From the NCBI GenBank assembly GCA_963746685.1, contig CAVVBY010000035.1, forward strand, positions 71,742 through 135,741: a stretch of DNA of 64,000 nt. The letters run 5' to 3'. A program made the translations under genes and the position numbers. The stretch is from an uncultured Bacteroidales bacterium (GTDB lineage: Bacteria; Bacteroidota; Bacteroidia; Bacteroidales; VadinHA17). Position 1 is the stretch's first letter, and each line of letters begins with the position of its first letter. The notes beneath the pieces are model-generated. The model searched no databases, was not told the DNA's origin, and was given only the letters and a program-made list of their open reading frames with translations. Positions 1 to 64,000 of this stretch are shown here, one piece after another.

Positions 1-1481
1 GCCGTGATTTTCTGAAACACGCAACAGTAGCCGGTGCTGGCGCATTTGCCGGTGGACTGCTGTCGGGCTGTGCTCCGAAACAACCTGAATCAAATCTTGC
101 AGCTGTACTCGGATCCGCTAAAAAACCTCATGTCCAGAAATTTAATATGTCGGGATATGCAGCTCTTGCACTTCCGGTTGTAAGGATTGGTATCATTGGA
201 TTAGGTGATCGCGGAAGCGGTGCAGTCACAAGGTTATCAAAAATAGAAGGAGTGGAGATAAAAGCTTTATGCGATAAAAGAGAGGTTGCCGTAAAAGAAT
301 CACAAAAATACCTCCAGCGGATTGGCAGACCGGCAGCACAGCAGTTTTTTGGTGATGAAAATGTCTGGAAGAAACTTGTTGAATTACCTGATCTTGACCT
401 TATTTATACATGTACTCCATGGATCCTGCACACACCGATCTCGGTTTATGCGATGGAAAACGGAAAACATATAGCGTGCGAAGTACCTATTGCACGAACA
501 ATTGATGAAGCCTGGCAGCTTGTTGAAACATCTGAAAGAACAAGGAAGCATTGTATGATGCTTGAAAACTGCTGTTATGATTTCTTTGAACTTCTGACTC
601 TCAATATGGCGCGCCAGGGTATGTTTGGCGACATTGTGCACGGCGAGGGTGCTTATATTCACAACCTGATGGGACTCAACTTCAAAAAGCCTCTGGATGA
701 TCGTCAGGTTGACGGAGCGTACACTGATATGTGGCGGCTTAAGGAGAATGCTTCCAGAAATGGGAATCTGTATCCTACTCACGGACTTGGCCCTATATGC
801 CAGATAATGAATATCAACAGGGGAGATAAAATGGAATATCTTACTTCAATGTCTTCTATTGATTTCACAATGGGCAAGCATGCTAATGCGCTTGCGGCCG
901 GAGATAAATTCTTTGCTCCTTATGCAAACAAAAGCTACCGTGGCAATATGAACACTTCCCTTGTCAGAACAAACCTGGGCAGGACGATCATGATCCAGCA
1001 TGATGTATCATCTGTGAATATTTATTCAAGGCTGCATGTTATTCATGGAACTTCGGGCTCAGCCATGAAATATCCCGAACCTGAACGGATTGCCCTGGGA
1101 GAAAGTTGGCTGAATGATGAAGAATTAAAAGCAGTTACCGAGAAATTTACTCCTGAAATCGTGAAACGGGTAGGGGAGATGGCAAAGAAGGTGGGAGGCC
1201 ATGGCGGTATGGATTTTATCATGGACTGGAGGATGATCGACTGTCTGAGAAACGGACTTCCGCTCGATCAGAATGTGTATGATGGTGCTTTGTGGAGTTC
1301 AATTGCTCCTTTAAGTGAATGGTCGGTTGCAAACAGGTCACAATCAATTGATGTGCCGGATTTTACCTGCGGTTCATGGAAGACCAATATGCCTCATGAT
1401 ATAAACCTCGAAAAGGGAGGGAATACACAGGTACTTGAAGCTGTCGAGGCTAAAGAGAAAATGCAGCTAAATGTAAAATAG
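1..1481 (+). CDS. GH109-like Gfo/Idh/MocA NAD-dependent glycosidase (alpha-N-acetylgalactosaminidase family), 5' end cut by window edge
   Basis: Rossmann start VRIGIIGLGDRGSG and GH109-like core motifs (ENGKHIACEVP, MMLENCCYD, GHGGMDF). The frame of the ATG at 147 stays open back to nt 3. It reads RDFLKHATVAGAGAFAGGLLSGC, a Tat motif plus lipobox, so the true start lies left of the window. Confidence 0.8.
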   Translation, partial: RDFLKHATVAGAGAFAGGLLSGCAPKQPESNLAAVLGSAKKPHVQKFNMSGYAALALPVVRIGIIGLGDRGSGAVTRLSKIEGVEIKALCDKREVAVKESQKYLQRIGRPAAQQFFGDENVWKKLVELPDLDLIYTCTPWILHTPISVYAMENGKHIACEVPIARTIDEAWQLVETSERTRKHCMMLENCCYDFFELLTLNMARQGMFGDIVHGEGAYIHNLMGLNFKKPLDDRQVDGAYTDMWRLKENASRNGNLYPTHGLGPICQIMNINRGDKMEYLTSMSSIDFTMGKHANALAAGDKFFAPYANKSYRGNMNTSLVRTNLGRTIMIQHDVSSVNIYSRLHVIHGTSGSAMKYPEPERIALGESWLNDEELKAVTEKFTPEIVKRVGEMAKKVGGHGGMDFIMDWRMIDCLRNGLPLDQNVYDGALWSSIAPLSEWSVANRSQSIDVPDFTCGSWKTNMPHDINLEKGGNTQVLEAVEAKEKMQLNVK

Positions 1482-1502
1482 TTGCATGTTGCCTGTTGTT
1501 TC
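1482..1502. repeat. heptamer-periodic array (ttgcatg ttgcctg ttgtttc) starting at the base after the stop codon
   Basis: Three TTG-anchored 7-nt units read directly from the sequence, immediately after the TAG at 1479-1481. Confidence 0.6.
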
Positions 1503-1529
1503 ATCTTTTGACTAAAGATATTTTAAATT

Positions 1530-1545
1530 CCCCCTTTGAAGGGGG
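1530..1545. repeat. short GC hairpin motif ccccctttgaaggggg
   Basis: 5-bp C/G stem. The same 16-mer (15/16 identical) recurs in reverse orientation at 8087-8102. Confidence 0.6.
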
Positions 1546-1575
1546 TAGGGGGATGTAAACCTGAGTAACATATTC

Positions 1576-3030
1576 TTATTTCCTTCGGGATATTAGCATT
1601 TGCCAGAATACAATTCCCAGGATCACAGGAATGCCAATTGCAAAAGCATGCTGAAGAAGAGACATATTTGTTGCTCCGAGGACAGCATAAGTTACCTGAG
1701 TCAGTCCAAACACTGATAGTGCAAACAGAATCATATTCAGCTTTTTATCATATTGCTTTTCAATCTCATCATGCTTTTCGACCTCATCTTCATGGAACTG
1801 GCGCTGGAGATTGTTTAATTCGTGAAGCTCCTCCTTCAATTCTGTCTGTAATTCATTTATCTGAAGGTTATGTATGATAAGGTCATAATAGTCATTATGC
1901 TGGTGAAATACCGACACTTTTGAAAAAATAGCTTTAAGTGATATGCTTGTATATCTTCTGAGATATTCTTTTACTTTCTCATGATCATCCGGGTTGATGT
2001 CAGAAACTTCTTTCATCAGTTGCAGAAAGATAGAGCGCTGTATAAATCCCAATATAGTCAGCCACAGAGTTTTATGGAAAGAATTGGAATAGAAGGTCCT
2101 GATAAATTCAGGATCTTCAGGGCCGCAATTATTTAATACCACTGCCCCTTCCAGACTTGAGGCATAGTATATTTGTCTGTAGGGATGAAGCAGCTCTTCT
2201 TCGCGCTGAAGCACAGCTGTTGCCGGAGTATAATCAAAATCATACACTTTCCTCAGATGGAACAGTGTAAGGTCAATAATATTTTTATCCTGTATCTCAT
2301 CTGATGGCTGTACATAGCAAACAGGTGAAAAATGAGAATGATCGAAGAATTCAACTGAATACCTTGTATTTATATCCTGAAGCAGATAATTTATAAGTTG
2401 TCTTGGTCTCCAACCCTCTTGTTCGATATTCCCGTTGTCAGTTTTTTTAAATACATCAGATTTTCCAGTTATAAGCTGCGAAGTCTTGTTTCTCTCTTCC
2501 GGCCTTTCATTCTGTGATATAAAGAATGCCTCATCATGCCTGTTGAATAACCTGAGCAGATAATTCATCCTGATGAAATCATCCAGATTTGGCTGATTGC
2601 CATTCTTGCTTTCTTTTACCAGTTCGATGCTATACATCAGGATCCCGACACTGGTAAATGGATGAATAATGATCCTGAATGTTCCAGGATCAATATTCAC
2701 GGCAAATTTCAGCAGGTTTTTGATTTTCTGCTGGTTTTCGATTGGCTTGTTGCTGAGCCAGAAAGTCTTGTTGTTAAACATTTTTACCGGAACGGAATCC
2801 GCCTTCAGCCTCATAATAATGCATGCTGATTCGTTAATCTTCTCCTTATCAGTATTATTTGCAAAGAACTTTCTTACATGTTCCAGAAGGAAGTCAAGTC
2901 TTGGAATATCTTCACTGGTCCTTGTCCAGACTTCATTTTCGATCTTCCCGAAATCCGACGATTCTCCTGAGCTTAACCGGAAAGGAAGCATGAGGTGGAT
3001 GATGCCTTTTTCGAGTTGAATAGTAGTCAT
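1576..3030 (-). CDS. hypothetical membrane protein with CorA-like C-terminal coiled coil plus two-TM hairpin
   Basis: Long ORF. I prefer the start MTTIQLEKG at 3030, because the 26 upstream codons run into the heptamer repeat. The C-terminus reads LNMILFALSVFGLTQVTYAVLGATNMSLLQHAFAIGIPVILGIVFWQMLISRRK: two hydrophobic helices, a short loop and a basic tail, preceded by a charged helical region. Confidence 0.55.
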   Translation of the reverse strand: MTTIQLEKGIIHLMLPFRLSSGESSDFGKIENEVWTRTSEDIPRLDFLLEHVRKFFANNTDKEKINESACIIMRLKADSVPVKMFNNKTFWLSNKPIENQQKIKNLLKFAVNIDPGTFRIIIHPFTSVGILMYSIELVKESKNGNQPNLDDFIRMNYLLRLFNRHDEAFFISQNERPEERNKTSQLITGKSDVFKKTDNGNIEQEGWRPRQLINYLLQDINTRYSVEFFDHSHFSPVCYVQPSDEIQDKNIIDLTLFHLRKVYDFDYTPATAVLQREEELLHPYRQIYYASSLEGAVVLNNCGPEDPEFIRTFYSNSFHKTLWLTILGFIQRSIFLQLMKEVSDINPDDHEKVKEYLRRYTSISLKAIFSKVSVFHQHNDYYDLIIHNLQINELQTELKEELHELNNLQRQFHEDEVEKHDEIEKQYDKKLNMILFALSVFGLTQVTYAVLGATNMSLLQHAFAIGIPVILGIVFWQMLISRRK

Positions 3031-3061
3031 TGAAATCTGTTTTTCAATCTGAGAGTTGATG

Positions 3062-3152
3062 TTTAATGTTGCAAGTTGCAAGTTACAAGTTATCAACCTA
3101 AACTGCAACCTTAACGATATATAACCCTAAACACTAAACGCCAAACATCTAA
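3062..3152. repeat. 13-unit heptamer-periodic tract (ttgcaag x2, ttacaag ... ccctaaa cactaaa cgccaaa catctaa)
   Basis: The 7-nt phase is maintained from 3062 to 3152 when read by hand. The tract lies between the stop of the 3149..5350 gene and the start of the 1576..3030 gene. Confidence 0.7.
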
Positions 3153-5350
3153 AACCTGAACGTATAAGTATATTTGAGCAATATCGTTCTTCCCGATGAG
3201 TGGGGCAGGAAGGGAGTTTCCCTCCGGAGATCAGTATTTAGTCCCTCGTCATATACAAGCCAGAAATCATTTCCTTCCCGTGGATTATACCTGAACCTGA
3301 TGTTTGAATTTATCTTATCAACAGCTGTATTATACTGAATGAAAGCTGATAAGGAGGTTTTTGTTGTAAGTGTCATCAATCCCCTGATACCTGCAATATG
3401 ATTCGTGAATTTCACTGACCGTGTCGGAAAATTAAGAAAATCGAGATTGTAAATAAGTTTAAGACTAAACCCTGAACCGATATTCAGTAATGGAGATGCA
3501 GAAAATGATAGTTTCTTTCCGTCGTAGAAGCTTCCGGCTTCAGCAGAGAAAATGGCTGATAACGCATGGCTGTACGAGGTGCTGTACTGAGCAGTGATGT
3601 ATGCAAATGAATATCGTCCGGTTAGAACAGACGCCTGGTCATTTCCAAGATAAAGTATGTCAGCCAGATCTTCAAGCTCCCAGGTAGCACTGACTAATCC
3701 CGAGAATCCCTTTTTAGCATCAAAGGACCAGGCGAGTGCTGCACTTGTCGTCTCATGCAAGCTGCTCGCTGTATTTCTGAAATTATAGGTTGTCAGTGAT
3801 ATGCTGTGATATCTGATAGGAATATTACCCTCAGGAAGCCATCCCTGCCGCAGAATACCCCTCACTCCCTGATAGTTATCCTTAACCTCAAAGCCGATAC
3901 CAGGATTGAACCGGTCGCCTGACCATGTATAGACAAAATCATAACCGAATCCTGTCTGATTACGGTGCTCCCAGTTTACAAGAAGTCGGGAAGGAGACAT
4001 ATCAAAAACCTTATTAACTGAATCATTTTCGAACGTTTGGGCCCATCTTACTGTAAGGTATTCATCCCCAATCACTCTTACAACTCCGTCAAGCCCATAA
4101 CCCAGATTATAGGATCCGTTCATTCCAAGACGGCTGGTCAAAATTCCGCCCAGATATGAGTTCTGGTTAAAGACGCTTCTTTTAGTTCTGAACACTCCGA
4201 AGTTTTCGGCAGGATTTTCTTCATACTTAGCAGTTTGCATATCGAGGATCCCGATATCCCACTTGTTTATTCTCCCTGTCATTCTGACTCCTCCAAAGAT
4301 CCTCACAGGGTTTCCATCATAAAGGCCTATCCTTCTGCTATAAAACATATTATTGCCACCCAGGAGAGGAAAATCAAATACATCAGATTTTTCCTGGAAA
4401 AAAATCCTTTTCTCAGGAAAGTATAATGAATAGCGTGTAAGGTTTATCTTCTGATCATCAGCTTCAACCTGAGCAAAATCAGTGTTCACAGTGAGGTCAG
4501 CCGTTAAATTATTTGTAATACTGTATTTTAAATCGACACCGGCATCAAATTTTGGTGTGGTTTTCATCTTATAGGCCGTACCTGATTCAATTAGATCGTT
4601 TGCCTGACCCACTCCCGCTGTAAGGTAGGGAGCGACATAGACAGGGTTTTTTGGTTTCAATCCGGAGAATTCAATTATCGATGTATTTGAAGGTTTCCAT
4701 AAAGAATAAGTGAAATTGGGAGGAATAGCAGGAAAAGTTGCAAACTCAGATTTTGCCGGGGAGTATCTCACAATTGTTATCCCCATCAGAGTCTTTTCCT
4801 CCTGCACCTGGAATCTCAGGCTTGAAAACGGTATCCTGAATTCAGCCGACCATCCCTGGTCAGTAATCTCTGTTTTAACATCCCAGAATGTATTCCAGCT
4901 GAAACTAAGATCTGTCTGTTGATCACTGACATCATTTTGAGCTGTTCCGTCTGTCCGTAATCCGTTAGGATTCGTCCAGAAGGAAACTGCATTCTTCCTG
5001 TCGTTGAAAGAATCGAGAATTATGCCGAGCCAGTCACACGTTCCCTCTGAATAGTCTCTCTTCCGGCTGGTTGCCCTCATATCAGCCGGATTCTTATAGT
5101 TCAGAAAACCGGAGACATAAAAATACTGATCATCATAGGCAATTTTAATGATGCTTGTCTCAGAAGGATCGTTACCGAATACCGGTGTATGCATTATCAT
5201 CGGCAGGGAAGGAATTGCCTGCCAGGCAGTTTCATCAGGAACGCCATCAAAGATTATGGGATTTGTTAATTTATTGACAACCAATGGTGTCTGCGACCAT
5301 ATTTCAGCGGAAAAAACCAGAAATAGACCACTAAAAATAATTCTGAACAT
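3149..5350 (-). CDS. CBM9-like/DUF5916 family outer-membrane protein
   Basis: Signal peptide, then an N-terminal DGVPDETAWQAIPSLP...IAYDDQYFYVSG motif typical of the CBM9-like domain of DUF5916 proteins. The C-terminus ...YTYTFRF ends in Phe, a beta-barrel signature. Confidence 0.7.
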   Translation of the reverse strand: MFRIIFSGLFLVFSAEIWSQTPLVVNKLTNPIIFDGVPDETAWQAIPSLPMIMHTPVFGNDPSETSIIKIAYDDQYFYVSGFLNYKNPADMRATSRKRDYSEGTCDWLGIILDSFNDRKNAVSFWTNPNGLRTDGTAQNDVSDQQTDLSFSWNTFWDVKTEITDQGWSAEFRIPFSSLRFQVQEEKTLMGITIVRYSPAKSEFATFPAIPPNFTYSLWKPSNTSIIEFSGLKPKNPVYVAPYLTAGVGQANDLIESGTAYKMKTTPKFDAGVDLKYSITNNLTADLTVNTDFAQVEADDQKINLTRYSLYFPEKRIFFQEKSDVFDFPLLGGNNMFYSRRIGLYDGNPVRIFGGVRMTGRINKWDIGILDMQTAKYEENPAENFGVFRTKRSVFNQNSYLGGILTSRLGMNGSYNLGYGLDGVVRVIGDEYLTVRWAQTFENDSVNKVFDMSPSRLLVNWEHRNQTGFGYDFVYTWSGDRFNPGIGFEVKDNYQGVRGILRQGWLPEGNIPIRYHSISLTTYNFRNTASSLHETTSAALAWSFDAKKGFSGLVSATWELEDLADILYLGNDQASVLTGRYSFAYITAQYSTSYSHALSAIFSAEAGSFYDGKKLSFSASPLLNIGSGFSLKLIYNLDFLNFPTRSVKFTNHIAGIRGLMTLTTKTSLSAFIQYNTAVDKINSNIRFRYNPREGNDFWLVYDEGLNTDLRRETPFLPHSSGRTILLKYTYTFRF

Positions 5351-5405
5351 GTTGGCAGTTAAGTTCGTTTAACAAATTTATGTTAAACCTGATAATAAAG
5401 CAACT

Positions 5406-7094
5406 TCAATATCCTGCCGCCTGCCCGTCTTTACGGGACTCGGAAGCTCCATACCAGACCTTGTTCTTTTCATCCCACATTATAGCCTGGTATCCTCCGT
5501 ATCCACCAAGGTTCCACTCGATCCTGTGACCCATTGAAAGTAATTTCTGAATGACTTCCCAGCGGAATCCGTTCTCAAGGTACAGTATTCCTCCGGTCGT
5601 CATCACTTCACCAGTTGGTTCGGATGATCCCGTATGATATATCCTGGGTGCGTCGCCTGCTTCCTGCAGGTTCATTTTAAAGTCAATAAGATTAATTATT
5701 ATCTGTGCATGACCCTGGGGCTGCATGTCTCCGCCCATAACTCCGAAACTGATCCATGGCTTGCCATCCTTTGTAATGAATCCAGGTATTATAGTGTGAA
5801 ATGGCCTTTTTCCCGGAGCGTAAACGTTGGCATGTCCTTTATCAAGACTGAACATCTCCCCTCTGTCCTGAAGAACAAAACCCAGTCCTGTGGGGCACAT
5901 TCCTGAACCCATACCCCTGTAATTACTTTGTATTAACGACACCATATTGCCATATTTATCCGCAACAGTAAGATAAATAGTATTCCCAGCCTCTATTTTC
6001 CCCGGGTCAAATATTTTCGAAGCTTTCTCGGGGTTTATGAGTTTCCTGCGTTCAGCAGCGTACTTCTTCGAGATAAGTTGTGTCACGGGTACTGAACTGT
6101 ACCGTGGATCTGCATAATATTTAGCCCTGTCTTCAAAAGCCAGTTTTTTTGCCTCCGTGAAAAGATGAATATACTCAGCAGATCCAAACCCCATTTTCTC
6201 GAGGTCAAAACCTTCAAGAATATTAAGTATCTGAAGTGTCGCTATACCTTGTCCATTGGGTGGAAGCTCCCATATATCATAGCCCCTGTATGATGAACTG
6301 ACCGGTTCGACCCATTCGGAACTATGGCGTGAAAGATCGTCATAGGATAGAAATCCGCCATGCGACTTCATAAAAGCATCAATAGCTTTAGCTATGCTTC
6401 CCCTGTAAAATTCGTTTCTGCCGCCTTTTGCGATTTTATCAAGCGTATTGGCAAGTCTTGGATTCTTGAATATTTCACCTTTGGCCGGAGCTTTGCCACC
6501 AGGCATATAGGTTTCCTTTATGTTCGGAAAATCCTTAAGCGCCTGTGTACCTCTGTCGAGGTAATAAGCAATAACTTCTGTTACGGGAAAACCGTCCCTT
6601 GCATAATTAATCGCTGGCTGTAAAATATCTCTTATGGGAAGTCGTCCGAACATGTCGTGCATCTCAAACCAGCCGTCTACACATCCCGGAACTGAAACAG
6701 GAAGCGGACCTGTGGAGGGAATAAATTCGTAGCCCTGGTTTTTAAGATAATCAAGCTTCAGCGAACGCGGAGATCTTCCGCTGGCATTCAGTCCATACAG
6801 CTTTTGCTTTTCAGCGCTCCAGATTATTGCAAAAAGATCGCCTCCGACACCGCAGCCTGTCGGTTCGACAACTCCAAGAACGGCATTGGCTGCAATAGCA
6901 GCATCAATTGCATTTCCTCCTTTTTTAAGAATGTCAAGTGCCACCTGAGTGGCAAGCGGCTGGCTGGTTGCAGCCATTCCGTACTGTGCAATTACTTCCG
7001 ATCGTGTGGCAAAATCCCTTCCTGTTATCCTGTCCTGTGAAAATAATAAGACAGGTGAAAATAAAATGAGAATAGCAAATAATATCCTTTTCAC
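5406..7094 (-). CDS. ggt: gamma-glutamyltransferase
   Basis: Signal peptide, GCGVGGDLFAIIW, TIYLTVADKYGNMVSLIQSNY, and HTIIPGF / GVMGGDMQPQGHAQ motifs of the GGT family. Confidence 0.9.
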   Translation of the reverse strand: MKRILFAILILFSPVLLFSQDRITGRDFATRSEVIAQYGMAATSQPLATQVALDILKKGGNAIDAAIAANAVLGVVEPTGCGVGGDLFAIIWSAEKQKLYGLNASGRSPRSLKLDYLKNQGYEFIPSTGPLPVSVPGCVDGWFEMHDMFGRLPIRDILQPAINYARDGFPVTEVIAYYLDRGTQALKDFPNIKETYMPGGKAPAKGEIFKNPRLANTLDKIAKGGRNEFYRGSIAKAIDAFMKSHGGFLSYDDLSRHSSEWVEPVSSSYRGYDIWELPPNGQGIATLQILNILEGFDLEKMGFGSAEYIHLFTEAKKLAFEDRAKYYADPRYSSVPVTQLISKKYAAERRKLINPEKASKIFDPGKIEAGNTIYLTVADKYGNMVSLIQSNYRGMGSGMCPTGLGFVLQDRGEMFSLDKGHANVYAPGKRPFHTIIPGFITKDGKPWISFGVMGGDMQPQGHAQIIINLIDFKMNLQEAGDAPRIYHTGSSEPTGEVMTTGGILYLENGFRWEVIQKLLSMGHRIEWNLGGYGGYQAIMWDEKNKVWYGASESRKDGQAAGY

Positions 7095-7145
7095 AATAAT
7101 CAGTATTTAGTTTAAATAAATAGCAAAGTTAATAGAATGACTGCA

Positions 7146-7853
7146 TTATTTAGCCATTGCTTTTTTCTTTAACTCCTGAGGCATTTTTTCAATGGCATAT
7201 CTTAATGAGGTCCTTGGCATTATCGTCTTATTCCTGATCACATAATCAAATACCTCCTTCTGATAAGCCTGGCTTGCTGCTTTTAGCATCCAGCCATATC
7301 CTTTCTGAACCATATCGTCCTTATCCAGTAGAAGTATACCGGCTATCTCAAATATGTCGTTGATAAACAGTCCCTTTCGTGCAGGAACTATAAGTGTTAC
7401 TGCAGATGCCCTCTTCATCCATCTGCCTTGCAGTTTTGCCCATTTTTTAAGATATGATACTTTCTCCGGAAACATTTCAACAAGAGTGCCTACCGTATGG
7501 TTACATAATGTATCGCATGTTGCCCAGTTGGTTACATATTTGCTGATCCATCTTTCGAATATCTTAATATCGTCAGGAACATATTCCTTTCTTGCATTAT
7601 ATGACCAGTTGCAAGCAATAATAGCTTCCTCCATAAAACCTGATTGCCATAATTCTTCACACAATTTAAATATTTCTGATTTTGGCTTTTCCTTGATCTT
7701 TGCATAATGTTCTTTTCCAATGTTTTCGGTGACTGCTGATTTTAATCCATGGAGCTTTACGGGCTCTTTGAAGAATCTCTCACCTGAGATCCTGGTTTTT
7801 TCGTCAGAATTTGAAATTAAATCATGTCTGACTTCTTCAATTATGTTACTCAT
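7146..7853 (-). CDS. DNA alkylation repair protein (AlkD-like HEAT-repeat family)
   Basis: About 235 aa. ERFFKEPVKLHGL and WATCDTLC... motifs characteristic of the DNA alkylation repair enzyme family. Confidence 0.65.
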   Translation of the reverse strand: MSNIIEEVRHDLISNSDEKTRISGERFFKEPVKLHGLKSAVTENIGKEHYAKIKEKPKSEIFKLCEELWQSGFMEEAIIACNWSYNARKEYVPDDIKIFERWISKYVTNWATCDTLCNHTVGTLVEMFPEKVSYLKKWAKLQGRWMKRASAVTLIVPARKGLFINDIFEIAGILLLDKDDMVQKGYGWMLKAASQAYQKEVFDYVIRNKTIMPRTSLRYAIEKMPQELKKKAMAK

Positions 7854-7870
7854 ATTTTACTATATATTTC

Positions 7871-7909
7871 TGTCATTGCGAACGAGCGAAGCGAGAGAAG
7901 CAATCTTAT
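7871..7909. repeat. REP-like hairpin unit tgtcattgcgaacgagcgaagcgagagaagcaatcttat
   Basis: Direct repeat of the unit at 7959-7998. The shared ends are tgt[c/a]attgcga...gaagcaatc[c]ttat, and the attgc/gcaat ends can pair. Confidence 0.7.
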
Positions 7910-7958
7910 TCTACCCACCCCAAAGCCCCTCCCGGGAGGGGATCTATACCATTTCTAC

Positions 7959-7998
7959 TGTAATTGCGATCACGCATAGCGTGGGAAGCAATCCTTAT
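7959..7998. repeat. REP-like hairpin unit tgtaattgcgatcacgcatagcgtgggaagcaatccttat
   Basis: Second copy of the 7871 unit. The same intergenic region also holds the perfect palindrome cccctcccgggagggg (7926-7941) and a 9-bp-stem hairpin aaatagccc/gggctattt (8054-8074). Confidence 0.7.
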
Positions 7999-8117
7999 CT
8001 TAATATCCCCCCACCACCACAAAACCTTACCCTGCAGGCTGGCTCCGTCGCTAAAATAGCCCACCGGGCTATTTCTTAACGCTCGGCCCTCTTCAAAGGG
8101 GGACTAGTTTATATAAC

Positions 8118-8155
8118 CCTGTCGCCTGCCGCCTCTTGCCTGTAGCCTTTCGCCA
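8118..8155. repeat. heptamer-periodic array cctgtcg cctgccg cctcttg cctgtag cctttcg cc
   Basis: Five CCT-anchored 7-nt units ending at the stop codon (8156-8158) of the minus-strand GH38 gene. Confidence 0.7.
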
Positions 8156-10709
8156 TTATTCCTCCAGCAGATTAACTTCTTTTACGTCCCGTGTTTTGCA
8201 ATTCAACCTCAGACTCTTTATTTCACACGGTTTGAAATTGCCTGTCCATTTTCTGTTTGTAAAGGAAAAATCAACCGTTGCAGAAGTTTCTGTACCTGAT
8301 GTTTCAACACAGCGTATTATGAGATCATCACCTTCCTCTGATTGTTTTATTGCTGAAACGATAATATTCTCATTGTCAACCGAGAGGAACGATCCGGCTT
8401 TGGGCATGGATCCGCCATGTATTCCCTGGTAGATAACGATAGCAGGGGAGAGGAATTCTTCAGCTTTCCTTACAATATTGCTTTTTTGCCATGTATCCTT
8501 GTGTGGGACCAGCAGCATTCTGAATGTATGTATGCCCTGATCCTGCCATATATGTTCCGCATTCATATCAAGGACTCTCGGATTATGATGTGCATACACA
8601 GCCGAACGAATAACTGAGATCCGCATATCATTGCCATTGACACTATACCCATATTTTGCGTTATTTATGACAGCCAGCCCGTAGGGATTCCCCTTGCTGG
8701 TTCCTGTTATGTCGATCCACCTTTGTCCCGGATCCTCATTCCCGTTTGTTGCACGTTTTATGAATCCATAGGGAGTTTCATAAGTTGCAACTGGTGATTC
8801 AATGTTTACAGGAAATGAGAACTTAACCATTTTCAGGTGTTCGTTCCAGTTAAGTGTGATTTTTGATTCAACAGTTCTGGAGCCTGCATAAAGTATCCAG
8901 TCAATGGTCAGTGCTGAAGCGCCATATGTTGTTGTGACTCTTACTATACTGCGAAGTGGTCCTTTTTCCAGCACTTTGATGGAAGCATTCCCGAATGAAC
9001 CGATCTCTTTTGAGAACGTTTTTATGTCGTGGCTCCATGTATCGCTTGGATCATCAATAACTACAGCCCTGCAGCCTGTTTTTCCACCTTCAAATAATTC
9101 CATGCCATTTTCTTTATCCAGGATTCCAATCGTTCCTGAATCTGAAAAACTTACTTTTAGGAACTCATTTTCCATTGTTTGGTTTTCAGCAGTAACACCA
9201 GGTCTTGATTCTTCTGTATCACCAGCCCTGATCCTTATCTGTCTGTAACCGAAAGCAGGAACAGAAGTTCTGACTATTAATCCCTTGCGGCTTCCGGTTT
9301 CAGTTGTTCCGGAACTCCACTGATGCCTGAGAAGATTTCCCTTCTCATCTTCCGCCAGTGACGGATTCCTGGTATCCCAGTTAAGATCATATTCCAGGTT
9401 CCCCTTTATTTCCCACGCATGAGGATTGAAAACCAGAAGATACTGAGATGCAGGATCTTCTGAGGCAACCTGCCATTCGAGCTTCTGTATGGAAGTATAT
9501 ACAGCCTGATGGGCAACATCCAGATGCATGGCCGAAACCTTCCCGAGCTGTTGCTGAGTGTTCGGGGACGGATGTTCCGGCCAGACTGTCGTGAAACTGA
9601 AGGAACAGTACTCTTTTCCATGCAGAGGTAAAATCCTCTTTCGGATATTTATAATCCCAGATTACTGATCCAAGCGCAGATATTTTTTCAGCGGTCACAA
9701 GCGCAGTTTCTGAAAGTCTGTTGCTTTTTTTGATCTCAGCCTCAGCAGTATAGCAGCCGACTGCGTGATGCTGGAGATCATCCTTTATAACCGGAAGAGT
9801 GAGATTCTTATTATTACGAATCTCATTGAAATACTTTTCAGGCGTGCTGAACAGAAGTGTGGGAGCACCATTCTCAGCCTGAATTTCCTCAATAGATGCA
9901 ATGTTCTCTTTGGTTGCTCCGCCTCCATGATCGCCTGCTCCGTAATATGTCATAAAAGTTTGGAACGGCTGATCCTTAAATTGGCTTAAAACCTGTTCAA
10001 CGCGGGTTCTGACGGATCTGCTGTCAGTATAGCTGATCGGGATACGATAAGTCAGAACTCTCGACCCGTCAGGCCCTTCCCACCAGAACATATCAGCAGG
10101 AATGGTTTTTTCTTTCGGTCCCGGACGCATAAAAACGTAATTCTCCATGCCCTGCAATTTGATTATCTGGGGCAATGTACCTGCATGTCCGAATGAATCG
10201 GGATTAAAAGCGACAGTAGCACGATGTCCAAGAAGTCTTTGAAGAGTTAATTGTCCGTACAATCCCTGTCTTACCATTGCTTCGCCACCGGGTATGTTCA
10301 TATCAGGCTCCACCCACCAGCCTCCCACAACATTCCATCGTCCCTCTTCAACACGCTTTCTTATTTCCTGGAGCATTCCGGGATCATTGTCTGCAACCCA
10401 TTGATAAAATTGTGCTGAGCTTGCTGTAAAAGCAAAGTCGGGTGTCTCATTCATCCTGTCAAGTGCTGAACGGAATGTGCTATGAACCACCGCAATTCCT
10501 TCGGACCATGGCCAGAGCCAGACCGGATCAATATGAGCCTGCCCGATAAGGTGAAATCTGTATTTTCCAGCGTCAAGGGGCCATTTGCCCACCTGCTGTT
10601 TTTCAAGTGGCAGGCTATCCAGCAATGGAACGAAAGCTATACCTGCTGTTCCTGCTGCTGCTTTACCTATAAAGCTCCTGCGGTTGATGATTTTACCTTT
10701 TTTCGACAT
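8156..10709 (-). pseudogene. GH38 alpha-mannosidase with Tat signal, split by one +1 frameshift near 9527-9531
   Basis: ORFs 9387..10709 and 8156..9529 are the N- and C-terminal parts of one GH38 enzyme. The first carries NRRSFIGKAAAGTAG and a GH38 N-domain with HIDPVWLW and FLQFHD. The junction reads ...TAREGFGHA / LDVAHQAVYT with one extra base. Confidence 0.8.
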
Positions 10710-10711
10710 AT

Positions 10712-11680
10712 TTATTTTCCATTTTGGACCATTGCTACGCTAAGACTTGCATAATCGCCAACCTCTTCCCCCAGTGCCGCCGGTACAATACTGCAGACAG
10801 CTCTTGCCGGCTCAAGTGCTTCCTGCCTTATCATTTCAAGACACGCAGGTTCAATGAATTGCCTGCAGCGAACATATATGCTGCCAATAACTATCTTCTG
10901 CGGGTTAAGGATATCTATAAGCAAAGAAAGACCCTTGCCAAGATATTCACCCGAGATTTCGAGTATTTTGATTGCTGTTTTATCTCCTGAAAATGCTGCT
11001 TCAGCAACATCCTTAGCGGTTATTTGGTTTATATTCTCAGGAGTATCACAAAATGAAACGGACTGCTTCAGGGCAAATTTTTCTCTTATTATTTGCTTTG
11101 CGAGGAGAGCAATCCCTGTACCACTGCAAAAACCTTCAAATGAGCCTTTTTTGCCATATGCCCTGGGGCCTTCATCAGCCAGGCGAATGTGACCAACTTC
11201 GCCTGCAAGATCATTTGTGCCTGAATAGAGTCGGCCGTTAATGATTATTCCTCCGCCCATTCCTGTTCCGAAAGTCAGGAAAACCATATTCTGAGTGCCT
11301 CTTCCTGCTCCGAATTTCCACTCGGCAAGTGCACAGGCATTTGCATCGTTCTGCAAAAAGACAGGAACGTTGAACTTATCCTTGAATAAATTTACAATAG
11401 GGATATCATTCCATCCGGGAAGATTGGGAGGAGACTGCACAATTCCTTTTGTGCTGTCAAGAGGACCACCACAGCTTATTCCTATTGCTTTTAACTGGTT
11501 TAGACCGAAATTGTCAACAATTTCGGATGCAGACTTCAACAACAGACTAATTGCATGGCCGGGACCTTTGCTTGTCTCAGTGGGGAAACCGGTTTTTTTA
11601 AGAATTTGCATATCCTCTGTTCCGGCTATAACAGAGCATTTGGTTCCTCCAATGTCAATTCCAAGATAATATGGGTTCAT
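10712..11680 (-). CDS. ROK family sugar kinase
   Basis: LGIDIGGTK ATP-binding start, GAGRGTQNMVFLTFGTGMGGG, and the ROK signature region GEVGHIRL. Its stop is 2 nt from the GH38 start. Confidence 0.85.
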   Translation of the reverse strand: MNPYYLGIDIGGTKCSVIAGTEDMQILKKTGFPTETSKGPGHAISLLLKSASEIVDNFGLNQLKAIGISCGGPLDSTKGIVQSPPNLPGWNDIPIVNLFKDKFNVPVFLQNDANACALAEWKFGAGRGTQNMVFLTFGTGMGGGIIINGRLYSGTNDLAGEVGHIRLADEGPRAYGKKGSFEGFCSGTGIALLAKQIIREKFALKQSVSFCDTPENINQITAKDVAEAAFSGDKTAIKILEISGEYLGKGLSLLIDILNPQKIVIGSIYVRCRQFIEPACLEMIRQEALEPARAVCSIVPAALGEEVGDYASLSVAMVQNGK

Positions 11681-11689
11681 AAATTCAGC

Positions 11690-12931
11690 TTATTTAATGT
11701 TCTTCCAGAATTTCTCCTCCGATTTATTAAGTTCAATTTTCTTCTTTCTTTCGAGGAAATAATAAAATAATAATGCTACTATACCTGTAACCAGCAGCCC
11801 AAGAATGAGATGCTGCATAATATTCGAAATATGTGGATCTGCCGGAGTTGCCTGGTTATTCCGAAAGGTAACATCAGTGACGCTTTCAGCTTTTCTTCCA
11901 ACCTCAATACCGAAAATATTTTTTGCAAAAAACAATGAGAAAAAGGCTAAAAGACCTGAGAAAATGGGTGTGGCTACCCATCCGGCAGAAATTTCACCAA
12001 GTATTCTGAAATTAATGTTCCTGGCTCCTCTGTATAATCCGATTCCGATTACACAGCCAATTATCACCTGTGAAGAGGATACCGGTACCATCGGAATAGG
12101 AGGCAATCCGATTTTGACAAATACCGAAGAAAGCCAGGAGGATGAGAATATAAAGAGTACCAGTGTCAGCGCAAGAACAGTTACAAGGGCAGCTTCGGAA
12201 GAGAGTTCTACAATATTGTTCCCGACTGTCTCCATTACTTTTTTAGAATAGGTCAATATTCCGGATGCAATAGCTAATCCGCCAAGCAGAAAAAGTTGTT
12301 GGGCGGAAGAAAGTGTGAATAATCCCAAATTAAGGTCCTGAAGGTTAAATGCAGGAACAAACACTCCCATCACATTGGCGATATTGTTTGCACCCAGGCT
12401 GAAGGCGCCAAATGCTCCGACAATTAAAAGACCGGTCCGGATATATGCCTCAAAGCGGATAAGGTGTAATGATGAATTTTTCTTGATAGTTTTGAGAATT
12501 ATGTACAAAAGGATTGCAAAAACAGCACCCAACACCGGACCAGATATCCATGTCGAAATTATCTGGGTCAATACCCTGCTGTCCGTATGATTTCCGGTGA
12601 AGAGGTTCCATCCAATAATTGCGCCTACAATTGCCTGTGTGGTTGATACAGGAAGACCAAATTTAGTCATAATATAAACTGTTATTGCGGCTGCCAGAGC
12701 CACAGTAAATGAACCTCCGATTGCATTGACAGCGCCAAGTTTGCCAAGAGTGTCAGAAGTTCCTGCTCCCTGTATAACGGCACCCAATATGACAAATACT
12801 GATGCAATAATTGCGGCCTTTCTGAAGCTCACCATCTTTGAACCTACAGCTGAGCCAAAGACATTAGCAGCATCGTTGGCGCCAAGTGACCATCCCAGGA
12901 AGAGACCGCTGGTTAAGAAAAGTATTATCAT
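11690..12931 (-). CDS. inorganic phosphate transporter, PiT family
   Basis: GANDAANVFGSAVGS and a second GANNIANVMG half-repeat, with multiple TM segments. Confidence 0.9.
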   Translation of the reverse strand: MIILFLTSGLFLGWSLGANDAANVFGSAVGSKMVSFRKAAIIASVFVILGAVIQGAGTSDTLGKLGAVNAIGGSFTVALAAAITVYIMTKFGLPVSTTQAIVGAIIGWNLFTGNHTDSRVLTQIISTWISGPVLGAVFAILLYIILKTIKKNSSLHLIRFEAYIRTGLLIVGAFGAFSLGANNIANVMGVFVPAFNLQDLNLGLFTLSSAQQLFLLGGLAIASGILTYSKKVMETVGNNIVELSSEAALVTVLALTLVLFIFSSSWLSSVFVKIGLPPIPMVPVSSSQVIIGCVIGIGLYRGARNINFRILGEISAGWVATPIFSGLLAFFSLFFAKNIFGIEVGRKAESVTDVTFRNNQATPADPHISNIMQHLILGLLVTGIVALLFYYFLERKKKIELNKSEEKFWKNIK

Positions 12932-12957
12932 AGATCAGAACTAAATATTATTCTTTT

Positions 12958-13015
12958 GACTCACGACTCATGGAAATCATTTTTCCGGGCATCTTGCGCC
13001 GTGTGCCCTGTGTCG
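12958..13015. repeat. heptamer-periodic arms (gactcac gactcat ... tgcgccg tgtgccc tgtgtcg)
   Basis: Read directly from the sequence. The right arm ends 3 nt before the stop codon (13019-13021) of the minus-strand DUF47 gene. Confidence 0.55.
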
Positions 13016-13018
13016 TTT

Positions 13019-13669
13019 TTACATCACAATCTTAATCGCCATTGCTGAGAGGAGATCCGCTGCCTTCTGGGCATTGTCAGAAATATTCTCGATATGATGA
13101 ATAATATATCTGAGATGTGCTTTATGCGCCAGATCCAGATCCTTCATTTCCTGAAATATAATCCTGGTGGTGTTTCTTGATACCTTATCAGTCTCACTTT
13201 CGAAATAGTAGACTTTAAGTAGTTTTTCCCTGACTGTATAGGGCGATTTGAAATATGCCCTTGCAGCAGGTATAAGCTCTTCCCCCGCGCAGACAGAAGC
13301 TTCCATAATACTTATGAAATTGTGGTTAAGCGATGCCGGAATTTCAGGCATTTCAATACTGAATTCATTTAGTGAAGATTTCAGAGTATCGATAATTTCA
13401 TCGAGGGAGTCAATAAGTGAACTTACCTCGCTCCTGTGCTGCGGAAGGATTGAATGGGTTATCATTTCATTCTCTATTGATCGCTGGAGTTTATCTGCAT
13501 TGCTTTCAAGCAATTCTACCTTCTGAATATGTCTGTTAAATGTTTCCATATCTTTTTCGAGGTAGGCTTTCACACCTTCCCTGAAAACAAGCAGTCCCAG
13601 ATCAATATTATCAAAAAACTCATCAATCTTTATAATGAGATTTTTTGTGGTCCTCGTAAATACAGCCAT
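13019..13669 (-). CDS. DUF47/PhoU-like putative phosphate-transport regulator (TIGR00153-type)
   Basis: About 216-aa all-helical protein directly upstream of a PiT gene. It is a paralogue of 47936..48586. Confidence 0.8.
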   Translation of the reverse strand: MAVFTRTTKNLIIKIDEFFDNIDLGLLVFREGVKAYLEKDMETFNRHIQKVELLESNADKLQRSIENEMITHSILPQHRSEVSSLIDSLDEIIDTLKSSLNEFSIEMPEIPASLNHNFISIMEASVCAGEELIPAARAYFKSPYTVREKLLKVYYFESETDKVSRNTTRIIFQEMKDLDLAHKAHLRYIIHHIENISDNAQKAADLLSAMAIKIVM

Positions 13670-13734
13670 CTGATTAAAATAAGTATTGTTTATTATTAAA
13701 TTCTATTATCAATATTGTCAGACTAAGGATTAAA

Positions 13735-13877
13735 GATTCCTCACTACGTTCGGAATGACAGGTGTTAGGGAGTTTTATATGAGAGAGGGGCGAGCGGAGG
13801 CTCAACCTCCGCTCGCCCCTCTCTCATATATCATAAGCATTTGTCATTCTGAGCGAAACGAAGTGAAGCGAAGAATC
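13735..13877. repeat. composite inverted element: REP-like unit (reverse), perfect 25-bp-stem palindrome, REP-like unit (forward)
   Basis: 13735-13760 gattcctcactacgttcggaatgaca is the reverse complement of a tgtcatt...gaatc unit. 13776-13800 and 13806-13830 (tatatgagagaggggcgagcggagg / cctccgctcgcccctctctcatata) are perfectly complementary with loop ctcaa. 13842-13877 is tgtcattctgagcgaaacgaagtgaagcgaagaatc. Confidence 0.8.
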
Positions 13878-13957
13878 TTTTTATCATATTTTAAATATAA
13901 CCGACCACTAGTGAAAAAATAGGATTTGATGCTTTAACAAATATAACCTTTTGCTCA

Positions 13958-15355
13958 TCAGAATTCAATGATCTTCTCTATTTTGTATCCCTTAAGATAT
14001 TGTTTTAATATTACCTGAATATCGCGATTATCTCCCGAAGATTTTATGCAGTCGTGAACTGCTGTCAATCCGAATCCCATTTCATTTATATTGAAGTACC
14101 CGAAACCTGAGAATTTACCGTTTACCACTTTTATTGCGCTTCTTTCTTCTTCATCCCTTCCCTTGTCGATGATAAAAAAGTTACGACGCGAAAAAACAAA
14201 CTCTTCAGCTGCTTTTCTTGCCCGTTCATTATAAGAATCAGACGACTCTTTACCACAGCAGGCTCCCCTGCAGACGCCAACATGATAATGAAAACAAGGT
14301 CCATTGGTTTCATAGAGTCCGGTAAGCTTCTGACACAGTTCATATTTTTCAACAAGCGACATCAGCATCGACTTAGCCCTCTCTTTTCCGGTGAATACCG
14401 ATACCGGATTATCGTCACAGTCGAGTTTGCCGTAATTGAAATTTATATAACCGCTATGATCTGTAAAGCTGAAAATACCCCATTGAAAACCGGTACGGCG
14501 CTGAGCCCTGTTATATACAGGCTTGTTTTTCTTGATTTCAGAAGATTCCATAAGAAGGGCAATCAGCTCACTCCCTGTAACTTCCCAGTCAATATCGGCA
14601 ATGAAATCACGCATTTCCATCGCACGGTTTGTAGTATTGTTTGACAGATGGGTCCTGATCCTTTGCTGAAGATTCCTGCTCTTGCCGATATAGATCAGAT
14701 CACCCTTTTCATTGTAGAAATAATAAACCCCGGGTTCTTCAGGTATTGATTCCACCTTTTCAACATCAAGGTTCGGATTCAGCTTCGAAAGCCTTGTGTT
14801 CTTCATCAGACCTGAATATCGTCCCGTGATCTCTTTATCTTTCTTCAGGAGTAATTCAAAGAGTCTTACTGTAGCCAGTGCATCGCCTGCTGCCCTGTGC
14901 CTGCCATTGATCATAATGCCGAGATCCTTACAAATGTTCCCGAGACTGTACGACCTGTGACCAGGTATCAGCTTCCTTCCCAGTGTCACTGTGTCGAGGA
15001 GGCTTCTCCTGTAGTTATAACCTAATGATTTGAACTCCTGTCGTATAAATGAATAGTCAAACTTTGCATTATGGGCAACCAGCGTTCTTCCCTGTGTCAG
15101 CTCTATAATTGCTTTTGCAACCTCAAAGAACCGTGGTGCATCCTCAACCATTTCGTTTGTAATTCCCGTAAGGTTGGTAATAAAGTAGGGGATATTCCTT
15201 TCCGGATTTACAAGTGTAACAAACTCTCCTGTTATTTTTTCTCCATCATGCTGAAATATAGCAATTTCAGTGATTTTTTCAATTCTGGAACTCCCTCCTG
15301 TGGTTTCAATATCAACAATCGCATACATGAATTGAGAAGTCAATTGATATGACAT
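13958..15355 (-). CDS. DnaQ-like 3'-5' exonuclease fused to GIY-YIG (Cho/UvrC-N-like) nuclease domain
   Basis: Exo motifs DIETTG, HNAKFDYSF and HRAAGDALAT, followed by the GIY-YIG motif GVYYFYNEKGDLIYIGKSRNLQQRIRTH. The start may be the second Met (15328). Confidence 0.85.
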   Translation of the reverse strand: MSYQLTSQFMYAIVDIETTGGSSRIEKITEIAIFQHDGEKITGEFVTLVNPERNIPYFITNLTGITNEMVEDAPRFFEVAKAIIELTQGRTLVAHNAKFDYSFIRQEFKSLGYNYRRSLLDTVTLGRKLIPGHRSYSLGNICKDLGIMINGRHRAAGDALATVRLFELLLKKDKEITGRYSGLMKNTRLSKLNPNLDVEKVESIPEEPGVYYFYNEKGDLIYIGKSRNLQQRIRTHLSNNTTNRAMEMRDFIADIDWEVTGSELIALLMESSEIKKNKPVYNRAQRRTGFQWGIFSFTDHSGYINFNYGKLDCDDNPVSVFTGKERAKSMLMSLVEKYELCQKLTGLYETNGPCFHYHVGVCRGACCGKESSDSYNERARKAAEEFVFSRRNFFIIDKGRDEEERSAIKVVNGKFSGFGYFNINEMGFGLTAVHDCIKSSGDNRDIQVILKQYLKGYKIEKIIEF

Positions 15356-15399
15356 CTGCTAATATATGCAGAAATGCTGGCTGATAGCCTTATTGTTTG

Positions 15400-15407
15400 T
15401 ATTTTTG
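15400..15407 (+). promoter_or_regulatory. candidate Bacteroidota -7 promoter element (TATTTTTG matches TAnnTTTG)
   Basis: Motif 20 nt upstream of the ATG at 15428. I did not see a convincing -33 TTG. Confidence 0.3.
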
Positions 15408-15427
15408 TATAGAAAAAACTCCTGATC

Positions 15428-16258
15428 ATGAACGAATGCTACGGTAAAAAATTCATTCTTAACGGTGAGTTGCTTCCCTCTGACCAATTTGATAATTCAC
15501 TCGTTTACGAAGGCGATTCCATATATGAAGTAATACGGATGATCAAGGGCAATCCTGTCTTTTTTCATGACCATATGGAACGGCTTGAATCAAGCATCAG
15601 GATCCGGCAGAAAGAACCCCTTGCAAAAATGGGCGACCTGCGAAAGGATATTATTAATCTGGTGAAGACTGAAAAACGGAAAGATATCAACCTGAAAATC
15701 GTCTTTAACTATAACCAGGAATCGAACAATTACCTTATATATTTTATTGAACCAATCTATCCTTCAGAGGAGCAATCCAAAAAAGGAGTTAAAGGGATAC
15801 TCTTTTATGCTGAAAGAAAAAATCCGGAATCAAAGGTGATAAATCATAAGCTTCGTTCATCGATCTATCATAAACTTATACTGGAAGGAGGATATGAAGC
15901 TCTTCTTGTAAATGAAGAGAATCAGATAACAGAGGGAAGCAGGTCAAATATATTTTTTCTGAAAGGAGAGACCCTGACAACTGCACCAGACGATAAAATT
16001 CTTAACGGGATAACCAGAAAATATATACTTGACATCTGCCATGACCATAAGATCAAGGTAAAATTCATGTGCGTGCCTGTTGATTCAATTCAGGATTATG
16101 ATGCTGCATTCATGACCGGAACATCTCCAATGGTATTGCAGTTTTATTGCATAGGAAATATTTACTTCAATGTCCGCATTGCGTTGATTGAAAACCTCCG
16201 CAAACTATATTTCGAAAAAGCCGAGGAGAGCATAAAATGGTTTACGGCTGACAAATGA
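15428..16258 (+). CDS. aminotransferase class IV family protein (BCAT/ADC-lyase-like)
   Basis: Length and motifs (EGSRSNIFF, LNGITRKYIL) fit fold-type IV PLP enzymes. Confidence 0.7.
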   Translation: MNECYGKKFILNGELLPSDQFDNSLVYEGDSIYEVIRMIKGNPVFFHDHMERLESSIRIRQKEPLAKMGDLRKDIINLVKTEKRKDINLKIVFNYNQESNNYLIYFIEPIYPSEEQSKKGVKGILFYAERKNPESKVINHKLRSSIYHKLILEGGYEALLVNEENQITEGSRSNIFFLKGETLTTAPDDKILNGITRKYILDICHDHKIKVKFMCVPVDSIQDYDAAFMTGTSPMVLQFYCIGNIYFNVRIALIENLRKLYFEKAEESIKWFTADK

Positions 16259-16312
16259 GTTCATAAGTAATTTATTTTACTAACTTTGCGGCTTATTAAA
16301 TAATCCGCTATT

Positions 16313-16606
16313 ATGCCAAGCATCAGAAAGCTTAAAAAGAGTATTGATTCGCTGATTTTCGAGGTGATCTCAGATTGTTTTACTTTTGGCACCCTTCATC
16401 CCGAGGACAAGGCAGAAGAGGTATCGGGCATAATTGCAGATGCCGTCTCATTGAGAAATAACCTCATTAAGCGGGTAAACAATCCTGAAAAAAACGATGA
16501 TCCAAAATCAGTGAGGTCTCATTTTCAGCTCGTGGAAAAGGATTTGTTTACTGGTACTGATAAACTTTGCGGAAGGCTCAGCGAACTGCACGGGAAGGTA
16601 AAATAA
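16313..16606 (+). CDS. hypothetical small protein
   Basis: 97-aa ORF with reasonable composition and no recognisable motif. Its 3' end overlaps the convergent radical SAM gene by 29 nt. Confidence 0.4.
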   Translation: MPSIRKLKKSIDSLIFEVISDCFTFGTLHPEDKAEEVSGIIADAVSLRNNLIKRVNNPEKNDDPKSVRSHFQLVEKDLFTGTDKLCGRLSELHGKVK

Positions 16607-17561
16607 AATATCTGTATACCTGATTACCGCAACCGATGCATTTGCCCATCCCATCAAGGTTCATTAATCTTGTATTATAACCTGATCTTCTGGTAACAAC
16701 TTTGCCACATTTACTGCAAAGGGTATCCTGCCCGGTATCATTGGCAGTATTCCCCATGTAGACATATTTCAGATTTCCCGAGGCTGTTTCGAACAACCTT
16801 GTAAGCGTTTCCAGCGATGTTGCCGGATCATTTCTTTTATACATCGGAAAATACCTGCTCAGGTGAAAAGGCGTCTCATTTCCGAGCTCTTCTGAAATCC
16901 ATTTTGTTTGTGCTTCCATTTCCTCAATGGAATCGTTCCTCCCGGGAATTATCAAAGTGGTGATCTCAAGATGATTTCCAGCCTTTGCTATCTGTTTTAG
17001 AGATTCTTTTACAGGTTCAAGTTCAGCACCGGTCAGTTTTTTGTAGAATAATTCATTAAATGCCTTGAGGTCTATATTGAATGCATCGATAAATCCCAGC
17101 ATTTCATTTAGGGGATCTCTGTTTACAAAACCATTGCTGACCATTACGGTGTACAATCCCTTTTCTTTAATTTTGATAGCTGTATCTCTCATGAATTCGA
17201 ACCATATCACCGGTTCATTATATGTAAATGCCAGTCCGGTGTTCTTCGAGGCATAAACAGCCTCCGCTGTAATTTTGTCCGGATCAGTTTCAGGTGAAAA
17301 ACTTTCGGCACTTTTTTGTGAAATATGCCAGTTCTGGCAGAAATCGCATTTCATATTGCAGCCATAGGATCCGATAGAAAGAATGTTGCAACCGGGAAAA
17401 AAGTGGTATAAAGGCTTCTTTTCAACAGGATCAAGGGAATGACCCGAAATGACACCATAAGTCATCAGCTCAATCTTCTCTCCCGTGTTTTTTCTTACGC
17501 CGCATATTCCCCTCCTGCCGGGGGCTAGTTTACAGAAATGAGGGCACAGCCTGCACTCCAA
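16578..17561 (-). CDS. AmmeMemoRadiSam-system radical SAM enzyme
   Basis: N-terminal CRLCPHFC...G.CGVR, the radical SAM cluster CNMKCDFCQN, and a C-terminal Cys cluster CSKCG...CIGCG. The ORF begins at a TTG. An out-of-frame ATG lies just upstream (atgaaggttacttggag). Confidence 0.85.
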   Translation of the reverse strand: MECRLCPHFCKLAPGRRGICGVRKNTGEKIELMTYGVISGHSLDPVEKKPLYHFFPGCNILSIGSYGCNMKCDFCQNWHISQKSAESFSPETDPDKITAEAVYASKNTGLAFTYNEPVIWFEFMRDTAIKIKEKGLYTVMVSNGFVNRDPLNEMLGFIDAFNIDLKAFNELFYKKLTGAELEPVKESLKQIAKAGNHLEITTLIIPGRNDSIEEMEAQTKWISEELGNETPFHLSRYFPMYKRNDPATSLETLTRLFETASGNLKYVYMGNTANDTGQDTLCSKCGKVVTRRSGYNTRLMNLDGMGKCIGCGNQVYRYFILPSRAVR

Positions 17562-17734
17562 GTAACCTTCATATTTCAGATAAAGCGGTCTCAGATTAAT
17601 GATATTAAGTCAGGATAAAATTACATCAAATCCCTTAAATCAGTTAGAAAAAGATATACTTTTATGTATGAAAACTAACCTTGTTTTTTCACAGGCCTCC
17701 ACAGGCTGGCAGGCTTAAAAGACATAGTACTGAA

Positions 17735-18739
17735 ATGACGATTTCTGTAACTTTTAAGAATATGAAATCCGAATTTGTTAGGATCCTTACAAATTCGGGT
17801 TTTACTGAAAGCAAAGCTGACCAGTGCGCTGATATATTTGCTCTAAACAGTCTCGAAGGAGTTTATTCACATGGAGTAAACCGGTTTCCAAGGTTTGTCA
17901 TGAACGTTAAAAATGGATATGTGAAACCAGATGCTGCACCAGCACTGATTAAAAGCTTAGGATCACTCGAGCAATGGAACGGGAACCTGGGTCCTGGACC
18001 ATTAAATGCCTTGTTTGCAACCGAAAGAGCTATGGAACTGGCTTCCCTATACGGCGTCGGACTGGTGGCTATGGGAAACACCAACCATTGGATGAGAGGA
18101 GGTACCTATGGATGGAAAGCAGCCAGAAAAGGATTCTCATTTTTAGGATGGACTAACACCGAAGCTAATATGCCTGCATGGGGTGCAAAAGATTTTCGTC
18201 TTGGCAATAATCCGCTTGTTTTTGCGGTACCATATGGAAATGAGGCTATTGTACTGGACTTTGCAATGTCTCAGTTTTCTTATGGCAAACTCGAAATTTA
18301 TCAGCTTGAAGGGAAACAACTGCCGTATCCCGGAGGATTTAATAAAAAAGGTAATCTTACAACTTGTCCAGGGGAAATCATCGAAACCAGACGTGCCCTT
18401 CCGATAGGATATTGGAAAGGATCCGGACTTTCCCTTCTCCTGGATATTTTGGCTTCCATTGTTTCAGGTGGGTTTTCAACCTTTGAAATTTCCCAAAAGG
18501 AAGCAGAATATTCACTTTCGCAAGTATTTATCGCAATAAGCCTTGAAAACCTTTCCAATCGTGAGCACATTGAAACAACTGTCCATGATATTCTTAAGAA
18601 CTATAAGGAATCGGATCCTGCAGAATCAGGGATTGAAATAAGATTCCCTGGAGAAAATGTGGTTAAAGTGAGGGAGGACAATACAAAAAATGGGATCCCT
18701 GTAAACCAGACTGTTTGGGAAGCAATACTGGCCTTGTAA
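17735..18739 (+). CDS. dlgD: 2,3-diketo-L-gulonate reductase-like (Ldh_2 family, YiaK/DlgD-like)
   Basis: Close collinear resemblance to E. coli YiaK: GVYSHGVNRFPRF, NTNHWMRGGTYGW, WGAKDFRLGNNPL, LPIGYWKGSGLS. Start taken at MTISVTF. Confidence 0.8.
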   Translation: MTISVTFKNMKSEFVRILTNSGFTESKADQCADIFALNSLEGVYSHGVNRFPRFVMNVKNGYVKPDAAPALIKSLGSLEQWNGNLGPGPLNALFATERAMELASLYGVGLVAMGNTNHWMRGGTYGWKAARKGFSFLGWTNTEANMPAWGAKDFRLGNNPLVFAVPYGNEAIVLDFAMSQFSYGKLEIYQLEGKQLPYPGGFNKKGNLTTCPGEIIETRRALPIGYWKGSGLSLLLDILASIVSGGFSTFEISQKEAEYSLSQVFIAISLENLSNREHIETTVHDILKNYKESDPAESGIEIRFPGENVVKVREDNTKNGIPVNQTVWEAILAL

Positions 18740-18743
18740 AGTC

Positions 18744-19217
18744 CTAAAGCTCTTCTTTCCTGAATTCTAATTTTAAGTCATTGAGTGTGCAAAAGTTCTC
18801 AATCCCTTTTTTAATGGGTTCTATAATATCGGTATAGGTGGTTCCGAATCTCATTATGCTCTTTTTTCCTGATTTCAGGAAAATAACCATACTGAGAGGG
18901 AATATCTCAACTTTCTTAATGTCAGATGCGTTTAACTCCTTAGATGGAAGCAGCGAATTCTTCTTGAACTTCAGGGTCGACTGACCGATCTCGATGAATT
19001 TATCTCCTTTTCCAAGACCTGAATTTATCTGGTACCAGGCAAATCCAAGGAGGAAAATAATTGAGAACCAAAGGGTGCTGTTCGACTTCAGTGAATCAAG
19101 ATTCAGAATTAACCAGATAACAGCCAGTACAGCGCAGATTAAACCAAAAACAATCTGAAATATCCTGATAAACCTGTTGTTTCTGTTTACTTCAAGTGAA
19201 AAAAAAGTATTCTCCAT
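18744..19217 (-). CDS. hypothetical membrane protein
   Basis: Two N-terminal hydrophobic helices followed by a soluble domain. No recognisable family. Confidence 0.5.
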   Translation of the reverse strand: MENTFFSLEVNRNNRFIRIFQIVFGLICAVLAVIWLILNLDSLKSNSTLWFSIIFLLGFAWYQINSGLGKGDKFIEIGQSTLKFKKNSLLPSKELNASDIKKVEIFPLSMVIFLKSGKKSIMRFGTTYTDIIEPIKKGIENFCTLNDLKLEFRKEEL

Positions 19218-19304
19218 TTGCCTTTTATTACAATTTTTTCTTTTTCATCTATAGCTCAAAAATACTTTATTTGTTGGTTATAACAGGTAAAACTTATCTC
19301 TGAA

Positions 19305-19312
19305 TAAATTTG
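19305..19312 (+). promoter_or_regulatory. candidate -7 promoter element TAAATTTG
   Basis: Matches TAnnTTTG, 85 nt upstream of the MFS gene start. Confidence 0.25.
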
Positions 19313-19396
19313 AGGTACTGTAAATATAATTAATTTTAAAGGCAGTAAACTCTGACGAAATTCCATCACCCATCAACCTTATACAAACTTATATCC

Positions 19397-20641
19397 ATGA
19401 AACGTAACTACTACCTCATCTTCCTCATTTTCCTGATCTTTTTTGCCATCTCCTTTCTTACAAATATTCTGGGATCGATCAATCCCAATGTAAGTGACAG
19501 TTTCTCACTAACCGGAACAATGACAGGTATGCTGCCATTCTCATTCTTTATTGCATATGGCTTAATGTCAATACCTGCCGGGATGATAATTCAGAAATAC
19601 CATGAAAAAAAGAGCCTGACATTTTCCTGGATCCTCTCATTTGCTGGAGCTATGCTGTTTTCTCTTTTCCCGACTTTTCCGGTTTTCTTATGTTCTTTGT
19701 TTATGATTGGTTGCGGAATGGCAATCATGCAGGTTGCTATTTATCCACTGTTGAGGACTGCCGGCGGTGAAGAGCATTTTGCTTTTAATTCGGTGATTGC
19801 CCAGCTTGTCTTTGGTGCTGCTTCTTTTCTGAGTCCTTTCGTTTATTCATATCTGGTTCTTGGCCTCGGAAATCAGCAGGCAAATGATGCATTTTTGATC
19901 AGGCTTATGGCGTCCCTGACACCACAAAAACTGCCGTGGGTCTCAATATACCTGCTTTTTACGATAATAAGTCTTTTAATGGCCACAATAATTCTTGTAA
20001 CACGCTTTCCCAGGGTGCAGCTTAAGGAGGAAGAAATTGTAGGGGCATGGGATACACATGTTGAATTATTCAAACAGAAAAAGGTATTACTTTTCTTTTT
20101 CGGTATATTCTGCTATGTGGGTACTGAACAGGGAATTGCGAACTGGATCTCTGAATTTCTGAGAACCTACCATGGTCTGACACCTGAAGTTGAAGGGGCA
20201 AGAGCAGTCGGACTCTTCTGGGGTATGATGACAGTCGGCTGTGTTCTGGGATTGTTCTTACTAAAGGTAATGGACAGCAAGATCGTATTACGGATATTTA
20301 CTCTGGCAGCTCTGATTATACTGACATTCACGCTTTTCGGCAGGGTTGAATTTGCCCTTTTCGGTTTCCCTGCTCTCGGCTTTTGCCTGTCGGTGATGTA
20401 CGCAATCATTTTCTCACTTGCACTTAACAGTGTTTCAAAGTCGCACGGATCATTTGCAGGCATACTATGTACAGGAATTGCCGGAGGTGCAATAGTCTCT
20501 TTGCTTATCGGGAAGCTAAAGGATGTTATTGGACTTCAGGCCGGAATGACCGTACTGTATCTTACTTTAGGTTATATTCTGAGCCTCAGCTTCTGGGCAA
20601 AACCGATAATAACGAATGCAACTATAAAAAGGAAGAAGTAA
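19397..20641 (+). CDS. MFS sugar transporter (FucP / glucose-galactose transporter-like)
   Basis: About 12 predicted TM segments. The N-terminal pattern resembles FucP-type MFS permeases. Confidence 0.75.
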   Translation: MKRNYYLIFLIFLIFFAISFLTNILGSINPNVSDSFSLTGTMTGMLPFSFFIAYGLMSIPAGMIIQKYHEKKSLTFSWILSFAGAMLFSLFPTFPVFLCSLFMIGCGMAIMQVAIYPLLRTAGGEEHFAFNSVIAQLVFGAASFLSPFVYSYLVLGLGNQQANDAFLIRLMASLTPQKLPWVSIYLLFTIISLLMATIILVTRFPRVQLKEEEIVGAWDTHVELFKQKKVLLFFFGIFCYVGTEQGIANWISEFLRTYHGLTPEVEGARAVGLFWGMMTVGCVLGLFLLKVMDSKIVLRIFTLAALIILTFTLFGRVEFALFGFPALGFCLSVMYAIIFSLALNSVSKSHGSFAGILCTGIAGGAIVSLLIGKLKDVIGLQAGMTVLYLTLGYILSLSFWAKPIITNATIKRKK

Positions 20642-20720
20642 TTTAATAATACATCCCATGGAAAAAACATGGCAGTAAAGCCGCTTGGGAAATCTTCAAA
20701 ATAGTCTATAATTAATTGTA

Positions 20721-22232
20721 ATGAAATCAAATAATAAAACAGGTTTTTCAAGGCGTAATTTTGTAAAAACTGCTGCAACAGGGACTGCTGCAATAACTCT
20801 TCTTCCAAACTTTACTGTCAGTGGACTGGGACATGTCGCTCCCAGTGATAAACTTCTTATTGCAGCCGTCGGTTGCGGTGGTGAAGGAGCTGATGACATC
20901 CGGCATTATTCTATTGCACCAAAGAAAAATGCAGAGATTGCTTTTCTCTGCGATGTTGATGACAGGCAGGCTGCACCAAGAATCAAGGAGTTTCCTAAAG
21001 CGAAGTTCTATCATGACTGGCGAGAAATGTTCGACAAGGAGAGCAAAAACTTTGATGCTGTCTCTGTCGCTATCCCTGACCACAATCATGCGATTGTTGG
21101 CTTGAGTGCCATGCAGCTTAAAAAACACCTGTATCTTCAGAAACCTCTTACTCATGATATTTATGAAGCCCGTATTCTTACACGAGGCTTCTGAAAAATA
21201 TCAGGTAGTTACGCAAATGGGTGATCAGGGTGCTTCATGTGATGGTATGCGAACTCTTAGAGAATGGATTGAAGCAGATGTACTTGGAGATATTGAAAAA
21301 GTATATTGCTGGACTGACCGTCCTGTCTGGCCACAGGGAATTCCCTGGCCGACAAACGCATCCTGCAGTACCCACAGAACTAAAATGGGATCTCTGGCTG
21401 GGAACTGCCGAAGAAACCGATTATATTGATAATCTGGTTCCTTTTAACTGGAGAGGCTGGTGGCGGTTTGGAACAGGTGCACTCGGCGATATGGGTTGTC
21501 ATATTATGGGACCTCCGTTCAAACTTCTTAAACTTGGATATCCCACTGAAGTATCATGCAGTGCAAGCACTGTTTATAATGGCATTTTTACTGAAGGTAT
21601 ATATCCTGAAAGCGGACCTGTATCAAGTTCAGTCCGCTTTAAGTACGAGTTGAAAAACGGAAAGAGCCTTGATCTTTACTGGATGGATGGTGGAATAACT
21701 CCTGAACGTCCTTTGAAATTGATCCGGATATGAATATGAATGATATTATGGGTGATTGGCCGGGTCTGAATGATTATGAAGGAGCAACATTATTTATCGG
21801 AACAAAAGGAAAAGCTGCCTGTGGTTGGGGTGGACGCAATCCGATTCTCTTGCCGCTTTCAAGAAATAAAGATATAAATATCCCAAAAAAATATCCGCGT
21901 GTGAAGGTGATATGGATGGCCACTGGTGGCAGTGGATTGATGCCTGCATAGCTGGATATGGAAATGCTGAAGTTGATTCTCCTTTTGTAGGATATGCCGG
22001 TCCACTGACTGAAACCGTTCTGATGGGTAACCTGTTACTGAGAAGCTTCAATATCCGGAAAAAGATAACAAGAAAGGATCCTGTTTACGGAGAAATGGAA
22101 GGATTGATTTTCCCGGGCCGTTATATTTCATATAAGTGGGATGGTGCAAATATGAGAATTACAAATTTCGAACAGGCCAACCAGTTTGTCAAAAGAGAAT
22201 ACAGAAAAGGCTGGGGTGAGATCAAAATCTGA
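20721..22232 (+). pseudogene. Tat-exported Gfo/Idh/MocA oxidoreductase, copy 1, broken by four frame changes
   Basis: Intact Tat signal FSRRNFVKTAATGTAA. Collinear with copy 2 (23539..25033) only if the reading frame moves 0>1 (~21180-21186), 1>2 (~21355-21361), 2>1 (T3 at 21712-21714) and 1>0 (~21885-21905). Confidence 0.8.
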
Positions 22233-22377
22233 GGAACAATAGCCGCGGCACGCTTGTTTTTACCAATCCCGTTAACTGCAATTAATGCCAATCCAAACCT
22301 GACACAGAATCCAGGTTATTAAAAAAGGTTAAAACAGTATCCTTTTAGATACTTTGTCCAAAATGTAATTAAATTTG

Positions 22378-22402
22378 AGAGGGTGTTTCGAGAACACCCT
22401 CT
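22378..22402 (+). terminator. hairpin agagggtgtt-tcgag-aacaccctct
   Basis: Perfect 10-bp stem in the spacer between the two degraded genes. The following T-run is only weak. Confidence 0.4.
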
Positions 22403-22480
22403 TAATTATTTAATGAGAACCTGTTTATCAAACGTGTTTATCGTAAATCGAATTTATAAATCTTAACCAATGTTATTCAA

Positions 22481-23316
22481 ATGAAAAAATCAGTGATTTT
22501 TGGATTAATGCTGTTACCTGGTCTTTTATGCCTTGGACAGCGTCCGACGCAGCAACCTCCTGCAACCAGACAGCAAACAACTACAGCTGCGACAGAGTCA
22601 GCGTGTACCTGAGGATTCAACAGTAAAGATGACTCACTTTCAGACAGAAATTTGGGATCCGGAAATCCCAATGGTGCAACCAGCTGCTAAAATTGGTGAT
22701 CCACCAGCTGATGCGATCATTTATTTGATGGAACGGACATTAATAAAGAATGGGAAGAAGCTCCGAGGTGGTGTTAAGCCAGCAACCTGGATTATAAATG
22801 ATGGAGCAATGGTGTCGGTTAAGGGTTCCGGCTCATTAAAAACAAAGCGTGTTTTTAACGATTTCCAGCTGCATGTAGAATGGAAAACTCCTTCTGAAAT
22901 AACAGGTTCAAGTCAGGGCAGGGGAAACAGCGGTGTTTATTTTACAGGATTTGTACGAAGTGCAGGTACTGGATAGCTGGCATAATCGTACATATCGTAA
23001 TGGCCAGGCCGGAGCTTTTTACAAGCAATATGCTCCGCTTGTAAATGCCAGCAGAAAACCAGGAGAATGGCAGACCTACGATATCGTGTACACTGCTCCC
23101 CGCTTTGGTAAAGACAGCACCACTTATTTTACTCCGCCAAGGGCAACTGTATTTCACAATGGCATATTAATTCAGAACAATGTAGCTTTGCGTGGTCCGA
23201 CTACGTTTGTTGGAATTCCGGAATATCTTATCAGGAAACATGGTGCCGGCAGTATACAATTGCAGCAGCATGGAAATCCGGTTGCATTCAGAAATATCTG
23301 GATAAGGGAACTTTAA
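22481..23316 (+). pseudogene. DUF1080 (3-keto-disaccharide hydrolase-like) protein, copy 1, four frame changes
   Basis: The signal peptide MKKSVIFGLMLLPGLLC is in one frame and the body in another. An internal compensated pair lies at 22719-22764. The last shift is at T4 22940-22943 (GNSGVY / LQDLYEVQVLDSW). Copy 2 is intact. Confidence 0.8.
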
Positions 23317-23325
23317 ATTGTATGA

Positions 23326-23450
23326 CCAGTTGCTGGGTCTGGGTGCTGGTTGCTAGTTGGATAAATTGAGATTAATGATTTTTATTAATTATATAATTAA
23401 AACATTCAACTTGTTGAAAAACAACAAGCAACGAGCAACAAGCAACAAGC
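23326..23450. repeat. paired heptamer arrays (G/T-rich arm 23326-23360, A/C-rich arm 23421-23450) followed by TTTTATTTG
   Basis: ccagttg ctgggtc tgggtgc tggttgc tagttgg ... acaacaa gcaacga gcaacaa gcaacaa gc. The arms are partly complementary. The element starts 10 nt after the stop at 23314-23316. Confidence 0.75.
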
Positions 23451-23608
23451 TACTTTTATTTGTTAATTGAAATCATATAAGAAATTATTAATTTTACAGA
23501 ATAAATCCAACTTAACAACAAATTTAAAATACCTGACAATGAAAGAAAATTCAAAACACATTTACACGCCGCGAATTTATTGGAGCAACCGGTGCTATTG
23601 CAGCAGGG

Positions 23609-25033
23609 TTGACAATACTTCCGAGCTCCGTTGTAAGCGGATTAGGCCACAGGGCTCCGAGCGACAAGCTTAATATTGCTGTTGTCGGAATCGGTGGAAT
23701 GGGAAATTCAAACCTGAAGAATGTTGCCCCTACAGAGAATATAGTAGCTCTATGCGATGTTGACTGGGGATACGCCAAAAAAGTCTTTGAAGCAAATCCC
23801 AACGCAAAGGCATACTGGGACTGGCGCAAGATGTTTGATGAAATGGGTAAATCAATTGATGCAGTTATTGTTGCAACTGCCGACCACTCTCACTGTGTCG
23901 TAGCTTCCAATGCAATAACTTTGGGCAAACATGTCTACGTCCAGAAACCTTTGACTCATTCAGTTTATGAATCAAGGTTGCTTACCAAACTTGCCGCAAA
24001 ATACAAGGTTGCAACCCAGATGGGCAACCAGGGTTCCTCCGACGAGGGAGTGAATCAGACTATTGAATGGCTGCAAGCTGGCGAAATTGGTGATGTCAGA
24101 AAGGTAGAAGCATTTACCGACCGGCCTATCTGGCCACAGGGACTTAATGTTCCAAAAGGTGAGTGGGTTCCCGAAACACTTAACTGGGATCTCTTTATTG
24201 GTCCGGCAAAAATGCGTCCATATAATAGTCTTTACACTCCGTGGAACTGGAGAGGATGGTGGGACTTTGGGACTGGTGCACTTGGTGACATGGCCTGCCA
24301 TATTCTTCATCCTGTTTTCAAGGGACTTCAACTTCAATATCCAATAAAAGCACAGGGTAGTTCAACATTACTTCTAACAGATTGTGCACCAAATGCTCAG
24401 ATGGTTACTCTGATTTATCCTGAACGGGTTACAGCGAAAAATGCTAAAATGAAACTTCCACAGGTTGAGGTTACGTGGTATGATGGTGGTCTTCAACCTA
24501 CAAAACCAACCGGTTGGCCTGCAGGTAAAAATATGAATGACGGTGGTGGCGCTGTAATTTTCCATGGCACAAAAGATAAACTGATATGTGGATGCTACGG
24601 CAAAGATCCATGGCTCCTGTCTGGCCGTAAACCTGTAGTTCCCAAGACTGAAAGAAGAATTGAGAATGCAATGAGAGGCGGACATGAAATGGATTGGGTA
24701 CGTGCCTGCAAAGAGAGTGCTGATAGCAGAGTTAAAACAAAATCTGATTTCTCAGAAGCTGGTCCATTCAACGAAATGGTTGTTATGGGCGTTCTTGCTG
24801 TAAGACTTCAGGGACTGAATAAAGAACTCGAATGGAATGGTGAAAAAATGGAATTCACAAATATCGGCGCAGAGGACAAGGTAAGGCTTACCATCTCAGA
24901 TAATTTCACAATCATTGATGGCGATCCTAAATTCAACAGACCAAACCTCACTCTGGATGCCAGACAGTTCGCATCAGAAATGATTAAGCATACTTATCGT
25001 CCGGGATTTACATTACCCCCAATGCCTGCTTAA
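23609..25033 (+). CDS. Tat-exported Gfo/Idh/MocA oxidoreductase, copy 2 (glycoside 3-dehydrogenase-like)
   Basis: NIAVVGIGGMGNSN Rossmann motif plus conserved PLTHSVYE and WNWRGWWDFGTGALGDMACH. The in-frame upstream sequence encodes TFTRREFIGATGAIAAG (Tat motif) but has no start codon. The ATG at 23539 is one frame off across A4 at 23553-23556. Confidence 0.85.
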   Translation: MTILPSSVVSGLGHRAPSDKLNIAVVGIGGMGNSNLKNVAPTENIVALCDVDWGYAKKVFEANPNAKAYWDWRKMFDEMGKSIDAVIVATADHSHCVVASNAITLGKHVYVQKPLTHSVYESRLLTKLAAKYKVATQMGNQGSSDEGVNQTIEWLQAGEIGDVRKVEAFTDRPIWPQGLNVPKGEWVPETLNWDLFIGPAKMRPYNSLYTPWNWRGWWDFGTGALGDMACHILHPVFKGLQLQYPIKAQGSSTLLLTDCAPNAQMVTLIYPERVTAKNAKMKLPQVEVTWYDGGLQPTKPTGWPAGKNMNDGGGAVIFHGTKDKLICGCYGKDPWLLSGRKPVVPKTERRIENAMRGGHEMDWVRACKESADSRVKTKSDFSEAGPFNEMVVMGVLAVRLQGLNKELEWNGEKMEFTNIGAEDKVRLTISDNFTIIDGDPKFNRPNLTLDARQFASEMIKHTYRPGFTLPPMPA

Positions 25034-25052
25034 GTAATTCAATAATTTAAAT

Positions 25053-25082
25053 GATAGAGACGGAATGAATTCCGTCTCTATC
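25053..25082 (+). terminator. hairpin gatagagacggaat-ga-attccgtctctatc
   Basis: Perfect 14-nt inverted repeat 20 nt after the stop of the oxidoreductase gene. The U-tract is modest. Confidence 0.5.
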
Positions 25083-25108
25083 TCATTATAAACATTAATT
25101 TATTTATT

Positions 25109-25867
25109 ATGAAACAGATAAACATAATTCTTTCATGTGTTCTGGTTCTCGGACTTGCAGCATCATGCGGTTCAAAAGGTAAAAAAGTGGAAAAAGAAGC
25201 TGCTAAAACAGAACAGGCAGCAGCTCCGGCAGATAACTGGATGGTACTTTTTGACGGGACTTCAACTGCAGGTTGGCGGGGTTACGAAAAGACCACATTC
25301 CCTCCGCTGGGATGGGAGGTAGTTGATGGCACTCTGCATTGTATCGCCTCTGGTAATGGTGAAGCTGGCGGACCCGGAGGTGATCTCATCTACGACAAAA
25401 AGTTCAGCAATTTTGAACTCTCTTTTGAATGGAAAATAGGTCAGGGTGGAAACAGCGGAGTCTTTATCTTGGCTCAGGAGATACCAAATGAACCTATCTG
25501 GAAGTCTGGCCTTGAGATGCAGATCCTGGATAATGACAAACATCCTGACGCTCTGCTGGGTATAAACGGAAACCGAAAGGCAGGATCTCTTTATGACCTG
25601 TTACCTGCCAATCCGCAAAATACTAAACCAGCAGGTGAATGGAATCAGGCTGGCATTTTATGCTACCAGGGAACTGTTGTATTTAAACAAAACAGTGCAA
25701 ATGTTGTTGAATTCCACCTCTGGACAGAAGACTGGAAGAAAATGGTTGAAGCTTCAAAATTCAAAGAATTTCCAGCATTTCTTAATCCTGCACATGAAGG
25801 TTACATAGGCCTTCAGGATCATGGCAGCGATGTATGGTTCAGGAATATTAAAATCAAGGAAATGTAA
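25109..25867 (+). CDS. DUF1080 (3-keto-disaccharide hydrolase-like) lipoprotein, copy 2
   Basis: Lipobox LAASC, VLFDGTSTAGWRG, GNSGVFI, EMQILDN, and the C-terminal GYIGLQDHGSDVWFRNIKIKE typical of the family. Confidence 0.85.
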   Translation: MKQINIILSCVLVLGLAASCGSKGKKVEKEAAKTEQAAAPADNWMVLFDGTSTAGWRGYEKTTFPPLGWEVVDGTLHCIASGNGEAGGPGGDLIYDKKFSNFELSFEWKIGQGGNSGVFILAQEIPNEPIWKSGLEMQILDNDKHPDALLGINGNRKAGSLYDLLPANPQNTKPAGEWNQAGILCYQGTVVFKQNSANVVEFHLWTEDWKKMVEASKFKEFPAFLNPAHEGYIGLQDHGSDVWFRNIKIKEM

Positions 25868-26498
25868 TTTTATCCTGAATATAATTTATGATGATAGGGG
25901 TGTTGCATGCAACACCCTTTAGTATTTTACACCCTAACCCAATCTTCTCTGCCACCTCCCTCATCCCCATTATACAATCGGTTATCAACTCATCAAGACT
26001 GACACCGAGCATAGCTGCACCTTTTTCTATCACCGTCCTGTCAACGCCGGCTGCAAACCTTTTGTCGTTCCATTTCTTTCTGACCGACCGTGTCTCCATG
26101 TCAAGAACACTTTTAGATGGCCTGACAAGTGCGCTGGTAGCCACCAGTCCTGTCAGTTCATCAATTGCATAAATAGTCTTTTCAAGCTTCGATACCGGTA
26201 CAATATCTGACGCGAGCTCCCATCCATGGCTTAATACAGCTCTTATGTACTCTTCCGGCCACCTGTTTTCTTTCAGAATTTTTTCAGTCATTTTGCAGTG
26301 CTGTTCCGGATACATTTCATAATCAAGATCATGTATCAATCCTATGATTCCCCACTTTTCTTCATCCTCACCTGCTTTTCTTGCCATATACTTCATAACG
26401 CCTTCCACAGCAAAGGCATGCTTTAACAGGCTTTCAGACTTATTGTATTTTCTAAGGAGAGCTAAAGCCTCTTCATGCGTGGGAATGATTTCACTCAT
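25854..26498 (-). CDS. HD-domain phosphohydrolase
   Basis: H...HD motif (LKHAFAVEG ... GLIHDLDYE), about 214 aa. The 3' end overlaps the convergent gene by 14 nt. Confidence 0.7.
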   Translation of the reverse strand: MSEIIPTHEEALALLRKYNKSESLLKHAFAVEGVMKYMARKAGEDEEKWGIIGLIHDLDYEMYPEQHCKMTEKILKENRWPEEYIRAVLSHGWELASDIVPVSKLEKTIYAIDELTGLVATSALVRPSKSVLDMETRSVRKKWNDKRFAAGVDRTVIEKGAAMLGVSLDELITDCIMGMREVAEKIGLGCKILKGVACNTPIIINYIQDKITFP

Positions 26499-26504
26499 GA
26501 CACT

Positions 26505-29500
26505 CTATTTTTTAAGTTTTATAAGGGGATAAGCTTTTGAGAAGCCGGCGCCATGAATATTCAAAATGTAAAGGGCCGGACTTAGCTGATAAGTATTTAT
26601 GAAGATCTGGTTTTCACCCTCTGTTAATTCCTTGTCGGTCATAAAAACCTGTTTCCCAACGGAATTTGACAGGGTTAAACGTATTGTTTTGTCGGCTTTT
26701 GAGTTAATTATAATATTCAGCTGATCCGTAAATGGATTTGGGAATATAGTCACTGATTCTTCTATTTCAGTGTTCTCAACTCTAATCATTAATGTGTCGT
26801 TCAGCAGATAATCATCATCATTATCATATCCGAAAACTGAAATGTTGTAAATCCCGCTAAGATCCATATCTGCTCTCCTGTCGAAATCGACAGTGACTGA
26901 ATCGTGGTAAGGCATAAGTACGGTTTTAAAATGCTGAACCACAGGAAATCTTCCATTTATTGAATAGGCAAGATTGAAACCTTTCAGGGTATCTCTTCCA
27001 ACATTAAGCACTTTTACCGAGACCAATTCCTGTCCGTAAACCTCCTTTTGCACAGGAGTAATAATACGTGCCACTTCAATATCTTTTTGTATATAATTGA
27101 CCTTGACAGATCCTGAAAAATCAATCAGGTCTATCCATGCACCGTCAGCTCCCTGCGAAACAGAGTTGTCTTTCTTGTATGACCATTCCATAATGTTCAG
27201 GCCTGCCGGTACTGCAACTTTCTTAATCTCCCAGTTTGTTTCTCCTGATTTCCTCATTATTTCAGTGTCATTCAGCTTAAAAAAGAAATAGTCATAATTT
27301 GGTTCCGAAGAGACTTTGCTGTAAAATTTCAGGGTATCAGCTTCCGGAAAATATGTTCTCATTATTAACGAGGAGGTAGCGTTGTGGCCTATGGCTCCGG
27401 AACGTGCTGAAACAACACCATCAATGGAATTTGTTCCAGTGATCGTCCACGGCTTATTACTCAGGTTGATCCATGGAAACACCTTAAATGTTGATGATTC
27501 AAAGCTCTCCCTGATTCTGCCGACCCTGAACGAAAAGTTTTTATTAACGATGAAAGGGGAGCAGTCAAGTGTTGATAATAGTGAGATAAAATCACCGTAT
27601 AGAGCCGATTCAGACAGTTTTACCAACACAGGTATATCTGATATCTCTCCGAACTGAAGCAGTCCGGATTTGATGTTGTGATCAATAATTTGAAGTTCAG
27701 TCTCCTGGCTGGCAATAATAAATTGTCCCGATGTATTGCTGGTTCCCCGATTCCTGACCTGGAAAATAAGGCTGAAATTCTCCCCCGGCTCCGCTACAAA
27801 GTTGTTATTGCCGTAAACTGAATCATCAATAATACAGTTTATTATCTCAAGCCTGGGCGCATGGACCGTAATATCTATCTTGTATTTCTTTTCAATCTTA
27901 TTGTCCTTCAGCGTGAGATCAATTGTAACTATACCAAGATCAGGCACATTGTCATCAAGCGTCAACTGAAGAACGTTATCAAGAATTACTTCTGACTTTC
28001 CAGGAAGAGTTCCGATGGTTGCATTGTAATTATCCACAGTAACCCATGGAGATGTTGAAGAAATGGATGCCGTAAGGTTTGAGGCACTAGTAAGTCCCAG
28101 ATTGCCAATCTTGAGCTTAAGGTAAAAGGTTTCACCAAAATCAGCTTTGCCATCATTATTTTCTGCTATGTCATTAATTCCTGACGATGAAAGGTTTATA
28201 AATTCCTTATTGACATCTGAGAAATAAATGGTTTTCATGAGGGGGATCCTGTTCTGACCTGTAACCACCACAAGACAGGAATCATTTGATGAACCCGGAA
28301 GATTAAGAACAACAGATCCCGAGGGGCTTGCAAATGAAGCATCCCATAGAGAGTTAAAATCAGAAACTGCAATATAGGCAAACGGATCTATTGAAATTGA
28401 CCATGACCTGATTCCCTTTGGCAGCGTGTCGGGCAGTGAAATATTGAATTTTTCAGGAGTTCCAATCACAGGTATAACACTGGGATCACCCAGAACAGCA
28501 TATGTTTCCCAGTAATACTTCTTTCTAAGTGAAGTGGTTGAGCTTACTGCAAGATTTCCGGCAAAATTGACCTGACCCATTGTAATGTACCAGTCAGAAG
28601 GTAATTCCTTGTGAGTATGAAATAACCTGTCAAGAGCGCCAAGTCCTGTTTCTGCATACTTTGGATCGGCATTAGGAGTACCTGATCCGACAGCCCAGAT
28701 AAAATCTTCATCCCAGTAAGAATCATTTGTGCATCCAATAAATCCGATTGCCCCTTTCCCGGATGACAGGAGCATTTTGTTTCCAAAGGAAGTGGTGTCG
28801 TTAAATTGTGCTGTCCGGCATGCATTGCTGATTATAAAAGGATACATGCTCTTGTTGCTTAAGCTCTTTATATCCGGCGATTTTATGTCAATGTGCAGCC
28901 AGCCGGCAGATGAACCGTGACCTGAATAATTAATAAACGAAAGCCCCTTTGAAATCAGCTTCATCACTGAATCTTTTTTTGTGGAACCTTCCGGATAGTA
29001 AAAGTGAAACTCTTTGATTTTATTTGCAGCAGTAAGGTAATTTGAAACGCCATATTTTACCTGGCCGTTCATATAGTTCGCGTAGCTGGCATCCTTTCCT
29101 GCGAAAGTCAATGCATTAGTGTAGAATTTATTGGTGTCGGCGAACTGGAATTTTTCATATTCAATTAACTTTTGCACGACCGACTTTACCGAAGTGGTAT
29201 CCTTCGCTGGAATTCTTCCGATAAACATGTCGGGCAAATAGTCTCCGTTGCCGTCAAATTCTCCATAGTACATGTCAGTTACGTTGCCTGAACCTGAACC
29301 ATAGTATGGAATTTTCACGGCATCTCCGATAATAAGCAAATATTCCGGAGCGTGTCCGTTGGCAGAAGACGTAGTATATATTTTCGATATTGATTCTTTC
29401 AATTCCGTGAAATTCTTTCCGGCCAGTCCATCCCCGTAGTAAAGTACATCAAGCTTGAATCCCTTTTGTCTCTTCCACCTGTAAAATGGCTCAAGGTATT

Positions 29501-30284
29501 TCCTGTAGGTGGTGTCAGTCACTATGATCATCTCGACAGGCTGGTCAGAATATCCTGTTATAAGGTCTTCGGGATAATAGTTAAGTACGCCCTTGTCAAA
29601 AGTCTCATTAAACAATGCAGATTCGGAAGCTGAAGATTTGGAATTATTTCTGATATCTTCAGAAAATGTTATCTCAATCTTCATTGACGTTATCACCTCC
29701 AGAAAATTTGATCCCGGGTTGTACGAAACGGGAGCAATGACCAGGCTTGAAAGATTCCTGCCCCTTATCTTTCCGATGGATTCGATCTTTACAGTGTCGG
29801 TTTTAACAATGCCGCGTCTTGAATATAATTCCCTGTCAATTACAAATCCCTGTTTCTGAGTATCTTTCTGCTTGGTTTCGCCATGCTGGGAAGGATACAG
29901 GAGCCCTTTGAAATCATTTTGAGAAGGATTTATTCTGGAAGATTCCACGTCCGAAATTCTTATCTTGTATATGGACCCCTCGGGGATGGCTATAAGCCGG
30001 CTTAATACCGGAAGCTCTGGTTTGCCAGGATCGGATGTAAGTGTATGACCAGGGACCGCCAATCTGTAGAATGTTCCATTCTCATTAATTAAGTTATCAA
30101 TGGTAAGCTCTGATAATCTATAGTTTATTGTAATGGAACGGTCTCCGGTAATAACATTTTTCTCCTGCAAATCACCGTTGAACCGGTACTTGAAACTTTT
30201 TCCTGTCTGCGCTGAAGCAGAGATCGATATTAACAGGAAACAAGATAATATTTTAATCAGCTTGCTTTTCCCTAAATACATCAA
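26505..30284 (-). CDS. C25 (gingipain-family) cysteine peptidase with T9SS C-terminal sorting domain
   Basis: Signal peptide and an N-terminal propeptide-like region (GKPELPVLSRLIAIP). Candidate catalytic His (NYSGHGSSAGW) and Cys (FIISNACRTAQF). The C-terminus TIFPNPFTDQLNI...LIKLKK resembles a Por secretion tail. Confidence 0.8.
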   Translation of the reverse strand: MMYLGKSKLIKILSCFLLISISASAQTGKSFKYRFNGDLQEKNVITGDRSITINYRLSELTIDNLINENGTFYRLAVPGHTLTSDPGKPELPVLSRLIAIPEGSIYKIRISDVESSRINPSQNDFKGLLYPSQHGETKQKDTQKQGFVIDRELYSRRGIVKTDTVKIESIGKIRGRNLSSLVIAPVSYNPGSNFLEVITSMKIEITFSEDIRNNSKSSASESALFNETFDKGVLNYYPEDLITGYSDQPVEMIIVTDTTYRKYLEPFYRWKRQKGFKLDVLYYGDGLAGKNFTELKESISKIYTTSSANGHAPEYLLIIGDAVKIPYYGSGSGNVTDMYYGEFDGNGDYLPDMFIGRIPAKDTTSVKSVVQKLIEYEKFQFADTNKFYTNALTFAGKDASYANYMNGQVKYGVSNYLTAANKIKEFHFYYPEGSTKKDSVMKLISKGLSFINYSGHGSSAGWLHIDIKSPDIKSLSNKSMYPFIISNACRTAQFNDTTSFGNKMLLSSGKGAIGFIGCTNDSYWDEDFIWAVGSGTPNADPKYAETGLGALDRLFHTHKELPSDWYITMGQVNFAGNLAVSSTTSLRKKYYWETYAVLGDPSVIPVIGTPEKFNISLPDTLPKGIRSWSISIDPFAYIAVSDFNSLWDASFASPSGSVVLNLPGSSNDSCLVVVTGQNRIPLMKTIYFSDVNKEFINLSSSGINDIAENNDGKADFGETFYLKLKIGNLGLTSASNLTASISSTSPWVTVDNYNATIGTLPGKSEVILDNVLQLTLDDNVPDLGIVTIDLTLKDNKIEKKYKIDITVHAPRLEIINCIIDDSVYGNNNFVAEPGENFSLIFQVRNRGTSNTSGQFIIASQETELQIIDHNIKSGLLQFGEISDIPVLVKLSESALYGDFISLLSTLDCSPFIVNKNFSFRVGRIRESFESSTFKVFPWINLSNKPWTITGTNSIDGVVSARSGAIGHNATSSLIMRTYFPEADTLKFYSKVSSEPNYDYFFFKLNDTEIMRKSGETNWEIKKVAVPAGLNIMEWSYKKDNSVSQGADGAWIDLIDFSGSVKVNYIQKDIEVARIITPVQKEVYGQELVSVKVLNVGRDTLKGFNLAYSINGRFPVVQHFKTVLMPYHDSVTVDFDRRADMDLSGIYNISVFGYDNDDDYLLNDTLMIRVENTEIEESVTIFPNPFTDQLNIIINSKADKTIRLTLSNSVGKQVFMTDKELTEGENQIFINTYQLSPALYILNIHGAGFSKAYPLIKLKK

Positions 30285-30515
30285 TGTTAATTAATTAACA
30301 CTGTAACCTAAATTCTGCCTGAAAGATATTCAAATTTTCAATACATTGATAAACACCAAAATAAAATTTGACCAACAACTCAAGGCAATATATCAACAGT
30401 GCAATGGTTTAAATATTCTTAACATTTAAACAACCAATACTGTTCATCGAATAAAACAAATATTTGTATATTCGGATTTTAATAAAAGGACTGAATCGAG
30501 GTTAATCAACTGGAA

Positions 30516-31244
30516 ATGAAAAATATCCTTATAACTTTAATATTTGTTGCTATGACTGCTCCGGTTTTTTCCCAGGATCTGCCGGAAGTTGACAAGGTCA
30601 GCACTTCGGCGGGAGATGTTGAAATGTTTTTTATCGGACACGGATCACTGATGTTCAGGATTAATGATTTTGTTATTCATATTGACCCTGTAAAGAGTTC
30701 TGGTAAATATGATAATCTTCCAAAAGCCGACCTGATACTGGTCACACATGAGCATTACGATCATCTTGATACTGAACTTATTAACACTCTGCGTAAACAA
30801 ACGACAGTAATGTTCTGCAACAGTGCCACCGCTTCAAAGGTTCCATGGGCTCAGATTATGAAGCCGGGAGATATTAAAACTGTCGGGAATGTTACAGTCG
30901 AAGCAGTACCTGCCTATAACATTGTTAATGAGCGCGCCAAAGGTCAGCCTTTCCATCCTAAAGGAGTCGGCAATGGTTATATTGTCAAAATAGGGGATAA
31001 GAAATTCTATATTGCCGGTGATACTGAAAACACTCCGGAAATGAAAGCGCTGAAAGGAATTGATGTCGCTTTCCTGCCAATGAACCTTCCTTACACTATG
31101 ACACCCGCAATGGTTGCTGATGCTGCCAAAGCCTTCAGGCCCAAAATATTGTACCCGTATCATTACGGCGATACTAATACTGATGAAATTGTCAGATTAA
31201 TGAAAGGTACAAATACAGAAGTAAGAATAAGAAAACTGAAATAA
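30516..31244 (+). CDS. MBL-fold metallo-hydrolase, secreted
   Basis: Signal peptide and the HEHYDHLD (HxHxDH) motif. Confidence 0.8.
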   Translation: MKNILITLIFVAMTAPVFSQDLPEVDKVSTSAGDVEMFFIGHGSLMFRINDFVIHIDPVKSSGKYDNLPKADLILVTHEHYDHLDTELINTLRKQTTVMFCNSATASKVPWAQIMKPGDIKTVGNVTVEAVPAYNIVNERAKGQPFHPKGVGNGYIVKIGDKKFYIAGDTENTPEMKALKGIDVAFLPMNLPYTMTPAMVADAAKAFRPKILYPYHYGDTNTDEIVRLMKGTNTEVRIRKLK

Positions 31245-31364
31245 ATTGAAATAAACAGAATTAGGCAAAATAAATGAGAAATATAGACAGAAGAGGGTTT
31301 CTTAAAACAGGGATAGCCGGGGCTGCAGGCATCGCTTTATCCACTGCTGTATGCACCAGCTGTT

Positions 31365-32468
31365 ATGCAGACCGGTAATGAAAATATAATTTACCGGACG
31401 CTTGGCAGGACAGGAATTAAGGTTCCTGTTGTAAGCTTTGGAGTAATGCGTGCTGATAATCCTGCTTTGTGTAAGGCAGCCTATGAAAAAGGTATAAAAC
31501 TTTTTGATACGGCAAACGGGTACCAGAATGGCAATAATGAAACCATGCTTGGAAATCTTTTAAAGAATTACCACAGGGATTCTTTCTATCTCGCTACAAA
31601 AGTCAAACCAGCCGGAATCTCAAGGGAAGGAGTGCCATCTTCCGAAACAACGGCAGAAGATTTCCTTTCGAATTTTAACATAAGTCTTACACGTCTTCAG
31701 ATGGACTATGTCGACATACTTTATGTTCACGACATAAGCAATCTTGAGCTCCTTCAATATAAGCCTGTAATTGATGCACTTAAAAAGCTTAAAAAAGATG
31801 GGAAAGTCAGATTTGTGGGATTCTCAACACACAGAAATGAAGCTGCTGTTATTGACGCAGCTGCTTCAGCAGGTAATTGGGATGTTATTCTGACTTCATA
31901 CAATTTCCAGCAGGCTTACAGAAAGGAGCTTGATGCTGCAGTTCATAAGGCAGCTGAAGCCGGAATAGGAATTGTTGCAATGAAAACCCTTGCGGGAGGA
32001 GGGTTCCTTGACAGAGAAAGAACAAAGCCAATGAACACTACTGCAGCAATTAAGTGGGTTTTATCAAACCCCGATATTCCTACAATTATCGCTGGAATGA
32101 CACAATTTGATCAGCTTGATCTTAATGTGAAGATACTTGCTGATGTAACTCTGACTGAACAGGAGAAGAAGGATATCCTGATTGCCAGTGCACAGCCTGG
32201 TCTGTTTTGTTCGGGTTGCCAGGAATGTATCCCTGCATGTCCGATGAAACTCCATGTTCCAGATCTTATGCGGGCATATATGTATGCTTACGGATACTCA
32301 AACCCATCCCAGGCATATTCACTTCTGACCGAACTCGGATATGGCTCAGATCCATGCAAAAACTGCGGGAGTTCATGCAGTGTGAAGTGTTCAAGGAACT
32401 TTAATGTCAGGGAAAAAATTGCTGATATATCGAGACTTGTGGATGTTCCGGCTGACTTTCTGACTTAA
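31365..32468 (+). CDS. aldo/keto reductase with C-terminal Cys-rich (Fe-S-like) domain; probable Tat leader upstream in another frame
   Basis: AKR start YRTLGRTGIKVPVVSFG, DTANGYQNG, and C-terminal CSGCQECIPACP ... CKNCGSSCSVKC. The ATG at 31274 encodes MRNIDRRGFLKTGIAGAAGIALS in a frame offset by one from the enzyme. Confidence 0.8.
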   Translation: MQTGNENIIYRTLGRTGIKVPVVSFGVMRADNPALCKAAYEKGIKLFDTANGYQNGNNETMLGNLLKNYHRDSFYLATKVKPAGISREGVPSSETTAEDFLSNFNISLTRLQMDYVDILYVHDISNLELLQYKPVIDALKKLKKDGKVRFVGFSTHRNEAAVIDAAASAGNWDVILTSYNFQQAYRKELDAAVHKAAEAGIGIVAMKTLAGGGFLDRERTKPMNTTAAIKWVLSNPDIPTIIAGMTQFDQLDLNVKILADVTLTEQEKKDILIASAQPGLFCSGCQECIPACPMKLHVPDLMRAYMYAYGYSNPSQAYSLLTELGYGSDPCKNCGSSCSVKCSRNFNVREKIADISRLVDVPADFLT

Positions 32469-32495
32469 ATATTTATAAGTTGTAAATCTGAACCC

Positions 32496-33305
32496 ATGCG
32501 AAACAGAATTATGCTTTTACTTGCAATTGGATTTATTTCAACTTCGTCTCTTGCTCAGGATATAGTGTTCCCTCAGCTGAAGGGCTACAAGATAAAGACC
32601 GATTATCCTGTATATCTTCCTGATAACCTATGGGATTTCATTAACGGGGCAGCTGACAATTATCTGGCAAACGGATTTGTCGATCTGCATGTTGCTGAGT
32701 ACAAAAAAGGCAAAGCTGTTATAAAACTGGAGGTCTACAGGCACAGCGAGAATACTCTGGCATTTGGGATCTATTCATCAGAACGTTCTCCTTCTTTCAG
32801 ATTTATGAGTCTCGGAGCTCAGGGATATGTTGCCGATGGGTCAATAAACTTCTTTAAAGGAAATTATTACGTGAAGATCAGGACATACTCTAAAAAGGAA
32901 AAAGTACTGCAGGCCGAAGAAACACTTGCAAACAGGGTTGCAGGAATGCTGACCGGAGAAGCAGCAATGCCGGCAATGCTTACCCAGTTTCCGGCTGAAG
33001 GGAGGAAAGTCAACGAAGAGACTTTCATCAATGAAAGCGTACTTGGCCACAGTTTCCTTAACAAAGCTTTCAAAGCTGTTTACCAGGTTGGAAGTGATGA
33101 ATTCTCAATCTTTATTTCTGATGCCAGTTCTCCTGAAGCTGCAAAAAAGACTGCTGAGACATATATTGCTTCCACTGGAATAAGTCCCGTCGAGACCGGC
33201 GACAGCAAATTTATGCTGATGGACGGGTACAACGGTACAATTTTCCTTGCATGGAAAGATAAAAGGATTGTTATAATTTCAGGTCTTGGCGAAAGATCAG
33301 TCTGA
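32496..33305 (+). CDS. hypothetical secreted protein
   Basis: Signal peptide. I could not assign the conserved-looking LWDFINGAADNYLANGF region to a family with confidence. Confidence 0.55.
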   Translation: MRNRIMLLLAIGFISTSSLAQDIVFPQLKGYKIKTDYPVYLPDNLWDFINGAADNYLANGFVDLHVAEYKKGKAVIKLEVYRHSENTLAFGIYSSERSPSFRFMSLGAQGYVADGSINFFKGNYYVKIRTYSKKEKVLQAEETLANRVAGMLTGEAAMPAMLTQFPAEGRKVNEETFINESVLGHSFLNKAFKAVYQVGSDEFSIFISDASSPEAAKKTAETYIASTGISPVETGDSKFMLMDGYNGTIFLAWKDKRIVIISGLGERSV

Positions 33306-33388
33306 GATAGCTGACAGGTACACTTCTGAAATTCTTAAATAAGGGGATAAATCAGGATTTTTATGTTTATCATGTTTCATAGGCCCCT

Positions 33389-34870
33389 CTATTTAAGGGG
33401 CAATGAACTGTTTGCCATTTCTACAACTGAAACAAACAATAACTGAGAGAGATCCTCCATAATTTCAGGTTTAATGATTTCCAGATTATCCAGAGGAATG
33501 TGGTAGTAATTTACAGATCCGAAAGTTGAAAAGCTTAAAGAAGGAACTCCTGCACGCAGGAAGATTGCTGCATCAAGACGGGGTCTTCCAAGATTTGAGA
33601 AGGATCCTGTGACAAGTGTTCTGTGAATATATTTTTTATTTGCCTCCTCTATAAAGGACCATAAAACAGGAAAATCCTTTCCGGCTGCTGCATTTATTCC
33701 CTGACCAATTCCGACTCCGTCCATATTCAGAAGAATACTTTTTTCCAACGGAATTACAGGGTTAGAAATGAACGCTTTTGATCCAAGCAAGCCTTGTTCT
33801 TCTGATCCGAAAGCAACAAATATGACCGACCGCTTCAAAGGTATCTTATTTAAGGCTATGGCTTTTGCAACGCCCATCATTACAGCAACTGCTGAAGCAT
33901 TATCGTTTGCGCCGGGAATCAATTCATAACACATACCAAGGTGGTCGAGATGTGCTCCTATAATTATAACCTCTTTGCTCAGATCAGGATCAGAACCTTT
34001 TAATAATCCGATAACATTGCTTCCTCTGCCTTCAGGAAAATGGCTGGTGCTCATTTTAATTGTGACAATTTTCCCTGTATTAAACGATTGCGGCTTCAGG
34101 GTTTTGTTGATTTTATCAACTATTTCCTGGTGTACTTTACCTGTTCCTGAAAAGATGTCCTTCACTGCTGAATCACCTACATGAACATATATGAAGTTTT
34201 CATTGTAGGCATTGTTGGGATTTCCTATTGGTCCGTAATTGTAAAGCATTCCTATTGCGCCATGCTTTATTGCGTTTTCATGTTTATACTGGTGAAAAGA
34301 ATATTCATACCATGGATTGAATTTTTCAGCGCCTGCTGCAGGATTTACAGGAGCCTCCCTTTCGATCATTATTATCTTGCCTTTTACATCAATCCCTTTA
34401 TAATCGTCATAGCCAAGTTCCGGAGCTGTTATCCCGTATCCGGCATATACAACTTCTGCTGTAATTTCTCCATTCCCTGATGTTGATCCAGGCATGAATT
34501 CGGTGATATATTTATAATGTTTCTGAATATCGCCCCCGTTCCTGACAGGGATATGAAGAGTTACTCCGCAATCGGGCAGAACCATCGTGTAAGACACATT
34601 GAACCACTGAAACCATGTTCCTTTTTCACCTGCAGGTGAAATTCCCCATCCGGAAAATTCATCAGCGAGCCATTCAGCACATGCCTGATATCCGGAAGTT
34701 CCGGTCAGCCTTCCCTGGTACTTTTCGTCACACTGAATTTCAACATATTTAAGAAGGTCATGGCTTGAAATGGAGTGCATCGCATTGACAATGCTGGTTT
34801 CTGACAATTCCTGGGAATTGACTGGTACAAAAAATGAAACCAGAAACAGGAGAATTCCTATCTTCTTCAT
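33389..34870 (-). CDS. M28 family aminopeptidase with PA domain
   Basis: Signal peptide. Zn-ligand motifs GAHLDHLG, GANDNASAVAVMM and FGSEEQGLLGS. Confidence 0.85.
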   Translation of the reverse strand: MKKIGILLFLVSFFVPVNSQELSETSIVNAMHSISSHDLLKYVEIQCDEKYQGRLTGTSGYQACAEWLADEFSGWGISPAGEKGTWFQWFNVSYTMVLPDCGVTLHIPVRNGGDIQKHYKYITEFMPGSTSGNGEITAEVVYAGYGITAPELGYDDYKGIDVKGKIIMIEREAPVNPAAGAEKFNPWYEYSFHQYKHENAIKHGAIGMLYNYGPIGNPNNAYNENFIYVHVGDSAVKDIFSGTGKVHQEIVDKINKTLKPQSFNTGKIVTIKMSTSHFPEGRGSNVIGLLKGSDPDLSKEVIIIGAHLDHLGMCYELIPGANDNASAVAVMMGVAKAIALNKIPLKRSVIFVAFGSEEQGLLGSKAFISNPVIPLEKSILLNMDGVGIGQGINAAAGKDFPVLWSFIEEANKKYIHRTLVTGSFSNLGRPRLDAAIFLRAGVPSLSFSTFGSVNYYHIPLDNLEIIKPEIMEDLSQLLFVSVVEMANSSLPLK

Positions 34871-34910
34871 AAACATCAGATACTAATATTATATATTTCA
34901 GAAATAAATC

Positions 34911-35525
34911 TTACAAGCTGTCTTCCTCAAGTATCCCCGATACCAAATGCTTAAGCTGGGAATATGAGTTTACAACACTGATATCCGGGTTGTCGTCAAT
35001 AACGTTCTGGGGGGGTCTGTAAAGTATCCCGTGCTCAGCCTGGCGCAGCATCGAAACATCATTGTATGAATCACCAACTGCAATTACCTTAAAATTCAGG
35101 TTTTGGAGGGCTTCCACAACCCTTTTCTTTGCTTCGGTCTGACGCAGGTTAAAATCTGTTATATTACCCTCCTTATCTATCGTAAGATGGTGGCAGAATA
35201 GAACGGGCCATCCGATTTTCTCAAGGAGCGGATCAGCAAATTCCCGGAATGTATCAGAAACCACCACCATCTGGACACGGCCGTGAAGCCAGTTTGTAAA
35301 GTCCAGGGCACCCGGCATCAGCTCAAGGAGAGCTATAACTTTCTGGATGTCATTTATTGTTATTCCATGCTGCTTTAAAATTTCCAGCCTTCGCTTCATC
35401 AGCGCGTTATAATCACTGATATCACGTGTTGTAAGCTTTAATTCATCAATACCGGTCCATCTTGCTACATTAATCCAAACCTCTGGAACAAGTACTCCTT
35501 CAAGATCACTGCAAAGCATATACAT
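34911..35525 (-). CDS. thrH: phosphoserine phosphatase / phosphoserine:homoserine phosphotransferase ThrH
   Basis: Collinear with Pseudomonas ThrH: CSDLEGVLVPEVWI, TTRDISDYNALMKRRL, VVVSDTF, AVGDSYND. Confidence 0.85.
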   Translation of the reverse strand: MYMLCSDLEGVLVPEVWINVARWTGIDELKLTTRDISDYNALMKRRLEILKQHGITINDIQKVIALLELMPGALDFTNWLHGRVQMVVVSDTFREFADPLLEKIGWPVLFCHHLTIDKEGNITDFNLRQTEAKKRVVEALQNLNFKVIAVGDSYNDVSMLRQAEHGILYRPPQNVIDDNPDISVVNSYSQLKHLVSGILEEDSL

Positions 35526-35544
35526 TTCTTACAACAATTAAGTA

Positions 35545-36912
35545 TTAGTAATTCTGAATTATGAACTTCTTGAGCACATTGTAATTATTTTCTAAAGATA
35601 TATATTCTTCAGTTCGGGATTCAATTTTGCGGAGCGAATCGGGAAGTTTTGGCTCAATATTGAGTATACTTTTGATTTCATCGCGGAATTTTGCAGGGTG
35701 GGCAGTTTCAAGACATATACAGAATTCTTCCTTATGATCAGAATCCGGGCGATTCTTTATATATTCCTGCAGACCCGTCCATGCAACTGCACCGTGAGGT
35801 TCAAGAAGTTTCCCGTACTGATTATAAAATGACCGGATAGTTTTGCGGGTTTTGCTGTCAGATATACTTATTGCAGAAAATTCCTGCCTCATTCTGTTTA
35901 TGTCCGGAGCTTCAAGGATTGCACCTTTCTCATCCATCCTTCCGCCATACATTGAAATTATCCTTGCCAGATTACTTGGGTGCCCGACATTCATAGCGCT
36001 GGATATACAGTTTCTGGACGGAGATATTGGATTATATTCTCCGGTTCTGAAGAACATTGGAACCTCGTCATTATCATTGGTGGAAATAACAAAGCGCTTT
36101 ACCGGCAATCCCATCTTTTTAGCAAAAAGACCTCCGGCAAGATTCCCGAAATTTCCGCACGGCACGCTGAAGATAAACTCATCTCCGGTTTTGCCGGACA
36201 ATTGCGCCCAAGCCCAGAAATAATAAACTGACTGGGGAAGAAGCCTTCCTATGTTAATTGAATTGGCAGAAGAAAGGTTTTTCCCTGACAACCGGGGATC
36301 CATAAATGCAGTTTTGACAAGTCTCTGACAATCATCAAATTTACCATCAATTTCAATAACCTTTATATTGTCATGAAATGTGGTCATCTGTTTTCTCTGC
36401 ATTTCAGTAACTTCTCCGGAAGGAAACAATATTAACACCCTGATATTTTCCAATCCGTGAAATGCATTGGCAACGGCGCTTCCGGTATCACCCGATGTCG
36501 CGGTAAGAATTGTAATATGCTTATCCTCCTGGCAAAGAAAATACTGCATCAGCTTTCCCATCAGTAGTGCTGCAAAATCCTTGAACGAAGCTGTGGGTCC
36601 CTGGTCGAGGCGCATCAGATAATTTTTTTCAGAAACATATTCCAGGGGAATGCTGAAAGTATAGGTCTCATTGCAGATGTTTCTCAGGTCAGCTTTACTT
36701 ATCTCATTTCCAATAATTCTGCTGATAATTTCAGTGGTCAGTTCCGGGTATGTTTCTTTTGATATAGCCTCAAGTTCCCCCGAAGTCAGCTTAGGCAGAT
36801 AAAGCGGCATATAAAGTCCGCTATCAGGTGCAAGTCCCTTGAGAAGGGCTTCTCTGAATGTGACATGGGGTGCCTTAAGGTTTGTTGAATAATATAGAGT
36901 TCCCGCTTCCAA
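35545..36912 (-). CDS. thrC: threonine synthase
   Basis: PLP-lysine motif PTASFKDFA and TATSGDTGSAVA. Typical long-form ThrC length. Confidence 0.9.
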   Translation of the reverse strand: MEAGTLYYSTNLKAPHVTFREALLKGLAPDSGLYMPLYLPKLTSGELEAISKETYPELTTEIISRIIGNEISKADLRNICNETYTFSIPLEYVSEKNYLMRLDQGPTASFKDFAALLMGKLMQYFLCQEDKHITILTATSGDTGSAVANAFHGLENIRVLILFPSGEVTEMQRKQMTTFHDNIKVIEIDGKFDDCQRLVKTAFMDPRLSGKNLSSANSINIGRLLPQSVYYFWAWAQLSGKTGDEFIFSVPCGNFGNLAGGLFAKKMGLPVKRFVISTNDNDEVPMFFRTGEYNPISPSRNCISSAMNVGHPSNLARIISMYGGRMDEKGAILEAPDINRMRQEFSAISISDSKTRKTIRSFYNQYGKLLEPHGAVAWTGLQEYIKNRPDSDHKEEFCICLETAHPAKFRDEIKSILNIEPKLPDSLRKIESRTEEYISLENNYNVLKKFIIQNY

Positions 36913-36923
36913 TTCTTTTTGTA

Positions 36924-39353
36924 CTAAACATTCACCACTCTCATGATATCGGCAAAGACGCCTGCAGCAGTGACGTCAGCACCTGCACCGTATCCTTTGA
37001 TTACCATTGGGAGCTCACGATATCTTTCGGTTGTAAGCAAAACGATATTGTTGCTTCCTTCAAGATCAAAAGTGGGATGGCTTGAATCGACGGAAATAAG
37101 TTCAACCCTGGCTTTCCCGCGGTCCATTGATGCAAAGAACCGCCATTTTTTATTCTGTTTAACCAGATCTTTTCTCTGCCTTTCAAATTCGTCATCATAT
37201 TGACGGACTTTATCATAAAAACTCTCCAGGTCACCTTCAAAACACTCTTCCGGAAGAAATCTGTTTACAATAACATCTTCTTTTTCAATTGTATAACCTG
37301 CTTCACGTGACAGGATAAGTATCTTTCTGACAACATCAATGCCACTCAGGTCAACGCGGGGATCCGGTTCTGAAATCCCTTTTTCCTTTGCTATCCTTAT
37401 AGTCGCACTTAAAGGCTTTTCCGGACCCAGTGTATTGAAGATGAAATTCAGGGTTCCTGAAAGGACGGCTTCAATTTTAAGGATCTTATCACCGCTTACC
37501 ACCAGATCCTGGATAGTTTTTATGACAGGAAGCCCGGCACCAACAGTTGTTTCGTACATGAAACGAACACCTCTGTCGCTGGCAATCGATTTAAGAAGGT
37601 GATAATATGAGTATTCAGATGAACATGCGATCTTGCTGGCCGTTACAACTGAAACATATTTCTGCAGGGCTTCTTTGTATGTTGTTGCTACTCTTTCGTC
37701 AGCAGTGCAATCAATAAAAACTGAGTTCCTTAGATTAAGTTTCGTCATCTGGCTTATGAAAACATCTATATCGCTTTTTTCACCTGTAGTACTTAATGAT
37801 TCTTTACAGGTTTCAAGAGGAATTGGTTTGTTTCCAAGGAGCATCTTTCTTGAGTTGGTAATTCCCAGAAGATTAATATTAAGGTTATGCTCCTTTAAAA
37901 GAGTCTCTCTCTGTTTCTGAAGCTGACTGATCAGGCTGGAGCCCACAAATCCTGTACCCGCAAGGAACAAGTGCAGTTCTTTAAATTTTGAGAGGAAGAA
38001 ACCGTCATGGATTACGTTAAGGGCCTTTTTCAGGTTCTCATTTTTAATGACTACTGAAATATTCAGCTCCGAAGAACCTTGTGCCGTGGCAATGACGTTG
38101 ATCCCGTTTCTTCCAAGCGACCAGAAAAGAGTTGCCGAAATGCCAGGGGTATTCTTCATCCTTTCACCGACAATGGCAATGATCGACAGATCTTTTTCAA
38201 TAACTATCTTAAGCTCTTTCTTGAAGTTTATCTCTCTTTCAAACTCCTGGTTTATTGCTTCCACCGCCTTTTTGGTGTCGGGAGGATTGACTGCAAAAGT
38301 GATCGAGTATTCTGATGAAGCTTGTGTTATGAGGATGATATTCACATTTCGTTTAGCCAGCGATCCGAAGAGTCTCATGGAGGTTCCTGTTACCCCAACC
38401 ATCGAGGGCCCCTGAAGGGTTATAAGGTCGATGTGATCAATTGATGAGATTCCCTTGATAGGGCTCCTGCTTCCATTTGAAGACTTTTCACTTATAAGGG
38501 TACCTTTTGCGTCGGGATTGAAGGAATTTCTTACTAAGACAGGGATCAATTTTTTATAGACCGGACGAAGGGTAGGGGTGTAGATTACTTTTGCGCCAAA
38601 GTGTGACAGTTCAATTGCTTCCGAATAAGTGAGTGCCCCAATGGCATAAGCTTTTTCGACCTTTCTGGGATCGGCTGTCATAAAACCATCAGTATCAGTC
38701 CAGATTTCGAGCATATCTGCATTGATGGCAGCAGCAATTATGGCGGCAGTGTAGTCTGATCCGCCTCTCCCAAGGGTTGTAGGTTCGTTTTCAGCAGTGC
38801 TTGAAATAAAACCCGGAACAATTATCAGTTTGTTTTTTTTCAGGATTTTCTTCCTGATCAGGAAATTTGTAAGAGTAAAATCGACATTGGCATTACCGTA
38901 ATTGTTATCTGTTTTAATTATTTCCCTTGCATCGATGAGCAGGGAATTTTTAAAAAAAGCAGAAATGATGACTGATGACACTCTTTCACCCGTGCTGAGA
39001 GTCTTGTCGAGAGAATATTTGCTCAGCTCCCTGAGAAGGAACAGGCCGCTGAGTGTTTCACTGAGTTCCTGAAATATCTGGTCAACTTTCGAAAGTGTCT
39101 TTTTCAGGGAATCCCCGTCAAGAAGTTCCTCGCATACAACCCTGTGTTTTTTAATAAGATCTTTAAGCTTTGGCTTATATCCGGCATCATGGCTGGCTGC
39201 AGACTCACTGATATTTTTCAGTGAATCGGTAACGCCCTGAAAGGCAGAAACCACAAGCACCACGGGTAATGGTTCAGATGCAATTATCTTTTTTACTGTT
39301 CTGATCCTTTCAGAATTGCCAACGGAGGATCCTCCAAATTTCAGGACCTTCAT
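36924..39353 (-). CDS. thrA: bifunctional aspartate kinase / homoserine dehydrogenase I
   Basis: MKVLKFGGSSVGN kinase start, ACT-like region, and a C-terminal homoserine dehydrogenase domain (AGTGFVGSSL, GAGLPVI). 809 aa. Confidence 0.9.
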   Translation of the reverse strand: MKVLKFGGSSVGNSERIRTVKKIIASEPLPVVLVVSAFQGVTDSLKNISESAASHDAGYKPKLKDLIKKHRVVCEELLDGDSLKKTLSKVDQIFQELSETLSGLFLLRELSKYSLDKTLSTGERVSSVIISAFFKNSLLIDAREIIKTDNNYGNANVDFTLTNFLIRKKILKKNKLIIVPGFISSTAENEPTTLGRGGSDYTAAIIAAAINADMLEIWTDTDGFMTADPRKVEKAYAIGALTYSEAIELSHFGAKVIYTPTLRPVYKKLIPVLVRNSFNPDAKGTLISEKSSNGSRSPIKGISSIDHIDLITLQGPSMVGVTGTSMRLFGSLAKRNVNIILITQASSEYSITFAVNPPDTKKAVEAINQEFEREINFKKELKIVIEKDLSIIAIVGERMKNTPGISATLFWSLGRNGINVIATAQGSSELNISVVIKNENLKKALNVIHDGFFLSKFKELHLFLAGTGFVGSSLISQLQKQRETLLKEHNLNINLLGITNSRKMLLGNKPIPLETCKESLSTTGEKSDIDVFISQMTKLNLRNSVFIDCTADERVATTYKEALQKYVSVVTASKIACSSEYSYYHLLKSIASDRGVRFMYETTVGAGLPVIKTIQDLVVSGDKILKIEAVLSGTLNFIFNTLGPEKPLSATIRIAKEKGISEPDPRVDLSGIDVVRKILILSREAGYTIEKEDVIVNRFLPEECFEGDLESFYDKVRQYDDEFERQRKDLVKQNKKWRFFASMDRGKARVELISVDSSHPTFDLEGSNNIVLLTTERYRELPMVIKGYGAGADVTAAGVFADIMRVVNV

Positions 39354-39410
39354 AAAAGATTATGTTTAATTCCCGGATTGCATATCCGATTTGTTTAAAA
39401 AATCAAGGTG

Positions 39411-39418
39411 CAAAAATA
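39411..39418 (-). promoter_or_regulatory. candidate -7 promoter element (TATTTTTG on minus strand) upstream of thrA
   Basis: The reverse complement of caaaaata matches TAnnTTTG, about 58 nt upstream of the thrA ATG. Confidence 0.3.
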
Positions 39419-39527
39419 ATAAAAATCAGGAATATGCCTTAATTCTGAGGTATTATTAGAAAAGTCAGACTTATTTATGAATACTATTAAGCGGAAAATT
39501 AGAAATGCTTAATAAATTGATCCCCTC

Positions 39528-41360
39528 TTAACTTGCTGCTGCTTTTTCGAGACGTTTCAGAATTGAGAAAATGAACGTTGCAGAAAGGAGACAGCATACA
39601 ATAAACACAAGCCAGAGAGTGCTCAATGATACTTTATCCCACAGCAATGTACCAACAAACAGCAGTTTGTTCCCAATGGCGGTTGCTAGCAACCAGCCCC
39701 CCTGCATCAGTCCCTGGAAACGCGACGGTGCAACTTTTGAAACAAATGATAATCCCATTGGACTCAGGAATAGTTCTGCGATGGTAAGGACAAGATAACT
39801 GCTCATCAGCCAGTAGGGGGAAACCCTGTCGCTGTCGGCTGCCGGAACTCCCGCAAGAGAATGAGGCGATGGTGCTCCGATTGAAGCAATAAGTATTATT
39901 ATGAATCCGATTGCTGCAATGGTCATTCCTATTCCGATCTTCTTTGGAGTTGAAGGTTCGATTCCTTTTTTGTTCATCCAGGCAAAGACTCCCATAACCG
40001 GAAAAGTAAGCGCTACAATAAACAGCGGATTGAAGGACTGGAAAATCTCCGGAGCAATTGAGTTTTGCTGACCAAATGAGGTCATACTTTTGCTGAGTAT
40101 TGTGGTAAGGTCAAAACCTGTAAGAAAGAATGCAGCCACCCAAAATGAGATCAGAAATAACAAGCCTCCAATGATCCTTGTTTTTGTTTTTAAATCTTTA
40201 TACAAGAGGATTATAATCCCGGCTATTGAACCTATTACTGCAAGCATCGATGGCAGGGTAAAGAAGAGGTTGGTGATAGGTCCCACCTGCTTTACAGTGT
40301 AATCCCTGGCAAAAAGAGTAAGAGTAAGTCCGTTCTGATGAAACGACATCCAGAAGAAAACAACGACGAAAAAGACAAGGACAAGAGCTGTAATACGGGC
40401 CCTTTCTTCCTTCCGCGAAGTAAGGATGATCCAGGTGACAAATGCAGCAAACAGACCAAATGCTGAACCATTCGCCCAACCCACCTGCCTGATAAAATGG
40501 AGTCCGAAGGCAGTTACACCCATGGCAAGAATTGCAGCGATAAGCGGTACGGGTTTAAAATCAATTTTTTCTGATGCTGCAGTTCCAACTTTCACTTCCT
40601 TTGTGGGCAGTAATTTGTTAAAAATTATATATACTAGGAGTGAGATCACCATTGCTCCTGCAGCAATGCCAAAGGCATAGTTGTAACCTTTTGAGAAGAC
40701 ATCAAGGTAGTTATGGGAAAATGATGACAAATCAGTTACCGGTCCCGACAGGTTAACCTTATCGGCAAGCTGCTGAAAAACTCCTGTATCGGCAAGCGTT
40801 CCGTTGATATATTGATGACAGAGGGAAGGAACGCTTCCATCATGTGCATATCCGTTGGTTTTCAGCCACCAGTTGCGCATGCCGTTGGCTGCATACGGGG
40901 CAAAAAAAGCTCCTACATTTATTCCCATATAAAAAATCATAAACGCGGTATCCCTTAGCTTGGAATATTTTGGATCGTCATACATCTGTCCGACCACTGC
41001 CTGAAGGTTGCCTTTAAAAAGCCCGTTCCCCAGGGCTATTGTCATAAGGCCAACAACAGTTATTGTCAGCGACATTCCCGGGACCGCCATTATTACATAC
41101 CCGGCAAACATTATAATAATGCCTGCAAGTATTACAAGTTTGTACTTTTTCGTGGAATCAGCGAGGATACCGCCAAGCAGGGCAAGTGCATAAATACCGA
41201 AATAGAACCAGCTGTAGATTCCTCCTGCCTTTTCTGCCGAGAGCCCGAATTTGGCCTGCAGGAAAAGAACCAGAATTGCCATCATTGTATAAAAACCGAA
41301 TCTTTCTCCCATATTTGAGAAAAATGCCACCAGCAGACCTTTGGGATGATTTTTTAGCAT
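39528..41360 (-). CDS. POT/PTR2 family di-/tripeptide:proton symporter
   Basis: The GERFGFYTMMAILVLFL signature and a large multi-TM protein. Confidence 0.85.
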   Translation of the reverse strand: MLKNHPKGLLVAFFSNMGERFGFYTMMAILVLFLQAKFGLSAEKAGGIYSWFYFGIYALALLGGILADSTKKYKLVILAGIIIMFAGYVIMAVPGMSLTITVVGLMTIALGNGLFKGNLQAVVGQMYDDPKYSKLRDTAFMIFYMGINVGAFFAPYAANGMRNWWLKTNGYAHDGSVPSLCHQYINGTLADTGVFQQLADKVNLSGPVTDLSSFSHNYLDVFSKGYNYAFGIAAGAMVISLLVYIIFNKLLPTKEVKVGTAASEKIDFKPVPLIAAILAMGVTAFGLHFIRQVGWANGSAFGLFAAFVTWIILTSRKEERARITALVLVFFVVVFFWMSFHQNGLTLTLFARDYTVKQVGPITNLFFTLPSMLAVIGSIAGIIILLYKDLKTKTRIIGGLLFLISFWVAAFFLTGFDLTTILSKSMTSFGQQNSIAPEIFQSFNPLFIVALTFPVMGVFAWMNKKGIEPSTPKKIGIGMTIAAIGFIIILIASIGAPSPHSLAGVPAADSDRVSPYWLMSSYLVLTIAELFLSPMGLSFVSKVAPSRFQGLMQGGWLLATAIGNKLLFVGTLLWDKVSLSTLWLVFIVCCLLSATFIFSILKRLEKAAAS

Positions 41361-41543
41361 ATTCCTGCGGATTTATAATTTATTAATTGTAAAACCGGAT
41401 TGAAGTCTATCTGACAGATTTCTGTATTATATCGCAGATATCTGTAATTTTTGATAAGTAACAAATATATTAATCTTTTTAACATTTGAATAAAAAGATA
41501 TAATATTGCCATCAGGGTTACAAAACCAGTTCAGAAAAACTGA

Positions 41544-42440
41544 ATGAAAAGATCAGAATTCTCAACAGTCCTGATCATTCTTATAATGATACTTGCGGGG
41601 TGTGAAAAACCTCTCAAACAGGATCCTGTTCCCATTTATCATCCGCATGAACCTCCCTATTCATCTCTTGAAAAGCGGATCAGGGAAGAGTACGATTACA
41701 GGGCTGTTTTTACCTGGGGGCAATATAATGATCTCCTGCTTGAACTTTCAAAGGAAAAATATCTGGTTTTGCCATTAAATGAAATGAGGAATACTTTTAA
41801 TGATTCGAAAGTCGTCATAGGATTACGTCATGATATCGACATGAATCCATTTAAAGCACTGGAAATGGCGAAAATGGAAAAGGATTTCAGGATCAGGGCC
41901 ACTTATTTTATTCTTCCCACTGCTGATTATTACGGATATATTTTCATGACAGGACTGAACAGGAATATCGGACTGGATTCTCTGATAAGGGAATTGTATG
42001 ATACCGGAGCAGAAATAGGTATTCATAACGATATGCTTACCGCAATGATCAGTTATGGGTTTGATCCGCTCACTTTCAACTACAATGAGCTGGCTTTTAT
42101 AAATTCACTTGGTATTCCCGTTTTCGGCACTGCATCACATGGTTCTCCAATTGCAAAGAAAACTGTTCCCAATTACCAGATATTCAGCGATTATGCAAAA
42201 AGTGATTCGATCTTATATGAGGGGAAAAAATACCCGATCGGCAAACACAGTCTAAGGGATTTTGGATTCGAATATGAAGCATACTTTTTAAACTTCAATT
42301 ATTATTATTCTGAATCAGGAGGCAAATGGAATGATAATAACGGATTTGCCGGTACTTTACAGAAACTTGATAAAAGTGTCCCGGGCGACCGAATCCAGAT
42401 ACTGGCTCACCCTGATTGGTGGGGAAGAGTGAGCAATTAG
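41544..42440 (+). CDS. hypothetical lipoprotein (possibly polysaccharide-deacetylase-like fold)
   Basis: Lipobox ILAGC. The GLRHDIDMNP motif is reminiscent of NodB-like/deacetylase-type proteins. The functional call is weak. Confidence 0.4.
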   Translation: MKRSEFSTVLIILIMILAGCEKPLKQDPVPIYHPHEPPYSSLEKRIREEYDYRAVFTWGQYNDLLLELSKEKYLVLPLNEMRNTFNDSKVVIGLRHDIDMNPFKALEMAKMEKDFRIRATYFILPTADYYGYIFMTGLNRNIGLDSLIRELYDTGAEIGIHNDMLTAMISYGFDPLTFNYNELAFINSLGIPVFGTASHGSPIAKKTVPNYQIFSDYAKSDSILYEGKKYPIGKHSLRDFGFEYEAYFLNFNYYYSESGGKWNDNNGFAGTLQKLDKSVPGDRIQILAHPDWWGRVSN

Positions 42441-42502
42441 ATTAATTGGGATTGATTGTTTAATTTTATGGATCAGAAATTTAATAACTCCTGCAGCCAG
42501 AG

Positions 42503-44023
42503 ATGAAAATATTCAGTACCCGGCAGATAAAAGAATTGGATGATTTAACGATCAGGAACGAGCCGATAGCTTCTGCAGATCTTATGGAAAGAGCTGCGGA
42601 TCAACTGCTGAGATGGTATGTGAGGAACTTTGACAGATCGAGAAGGGTTATCATTTTTGCTGGTCCCGGTAATAATGGGGGAGATGGACTTGCACTGGCA
42701 AGACTGTTGTCTGTTAACAGGTTCAACACCGAGGTTTTTTTCGTTAAGGTCTCCGGGAACACATCGGATGACTGGAATAATAACTATCAGCGGCTGGAGA
42801 AAGAAACTACAGTTCTGTTCAACACTATCGGGAGTATCGAACATTTCCCATTCATAAGTTCTGATGATATTGTGATTGATGCAATATTCGGTTCAGGACT
42901 GACACGGCCGCCAGAAGGGCTTGCCGGTCTGTTAATAAAGAAATTGAATCAGACTGGCAGTGTTGTTATTTCAATTGATATCCCTTCTGGACTATTTGGA
43001 GAAGATAACAGCTCAAACAATCCTGACTATATTGTTCATGCAGATTTCACCCTGAGTTTTGAATTTCCGAAACTATGCTTCATGTTTGCCGAAAATGCAA
43101 TGTTCACCGGTAATTGGCAAATTCTGCCGATAGGCCTGAGCAGCAATGCTATCCGGAATACAACAACTCCATATTATTTTCTGGAGAATGACTATATATT
43201 TTCCTTACTTAAGGAAAGAAAGAAGTTTGACCATAAAGGGAAATACGGACACGGACTTCTTATCGCCGGATCTTATGGAAAAATGGGAGCTTCAGTTCTT
43301 GGTGCCAGGGCTGCACTCAAAACCGGGATTGGGCTTATTACCTGCCATGTCCCCGGATGTGGTTACCAGGTAATTCAGACAACAGTCCCGGAAGCCATGG
43401 CACGGGTTGACAAAAATGAAACATACACTTCAGATATTGAAACTGTTGATCCCTTCGATGTCGTGGGGATAGGACCGGGGATCGGAACTGATCCTGTTAC
43501 ACAGAATGCTTTCCATACTCTTCTTATGGACAACGGTAAACCAATGGTAATAGATGCCGATGGTATAAATATTCTGGGATTGAATAAGGATTGGCTCTCA
43601 GAATTGCATGGTGAGACAATTCTTACTCCTCATATCAGGGAGTTTGAAAGGGTCTCGGAGAAGACTGAAAACAGTTATGCACGGCTGGAAAAACAGGTAG
43701 AATTTGCATCAAAATACAACTGTATTGTTGTACTTAAAGGAGCATATACATCAATAGCAACTCCGCAGGGAAATGTTTTTTTCAATAGCACCGGGAATCC
43801 GGGTATGGCAACTGCAGGAAGCGGAGATGTTTTGACAGGAATGATCCTTTCGCTTCTTGCCCAGGGCTATTCGCCTGAAAATGCCTCTGTTATCGGTGTG
43901 TATTTACATGGTCTGGCAGGCGATATAGCTGCTGTAAAATCAGGTTATGAATCAATTATTGCTTCCGACATAATTGACAATATCGGTAATGCGTTTCTAA
44001 GGATAAAGAATGATGGTATCTGA
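42503..44023 (+). CDS. nnr: bifunctional NAD(P)H-hydrate epimerase / ADP-dependent dehydratase
   Basis: N-terminal YjeF-N motif FAGPGNNGGDGLALARLL. C-terminal carbohydrate-kinase domain with GPGIG and ATAGSGDVLTG. Confidence 0.9.
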   Translation: MKIFSTRQIKELDDLTIRNEPIASADLMERAADQLLRWYVRNFDRSRRVIIFAGPGNNGGDGLALARLLSVNRFNTEVFFVKVSGNTSDDWNNNYQRLEKETTVLFNTIGSIEHFPFISSDDIVIDAIFGSGLTRPPEGLAGLLIKKLNQTGSVVISIDIPSGLFGEDNSSNNPDYIVHADFTLSFEFPKLCFMFAENAMFTGNWQILPIGLSSNAIRNTTTPYYFLENDYIFSLLKERKKFDHKGKYGHGLLIAGSYGKMGASVLGARAALKTGIGLITCHVPGCGYQVIQTTVPEAMARVDKNETYTSDIETVDPFDVVGIGPGIGTDPVTQNAFHTLLMDNGKPMVIDADGINILGLNKDWLSELHGETILTPHIREFERVSEKTENSYARLEKQVEFASKYNCIVVLKGAYTSIATPQGNVFFNSTGNPGMATAGSGDVLTGMILSLLAQGYSPENASVIGVYLHGLAGDIAAVKSGYESIIASDIIDNIGNAFLRIKNDGI

Positions 44024-44048
44024 GTTAAATCTCGTAAAAAACAAGATT

Positions 44049-45171
44049 ATGCAAAAAAGTCTGAAGCTGATTCATCTTGTGGTGATCGTGTTGGCAGCGA
44101 CATCGTGCGCCCTGAACAGAAATTTTGCAGGTTCAAAAAGTGTTGTGACATCTCTTTCAGATAAAACAACTGTATACAGAAGGAAGCCTTGTATATGGTC
44201 TTCCTCTTACTGTTGTGGATGTTGAAATCGAAGCAGAACGGGTGATTGAAAAACCCGGACCTTATTCGCGCTTCGCAGGGGACTTGCTCGGACTAACTGA
44301 TGTTATAAAGGCAGAAAATGAGTTCTGGACTATTACCGGGATAACTGTAAACACTCATGAGGAACTCGATCCGGAAGAGTTTTATGTTATTGAAGCAAAC
44401 TCTATTTTTCAGACAAATGTTCTTGCCCTGAAGAAATCCGGATTAATACTTGACTTGAATCCCGGATTATATAATACATTTAAAGACAAGGATCAGAATG
44501 ATCTGAATGATTTAAGCAATTTAAGCATCTATGATCTGGGTTCAGATGAGTATTTTCAGGACAGAAGAGATACTCTTTATAAAATTGTAAGCCTCGACAC
44601 TGCTTTTGTGAGGATCCCATATCTTGTCGAAAAAAAACAAAAACTGACCATTGATCAGCTTGCTGAGAAGGCTGCCATTCGTCTTATGGAACTGAGAGAC
44701 GGTAAACATCTGATCCTGACAGGAGAGACCAATGTATTTCCACAAAATGAAGCTGCAATAAATGAAATGAATCGTCTTGAAAAAGAGTACACTGAACTCT
44801 TTACAGGAAAAATACTGAAGGAGAAGCGGATATTTAGTTATCAGGTAATTCCCCGTAAAGATTTAACTGACAAACAGGTCACTTTGTGTACGTTTTCAGA
44901 ATTGACCGGTCCGGCTGAATCATCTGAAAAGTCTGGCTCTCCGGTTATTATGGAATTCAATCCTGAGATGAAAACCAGGAATCTCAATATTATTTCCGGG
45001 AAATCGGGAGCCTCCCCGGCTCAAAAATATGACAAGCTGTTTTACAGGGTGCCTGATGTTGTTAACGTAAGGATTATGATCGGGAATGAAGTCCTTAATA
45101 AATCACGTAAATTAATTTATCAGTTTGGAGAAATTATCAGGTTACCAGCAAATTACATAATCGGAAAGTAA
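44049..45171 (+). CDS. DUF4831-like lipoprotein, interrupted by a +1 frame change near 44172-44178
   Basis: MQKSLKLIHLVVIVLAATSC lipobox in one frame. TEGSLVYGLPLTVVDVEIEAERVIEKPGPYSRFA continues in the next frame. Confidence 0.65.
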
Positions 45172-45187
45172 TTACATTGTAATTACA

Positions 45188-45280
45188 GGTTGCGGGCTTC
45201 AGGCTTCAGGCAACAGGAAAGCCAATATTTTCATTGCGGGCATTGATTTGCATGTCGCCTGACGCCAGCTGCCAGACGCC
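45188..45280. repeat. paired heptamer arrays (ggttgcg ggcttca ggcttca ggcaaca / tgtcgcc tgacgcc agctgcc agacgcc)
   Basis: GG-anchored arm at 45188-45222 and GCC-anchored arm at 45253-45280. The pair lies between two convergent stop codons (45169-45171 and 45283-45285). Confidence 0.7.
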
Positions 45281-45282
45281 TT

Positions 45283-45810
45283 TTATTCTATTCTCCCTTT
45301 AAAAGTACTTTGATATTCCTCCCACTTCTGGGTTTCGTATGCCTTGTCGGCAAAATATGTCAGGAGCATCTCCATCTCTTTTGGCTGTCTGAATCCGGGT
45401 ACAGGTTGGACCTGAAATTTATCACCCTGCTTTATAAAGAATACCACTGTAGGATACGAAAGCTGGCCATTAAGTAAAGCAACAGCAAGCTGATGGGCTT
45501 TTCCGGCTTTGCCGTCATTGATGAAAGTCTGTCCAAAGAAATTGATGCTCTCTTTTCCTTCCGCATCAAACTTGACAGGATAGAATCTATTATTAAGGAT
45601 GTCAGCAATCACTGAGTTGGAGAAAGTCTCCTGGTCCATCTTCTTACACCATCCGCACCAGTCAGTATATGTATCAATGAAGATTGGACGAAATGATTGT
45701 TTGCTGAGCTTTTCGGCTTCCTGAATAGTATACCATTTTACTGCTTTATTCTGGGAATATGATGAAATGGTCAGAGTAATAAGTAAAATAAACGAAAATG
45801 CCTTTTTCAT
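45283..45810 (-). CDS. secreted thioredoxin-fold protein
   Basis: Signal peptide and the CxxC motif WCGWCKKM. Confidence 0.8.
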   Translation of the reverse strand: MKKAFSFILLITLTISSYSQNKAVKWYTIQEAEKLSKQSFRPIFIDTYTDWCGWCKKMDQETFSNSVIADILNNRFYPVKFDAEGKESINFFGQTFINDGKAGKAHQLAVALLNGQLSYPTVVFFIKQGDKFQVQPVPGFRQPKEMEMLLTYFADKAYETQKWEEYQSTFKGRIE

Positions 45811-46009
45811 AAATTCATTTTAATAATTGCTGCAACAAATTTTGTGCAAAATAAGTAATTTAATTTCAGCCCATAAAAGATGAGCTAAAATTTCATCTGT
45901 ATAACGTGAAAACAATGTTTTATGTTCAATTTAACTTGTTTATTTACGGATTTACATTAAAATATTTTTCTACATTTACCGGTCTTTAAAAAATATCTAA
46001 ACTATCTAT

Positions 46010-47398
46010 ATGGAAACAATAACCAATACTTTGCGCGACTCAAAGGCAGCCCGGTGGACTGCACTTGCTGTTGTTGCATTTACGATGTTATGCGGATATT
46101 GGCTGACCGACGTAATGGCGCCTCTTAAACCGATGCTTGAAAAAGAACTGCTTTGGAACAGTGCCGAATATGGATTTTTTACAAGTGCGTATGGTTGGTT
46201 CAATGTATTCCTGCTGATGCTTATTCTTGGGGGAATAATTCTTGATAAAATGGGTGTCAGATTTACCGGTGTCATGGCGACATCAGTAATGGTAATAGGA
46301 ACTGCCATTAAATACTGGGCCATTTCAACACATTCGCTTGACGGACATTTGATTCTGGGAATGAAAGCGCAGGTGGTTGTAGCCGGACTTGGATTTGCAA
46401 CATTTGGCGTTGGCGTTGAAACCGCCGGTATTACCGTATCAAAAATCATAGTCAAATGGTTCAAGGGAAAGGAGATGGCTCTTGCCATGGGGCTTGAAAT
46501 GGCAACAGCCAGAATAGGAACTACAATGGCAATGGTAACATCTGTTCCAATTGCGAGAGCACTTCATGGAGTTTCCAAACCCATACTTGTATGCCTTATT
46601 ATGTTATGCATAGGCATGATATCTTTCATTGTCTATACTTTTATGGATAAAAAACTGGATAAATCAATTGCAGCAGAAGCCGAACGGAGTAATGTTGCAG
46701 AAAGTGAAGAATCATTCAGCGTTAAAGATATCTGGTACATAATTTCCAATAAAGGCTGGTGGTATATTGCATTGCTCTGTGTGTTGTTTTATTCGGCAGT
46801 TTTTCCATTCCTGAAATATGCTGCCGATCTGATGGTTAACAAATTCCAGGTCGATCCTGAATTGGCAGGAATCATTCCGGGTATGCTTCCTTTTGGGACC
46901 ATGATCCTGACTCCTCTTTTTGGCAATCTCTATGACCGGAAGGGGAAAGGAGCCTCAATAATGATCCTTGGTGCTGTTCTTCTGATCTTCGTTCATGCGA
47001 TGTATTCCATACCTTTCCTGAGAGCCACGCCCATTGCAATCGTACTTATCATTATCCTTGGAATAGGATTTTCACTTGTACCATCCGCAATGTGGCCTTC
47101 AGTGCCGAAGATCATTCCTGAAAAGCAGCTGGGTACAGCTTATGCTTTGATTTTTTGGGTTCAGAATATCGGACTGATGGGCGTTCCGGCACTTATCGGC
47201 TGGGTATTGGATAAATACTGCATAACAGGCACACATCTTATTGATGGTTCTCCTGTTCCGAGCTATAATTACACCCTTCCGATGTTAATATTTACCTGCT
47301 TCGGAGTTATTGCTCTTGTATTTGCTTTGCTGCTGAAAGCAGAAGACAAGAAGAAAGGGTACGGACTTGAATTGCCAAATATTAAGAAACTGGAATAA
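46010..47398 (+). CDS. MFS transporter
   Basis: About 12 TM segments with a central charged loop. Substrate not inferable. Confidence 0.8.
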   Translation: METITNTLRDSKAARWTALAVVAFTMLCGYWLTDVMAPLKPMLEKELLWNSAEYGFFTSAYGWFNVFLLMLILGGIILDKMGVRFTGVMATSVMVIGTAIKYWAISTHSLDGHLILGMKAQVVVAGLGFATFGVGVETAGITVSKIIVKWFKGKEMALAMGLEMATARIGTTMAMVTSVPIARALHGVSKPILVCLIMLCIGMISFIVYTFMDKKLDKSIAAEAERSNVAESEESFSVKDIWYIISNKGWWYIALLCVLFYSAVFPFLKYAADLMVNKFQVDPELAGIIPGMLPFGTMILTPLFGNLYDRKGKGASIMILGAVLLIFVHAMYSIPFLRATPIAIVLIIILGIGFSLVPSAMWPSVPKIIPEKQLGTAYALIFWVQNIGLMGVPALIGWVLDKYCITGTHLIDGSPVPSYNYTLPMLIFTCFGVIALVFALLLKAEDKKKGYGLELPNIKKLE

Positions 47399-47434
47399 TC
47401 AGCACCGACAGAGACACATAAACCGGACATTAAA

Positions 47435-47451
47435 GAGGCTGTATCAAAAGT
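47435..47451. repeat. solo copy of the MITE terminal repeat (gaggctgtatcaaaagt)
   Basis: Exact 17-mer identity with 61628-61644. I did not see a partner inverted repeat nearby. Confidence 0.6.
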
Positions 47452-47509
47452 ACATTGAACTATGTTACCACCAATATTGTTCAATTGTTAAATAATTAAC
47501 AGACAGTTT

Positions 47510-47842
47510 ATGGGATCCAACGAATTTGAGAAAGGTAAAGCCTTCAGTTTTAATGATTCAATTGAATACTCGGATGGAGGTATTGTAAGCAAAACGGTAC
47601 TGAATAAGGAAACCGGGAATATCTCTCTCTTTTCTTTTGACAAGGGAGAAGCACTTAGCGAACATACTGCACCATTTGATGCTATGATTCAGGTAGTCGA
47701 GGGGGAAGGCGAGATAATAATAGGAGGGAAGTCAAATATTCTTGCTGCCGGTCAGAGCATCATTATGCCTGCCAATATACCACATGAAGTTAAGGCATTG
47801 GAGAAATTTAAGATGGTACTGACTATGATTAAAAGTAAATAA
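47510..47842 (+). CDS. cupin domain protein
   Basis: 110 aa. Cupin motifs HTAPFDAMIQVVEGEG and MPANIPHEV. Confidence 0.75.
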   Translation: MGSNEFEKGKAFSFNDSIEYSDGGIVSKTVLNKETGNISLFSFDKGEALSEHTAPFDAMIQVVEGEGEIIIGGKSNILAAGQSIIMPANIPHEVKALEKFKMVLTMIKSK

Positions 47843-47844
47843 AT

Positions 47845-47931
47845 GGTTTGCGGTACGGGGTGCGGGGTATGGGGAAAACCAATCCGCTTTTATTATGTTT
47901 TTCCTCATACCCCTACCACGTACCCCGGACC
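47845..47931. repeat. paired heptamer arrays (ggtttgc ggtacgg ggtgcgg ggtatgg ggaaaac / cctcata cccctac cacgtac cccggac)
   Basis: Starts 3 nt after the cupin stop and ends 5 nt before the convergent DUF47 stop. The arms form an imperfect inverted repeat of about 28 nt. Confidence 0.7.
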
Positions 47932-47935
47932 ATTC

Positions 47936-48586
47936 TTATGCCATCTTAATCAGAATTGCTCTTATAACATCTGTTACATCCTCTTCTTCATCGACTGTCC
48001 TTTCAAGGATTTCCAGTATCTTGTTATTTTTCAGGAGCTCGGCAGCGTCTTTCTCTTTGTCAAAAAGCTCAGCAACTGCGACGTAATAGTACTCATCAGT
48101 TTTGTGCTCAATTTCCTTTACTTTGGCACAAGCCTGCAGAATCTCTTTCTTGTTTGCAGCAACATCGTTCAGGGAATGGACACAAACCTCAATTTCAAGG
48201 GCTGCGGCATGGATCATTTCTGCCATTTCTTTATAAACTTCCATAAGTTTCTTGGGTTTGTAAAGGCAGATCCTCCGGCTTACTCCGTCAATTGAATCCA
48301 CAACATCATCAATACTTGCTGTCAGTTCATGAATATCCTCCCTGTCAAAAGGAGTAATGAATGATTTGTTAAGGGCCTGAAATGATCTGTCAGTTATCTC
48401 ATCGCCAATATGCTCCACTTCCTTGATCTCCTTATGCAGCTTTTCATGAGTTTCAGGATCAGTGCTTGACATTTGTTTTCTGAGAAGTTCTGTAGCTTTT
48501 ACGAGATTTCTTGCATCCTCTTCAAAAAGCGGGTAAAACGAATGGTCTTTAGGAACAAAAAATTTAAGAAACTTATCTATGTTCAT
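47936..48586 (-). CDS. DUF47/PhoU-like putative phosphate-transport regulator, second copy
   Basis: Paralogue of 13019..13669 (shared ...FYPLFE..., IDGVSRR and HKTDEYY-type helices). Adjacent to a PiT gene. Confidence 0.8.
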   Translation of the reverse strand: MNIDKFLKFFVPKDHSFYPLFEEDARNLVKATELLRKQMSSTDPETHEKLHKEIKEVEHIGDEITDRSFQALNKSFITPFDREDIHELTASIDDVVDSIDGVSRRICLYKPKKLMEVYKEMAEMIHAAALEIEVCVHSLNDVAANKKEILQACAKVKEIEHKTDEYYYVAVAELFDKEKDAAELLKNNKILEILERTVDEEEDVTDVIRAILIKMA

Positions 48587-48640
48587 ATATTGGTTTATTT
48601 TATTGGTTTATTTTAATAATTACATGTCTTTTAATATTTA

Positions 48641-49639
48641 TTACATAGCTGGAAAAACCAAAGTAAAAAAGAAATACATTGTACCCCCAATGACCGCTGA
48701 TACGGGAATTGTGAGTATCCATGCCCAGAAGATTTTTCTAGTTACTCCCCATTTAACTGCAGAAAGACCTTTTCTGGCTCCCACTCCCATAATGGCTCCA
48801 GTAATCGTATGCGTTGTACTGACAGGTATCCCCAAAGAAGTAGCGCCAAAAAGAGTAAGAGTTCCCGCTGTCTCAGCGCAAAAACCTTCAAAAGGTTTTA
48901 GTTTAGTTATCTTCTGTCCCATGGTCTTGACAATTCTCCATCCTCCGAATAATGTGCCCAAAGCAATCGCTGCCTGGCATGATAGAATGACCCACATAGC
49001 AGGACGTCCATCAGTTGGGGAGGCCAGGCCTTTGACTATCAGGGCTGCCCAGATTATTCCCATGGATTTCTGGGCATCATTACCTCCATGACCTAAACTA
49101 AATAATGAAGAAGAAATAAGCTGAAGCCGCCGGAACAATTTGTCAATTTTAAATGGAGCCATTTTTCGGCATAAATAGACAACGGTGGTTGAGATGATAA
49201 ATGACAAAACCATACCAAGAAACGGAGCAATAAAAATAAATGCAACTATTTTCAAAACGCCTGATACAACTACGGAACTGGTTCCCGAATGTACAATTGA
49301 AGCACCAACAAGTCCACCAACCAATGTATGTGATGAGCTTGACGGAAGCCCCCACCACCAGGTTACGAGGTTCCAGGTTATTGCAGCAAATAGGGCTCCG
49401 GCAATTACCGTATGATTAAGGACATCAACATTAACTACTCCTTTCCCAATAGTGTGAGCTACTTTCATCGGAAATACGGTAAATGCAATGAAATTGAAAA
49501 ATGCTGCCATGGAGACTGCTGCCAGTGGAGAAAGAACTTTTGTTGAAACAACAGTTGCTATGGAGTTGGCAGAATCATGAAACCCATTTATGAAGTCAAA
49601 AATTATAGCTAAGGTAACAACAATATACAGAGAGGTCAT
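48641..49639 (-). CDS. inorganic phosphate transporter, PiT family, second copy
   Basis: GFHDSANSIATVVST and GHGGNDAQKSMG half-repeats. Confidence 0.9.
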   Translation of the reverse strand: MTSLYIVVTLAIIFDFINGFHDSANSIATVVSTKVLSPLAAVSMAAFFNFIAFTVFPMKVAHTIGKGVVNVDVLNHTVIAGALFAAITWNLVTWWWGLPSSSSHTLVGGLVGASIVHSGTSSVVVSGVLKIVAFIFIAPFLGMVLSFIISTTVVYLCRKMAPFKIDKLFRRLQLISSSLFSLGHGGNDAQKSMGIIWAALIVKGLASPTDGRPAMWVILSCQAAIALGTLFGGWRIVKTMGQKITKLKPFEGFCAETAGTLTLFGATSLGIPVSTTHTITGAIMGVGARKGLSAVKWGVTRKIFWAWILTIPVSAVIGGTMYFFFTLVFPAM

Positions 49640-49808
49640 TTTTCACAGATTAGAAACTACATAAGAACTTAATTATAATGATTTGGTTAAAATAGGAGGA
49701 CTTATGATATGACCTCATGAGATTCTGGTATTTTAATCAGGTGACCAAAATTATAAAAATATTTGTATTTTTATAAGTTAATCAATCTAATTTTTAAAAA
49801 CAATTACT

Positions 49809-51266
49809 ATGAACGACATACGCAAACTTGAGCCTGTGCAGGTATGGAATTATTTCCATGAAATTACACAGATTCCTCGTCCTTCAAAAAAAGAAAAGAA
49901 AATTGCAGAATTTGTTGTCAAATTTGCCAAAGATCATAAACTTGAAGTAATAGTTGACAAAGTCGGCAATGTTATTGTAAGAAAACAGGCAACAAAAGGA
50001 ATGGAGAATCGCAAAGGAGTGATCCTCCAGGTTCACCTTGACATGGTCCCTCAGAAAAACAGCGATAAAAAACATGATTTTGAGAAGGACCCTATTGAAA
50101 CATTGATCGACGGAGATTGGGTCAAAGCTAATGGCACAACGCTCGGTTCAGACAACGGGATAGGAGTCTCTGCTGCCCTGGCAGTTCTGGCAGCAAAAGA
50201 TATCCAGCATGGTCCGCTGGAAGCACTTTTTACCATAGATGAAGAAACCGGGATGACTGGCGCTTTCGGACTTAAAAAAGGTCTTCTCCACGGCGACATT
50301 CTTATGAATCTGGATTCAGAAGATGAGGGTGAACTTTATGTAGGTTGTGCCGGAGGAATTGATGTAAGTGCCACTAAAAAATATCAGGAAGAAAAATCTC
50401 CCAGAGGAATGGTTGCATATCGAATTACTGCGAAAGGACTGAAGGGAGGCCATTCAGGTGTTGACATTGCTCTTGCCAGGGCTAATTCAAATAAAATAAT
50501 GTTCAGATTCCTGATGCAGGCAGAATCTGATTTTAAAATCAGACTTTCTGAAGCAGCAGGGGGTGACCTTCGCAATGCAATTCCGCGTGAATCTTATTCA
50601 GTTGTTCTTGTTACAGGTGTAAAAGCAAAGGAATTTGAAAAATTTGTGAAGGGATACGATAAAATGTACAAAGCTGAATTCGCCGAAACTGAACCAACAA
50701 TATCTTTTACATGCAAGAAGGTTGAGCTTCCGGAAAAGGTAATGAACAAGGATGATCAGTTCAAAATCATCCGTGCTGTATTCGCTTGCCCTAATGGCGT
50801 GCAAAGGATGAGCCAGGCGATGAAGGGGCTGGTGGAGACATCAAATAATCTTGCAATAGTAAAATGTAAGGATGGCAAGTTTGAGGCCCATAACCTTACC
50901 CGGAGTTCGGTTGACTCATCAAAGATATCGACTGCATGGCGAATTGCCGCTGTGTTTCATCTGATTGATGCCAAGGTCACACTGACAGGCAGCTATCCTG
51001 GATGGAAACCTAATATGGAATCTCCGATATTGAAAACGATGAGTGGAATCTATAAAAAAATGTACGGTAAAGTTCCTGAAATTAAGGCGATACATGCCGG
51101 TCTCGAGTGCGGCTTACTTGGAGGAGTTTATCCGAATCTCGATATGATTTCATTCGGGCCGACAATAAAGTATCCGCACAGTCCGGATGAAAAAGTGTTT
51201 ATACCATCGGTTAAGAAGTTTTTTGATTTTCTCTGCGAAACTTTGAAGCAGGTACCAGTAAAATAA
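49809..51266 (+). CDS. pepD: aminoacyl-histidine dipeptidase (M20 family)
   Basis: QIPRPSKKE start region, HLDMVPQK, SDNGIGVSAALAVL and TIDEETGMTGA. Confidence 0.9.
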   Translation: MNDIRKLEPVQVWNYFHEITQIPRPSKKEKKIAEFVVKFAKDHKLEVIVDKVGNVIVRKQATKGMENRKGVILQVHLDMVPQKNSDKKHDFEKDPIETLIDGDWVKANGTTLGSDNGIGVSAALAVLAAKDIQHGPLEALFTIDEETGMTGAFGLKKGLLHGDILMNLDSEDEGELYVGCAGGIDVSATKKYQEEKSPRGMVAYRITAKGLKGGHSGVDIALARANSNKIMFRFLMQAESDFKIRLSEAAGGDLRNAIPRESYSVVLVTGVKAKEFEKFVKGYDKMYKAEFAETEPTISFTCKKVELPEKVMNKDDQFKIIRAVFACPNGVQRMSQAMKGLVETSNNLAIVKCKDGKFEAHNLTRSSVDSSKISTAWRIAAVFHLIDAKVTLTGSYPGWKPNMESPILKTMSGIYKKMYGKVPEIKAIHAGLECGLLGGVYPNLDMISFGPTIKYPHSPDEKVFIPSVKKFFDFLCETLKQVPVK

Positions 51267-51278
51267 ATCGGCCTCACC

Positions 51279-53115
51279 CCATAGGGGGTGTCTAAAAAGT
51301 CAAAGCTACGTTGTTAATAAATAGATAATAAAATGGGGATGAAATGGCTGTTTCATCCCCTTGTTTATTCTCTAATTTGTTATAAATTAGAGATATAACA
51401 AACATCTTATGGCTAAGATAGTATTTAAAAAAGACAAAAGCAATCAAATGTTGCTATTTCCACCGGATATTGGAAGTTTAATTCCCGATAAATCATTTAG
51501 TTAGAGTGGTTGATAAAGTTATTAACCAGATTAAGTTAGCACCTCTTTTTGATACTTATAAGGGAGGAGGCGCGAGCAGCTATTCTCCAAGGATGATGTT
51601 AAAAGTACTCACCTATGCCTACATAGAGAAGATCTATACAACCCGCAGGATAGAAAAAGCGCTGAGAGAGAATGTAAATTTTATGTGGATAAGCGGGATG
51701 AGTACTCCTGACCACGGGACAATACACAACTTTCAGGGCAAAAAGGATGAAAGAAGCGGTAGAAGATGTTTTTAGCTCAGTGGTGGGAGTTTTAATAGAG
51801 TCAGGATATGTAAAGGCTGAAAATCTTTTTGTTGACGGGACTAAGATAGAGGCTAATGCAAACAGGTACAGTTACATATGGAAGAAGAATGTAGAAAGGC
51901 AAGCATCCATGACTAAAGAAAAAGTAAAAAAGCTGTTATCTCACATTGAACAACTTCAGAAAGAAGAAGATGAAGAATATGGGACAAATAACCTGGAAGA
52001 GCTGGAGGGAGACATTACATCGGATCAGGTTGAAAAACTTGTAGAAGATATAAACCAGAAACTAAGTAAAAAGGTAAAATCAAAGCAAGCAGCCTCTGAT
52101 GTTGCAAAACTGAAAAAGGAATATGTTCCAAGGCTGAAGAAGTATGAGCAGCAGAAAGATATGCTTCAACAACGCAACAGTTGTTCAAAGACTGACAGAG
52201 ATGCTACTTTCTTCAGGATGAAAGAGGACCATTTGGGAACGAGTCAGTTGAAACCAGGTTACAATGTTCAGATAGCAACAGAGAATCAGTTTATTTTAGG
52301 CTACGGGGTATATCAAAAAGCCGCAGACACATCTGTATTTATACCTTTCATGAACAGGGTAAAGACACAATTAAAAATAAAACCTGAAAATATTATAGCA
52401 GATGCAGGATATGGGAGCATAGAAAACTACGATTTTATATCAGATGATAACATCGGTAACTATGTAAAATACAACAATTTTGACTACGAGAAAAGGAAGG
52501 GCTCATAAAAACAAGGCCTTCCTTTCAGATCATTTTGAGTATGACCAGAAGAAAGATCAATATAAATGTCCTGCAGGACAAATCCTGGATTATATCGGTA
52601 TAAAAGAAACTAAAAATGACAGTGGTTATAAAATCAGGCGAAAAGTATATAAATCAAGATGTTGTGACAAATGTCCATTCAAAAGCTTATGCTGCAAAGG
52701 GAAAAATGACAGAACAATAGAGATCAGTCCAAGGCTTATTTATTATAAGGAAATAGTAAGACATAATCTGGAATCAGAAAAGGGAATAAAACTACGCTCT
52801 CAGAGAGGTGTTGATGTCGAATCTGTCTTTGGCCAAATAAAACATAATAACCAGTTCAGACGATTTTATACCCGTGGGCTTAAGAATGTAAATACAGAAT
52901 GGGGAATTATCAGTATTGCACATAATATAAAGAAGATGGCCAACTAGCCATCTCCTTTTTTATCCATGATCATAGGAATATTAAAAAGTTTATCCTGAAA
53001 AAGTATTACAAAAGTTAAATCTGTACTTTTACTTTTTCAACACCCCTTGTCATGCCCGCCAGCTGGCGGGTCATGACGGGGTGGTTCAATTGACTTTTTC
53101 GACATCCCCTTATGG
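51279..53115 (+). mobile_element. IS1182-family insertion sequence (about 1.84 kb) with imperfect terminal inverted repeats
   Basis: IRL 51279-51303 ccatagggggtgtctaaaaagtcaa versus the reverse complement of IRR 53090-53115, ccataaggggatgtcgaaaaagtcaa. Subterminal hairpins at 51335-51360 and 53041-53083. I could not see a target-site duplication. Confidence 0.8.
51409..52947 (+). pseudogene. IS1182-family DDE transposase, read in four frame segments (three +1 shifts)
   Basis: N-terminal MAKIVFKKDKSNQMLLFPPDIGSLIPD / NHLVRVVDKVI, a DUF772-like region, and a C-terminal CPAG...CDKCPFKSLCC...RSQRGVDVESVFGQIKHN. The shifts are at A3 51490-51492, A5 51740-51744 and the A4/G3 tract 52491-52501. Confidence 0.8.
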
Positions 53116-53172
53116 ATTTCAGCAGAATAAAAAAGAATTGTAAATTTACTTTCTTTCAAAACATGCTGAAAA

Positions 53173-53697
53173 ATGGCTGACAAAGTTCTAATAACCTATG
53201 CAAGCCGCACAGGATCAACTGCCGGAGTTGCTGATGCCATTGGCAAAACTCTTGCCGATCTCGGAGAAGAGGTTGACATCCTCCGGATGCGGGATGTTAA
53301 AGATTTAGCTGTTTATAAAGCTGTCGTTGCCGGCAGCGCCATCCAGGCAGGGAAATGGCTGCCTGAGGCAATGGAATTTGTTCAGAAGAATCGCAATGCC
53401 CTTGCTCAGAAGCCTTTTGCTGCATTCCTGGTCTGCATGACCCTGGCAATGCCAAAAGCTGATGAATACCGGCAAACTGTTTCAGCATGGTTCGATCCAG
53501 TAAGGTCGCTGGTGAAACCGGTAAGTGAAGGACTCTTTGCCGGAGCGCTCAGTACCAGCAAAATCCGCTCCTTAAGCGACAGACTTAAATTTCGGCTGAG
53601 CGTTATACTCGGAGTATGGAAAGAAGGTGATCACCGCGACTGGAAAGCAATTAACGACTGGGCAAAAAGCCTGGTTCCGCATTTCAATAAAATTTAA
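53173..53697 (+). CDS. flavodoxin-domain protein (HemG/flavodoxin_5-like)
   Basis: VLITYASRTGSTAGVA flavodoxin P-loop-like start. 174 aa. Confidence 0.75.
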   Translation: MADKVLITYASRTGSTAGVADAIGKTLADLGEEVDILRMRDVKDLAVYKAVVAGSAIQAGKWLPEAMEFVQKNRNALAQKPFAAFLVCMTLAMPKADEYRQTVSAWFDPVRSLVKPVSEGLFAGALSTSKIRSLSDRLKFRLSVILGVWKEGDHRDWKAINDWAKSLVPHFNKI

Positions 53698-53707
53698 TTT
53701 CAAATAT

Positions 53708-54460
53708 ATGGCTGAAGAATATCCTGAATATTTTGCCAGGTTTTATGATCTGATCTACCATCAGATTCGTGACGGAGTTGATAACAAATTCTATCTCGGG
53801 AAAATAGAGAATACGAAAGGGAAAGTTTTGGAGGTCGGTACAGGAACAGGCCGCCTGCTGATCGAAGCCCTTGAAAACGGTGCTGATATTTATGGCATCG
53901 ACATAAGCCCTTCAATGCTGGATTTCCTGAAAGCAAAACTTACTCCTGAGCACAGGGAAAGAATAAGCCTTCAGAATATTGTTGATTTTAAGCTTGACAC
54001 AAAGTTTGACCTGATAATTGCCCCCTTCAGGGTGTTTATGCATCTGATTGAAAAAGAGGACCAGCTAAATGCTTTGAATAATGTGTTTGATCATTTAAGC
54101 CAGGATGGACAATTCATTTTAGATGTGTTTGTCCCGGACTTAAAGCCGCTCATCACAGGACTTAACAATGTAATTGATTTCGTGGGGGAATATGAACCGG
54201 GAAACAGGATCAAAAGAACCACTTCAACAAAACCAGATATCATAAATCAAATCATAAATATCACCTTCAGGTTTGAATGGAATGAAGGGTCCTCAAACTA
54301 CAGCAAGGAATGGAAAACTCCCATGAGGTTCTTTTTCAGGTTTGAGCTTGAGCATCTGATAGAGCGTTCAAAATTTAATAAATACAGGATTGAAGGAGAC
54401 TTTAGGGGAAATGAACTTGATTATGATTCAAAGGAGTTTGTTATAACATGCACAAAATAA
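53708..54460 (+). CDS. class I SAM-dependent methyltransferase
   Basis: Motif I VLEVGTGTGRLL followed by an acidic post-I residue (YGIDIS). Start taken at MAEEYPEYF. Confidence 0.8.
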   Translation: MAEEYPEYFARFYDLIYHQIRDGVDNKFYLGKIENTKGKVLEVGTGTGRLLIEALENGADIYGIDISPSMLDFLKAKLTPEHRERISLQNIVDFKLDTKFDLIIAPFRVFMHLIEKEDQLNALNNVFDHLSQDGQFILDVFVPDLKPLITGLNNVIDFVGEYEPGNRIKRTTSTKPDIINQIINITFRFEWNEGSSNYSKEWKTPMRFFFRFELEHLIERSKFNKYRIEGDFRGNELDYDSKEFVITCTK

Positions 54461-54471
54461 TTACGGATTCA

Positions 54472-56691
54472 ATGAAATCAAAATTTATTCTTCTTACAGT
54501 TTTATTTTCTTTAGCTGGGTTAGTCTCATGTACAGACAAAAGGAATGAACCTGTTGATTATGTCAATCCTTACATGGGTAATATCAGCCATCTGCTTGTT
54601 CCTACATACCCAACGGTGAGCCTGCCAAACAGCATGTTGCGATTCTACCCGAACAGGGATAATTTTACTACCGGCAATATACAGGGATTTCCACTTAATG
54701 TGGTTTCGCACCGTTCAGGGAAGGTTTTTAACCTGAGTCCATTTGAAGGAGATATAAGAGAAATAAATGGGAATATATTGTACACATATGATAATGAAAT
54801 CATTACTCCGTACAGCTATTCTGTTGTACTTGATGAACCTGACATTGATGTAAAATTCATCCCTGCCGAAAAATCAGGTATTTATTCTTTCCGTTTCAAT
54901 GAAGGCAGTGATCCGGGCATTATCCTGAAAACCATGAATCAGGGAGAACTTTCATTTGAAGAAAACTCTATATCAGGATATGATACTTTTAATGAAGTCA
55001 AAGCGTACCTGTATCTTGAATTTGACAGGAAGCCTGAAAATGTAAAAGTTCGCGACAGGGATGTTGTTTCTGATTATACTTCCGTCAAGGGTAACAGGAT
55101 CGCAATAATTGCTAGTTTTAATAATGGAAGCACATCCGAAATAAAAATCCGTTACGGTTTATCCTACATCAGCGCTGAACAAGCCAGAAAGAACCTGCAG
55201 AATGATATCTCAGGCTGGAACCTGAATGAAATATCCGAAATTGCAAAGGCAAAATGGAATTCGGTCCTTTCAAAAGTAGAGATAGAAGGAGGTTCTGAAA
55301 ACCAGAAGAGCGTATTTTATACTTCTCTTTACCGCTGTTTTGAAAGAATGGTTGATATTACCGAGGACGGAAAATACTTCAGCATTTGGAGCAACAAGGT
55401 CGAACCATCAAATGACACCGCTTTTTATACTGACGACTGGGTGTGGGATACCCATCTTGCATTGCACCCATTGCAGGTTATCCTGAATCCTGCTAAACAG
55501 GATGCAAAAATCTCTTCATATATCCGGATGGCAAGACAATCGGGATGGATGCCGACATTCCCGACAATTTCAGGTGATAACCATGCGATGAACGGGAATC
55601 ATTCAGCAGCAGTTTTCCTTGATGCATGGAACAAAGGGATCCGCAGTTTTAATCTCGAGGAAGCATATAATCACCTTAAAAATACGATCCTTCATGAAAC
55701 AAAGCTTCCCTGGGTAAGGGACAGCTCAACCTGGCTTGATGCATTTTATGATAAAAAAGGATACTTCCCCGCACTCAGAAAAGACGAACCTGAAACATGT
55801 CCAAAGGTCCACTCCTTTGAGAAACGGCAGGCAGTTGCCATAACCCTTGCATCGAGTTACGACGACTGGTGCATGGCACAGATGGCAAAAGAGCTCGGTA
55901 AAGACGATGATTACAGCTTCTTTATTAAAAGGAGCCTTAATTACAGAAACCTGTTTAAGAATGATACCGGATTTTATCATCCAAAAGACAGTACCGGAAA
56001 TTGGATTGAGCCTTTCGATTACCGGTATGACGGCGGTATGGGGGCGCGTGATTACTACGATGAAAACAACGGCTGGACATATATCTGGCAGCCTTATCAT
56101 GCATTCAATGATCTCATAAAAATGATGGGAGGACCAGATAAATTTGAGAGTAAACTCGACAGGCTGTTCAGCGAGGGACTGGGAAAATCAAAATGGCAGT
56201 ATTATTCTACCATGCCCGATGCCACAGGAAACGTAGGGCAGTTTGTTATGGGCAATGAACCATCGATGCACATAGCCTACCTTTACAACCTTGCTGGTAA
56301 GCCCTGGAAAACCCAGAAAAGGGTCCGGATGCTCATGGATACCTGGTTCAGGAATGACCTTATGGGTGTTCCGGGTGACGAAGACGGAGGAGGCTTATCG
56401 GCATTCTATGTCTTCTCAGCAATGGGTTTCTATCCGATCACACCCGGCGTTCCCGAATACCAGATCGGAAGTCCGCTTTTCAGCAAAGTAAAAATCCGGC
56501 TTCAGAATGGAAAAACCTTTACTGTGGTCGCAAAAAATAACAGTGCAGTCAATAAGTACATTCAGTCGGCAAAGCTGAATGGGAAGGAATTGACAAAACC
56601 TGTTTTCACTCATACCGATCTTACCAATGGCGGGACACTTATTCTCGAAATGGGAAGCAAGCCAAACAAAATTTGGGGTACTTTGCAATGA
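54472..56691 (+). CDS. GH92 alpha-mannosidase lipoprotein
   Basis: Lipobox GLVSC, VNPYMGN, GWMPTFP, and GDEDGGGLSAFYVFSAMGFYP characteristic of GH92. Confidence 0.9.
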   Translation: MKSKFILLTVLFSLAGLVSCTDKRNEPVDYVNPYMGNISHLLVPTYPTVSLPNSMLRFYPNRDNFTTGNIQGFPLNVVSHRSGKVFNLSPFEGDIREINGNILYTYDNEIITPYSYSVVLDEPDIDVKFIPAEKSGIYSFRFNEGSDPGIILKTMNQGELSFEENSISGYDTFNEVKAYLYLEFDRKPENVKVRDRDVVSDYTSVKGNRIAIIASFNNGSTSEIKIRYGLSYISAEQARKNLQNDISGWNLNEISEIAKAKWNSVLSKVEIEGGSENQKSVFYTSLYRCFERMVDITEDGKYFSIWSNKVEPSNDTAFYTDDWVWDTHLALHPLQVILNPAKQDAKISSYIRMARQSGWMPTFPTISGDNHAMNGNHSAAVFLDAWNKGIRSFNLEEAYNHLKNTILHETKLPWVRDSSTWLDAFYDKKGYFPALRKDEPETCPKVHSFEKRQAVAITLASSYDDWCMAQMAKELGKDDDYSFFIKRSLNYRNLFKNDTGFYHPKDSTGNWIEPFDYRYDGGMGARDYYDENNGWTYIWQPYHAFNDLIKMMGGPDKFESKLDRLFSEGLGKSKWQYYSTMPDATGNVGQFVMGNEPSMHIAYLYNLAGKPWKTQKRVRMLMDTWFRNDLMGVPGDEDGGGLSAFYVFSAMGFYPITPGVPEYQIGSPLFSKVKIRLQNGKTFTVVAKNNSAVNKYIQSAKLNGKELTKPVFTHTDLTNGGTLILEMGSKPNKIWGTLQ

Positions 56692-57836
56692 CATCAGATT
56701 TTGACGTGATAATTTCCGGGGCCGGTCCTGCAGGATGCACTGCTGCACTTGCACTTGGTTCGTCAGGACTTAAAGTTGCATTGATCGAAAAGGACAAATT
56801 CCCCCGTGAAAAAGTTTGTGGTGATGCTATTCCTGCATATGTGCCAAAAGTCCTGAATACAATTAATCCTGCATATGCCGGAGCTTTTAAGGGATTAGCT
56901 GAAAAGAAAGAGGCTTATGTGTGCCGTTTTACGGCTCCCAACGGAAAATTTCTTGATCTGAAATTCTCAGAGAATGGATTCGTTTGTAAACGCCTGATTT
57001 TTGATAATTTTCTTTTTGAGCTTGTATGTAAGCTTCAAAACATTACCGTTTACCCGGAGACTGCTGTCAGAGAAATTAATTTAAACGGGAATGGAGTATC
57101 AGTCATTGCCGGTGATAATCTTAAACTGAAGTCAAGCGTGGTGATAGGCTGTGATGGAGCTACCAGCATAATTAGAAAAAATCTGGCCGGAGCTAAAATC
57201 GATACAATTAAAGGTTCCGTTGCTTTCCGGGCGTATTTTAAAAACGTAAAGGGTAATCCCCCGGGAACTCTTGAGTTTCATTTTCTGAAAGATTTGCTCC
57301 CTGGATATTTCTGGATATTTCCCATGTCGGATAACAAGTTCAATGTAGGACTGGGTATGCCTTCAAAAGTCGTTTCTGAAAAAAAAATCAATCTCAGAAA
57401 TGAGCTGCTAAGGATTATTGAAACGGACCCAAATTTGAGTCCACGGTTTTCAGGCGCAGAAATGACAGGCGAAATCAAAGGACATATTTTACCTGTGTGC
57501 AGTCGAAAAATTTCCTTATCAGGAAATAGCTACATGCTTTGTGGCGACGCGGCATCACTTGTTAATCCTGCAACCGGAGCCGGAATCGGACAGGCAATGC
57601 AATCAGGAAGGTTTGCCGGCTGGCAGGTTCTGAAATGTTTTGAAAAGAATGACTTCTCAGCAAATTTTATGAGTTCTTATGATAATATGGTTTATGACAA
57701 ATTATGGCACGAAAACAAAAACTGCCTGTTGATACGGGATCATATTTTAAAATATCCGTGGAGGTTGAATAAGGTTATCAGTACAGGGTCAAAGAGCAAA
57801 TTTGTTTACAACACAATTTTAAAAGCGTTGAAATAA
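56688..57836 (+). CDS. geranylgeranyl-reductase-family FAD-dependent oxidoreductase
   Basis: DVIISGAGPAGCTAALAL dinucleotide-binding motif, KVCGDAIP, and GDAASLVNPATGAGIGQA. The ATG overlaps the GH92 stop (ATGA). Confidence 0.8.
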   Translation: MTSDFDVIISGAGPAGCTAALALGSSGLKVALIEKDKFPREKVCGDAIPAYVPKVLNTINPAYAGAFKGLAEKKEAYVCRFTAPNGKFLDLKFSENGFVCKRLIFDNFLFELVCKLQNITVYPETAVREINLNGNGVSVIAGDNLKLKSSVVIGCDGATSIIRKNLAGAKIDTIKGSVAFRAYFKNVKGNPPGTLEFHFLKDLLPGYFWIFPMSDNKFNVGLGMPSKVVSEKKINLRNELLRIIETDPNLSPRFSGAEMTGEIKGHILPVCSRKISLSGNSYMLCGDAASLVNPATGAGIGQAMQSGRFAGWQVLKCFEKNDFSANFMSSYDNMVYDKLWHENKNCLLIRDHILKYPWRLNKVISTGSKSKFVYNTILKALK

Positions 57837-57906
57837 TACAATATAATGCAGCATTCCTGAAAACTGTCCGTATTTTGTTTATCATTTAATTACCTAACCT
57901 GAACAA

Positions 57907-59425
57907 ATGAAAAAAAACACCTGTTTCAGACTTCTGGCATTAATTTTAATGTTTGGAATTCAATTTAATTTTGTTTTAGCACAAAACCTTACTGAAGTCA
58001 AGGATTCGATCTATTCAGACATACTGAAAGAACAGCGGTCAATCAGAGTATTTCTGCCCGAGACCTATAAACCAGGATCCGGGGAGAAATATGAAACCAT
58101 TTATCTGACCGACGGAGAATGGGCTGCAGGAGTATTCCCGTTCATAAACAATTTCGCAAGAAATGAGAAATTCATTCCTCAGGTTATGCTGGTGGCTTTG
58201 CCAAACAGGTATATCGAGAAAGCAAATCAGCGCGACAGAGATTTATTACCTGTTCATGTTGCTGACAATGCTATTTCAGGAGGTGCTGACAAGTTTCTCT
58301 CCTTTTTAAAAAATGAACTTATCCCGTATATCAACAAAACTTATCCGGCTAATGGAACCAATACACTTTATGGACATTCATACGGAGGATTGTTTTGCAT
58401 GTACGCATTGCTTGCTGAACCCCGAATTGTTTGAATCTTATTTAGCTACTGATCCGTCTTTCTGGTGGAATAAAGATTTTGTGATAAAGCTAGCTTCTGA
58501 AAAACTGGAAAACCTTCCTCCGGACAAGCTCCTATGGATTGCCGGTATAGAATCGACTTATAAGGGCATGGGAATCAATCGGATGGATTCAGTTCTTAAG
58601 CTTAAAGCCCCTATAAGTCTCAAATGGAAGATTGGTCTTTTTCCAAATGAAACCCATAATTCCGTCAGACTTAAAGCAATATATGACGGATTGAAATTCT
58701 CATATTCAGGTTATCCTGGCACACCACCGGTTTATCACCCAATGAATGGCATTCTGTTGAAAGACAAACCGGCAATGATTTATATTATGAATCAGTACTC
58801 CGATCTAAGATATAGTATTGATGGTACTGATCCGGATGAAACATCCCCGAAAGCCGGTCAGAAATTTACAATTACAGGGCCAGCTCAATTAGTATTAAAA
58901 TCATTTTCATCAAGCGGTAAATTTGAAGGTGTGGCAAAAGGTAATTTTGAGCTGGGAGATATGCTTCCATCCCTTTCAAAGCCTAAAAAGGTTTCAGCCG
59001 GAGGATTTAAGTACTCATATTATGAGGGGAGCTGGGAAAAGTTACCTGATTTTAAAGAATTAAAACCTGTCAAGACAGGTGTCACCGACTCTCTCTTTCA
59101 AATTAACAAACTCCCATCAAAAACCAATTTTGCATGTTTGTTTGAAGGTTACATTGAAATAACTTCCGACGGTTATTATCTTTTTGGATTGGGTTCAAAT
59201 GATGGTGCAAAACTATACCTCAGAGACAAGCTTGTAATTGATAATGATGGCCTGAAAAAAGAAGAAAGCACGAAGTCATTTGTCCTGCCTTTGCAAAAAG
59301 GATTTTACCCTATCCGCATTGAATACTTTCAGAAAGATGAAAGTTGCAGCCTTAATCTGGTTTACTTAATTCCGGATGCTGACAATCCAACTAATATTCC
59401 GGCAAAGTACCAGTACCATAAATAA
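57907..59425 (+). CDS. secreted esterase (alpha/beta hydrolase, GHSYGG nucleophile) fused to a C-terminal PA14-like domain; +1 frame change at C4 58420-58423
   Basis: YGHSYGGLFCMYALLAEP / ELFESYLATDPSFWW continues across one extra C. The C-terminal FEGYIEITSDGYYLFGLGSNDGAKLYL region is PA14-like. Confidence 0.75.
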
Positions 59426-59556
59426 AAATAGGTGCTACCGGATATAAGATGATTTGGTTTTCTTTTCTTCTTTAATTAACTTCAACCGGTTAACGATCAG
59501 TAACCTGCTTTGATTTAGTTAAACCTTTCTTTATCGTTCCCTAAAAAATTAAAACC

Positions 59557-59730
59557 ATGAATACAAAATCAATTATCTATTTCGGACTATGTTTAATTTC
59601 TGTAGTTGTTGCACTGATTATCTTCTTCCGCGGTCTTGACATTAAAGCGCTGCTATTTCTGATTTTCGGAGTTGCTTCTGTTTTACTATTCAGGCAGGGA
59701 CTGGCTGAAATGAAAAAGAAAAAAGAATAA
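59557..59730 (+). CDS. small two-TM membrane protein (57 aa), below the ORF-track length cutoff
   Basis: Hand translation gives MNTKSIIYFGLCLISVVVALIIFFRGLDIKALLFLIFGVASVLLFRQGLAEMKKKKE. It has two hydrophobic helices and a basic tail. Confidence 0.45.
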   Translation: MNTKSIIYFGLCLISVVVALIIFFRGLDIKALLFLIFGVASVLLFRQGLAEMKKKKE

Positions 59731-59799
59731 ATGGCAGTTATTATTATTTTGAACAATTTTAAAATAAATTGGTTATCCTTTAAATAAAAATCCACCTCC

Positions 59800-60867
59800 A
59801 TGAAGAAATCGCTATTGGGTTTGGCTGTCCTGACATTTCTAATGTCATATCCCCTTGAATCACAGGGTTTATTGAATAAAGTGAAGAATGCCGTTGCAAA
59901 GGAAATAATCGGATCTGACAAAGATGGAAGCAACAGTAACTCTTCAAAACCCGGACCCGAGCCTGCATGTGCCTGCAATGATGCAAAACTCGTTTTGGAT
60001 CTCGGAAAATATAAAATTACTTATAATGAAATCACTATCTGTACGAAAGATGATGGGAGTATACTGGTTTATGATAAACTTGAAAGCAGGTATTATATTT
60101 CAAAGAATGGAGGATCGGAAGGACCTTACAAGGAGGGAGATCCAAGAATAGTTGGATTTTGCTCAGATAGAGCCGTAAGTAACAGTGATGAAAAAGCCGA
60201 TGCCTGGGTGACAAAATACCCGGAGTTTATTTCCAGGTCGGGTGATAAATACATTATCAAATTCGACGGAAAAAACTATGGCCCATATGCTTTATTAAGC
60301 GATTTTGCTGTTTCAAGAGGCAAAGACAAGTTTGCAGCAATTGTAACCGAGAATCTGGCCGTTACTGAAGATCAGGGCAAGAAAATGGAAGAGGCGATGA
60401 AAAATGCAAAAACCGATCAGGAACGAATGGATATTGCAATGAAAATGAGCCAGCAGATGCAGAATCAGATAATGCAGGGCGGTGGTCCTGGCTCACTGCA
60501 ATCAAAACTGATTTCTAATGTACCAGGGGCTATTTACGATCCGGTAACCTGGATGGGAGGCAGATTGAACGGCTCAGTCAAATTTGATGATTTACTTGTG
60601 ATTGCTCCGGACAAAATTTTGGATATGCAGGGAAAAACTGTAATGAAACTTCCTCAAAACAGTTATAGCACGGAAGGATTGTTTGTCAATACATCCAATA
60701 CGAAATATGCAAGGTATAATTATGGAGCACTGACATTTAGCGACAATACGACTCTGGCTGAAGTATTTAATCCATATATGGTCAAAACTGACGGGAAAGT
60801 ATTTTTGACCTATATGTACTACTCACCCGGGAAAAATGCAATTATGCAATGTTCAATACCATTCTGA
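59800..60867 (+). CDS. hypothetical secreted protein
   Basis: Signal peptide and a Ser/Asn-rich linker. No recognisable domain. Confidence 0.6.
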   Translation: MKKSLLGLAVLTFLMSYPLESQGLLNKVKNAVAKEIIGSDKDGSNSNSSKPGPEPACACNDAKLVLDLGKYKITYNEITICTKDDGSILVYDKLESRYYISKNGGSEGPYKEGDPRIVGFCSDRAVSNSDEKADAWVTKYPEFISRSGDKYIIKFDGKNYGPYALLSDFAVSRGKDKFAAIVTENLAVTEDQGKKMEEAMKNAKTDQERMDIAMKMSQQMQNQIMQGGGPGSLQSKLISNVPGAIYDPVTWMGGRLNGSVKFDDLLVIAPDKILDMQGKTVMKLPQNSYSTEGLFVNTSNTKYARYNYGALTFSDNTTLAEVFNPYMVKTDGKVFLTYMYYSPGKNAIMQCSIPF

Positions 60868-60908
60868 GAATTCGTAACAGTTAAATAATTCCAGTTATAC
60901 GGGAACTT

Positions 60909-61628
60909 GTGTCTGATAAAATAAATTGGAAGAGATTTCCTGTTTTCATTACTATATTCTGTATTGAGTTAATTTTATTTTCGCAGCAGGCAGATTATAA
61001 AAAAATCTTTGGCAGCGACTGGGAAAAAGCAGAAGTATTTGTTTCAGAGAATGAGACATGGATGAAACAACTTTCTGAGAGGTACAATGTTTCATATCCG
61101 GAAGCAATTGCAGTGGTTTTTCCTGAACTGGTAAGGTACTCAGCTCTACGTGATAAAATGGAGATCACACTGTTGAAAGCATTGTACATAAACCTTGGCG
61201 AAGATTATGCAAACTTTTCAATAGGTCAGTTTCAGATGAAACCATCATTTGCTGAATCTATCCACCAGAATGTGCTATTGTTGAAGGGCAGGCTAAGAAA
61301 TCAGTTCAGGGAAAAGATAAGAAACAACGATATCAGAAAGTACAGAGCATCAATTGTTAAGGATCTTGAACAGCCGGAATCGCAGTTTATTTATCTTATT
61401 GCATTTTTAAAGATATGCGGGACTATTTATAACCTGGAGGAAATGAATGAGGACTACAGGTTAAAATTTCTGGCTACAGCATATAATTACAGCTTTCAGA
61501 AGAGCTTTGACGAAGTTGAAAAAATGACCGATAAAAAGTTTTTTTATACAAAGCTCATTAAGGGAGAAAGCTATTCATATGCTGATATTTCAGTTTGCTG
61601 GTTCAGAAATTTTCAAAATAACAAATAG
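60909..61628 (+). CDS. hypothetical protein with N-terminal TM/signal anchor
   Basis: GTG start in the ORF track. The conserved-looking FPELVRYS...ANFSIGQFQMKPSFAE region was not assigned to a family. Confidence 0.55.
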   Translation: MSDKINWKRFPVFITIFCIELILFSQQADYKKIFGSDWEKAEVFVSENETWMKQLSERYNVSYPEAIAVVFPELVRYSALRDKMEITLLKALYINLGEDYANFSIGQFQMKPSFAESIHQNVLLLKGRLRNQFREKIRNNDIRKYRASIVKDLEQPESQFIYLIAFLKICGTIYNLEEMNEDYRLKFLATAYNYSFQKSFDEVEKMTDKKFFYTKLIKGESYSYADISVCWFRNFQNNK

Positions 61629-61803
61629 AGGCTGTATCAAAAGTCCACCACCTCCCCCTGGCACTTCGGCCAGGGTACTCCTCCTCAGTGAGGAGGAGAA
61701 AGTTAATGCATTGTTAATCTTCACTTTCCCCTCCTTTGCAAAGGAGTGGTGTCATGCCCGAAGGGTCATGACGGGGTGGTTAAAACACTTATGATACAGT
61801 CTC
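61628..61803. mobile_element. MITE-like non-autonomous element (about 176 bp) related to the IS1182-family element
   Basis: TIRs gaggctgtatcaaaagt (61628-61644) and the reverse complement of 61787-61803, gagactgtatcataagt. The interior is a chain of perfect small hairpins. It shares gtcatgcccg and gggtcatgacggggtggtt with the 3' end of the IS. Confidence 0.75.
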
Positions 61804-61829
61804 CTACTATATTAATTCCTGTATAAATT

Positions 61830-62513
61830 TTAGAACCTGTATCCAACAGAAAGTCCGAATCCCAAATTCTTTTTTGATGTCGGATCATTGGAAATATCAT
61901 AGCTAGGATTCACTTTCAGCAAACCCATTTGCCCGTTCAGGTGAAGGAATATTCCACTGTAAAATTCATAACCGAATAAAATGTTAACACCGGCATCGGG
62001 GGCCCTGTAATATGCATAAGTAGCTGGTTCTTCAGAGGCATCGGACAGAAACCTGACAGAAAGTTCTGTGGTAATAGTTTCAATTTTGACCCTTTCCTTT
62101 CCCATTATCCCATAAGCTGCATATGGGCCAACGCCAAGAAGAATGTGCCCATCTCCAAGTTGTGGTCTGTAAAGAATATTTAGAGGCATTTCAATATAGG
62201 AAAGTCTGATGGTTCGTATCATATCTTCAAGTAGCTCTTGTTTTGCGCCTTTAGTTATATATGATAAACCTAGTTGGAAAAATAAGTCAGGAGCTAAATT
62301 TAGGCTTGCATTCACCCCAATATGAAAACTAGGAGTTAGATTATAATTGAGCTTATTCCCATTAAAGTCTTTTCCAATAAAACTCTGCATCCCAATCCCT
62401 CCCAATATTCCGAATTGTATTCCTGAATCAATTTTTGTCCTCCTTTTCTGAGCAAATGTCTGAGGAACAAGCACAGTAAAAATCAGTATAAAAGCTAAAA
62501 GTTTTGTTTTCAT
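61830..62513 (-). CDS. outer-membrane beta-barrel protein (OmpW/porin-like small barrel)
   Basis: Signal peptide, alternating beta-strand pattern, and C-terminal ...GLSVGYRF. Confidence 0.75.
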   Translation of the reverse strand: MKTKLLAFILIFTVLVPQTFAQKRRTKIDSGIQFGILGGIGMQSFIGKDFNGNKLNYNLTPSFHIGVNASLNLAPDLFFQLGLSYITKGAKQELLEDMIRTIRLSYIEMPLNILYRPQLGDGHILLGVGPYAAYGIMGKERVKIETITTELSVRFLSDASEEPATYAYYRAPDAGVNILFGYEFYSGIFLHLNGQMGLLKVNPSYDISNDPTSKKNLGFGLSVGYRF

Positions 62514-62742
62514 AATTAATTTAATTTTTTCACTGTATCAAAGTTTTTATTCAATTCACCAGAAATTACCTGCCTGATGTCAGTTGCTGTAAATGTAACA
62601 AACAAAACAGAACTTCAGACACCATATTTAACCGTTTATTCAAAAATTATGCTTAAATTACTAACAATTAAATACTCATGGTAAAAAGATATTAACAACA
62701 TTATTTAATTAATTTCAAATCATTAACTAAACTATTTAGATC

Positions 62743-62946
62743 ATGGCCGTATTAAAAGTAATTGAAATCATGGCATCCTCAGAAAAAAGCTGGGAAGATG
62801 CAGCTGCCTCTGCCGTTAAAACAGCAGGCAAGACCGTAAAGGAAATCCGTTCTGTTTATATCCAGGACATGAGCGCTGTAGTTGCCAAGAACAAGATCAC
62901 GGAATTCCGAGTTACTGCGAAAATTTCATTTGAAGTTCTAAACTAA
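62743..62946 (+). CDS. dodecin family flavin-binding protein
   Basis: 67 aa. KVIEIMASSEKSWEDAAASAVKTAGKTVKEIRSVYI matches the dodecin pattern. Confidence 0.85.
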   Translation: MAVLKVIEIMASSEKSWEDAAASAVKTAGKTVKEIRSVYIQDMSAVVAKNKITEFRVTAKISFEVLN

Positions 62947-62961
62947 ATCGTTAGGACGTTA

Positions 62962-63450
62962 TTGTTAACAGGAAATCCTCATGCAGGGACTAAAATTTCA
63001 TTTATTAAAAACGCTGGTGATAAACTATTTAAATCTGAAGAAAAAAGAGAACAGGAAAAAGCTGACTTAATTACAGCTCATATTAAAAAATTCGGGTTCG
63101 ATACCAGTGACATCCAGGTAAAGGTGGATAATGACAAAGTGACGTTAATGGGCAGTATTGATACAATTGAAAACAAAAACAAGGTTGTCGTAACTGCAGG
63201 CAATGTTGAAGGAATCGCCTCTGTCGACGACTGGCTGGTTGTTAAGAATCCTCCGGTTATAGCTCCGCCTGCTCCTGAAAAACAGTTTTACACAGTTAAA
63301 AAAGGCGATTACCTTTCAAAGATCGCAAAAGAGGTCTATGGGAATGCCAACAAATACAACGTTATTTTTGAGGCAAACAAGCCTATGCTTAAAGATCCAA
63401 ACCTGATTTATCCTGGCCAGGTGCTTGTAATTCCGCCGCTGGATAAATAA
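62962..63450 (+). CDS. kbp: BON + LysM domain protein (Kbp/YgaU-like)
   Basis: Collinear with E. coli Kbp: SFIKNAGDKLF, GIASVDD, and QFYTVKKGDYLSKIAKEVYGNANKYNVIFEANKPMLKDPNLIYPGQVLVIP. The start is uncertain: either the TTG at 62962 or the out-of-frame ATG at 62981. Confidence 0.85.
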   Translation: MLTGNPHAGTKISFIKNAGDKLFKSEEKREQEKADLITAHIKKFGFDTSDIQVKVDNDKVTLMGSIDTIENKNKVVVTAGNVEGIASVDDWLVVKNPPVIAPPAPEKQFYTVKKGDYLSKIAKEVYGNANKYNVIFEANKPMLKDPNLIYPGQVLVIPPLDK

Positions 63451-63475
63451 CTGAGACCCGTCTGTTTCAAATAGT

Positions 63476-63502
63476 AATGGCGCAGCATCATGCTGCGCCA
63501 TT
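63476..63502. terminator. bidirectional hairpin aatggcgcagcat-c-atgctgcgccatt between convergent genes
   Basis: Perfect 13-nt inverted repeat with A/T-rich flanks on both sides. Confidence 0.6.
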
Positions 63503-63532
63503 ATTATTATAGTTTTAGTAACTCCTTATTTT

Positions 63533-63919
63533 TCAAGTATTCTCCGGCTTCTCTGGGTCGTCTGTTTTCTTCTTTAAATTCGCTGCTATATCTTCCAGCT
63601 TATCGGCAGTTTTATCGGCAGCTTTTTTACCGAATTCTTTCATCTTTGCCACTGTATCTTCTGCCTTATCCTCAACTTTGTCAGCAAACTTTTCGAGTTT
63701 TTCTTTCACCCCACTTTCCTTGATTTCTTCAATTTTGTCTTCAACATAATCCTCTGCCTTTTCATAAGTCTCCTTGACTTTCTTAAAGGCTTCGCTACGT
63801 TTAGCATCCTCGACTTTGTCATCAACAAAATCATCGGCTTTACGAAAAAGCTTTTTTGCCTTGTCCAGCAAACTTTCCTTTTTCGGTTTTACTGGTTCCT
63901 GTGTTTTATTTTCTTCCAT
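63533..63919 (-). CDS. highly charged repeat protein (YtxH/LEA-like stress protein)
   Basis: 128 aa, rich in K, E and D, with recurring A/E-D-x-V-x-DK-x-E segments. No TM segment. Confidence 0.6.
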   Translation of the reverse strand: MEENKTQEPVKPKKESLLDKAKKLFRKADDFVDDKVEDAKRSEAFKKVKETYEKAEDYVEDKIEEIKESGVKEKLEKFADKVEDKAEDTVAKMKEFGKKAADKTADKLEDIAANLKKKTDDPEKPENT

Positions 63920-64000
63920 TTGAATAAAGTTTTATAAAAGAAATAATTATAACAATTTCTCAGATTTTAGTTTGAATTATCTATAAAGGTAGCAAAATAT

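Follow-up and report, generated by a model that had tools for sequence, protein, structure and literature searches.

The focal element lies at 23326-23462 of the window, by which we mean the whole 64-kb stretch of DNA that was analysed. It lies past the stop codon of a plus-strand gene, and its features are the following.

22933..23316 (+): upstream ORF, C-terminal part of a 3-keto-disaccharide hydrolase (Pfam).
23326..23360 (+): arm 1, five G/T-rich heptads, ccagttg ctgggtc tgggtgc tggttgc tagttgg (sequence; TRF; inverted-repeat arm 23339-23359).
23361..23420 (+): spacer or loop, A/T-rich, about 60 nt, with small internal hairpins (MFE structure; local palindrome 23387-23406).
23421..23452 (+): arm 2, four A/C-rich heptads of the CAACAAG/CAACGAG type, able to pair with arm 1 in two registers or more (TRF; register scan).
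23454..23462 (+): T-rich tail TTTTATTTG, directly 3' of arm 2, a candidate U-tract (sequence).

The first arm begins 10 nt past the TAA at 23314-23316. Its G-tracts are GGG, GGG, GG and GG, and TRF assigns it period 7 at 23329-23359, with 4.6 copies of the unit GTTGCTG. The second arm reads acaacaa gcaacga gcaacaa gcaacaa gc (23421-23450), followed by tac and then by TTTTATTTG, and was recovered by TRF at 23422-23450 as 4.1 copies of CAACAAG with 90% matches. These results confirm the two period-7 arms that an earlier note, made from the sequence alone, had described at 23326-23450. Using an inverted-repeat search we found that 23339-23359 is complementary to both 23422-23442 and 23429-23449, at 81% in each case, so that two pairing registers exist 7 nt apart. 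A scan of all registers gave pairing peaks every 7 nt, with 0.59-0.72 of the positions paired, in agreement with the note's proposal of pairing in several registers and with its estimate that about three quarters of the positions pair. The fold of 23317-23465 is modestly better than those of shuffled sequences (plus strand, z = -2.3; minus strand, z = -3.3). The Rfam search of the whole 64-kb window gave no match at gathering score, and the hits within 23250-23560 were at chance level (E = 0.36-0.99).

Period-7 arrays with 2.4-5.3 copies were also detected by TRF at 3068-3091, 3123-3153, 8118-8154, 45195-45211 and 47852-47874. The sites at which the earlier note had seen the same architecture are given below.

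1482..1502 (+): weak three-unit array TTGCATG TTGCCTG TTGTTTC, abutting the stop at 1479-1481 (sequence; below the TRF threshold).
3060..3153 (-): GTTTAGN heptad arm 3123-3153, then AACTTGY arm 3062-3097, on the sense strand of the gene 3149..5350 (TRF).
8118..8154 (-): single-armed array of five GGCNNNA units, 2 nt past the stop of the GH38 gene 8156..9529(-) (TRF; sequence).
12935..13018 (-): weak heptad-like stretches between the PhoU_div gene 13019..13669 and the PHO4 gene 11690..12931 (sequence; absent from the TRF output).
45188..45222 (+): GGC-anchored heptad arm of the GGCTTCA type, 17 nt past the stop of the DUF4831 gene 44215..45171 (TRF 45195-45211; Pfam).
45253..45282 (+): GCC-anchored complementary arm and TTTTATT, adjoining the stop of the convergent thioredoxin-like gene 45283..45810(-) (inverted repeat).
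47843..47935 (no strand assigned): GG-anchored arm 47845-47875 and CC-anchored arm 47901-47932, which fill the interval separating the convergent genes for cupin and PhoU_div.

At every listed site the first arm lies 0-16 nt from a stop codon and in the orientation of that gene, which bears out the proximity to stops that had been claimed. Recurrence is well supported at 3062, 8118, 45188/45253 and 47845/47903. The sites at 1482 and 12958/12995 are doubtful members, because each has about three degenerate units, falls below the TRF threshold and is singly indistinguishable from chance. The order of a GG-anchored arm followed by a CC-anchored arm, described as usual in the note, is found at 23326, 45188, 47845 and, on the minus strand, 3060-3150; the arrays at 8118 and 1482 are single-armed.

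Folding of both strands, a check suggested in the same note, gave a mixed picture, strong at 47843, modest at 23317 and no better than shuffles at 45172 and 8060. The strongest example is 47843-47935, with an MFE of -51.1 kcal/mol and z = -7.3 on the plus strand and -6.2 on the minus strand. Region 3040-3150 folds on its sense (minus) strand only (-24.5 kcal/mol, z = -1.9; antisense -13.6), and the AACTTGY unit at 3062-3097 includes the palindrome TTGCAA. Downstream of the DUF4831 gene, 45192-45213 and 45248-45269 form an inverted repeat that is 77% complementary, with register peaks of 0.57-0.76 and a T-rich tail at 45281; the fold of 45172-45285 is weak (z = -1.2 and -1.5) and does not surpass that of shuffles. 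The array at 8118-8154 stands alone, without a second arm, and downstream of it come a C5/G5 hairpin and a conserved 50-nt element. Folds no better than those of shuffles were obtained for 8060-8158 (z = +1.4), 1479-1575 (z = -0.85) and 12932-13021 (z = -1.3).

Within the 64-kb window, 28-nt segments with at least 22 self-matches number 15 at period 7 and 0-1 at every other period from 3 to 15. Three strong period-7 segments were counted, compared with 0.07 +/- 0.25 in dinucleotide-preserving shuffles, so the enrichment of period 7 predicted by the note holds against this control. We then considered 160 related Bacteroidales loci (about 2 Mb), which represent two genomic neighbourhoods only: 80 loci around PhoU_div orthologues (1.37 Mb) and 80 metagenome loci around Gfo/Idh/MocA orthologues (0.59 Mb). 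The first sample contains 98 period-7 segments, against 1-26 for each other period between 4 and 13. A second detector counted 102 at period 7 against at most 32 at the PhoU_div loci, and 32 against at most 20 at the Gfo/Idh/MocA loci; the same detector returned zero period-7 arrays in 150 kb of E. coli K-12. The best relatives of the PhoU_div protein encoded at 47936..48586 reach 91% identity and belong to MAGs labelled uncultured Bacteroidales or Rikenellaceae, and a JGI metagenome contig carries identical genes.

In the related loci the arrays are concentrated outside genes, with 11.1 hits per kb in noncoding against 0.23 in coding DNA, and 127 of 138 are intergenic. They were found in 42 of 173 convergent gaps (24%), 42 of 475 co-directional gaps (9%) and 3 of 202 divergent gaps (1.5%); the Fisher p of ~1e-12 is optimistic, as are the other p-values reported here, because orthologous sites are phylogenetically non-independent and because genes were called by a longest-ORF heuristic, which also limits the precision of the gap classes. 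A third of all intergenic DNA sits in divergent gaps. The first array starts no more than 10 nt past the stop codon in 57 of the 98 gene 3' regions that bear one, and many arrays overlap the stop. On the sense strand, stop-adjacent arrays with more G than C outnumber those with more C than G by 49:6 (p ~2e-9, likewise optimistic). For the first 40 nt past stops the corresponding ratios are 27:3 and 44:8 where arrays are present, and about 1:1 where they are not. In convergent pairs both genes show the G bias, which is therefore tied to gene orientation rather than to the strand of replication.

The units themselves are very diverse, 60 arrays yielding about 50 different canonical units. Thirty-three of the 60 contain GG, 10 contain GGG and 3 contain CC; once units are rotated so that the G-run comes first, it is preceded by an A in 40 of 55, which gives a periodic A-GG motif. 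A typical array has 3-6 units, and the counts decay monotonically (70, 28, 13, 9 and 4 arrays with 3, 4, 5, 6 and 7 units, respectively). From these observations, the focal element belongs to a clade-wide class of 3'-proximal, sense-strand-G-rich heptamer SSRs.

Several ideas on how the units are chosen were rejected. Seeding from a stop-containing heptamer is not seen, the 8 nt upstream of the arrays matching the unit at 2.0 of 8 positions in phase and 2.1 out of phase. Selection of units for stops in all three frames (7 mod 3 = 1) is not seen either, as 18 of the 60 units contain a stop triplet when read on the sense strand and 20 when read on the antisense strand. A preference for four units in the manner of a G4 is not found, the lengths decaying from 3 units upward. 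At a few sites arrays of period 8 or 9 are found instead, and the 3' gaps also gather several other small repeat elements, REP-like elements being abundant there. A mild excess of TAG among the stops (p = 0.013, uncorrected and from non-independent sites) was given no weight.

Of the 48 stop-adjacent arrays that could be tested, 13 have a significantly complementary downstream partner (duplex z < -2), in most cases between convergent genes; the best partner in the related genomes reaches a duplex z of -7.5. For 28 of the 48 the duplex z is above -1, and arrays that fill entire convergent gaps in loci L060, L061 and L068 are essentially without Watson-Crick structure (z >= 0). Since only this minority has a significant partner and several gap-filling arrays are unstructured, the general feature is the G-rich sense-strand array at the stop codon, of which the hairpin made of G-rich arm, loop and C-rich arm is one special form that occurs often. 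If the arrays were independent, about 50 unit types would yield far fewer complementary arm pairs than are found.

The two-armed elements resemble intrinsic or bidirectional terminators in their position past stops, their stem-loop, their T-rich tail and A-rich lead, and ordinary short terminators occupy the same orthologous positions. In contrast to intrinsic terminators, their arms measure 25-35 nt with regular mismatches and their loops 14-60 nt instead of 3-8. The T-rich tails run in part into the end of the convergent gene. A standard terminator scan gave 13, 23 and 31 calls, with about 17 expected, and did not call elements of the focal type; it sees loops of up to 8 nt only and for this reason misses two-armed elements. 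Our own hairpin-plus-T-run predictor was too permissive, being positive in 28-39% of the gaps with arrays and 38-47% of those without. The note had suggested register-tolerant terminator or 3'-stabiliser hairpins. This reading is favoured for the two-armed elements by the folds of 47840-47940 (z = -7.3) and 23317-23465 (z = -2.3/-3.3), by the T-rich tails and by the ordinary terminators at orthologous positions. As a general rule it is not supported, with a partner arm in only about 13 of 48 cases, many single arrays unstructured and the folds of 45172 and 8060 no better than those of shuffles.

We compared the gaps with their orthologues in relatives. Between PhoU_div and cupin genes, about 12 species have two-armed heptad hairpins of related GGTNNGN / NCNNACC units, as read by eye, about 10 have single arrays of other units, and others have tiny gaps; an ordinary compact hairpin with a T-run is present in L018, L027, L036, L037, L042 and L043. 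Thirteen aligned heptad hairpins from this gap show GG columns in arm 1 and CC columns in arm 2, each recurring at intervals of 7 nt, and RNAalifold recovered 6 consensus pairs only from the 13 gaps, the registers being ambiguous and the loops variable. The DUF4831/thioredoxin gap (orthologous to 45172-45282) displays the same mixture over 51 species, with 11 gaps of 8 nt or less and related AGGCNNC arms in L026, L032, L019 and L005. The focal gap is the least conserved of the orthologous gaps compared: in L082, whose neighbouring protein is 87% identical, it contains two GTTGCTG units and an unrelated CCGCACC-type array, and in L084-L089 and L118 it is short, A/T-rich and without an array. 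The comparison with relatives that the note had recommended thus reveals heptamer hairpins, other units, short terminators or nothing at orthologous positions. The elements turn over quickly between species, and they are dispensable or optional, given that many orthologous gaps are only 0-10 nt long.

Variation between strains was assessed at 47843 using six contigs that encode an identical cupin protein. The 93-nt hairpin has 6 variable columns, compared with none in about 78 nt of flanking coding sequence, and its stem has an energy of -43 to -51 kcal/mol in all six strains. Two changes are private to the window: an A-to-G substitution in one arm, and the loss of a single nucleotide from the opposite arm. 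Their combined effect on the stem energy is nil (-50.7 against -51.1 kcal/mol). Taken together, the strain data are the best evidence in this analysis for selection on structure, although they concern one element and may include a sequencing error in the window, which has several frameshift-like breaks. Copy number and units vary between species at orthologous sites, and the six strains vary by substitutions and one 1-nt indel, with no copy-number polymorphism seen among them at 47843. The thioredoxin-like protein (45283..45810), looked up by exact match to obtain strain variants of the 45172 element, has no entry of its own.

Similar repeats have been described in other bacteria. In Xanthomonas (GGGAATC) and Nostoc (GGGGA(T/C)T), G-rich heptamers occur in excess in non-coding DNA and are depleted in coding sequence and in the gaps of divergent ORFs. 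They overlap a stop or lie no more than 50 bp from it, with the G-rich strand as the coding strand, include inverted pairs capable of a stem-loop, and vary in length and sequence among close relatives, no function having been found for them (Rehm et al., 2015; PMC4692102). The arrays described here share the rarity in divergent gaps (3/202), the proximity to stops (57/98) and the coding-strand G bias (49:6). They differ in that the published type has a GGGNATC consensus and a preference for four units, whereas about 50 units, many of them without G-runs, and a length decay are observed here. Tandem GGGAATC or GGGGAYT is absent from the window and the 160 related loci.

The STRR elements of cyanobacteria are 7-bp intergenic tandem repeats capable of forming hairpins, for instance between hupS and hupL, and they have been suggested to act in stabilising transcripts or in translational coupling (PMC2670836). 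They belong to another phylum, and stop abutment and sense-strand G bias are outside their definition. The classical STRR units, which Mazel and co-workers are said to have described in 1990, are CCCCAGT, TTGGTCA and CAACAGT. None of these units (STRR1-3) occurs in tandem in the window or in the 160 related loci.

More generally, heptamers reportedly outnumber every other class of longer SSR in prokaryotes, and polymerase slippage over a 7-nt contact has been suggested to explain this (Mrazek et al., 2007, cited in both PMC4679880 and PMC4692102); among the short tandem periods of intergenic DNA, 7 is likewise reported as the commonest (Mrazek et al., 2007, in the same citations; Mori et al., 2019; PMC6344855). 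Such surveys differ from the present analysis in giving no gene-end, strand or hairpin anatomy, and uncultured Bacteroidales MAGs are outside their sample. Closer in taxonomy, TAACTGA direct repeats were described in Beggiatoaceae, Cyanobacteria and five Bacteroidetes, along with other intergenic heptamer repeats in Gramella, Aequorivita and Elizabethkingia (MacGregor, 2015; PMC4679880). Both these and our arrays are intergenic heptamer direct repeats, but TAACTGA is a single unit found mostly just upstream of start codons, whereas the arrays here lie past stops and have many units. Tandem TAACTGA was found in one of the 160 related loci only (one pair, L086). Enterobacterial REP/BIME elements are small structured 3' untranslated repeats near stops, often in inverted pairs, that protect mRNA 3' ends; REPs all derive from a single conserved palindrome, which RAYT transposases mobilise and whose copies are dispersed. 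REP/BIME or MITE elements are near-identical dispersed copies, whereas unit, loop and flanks differ at each site here.

The earlier note knew of no description of such elements in Bacteroidota-like genomes, a statement that is incomplete, considering that some Bacteroidetes heptamers are on record (PMC4679880) and that the same stop and strand rule is published for other bacteria (PMC4692102). Because the same position and strand rules are reported for Xanthomonas and Nostoc and hairpin-forming STRRs for cyanobacteria, what we describe is a known phenomenon in a new lineage, set apart by its unit diversity and the lack of a four-unit preference.

To explain these observations we propose, with a probability of about 0.5 for the proposal as a whole, that these are slippage-born 3'-UTR heptamer arrays whose two-armed forms act as bidirectional terminators and/or 3'-end-protecting stems. 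The arrays would arise and change by replication slippage, the explanation already put forward for the prokaryotic heptamer excess, and only those in 3' regions that are transcribed but not translated would be kept. A loop flanked by a G-rich array and its reverse-complement array, typical of gaps between convergent genes and also seen at 23326-23452, would allow the transcript to fold into a long, imperfect stem with a U-rich tail behind it. Such a two-armed stem would most likely act as a (bidirectional) intrinsic terminator and/or as a barrier to 3'-exonucleases. As both arms are tandem repeats, the stem would still pair after the gain or loss of a unit, and register tolerance is likely a by-product of this construction rather than a demonstrated design. 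Single-armed arrays would represent raw material or have another role. The monotonic length decay and the roughly 50 units among 60 arrays are slippage-like behaviour; slippage alone does not account for the sense-strand G bias or the stop-codon abutment.

These last two properties also bear on the main rival, conceivable but on the whole unlikely, in which slippage arrays arise everywhere and survive harmlessly in 3' untranslated DNA while a transcription-linked process sets their orientation. Speculatively, R-loops formed by naked RNA past the stop, where the non-template strand is G-rich, could be such a process, and hairpins would be incidental results of inverted duplication. Harmless survival agrees with the fast turnover and dispensability of the elements (in many relatives the gap measures 0-10 nt or is devoid of arrays), with the length decay, the absence of a preferred copy number and the diversity of units, and with the fact that most arrays are single-armed and share their gaps with other small repeats; published work on analogous repeats found no function either (PMC4692102; PMC6344855). 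It is harder to reconcile with a G bias present on both sides of convergent pairs, and hence with no replication-strand effect, with arrays that begin at the stop even in long co-directional gaps, with the excess of complementary arm pairs given so many unit types, and with a 47843 stem kept across strains with an energy-neutral pair of changes; moreover, the R-loop step is itself speculation. A further reading, which we regard as a long shot, takes the G-rich heptad array at the stop as a general, orientation-specific 3'-end signal with a dedicated reading mechanism, hairpins being one variant; the reader would be a heptad-periodic RNA-binding factor or a termination route based on the G-rich non-template strand or R-loops.

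It is also improbable that the G-rich sense arrays are the functional unit as single strands, read as a G-quadruplex or as one heptad per protein subunit, with hairpins secondary. In many arrays GG is lacking altogether (the AAAAGTA, AAAGACA and GTTACAA families), and there is no four-unit preference, unlike in the Xanthomonas G4 repeats. The arrays have no anchor triplet in common, which makes a single sequence-specific reader unlikely. A protein reader might be modelled on cold-shock-type OB folds, or on HutP-like recognition of a triplet plus 4 nt. The single-strand reading draws on the G bias of 49:6, the unit composition (GG 33/60, GGG 10/60, CC 3/60) and the A-GG motif of 40 of 55 units, together with textbook G4 motifs in L061, (GGGTTTC/A)6, and L074, (GGGCACA)n, the G4 formed in vitro by the Xanthomonas and Nostoc heptamers (PMC4692102) and the binding of one CspB molecule per heptamer (as cited in PMC4679880). 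For a subset of the arrays, a periodic single-strand or G-quadruplex signal is possible. Finally, we consider it very unlikely that the two-armed elements are REP-, BIME- or MITE-like mobile copies with heptamer arrays as terminal inverted repeats. Close relatives lack the focal 135-nt element in their orthologous gap, and it has the look of an insertion, but units, loops and flanks differ at every site in the window, and although TGGTTGC/GCAACCA-type arms recur in unrelated gaps of L027, L051, L076 and L082 and REP-like elements abound in the same gaps, no common termini or target duplications were seen, arrays of the same unit have unrelated loops, and single-armed arrays would go unexplained.

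Repeats of this kind are reportedly the commonest short periodic intergenic repeats in bacteria, and their function is unexplained in published surveys. The lineage studied here is an unusually clean case, with stop-tied, gene-strand-biased repeats found beside ordinary terminators at the same orthologous positions, and the paired and unpaired forms are directly comparable, which makes the choice between terminator or stabiliser and mutational by-product testable. For annotation, it is relevant that standard terminator finders overlook long, mismatched stems with large loops. If the general 3'-end signal were true, the 'prime-number' periodicity of bacterial intergenic DNA would help to end or protect transcripts, perhaps wherever heptamer repeats abound, beyond this clade of Bacteroidales.

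Among the stop-adjacent heptamer arrays (tandem 7-nt repeats) of the window and of loci L002-L081, fetched from related Bacteroidales around PhoU_div orthologues, an A precedes the G-run of the unit in 40 of 55 cases, giving a periodic A-GG motif. In the same set, genes followed by an array end more often in TAG and less often in TGA than other genes (p = 0.013, uncorrected). A period of 7 is preferred but not exclusive, since in some relatives arrays of period 8 (GGTACAAT; GGTCATGC x11) or period 9 (AGTCACTCT) occupy 3' positions that elsewhere hold heptamer arrays. These arrays and other features of the window and related loci (L-numbers) are located as follows.

L011 10652-10737, L023 ~10660, L067 10652-10750, L080 (DUF4831/thioredoxin-like gap): period-8 or period-9 arrays
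Window 1529-1556, 8087-8102, 7925-7945; L009, L051, L052, L080: recurrent C4-6...G4-6 hairpins
Window 7870-7910 and 7955-7995 (minus strand), ~13880; L064, L116: repeated hairpin-like units GATTGCTTC...CGCAATGACA
Window 8012-8098, minus strand: conserved element of ~50 nt
L003 ~19992-20078: copy of this element
L027 ~7230-7316, minus strand: copy
L035 ~4838-4924: copy
L038 ~4890-5026: tandem copies
Window 11690-13669 and 47936-49639: phosphate-transporter genes PhoU_div + PHO4, one pair at each place
Window 22533-23316, 23539-23609, 8156-10709, 51506-52947: frameshift-like breaks
Window 45172-45187; L026, L032, L031: conserved palindromic motif TTACA(A/T)TGTAATTACA
Window 61629-61810: MITE-like element whose ends are inverted (AGGCTGTATCAAAAGT / ACTTATGATACAGTCT)

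The two PhoU_div + PHO4 pairs have opposite gene orders, and a heptad-like element lies 3' of each PhoU_div gene. Immediately 3' of the DUF4831 stop codon, before the heptad arm, stands the palindromic motif, which may be a protein-binding site; L037 and L043 carry GTTATAAC palindrome repeats at this position. The frameshift-like breaks split the GH38 gene (8156-10709) and, in two frames, the 3-keto-disaccharide hydrolase gene (22533-23316), place the ATG (23539) of the TAT-signal Gfo/Idh/MocA gene one base off the frame of its ORF at an A-run, and include transposase-like fragments that overlap (51506-52947); they could be homopolymer sequencing errors or real pseudogenes. The MITE-like element contains a GTCATGACGGGGTGG hairpin, related pieces occur at ~53040-53075 and ~47450 of the window, and a similar motif, GGTGTCTAAAAAGTC, is found at ~51285 and in L025.

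The GATTGCTTC...CGCAATGACA units are a further small dispersed repeat family of 3' intergenic DNA. A tail, TAGGGGG or TTGGGGTGGG, follows the C4-6...G4-6 hairpins, which often lie immediately 3' of single-armed heptamer arrays. A C-run/G-run hairpin also precedes the ~50-nt element, which sits in 3' gaps adjoining heptamer arrays and consists of GGCCGAGCGTTAAGAAAT, a 7-8 bp stem and ATTTTAGCGAyGGAGCCrGyCTGCAGGG. Its consensus fold, from the window copy and its relatives, has an energy of -19.1 kcal/mol, with compensatory changes at three apical pairs among the only 5 copies compared. An Rfam search with this element returned no match, even at E <= 1, and it could represent an undescribed REP-like element or small RNA.
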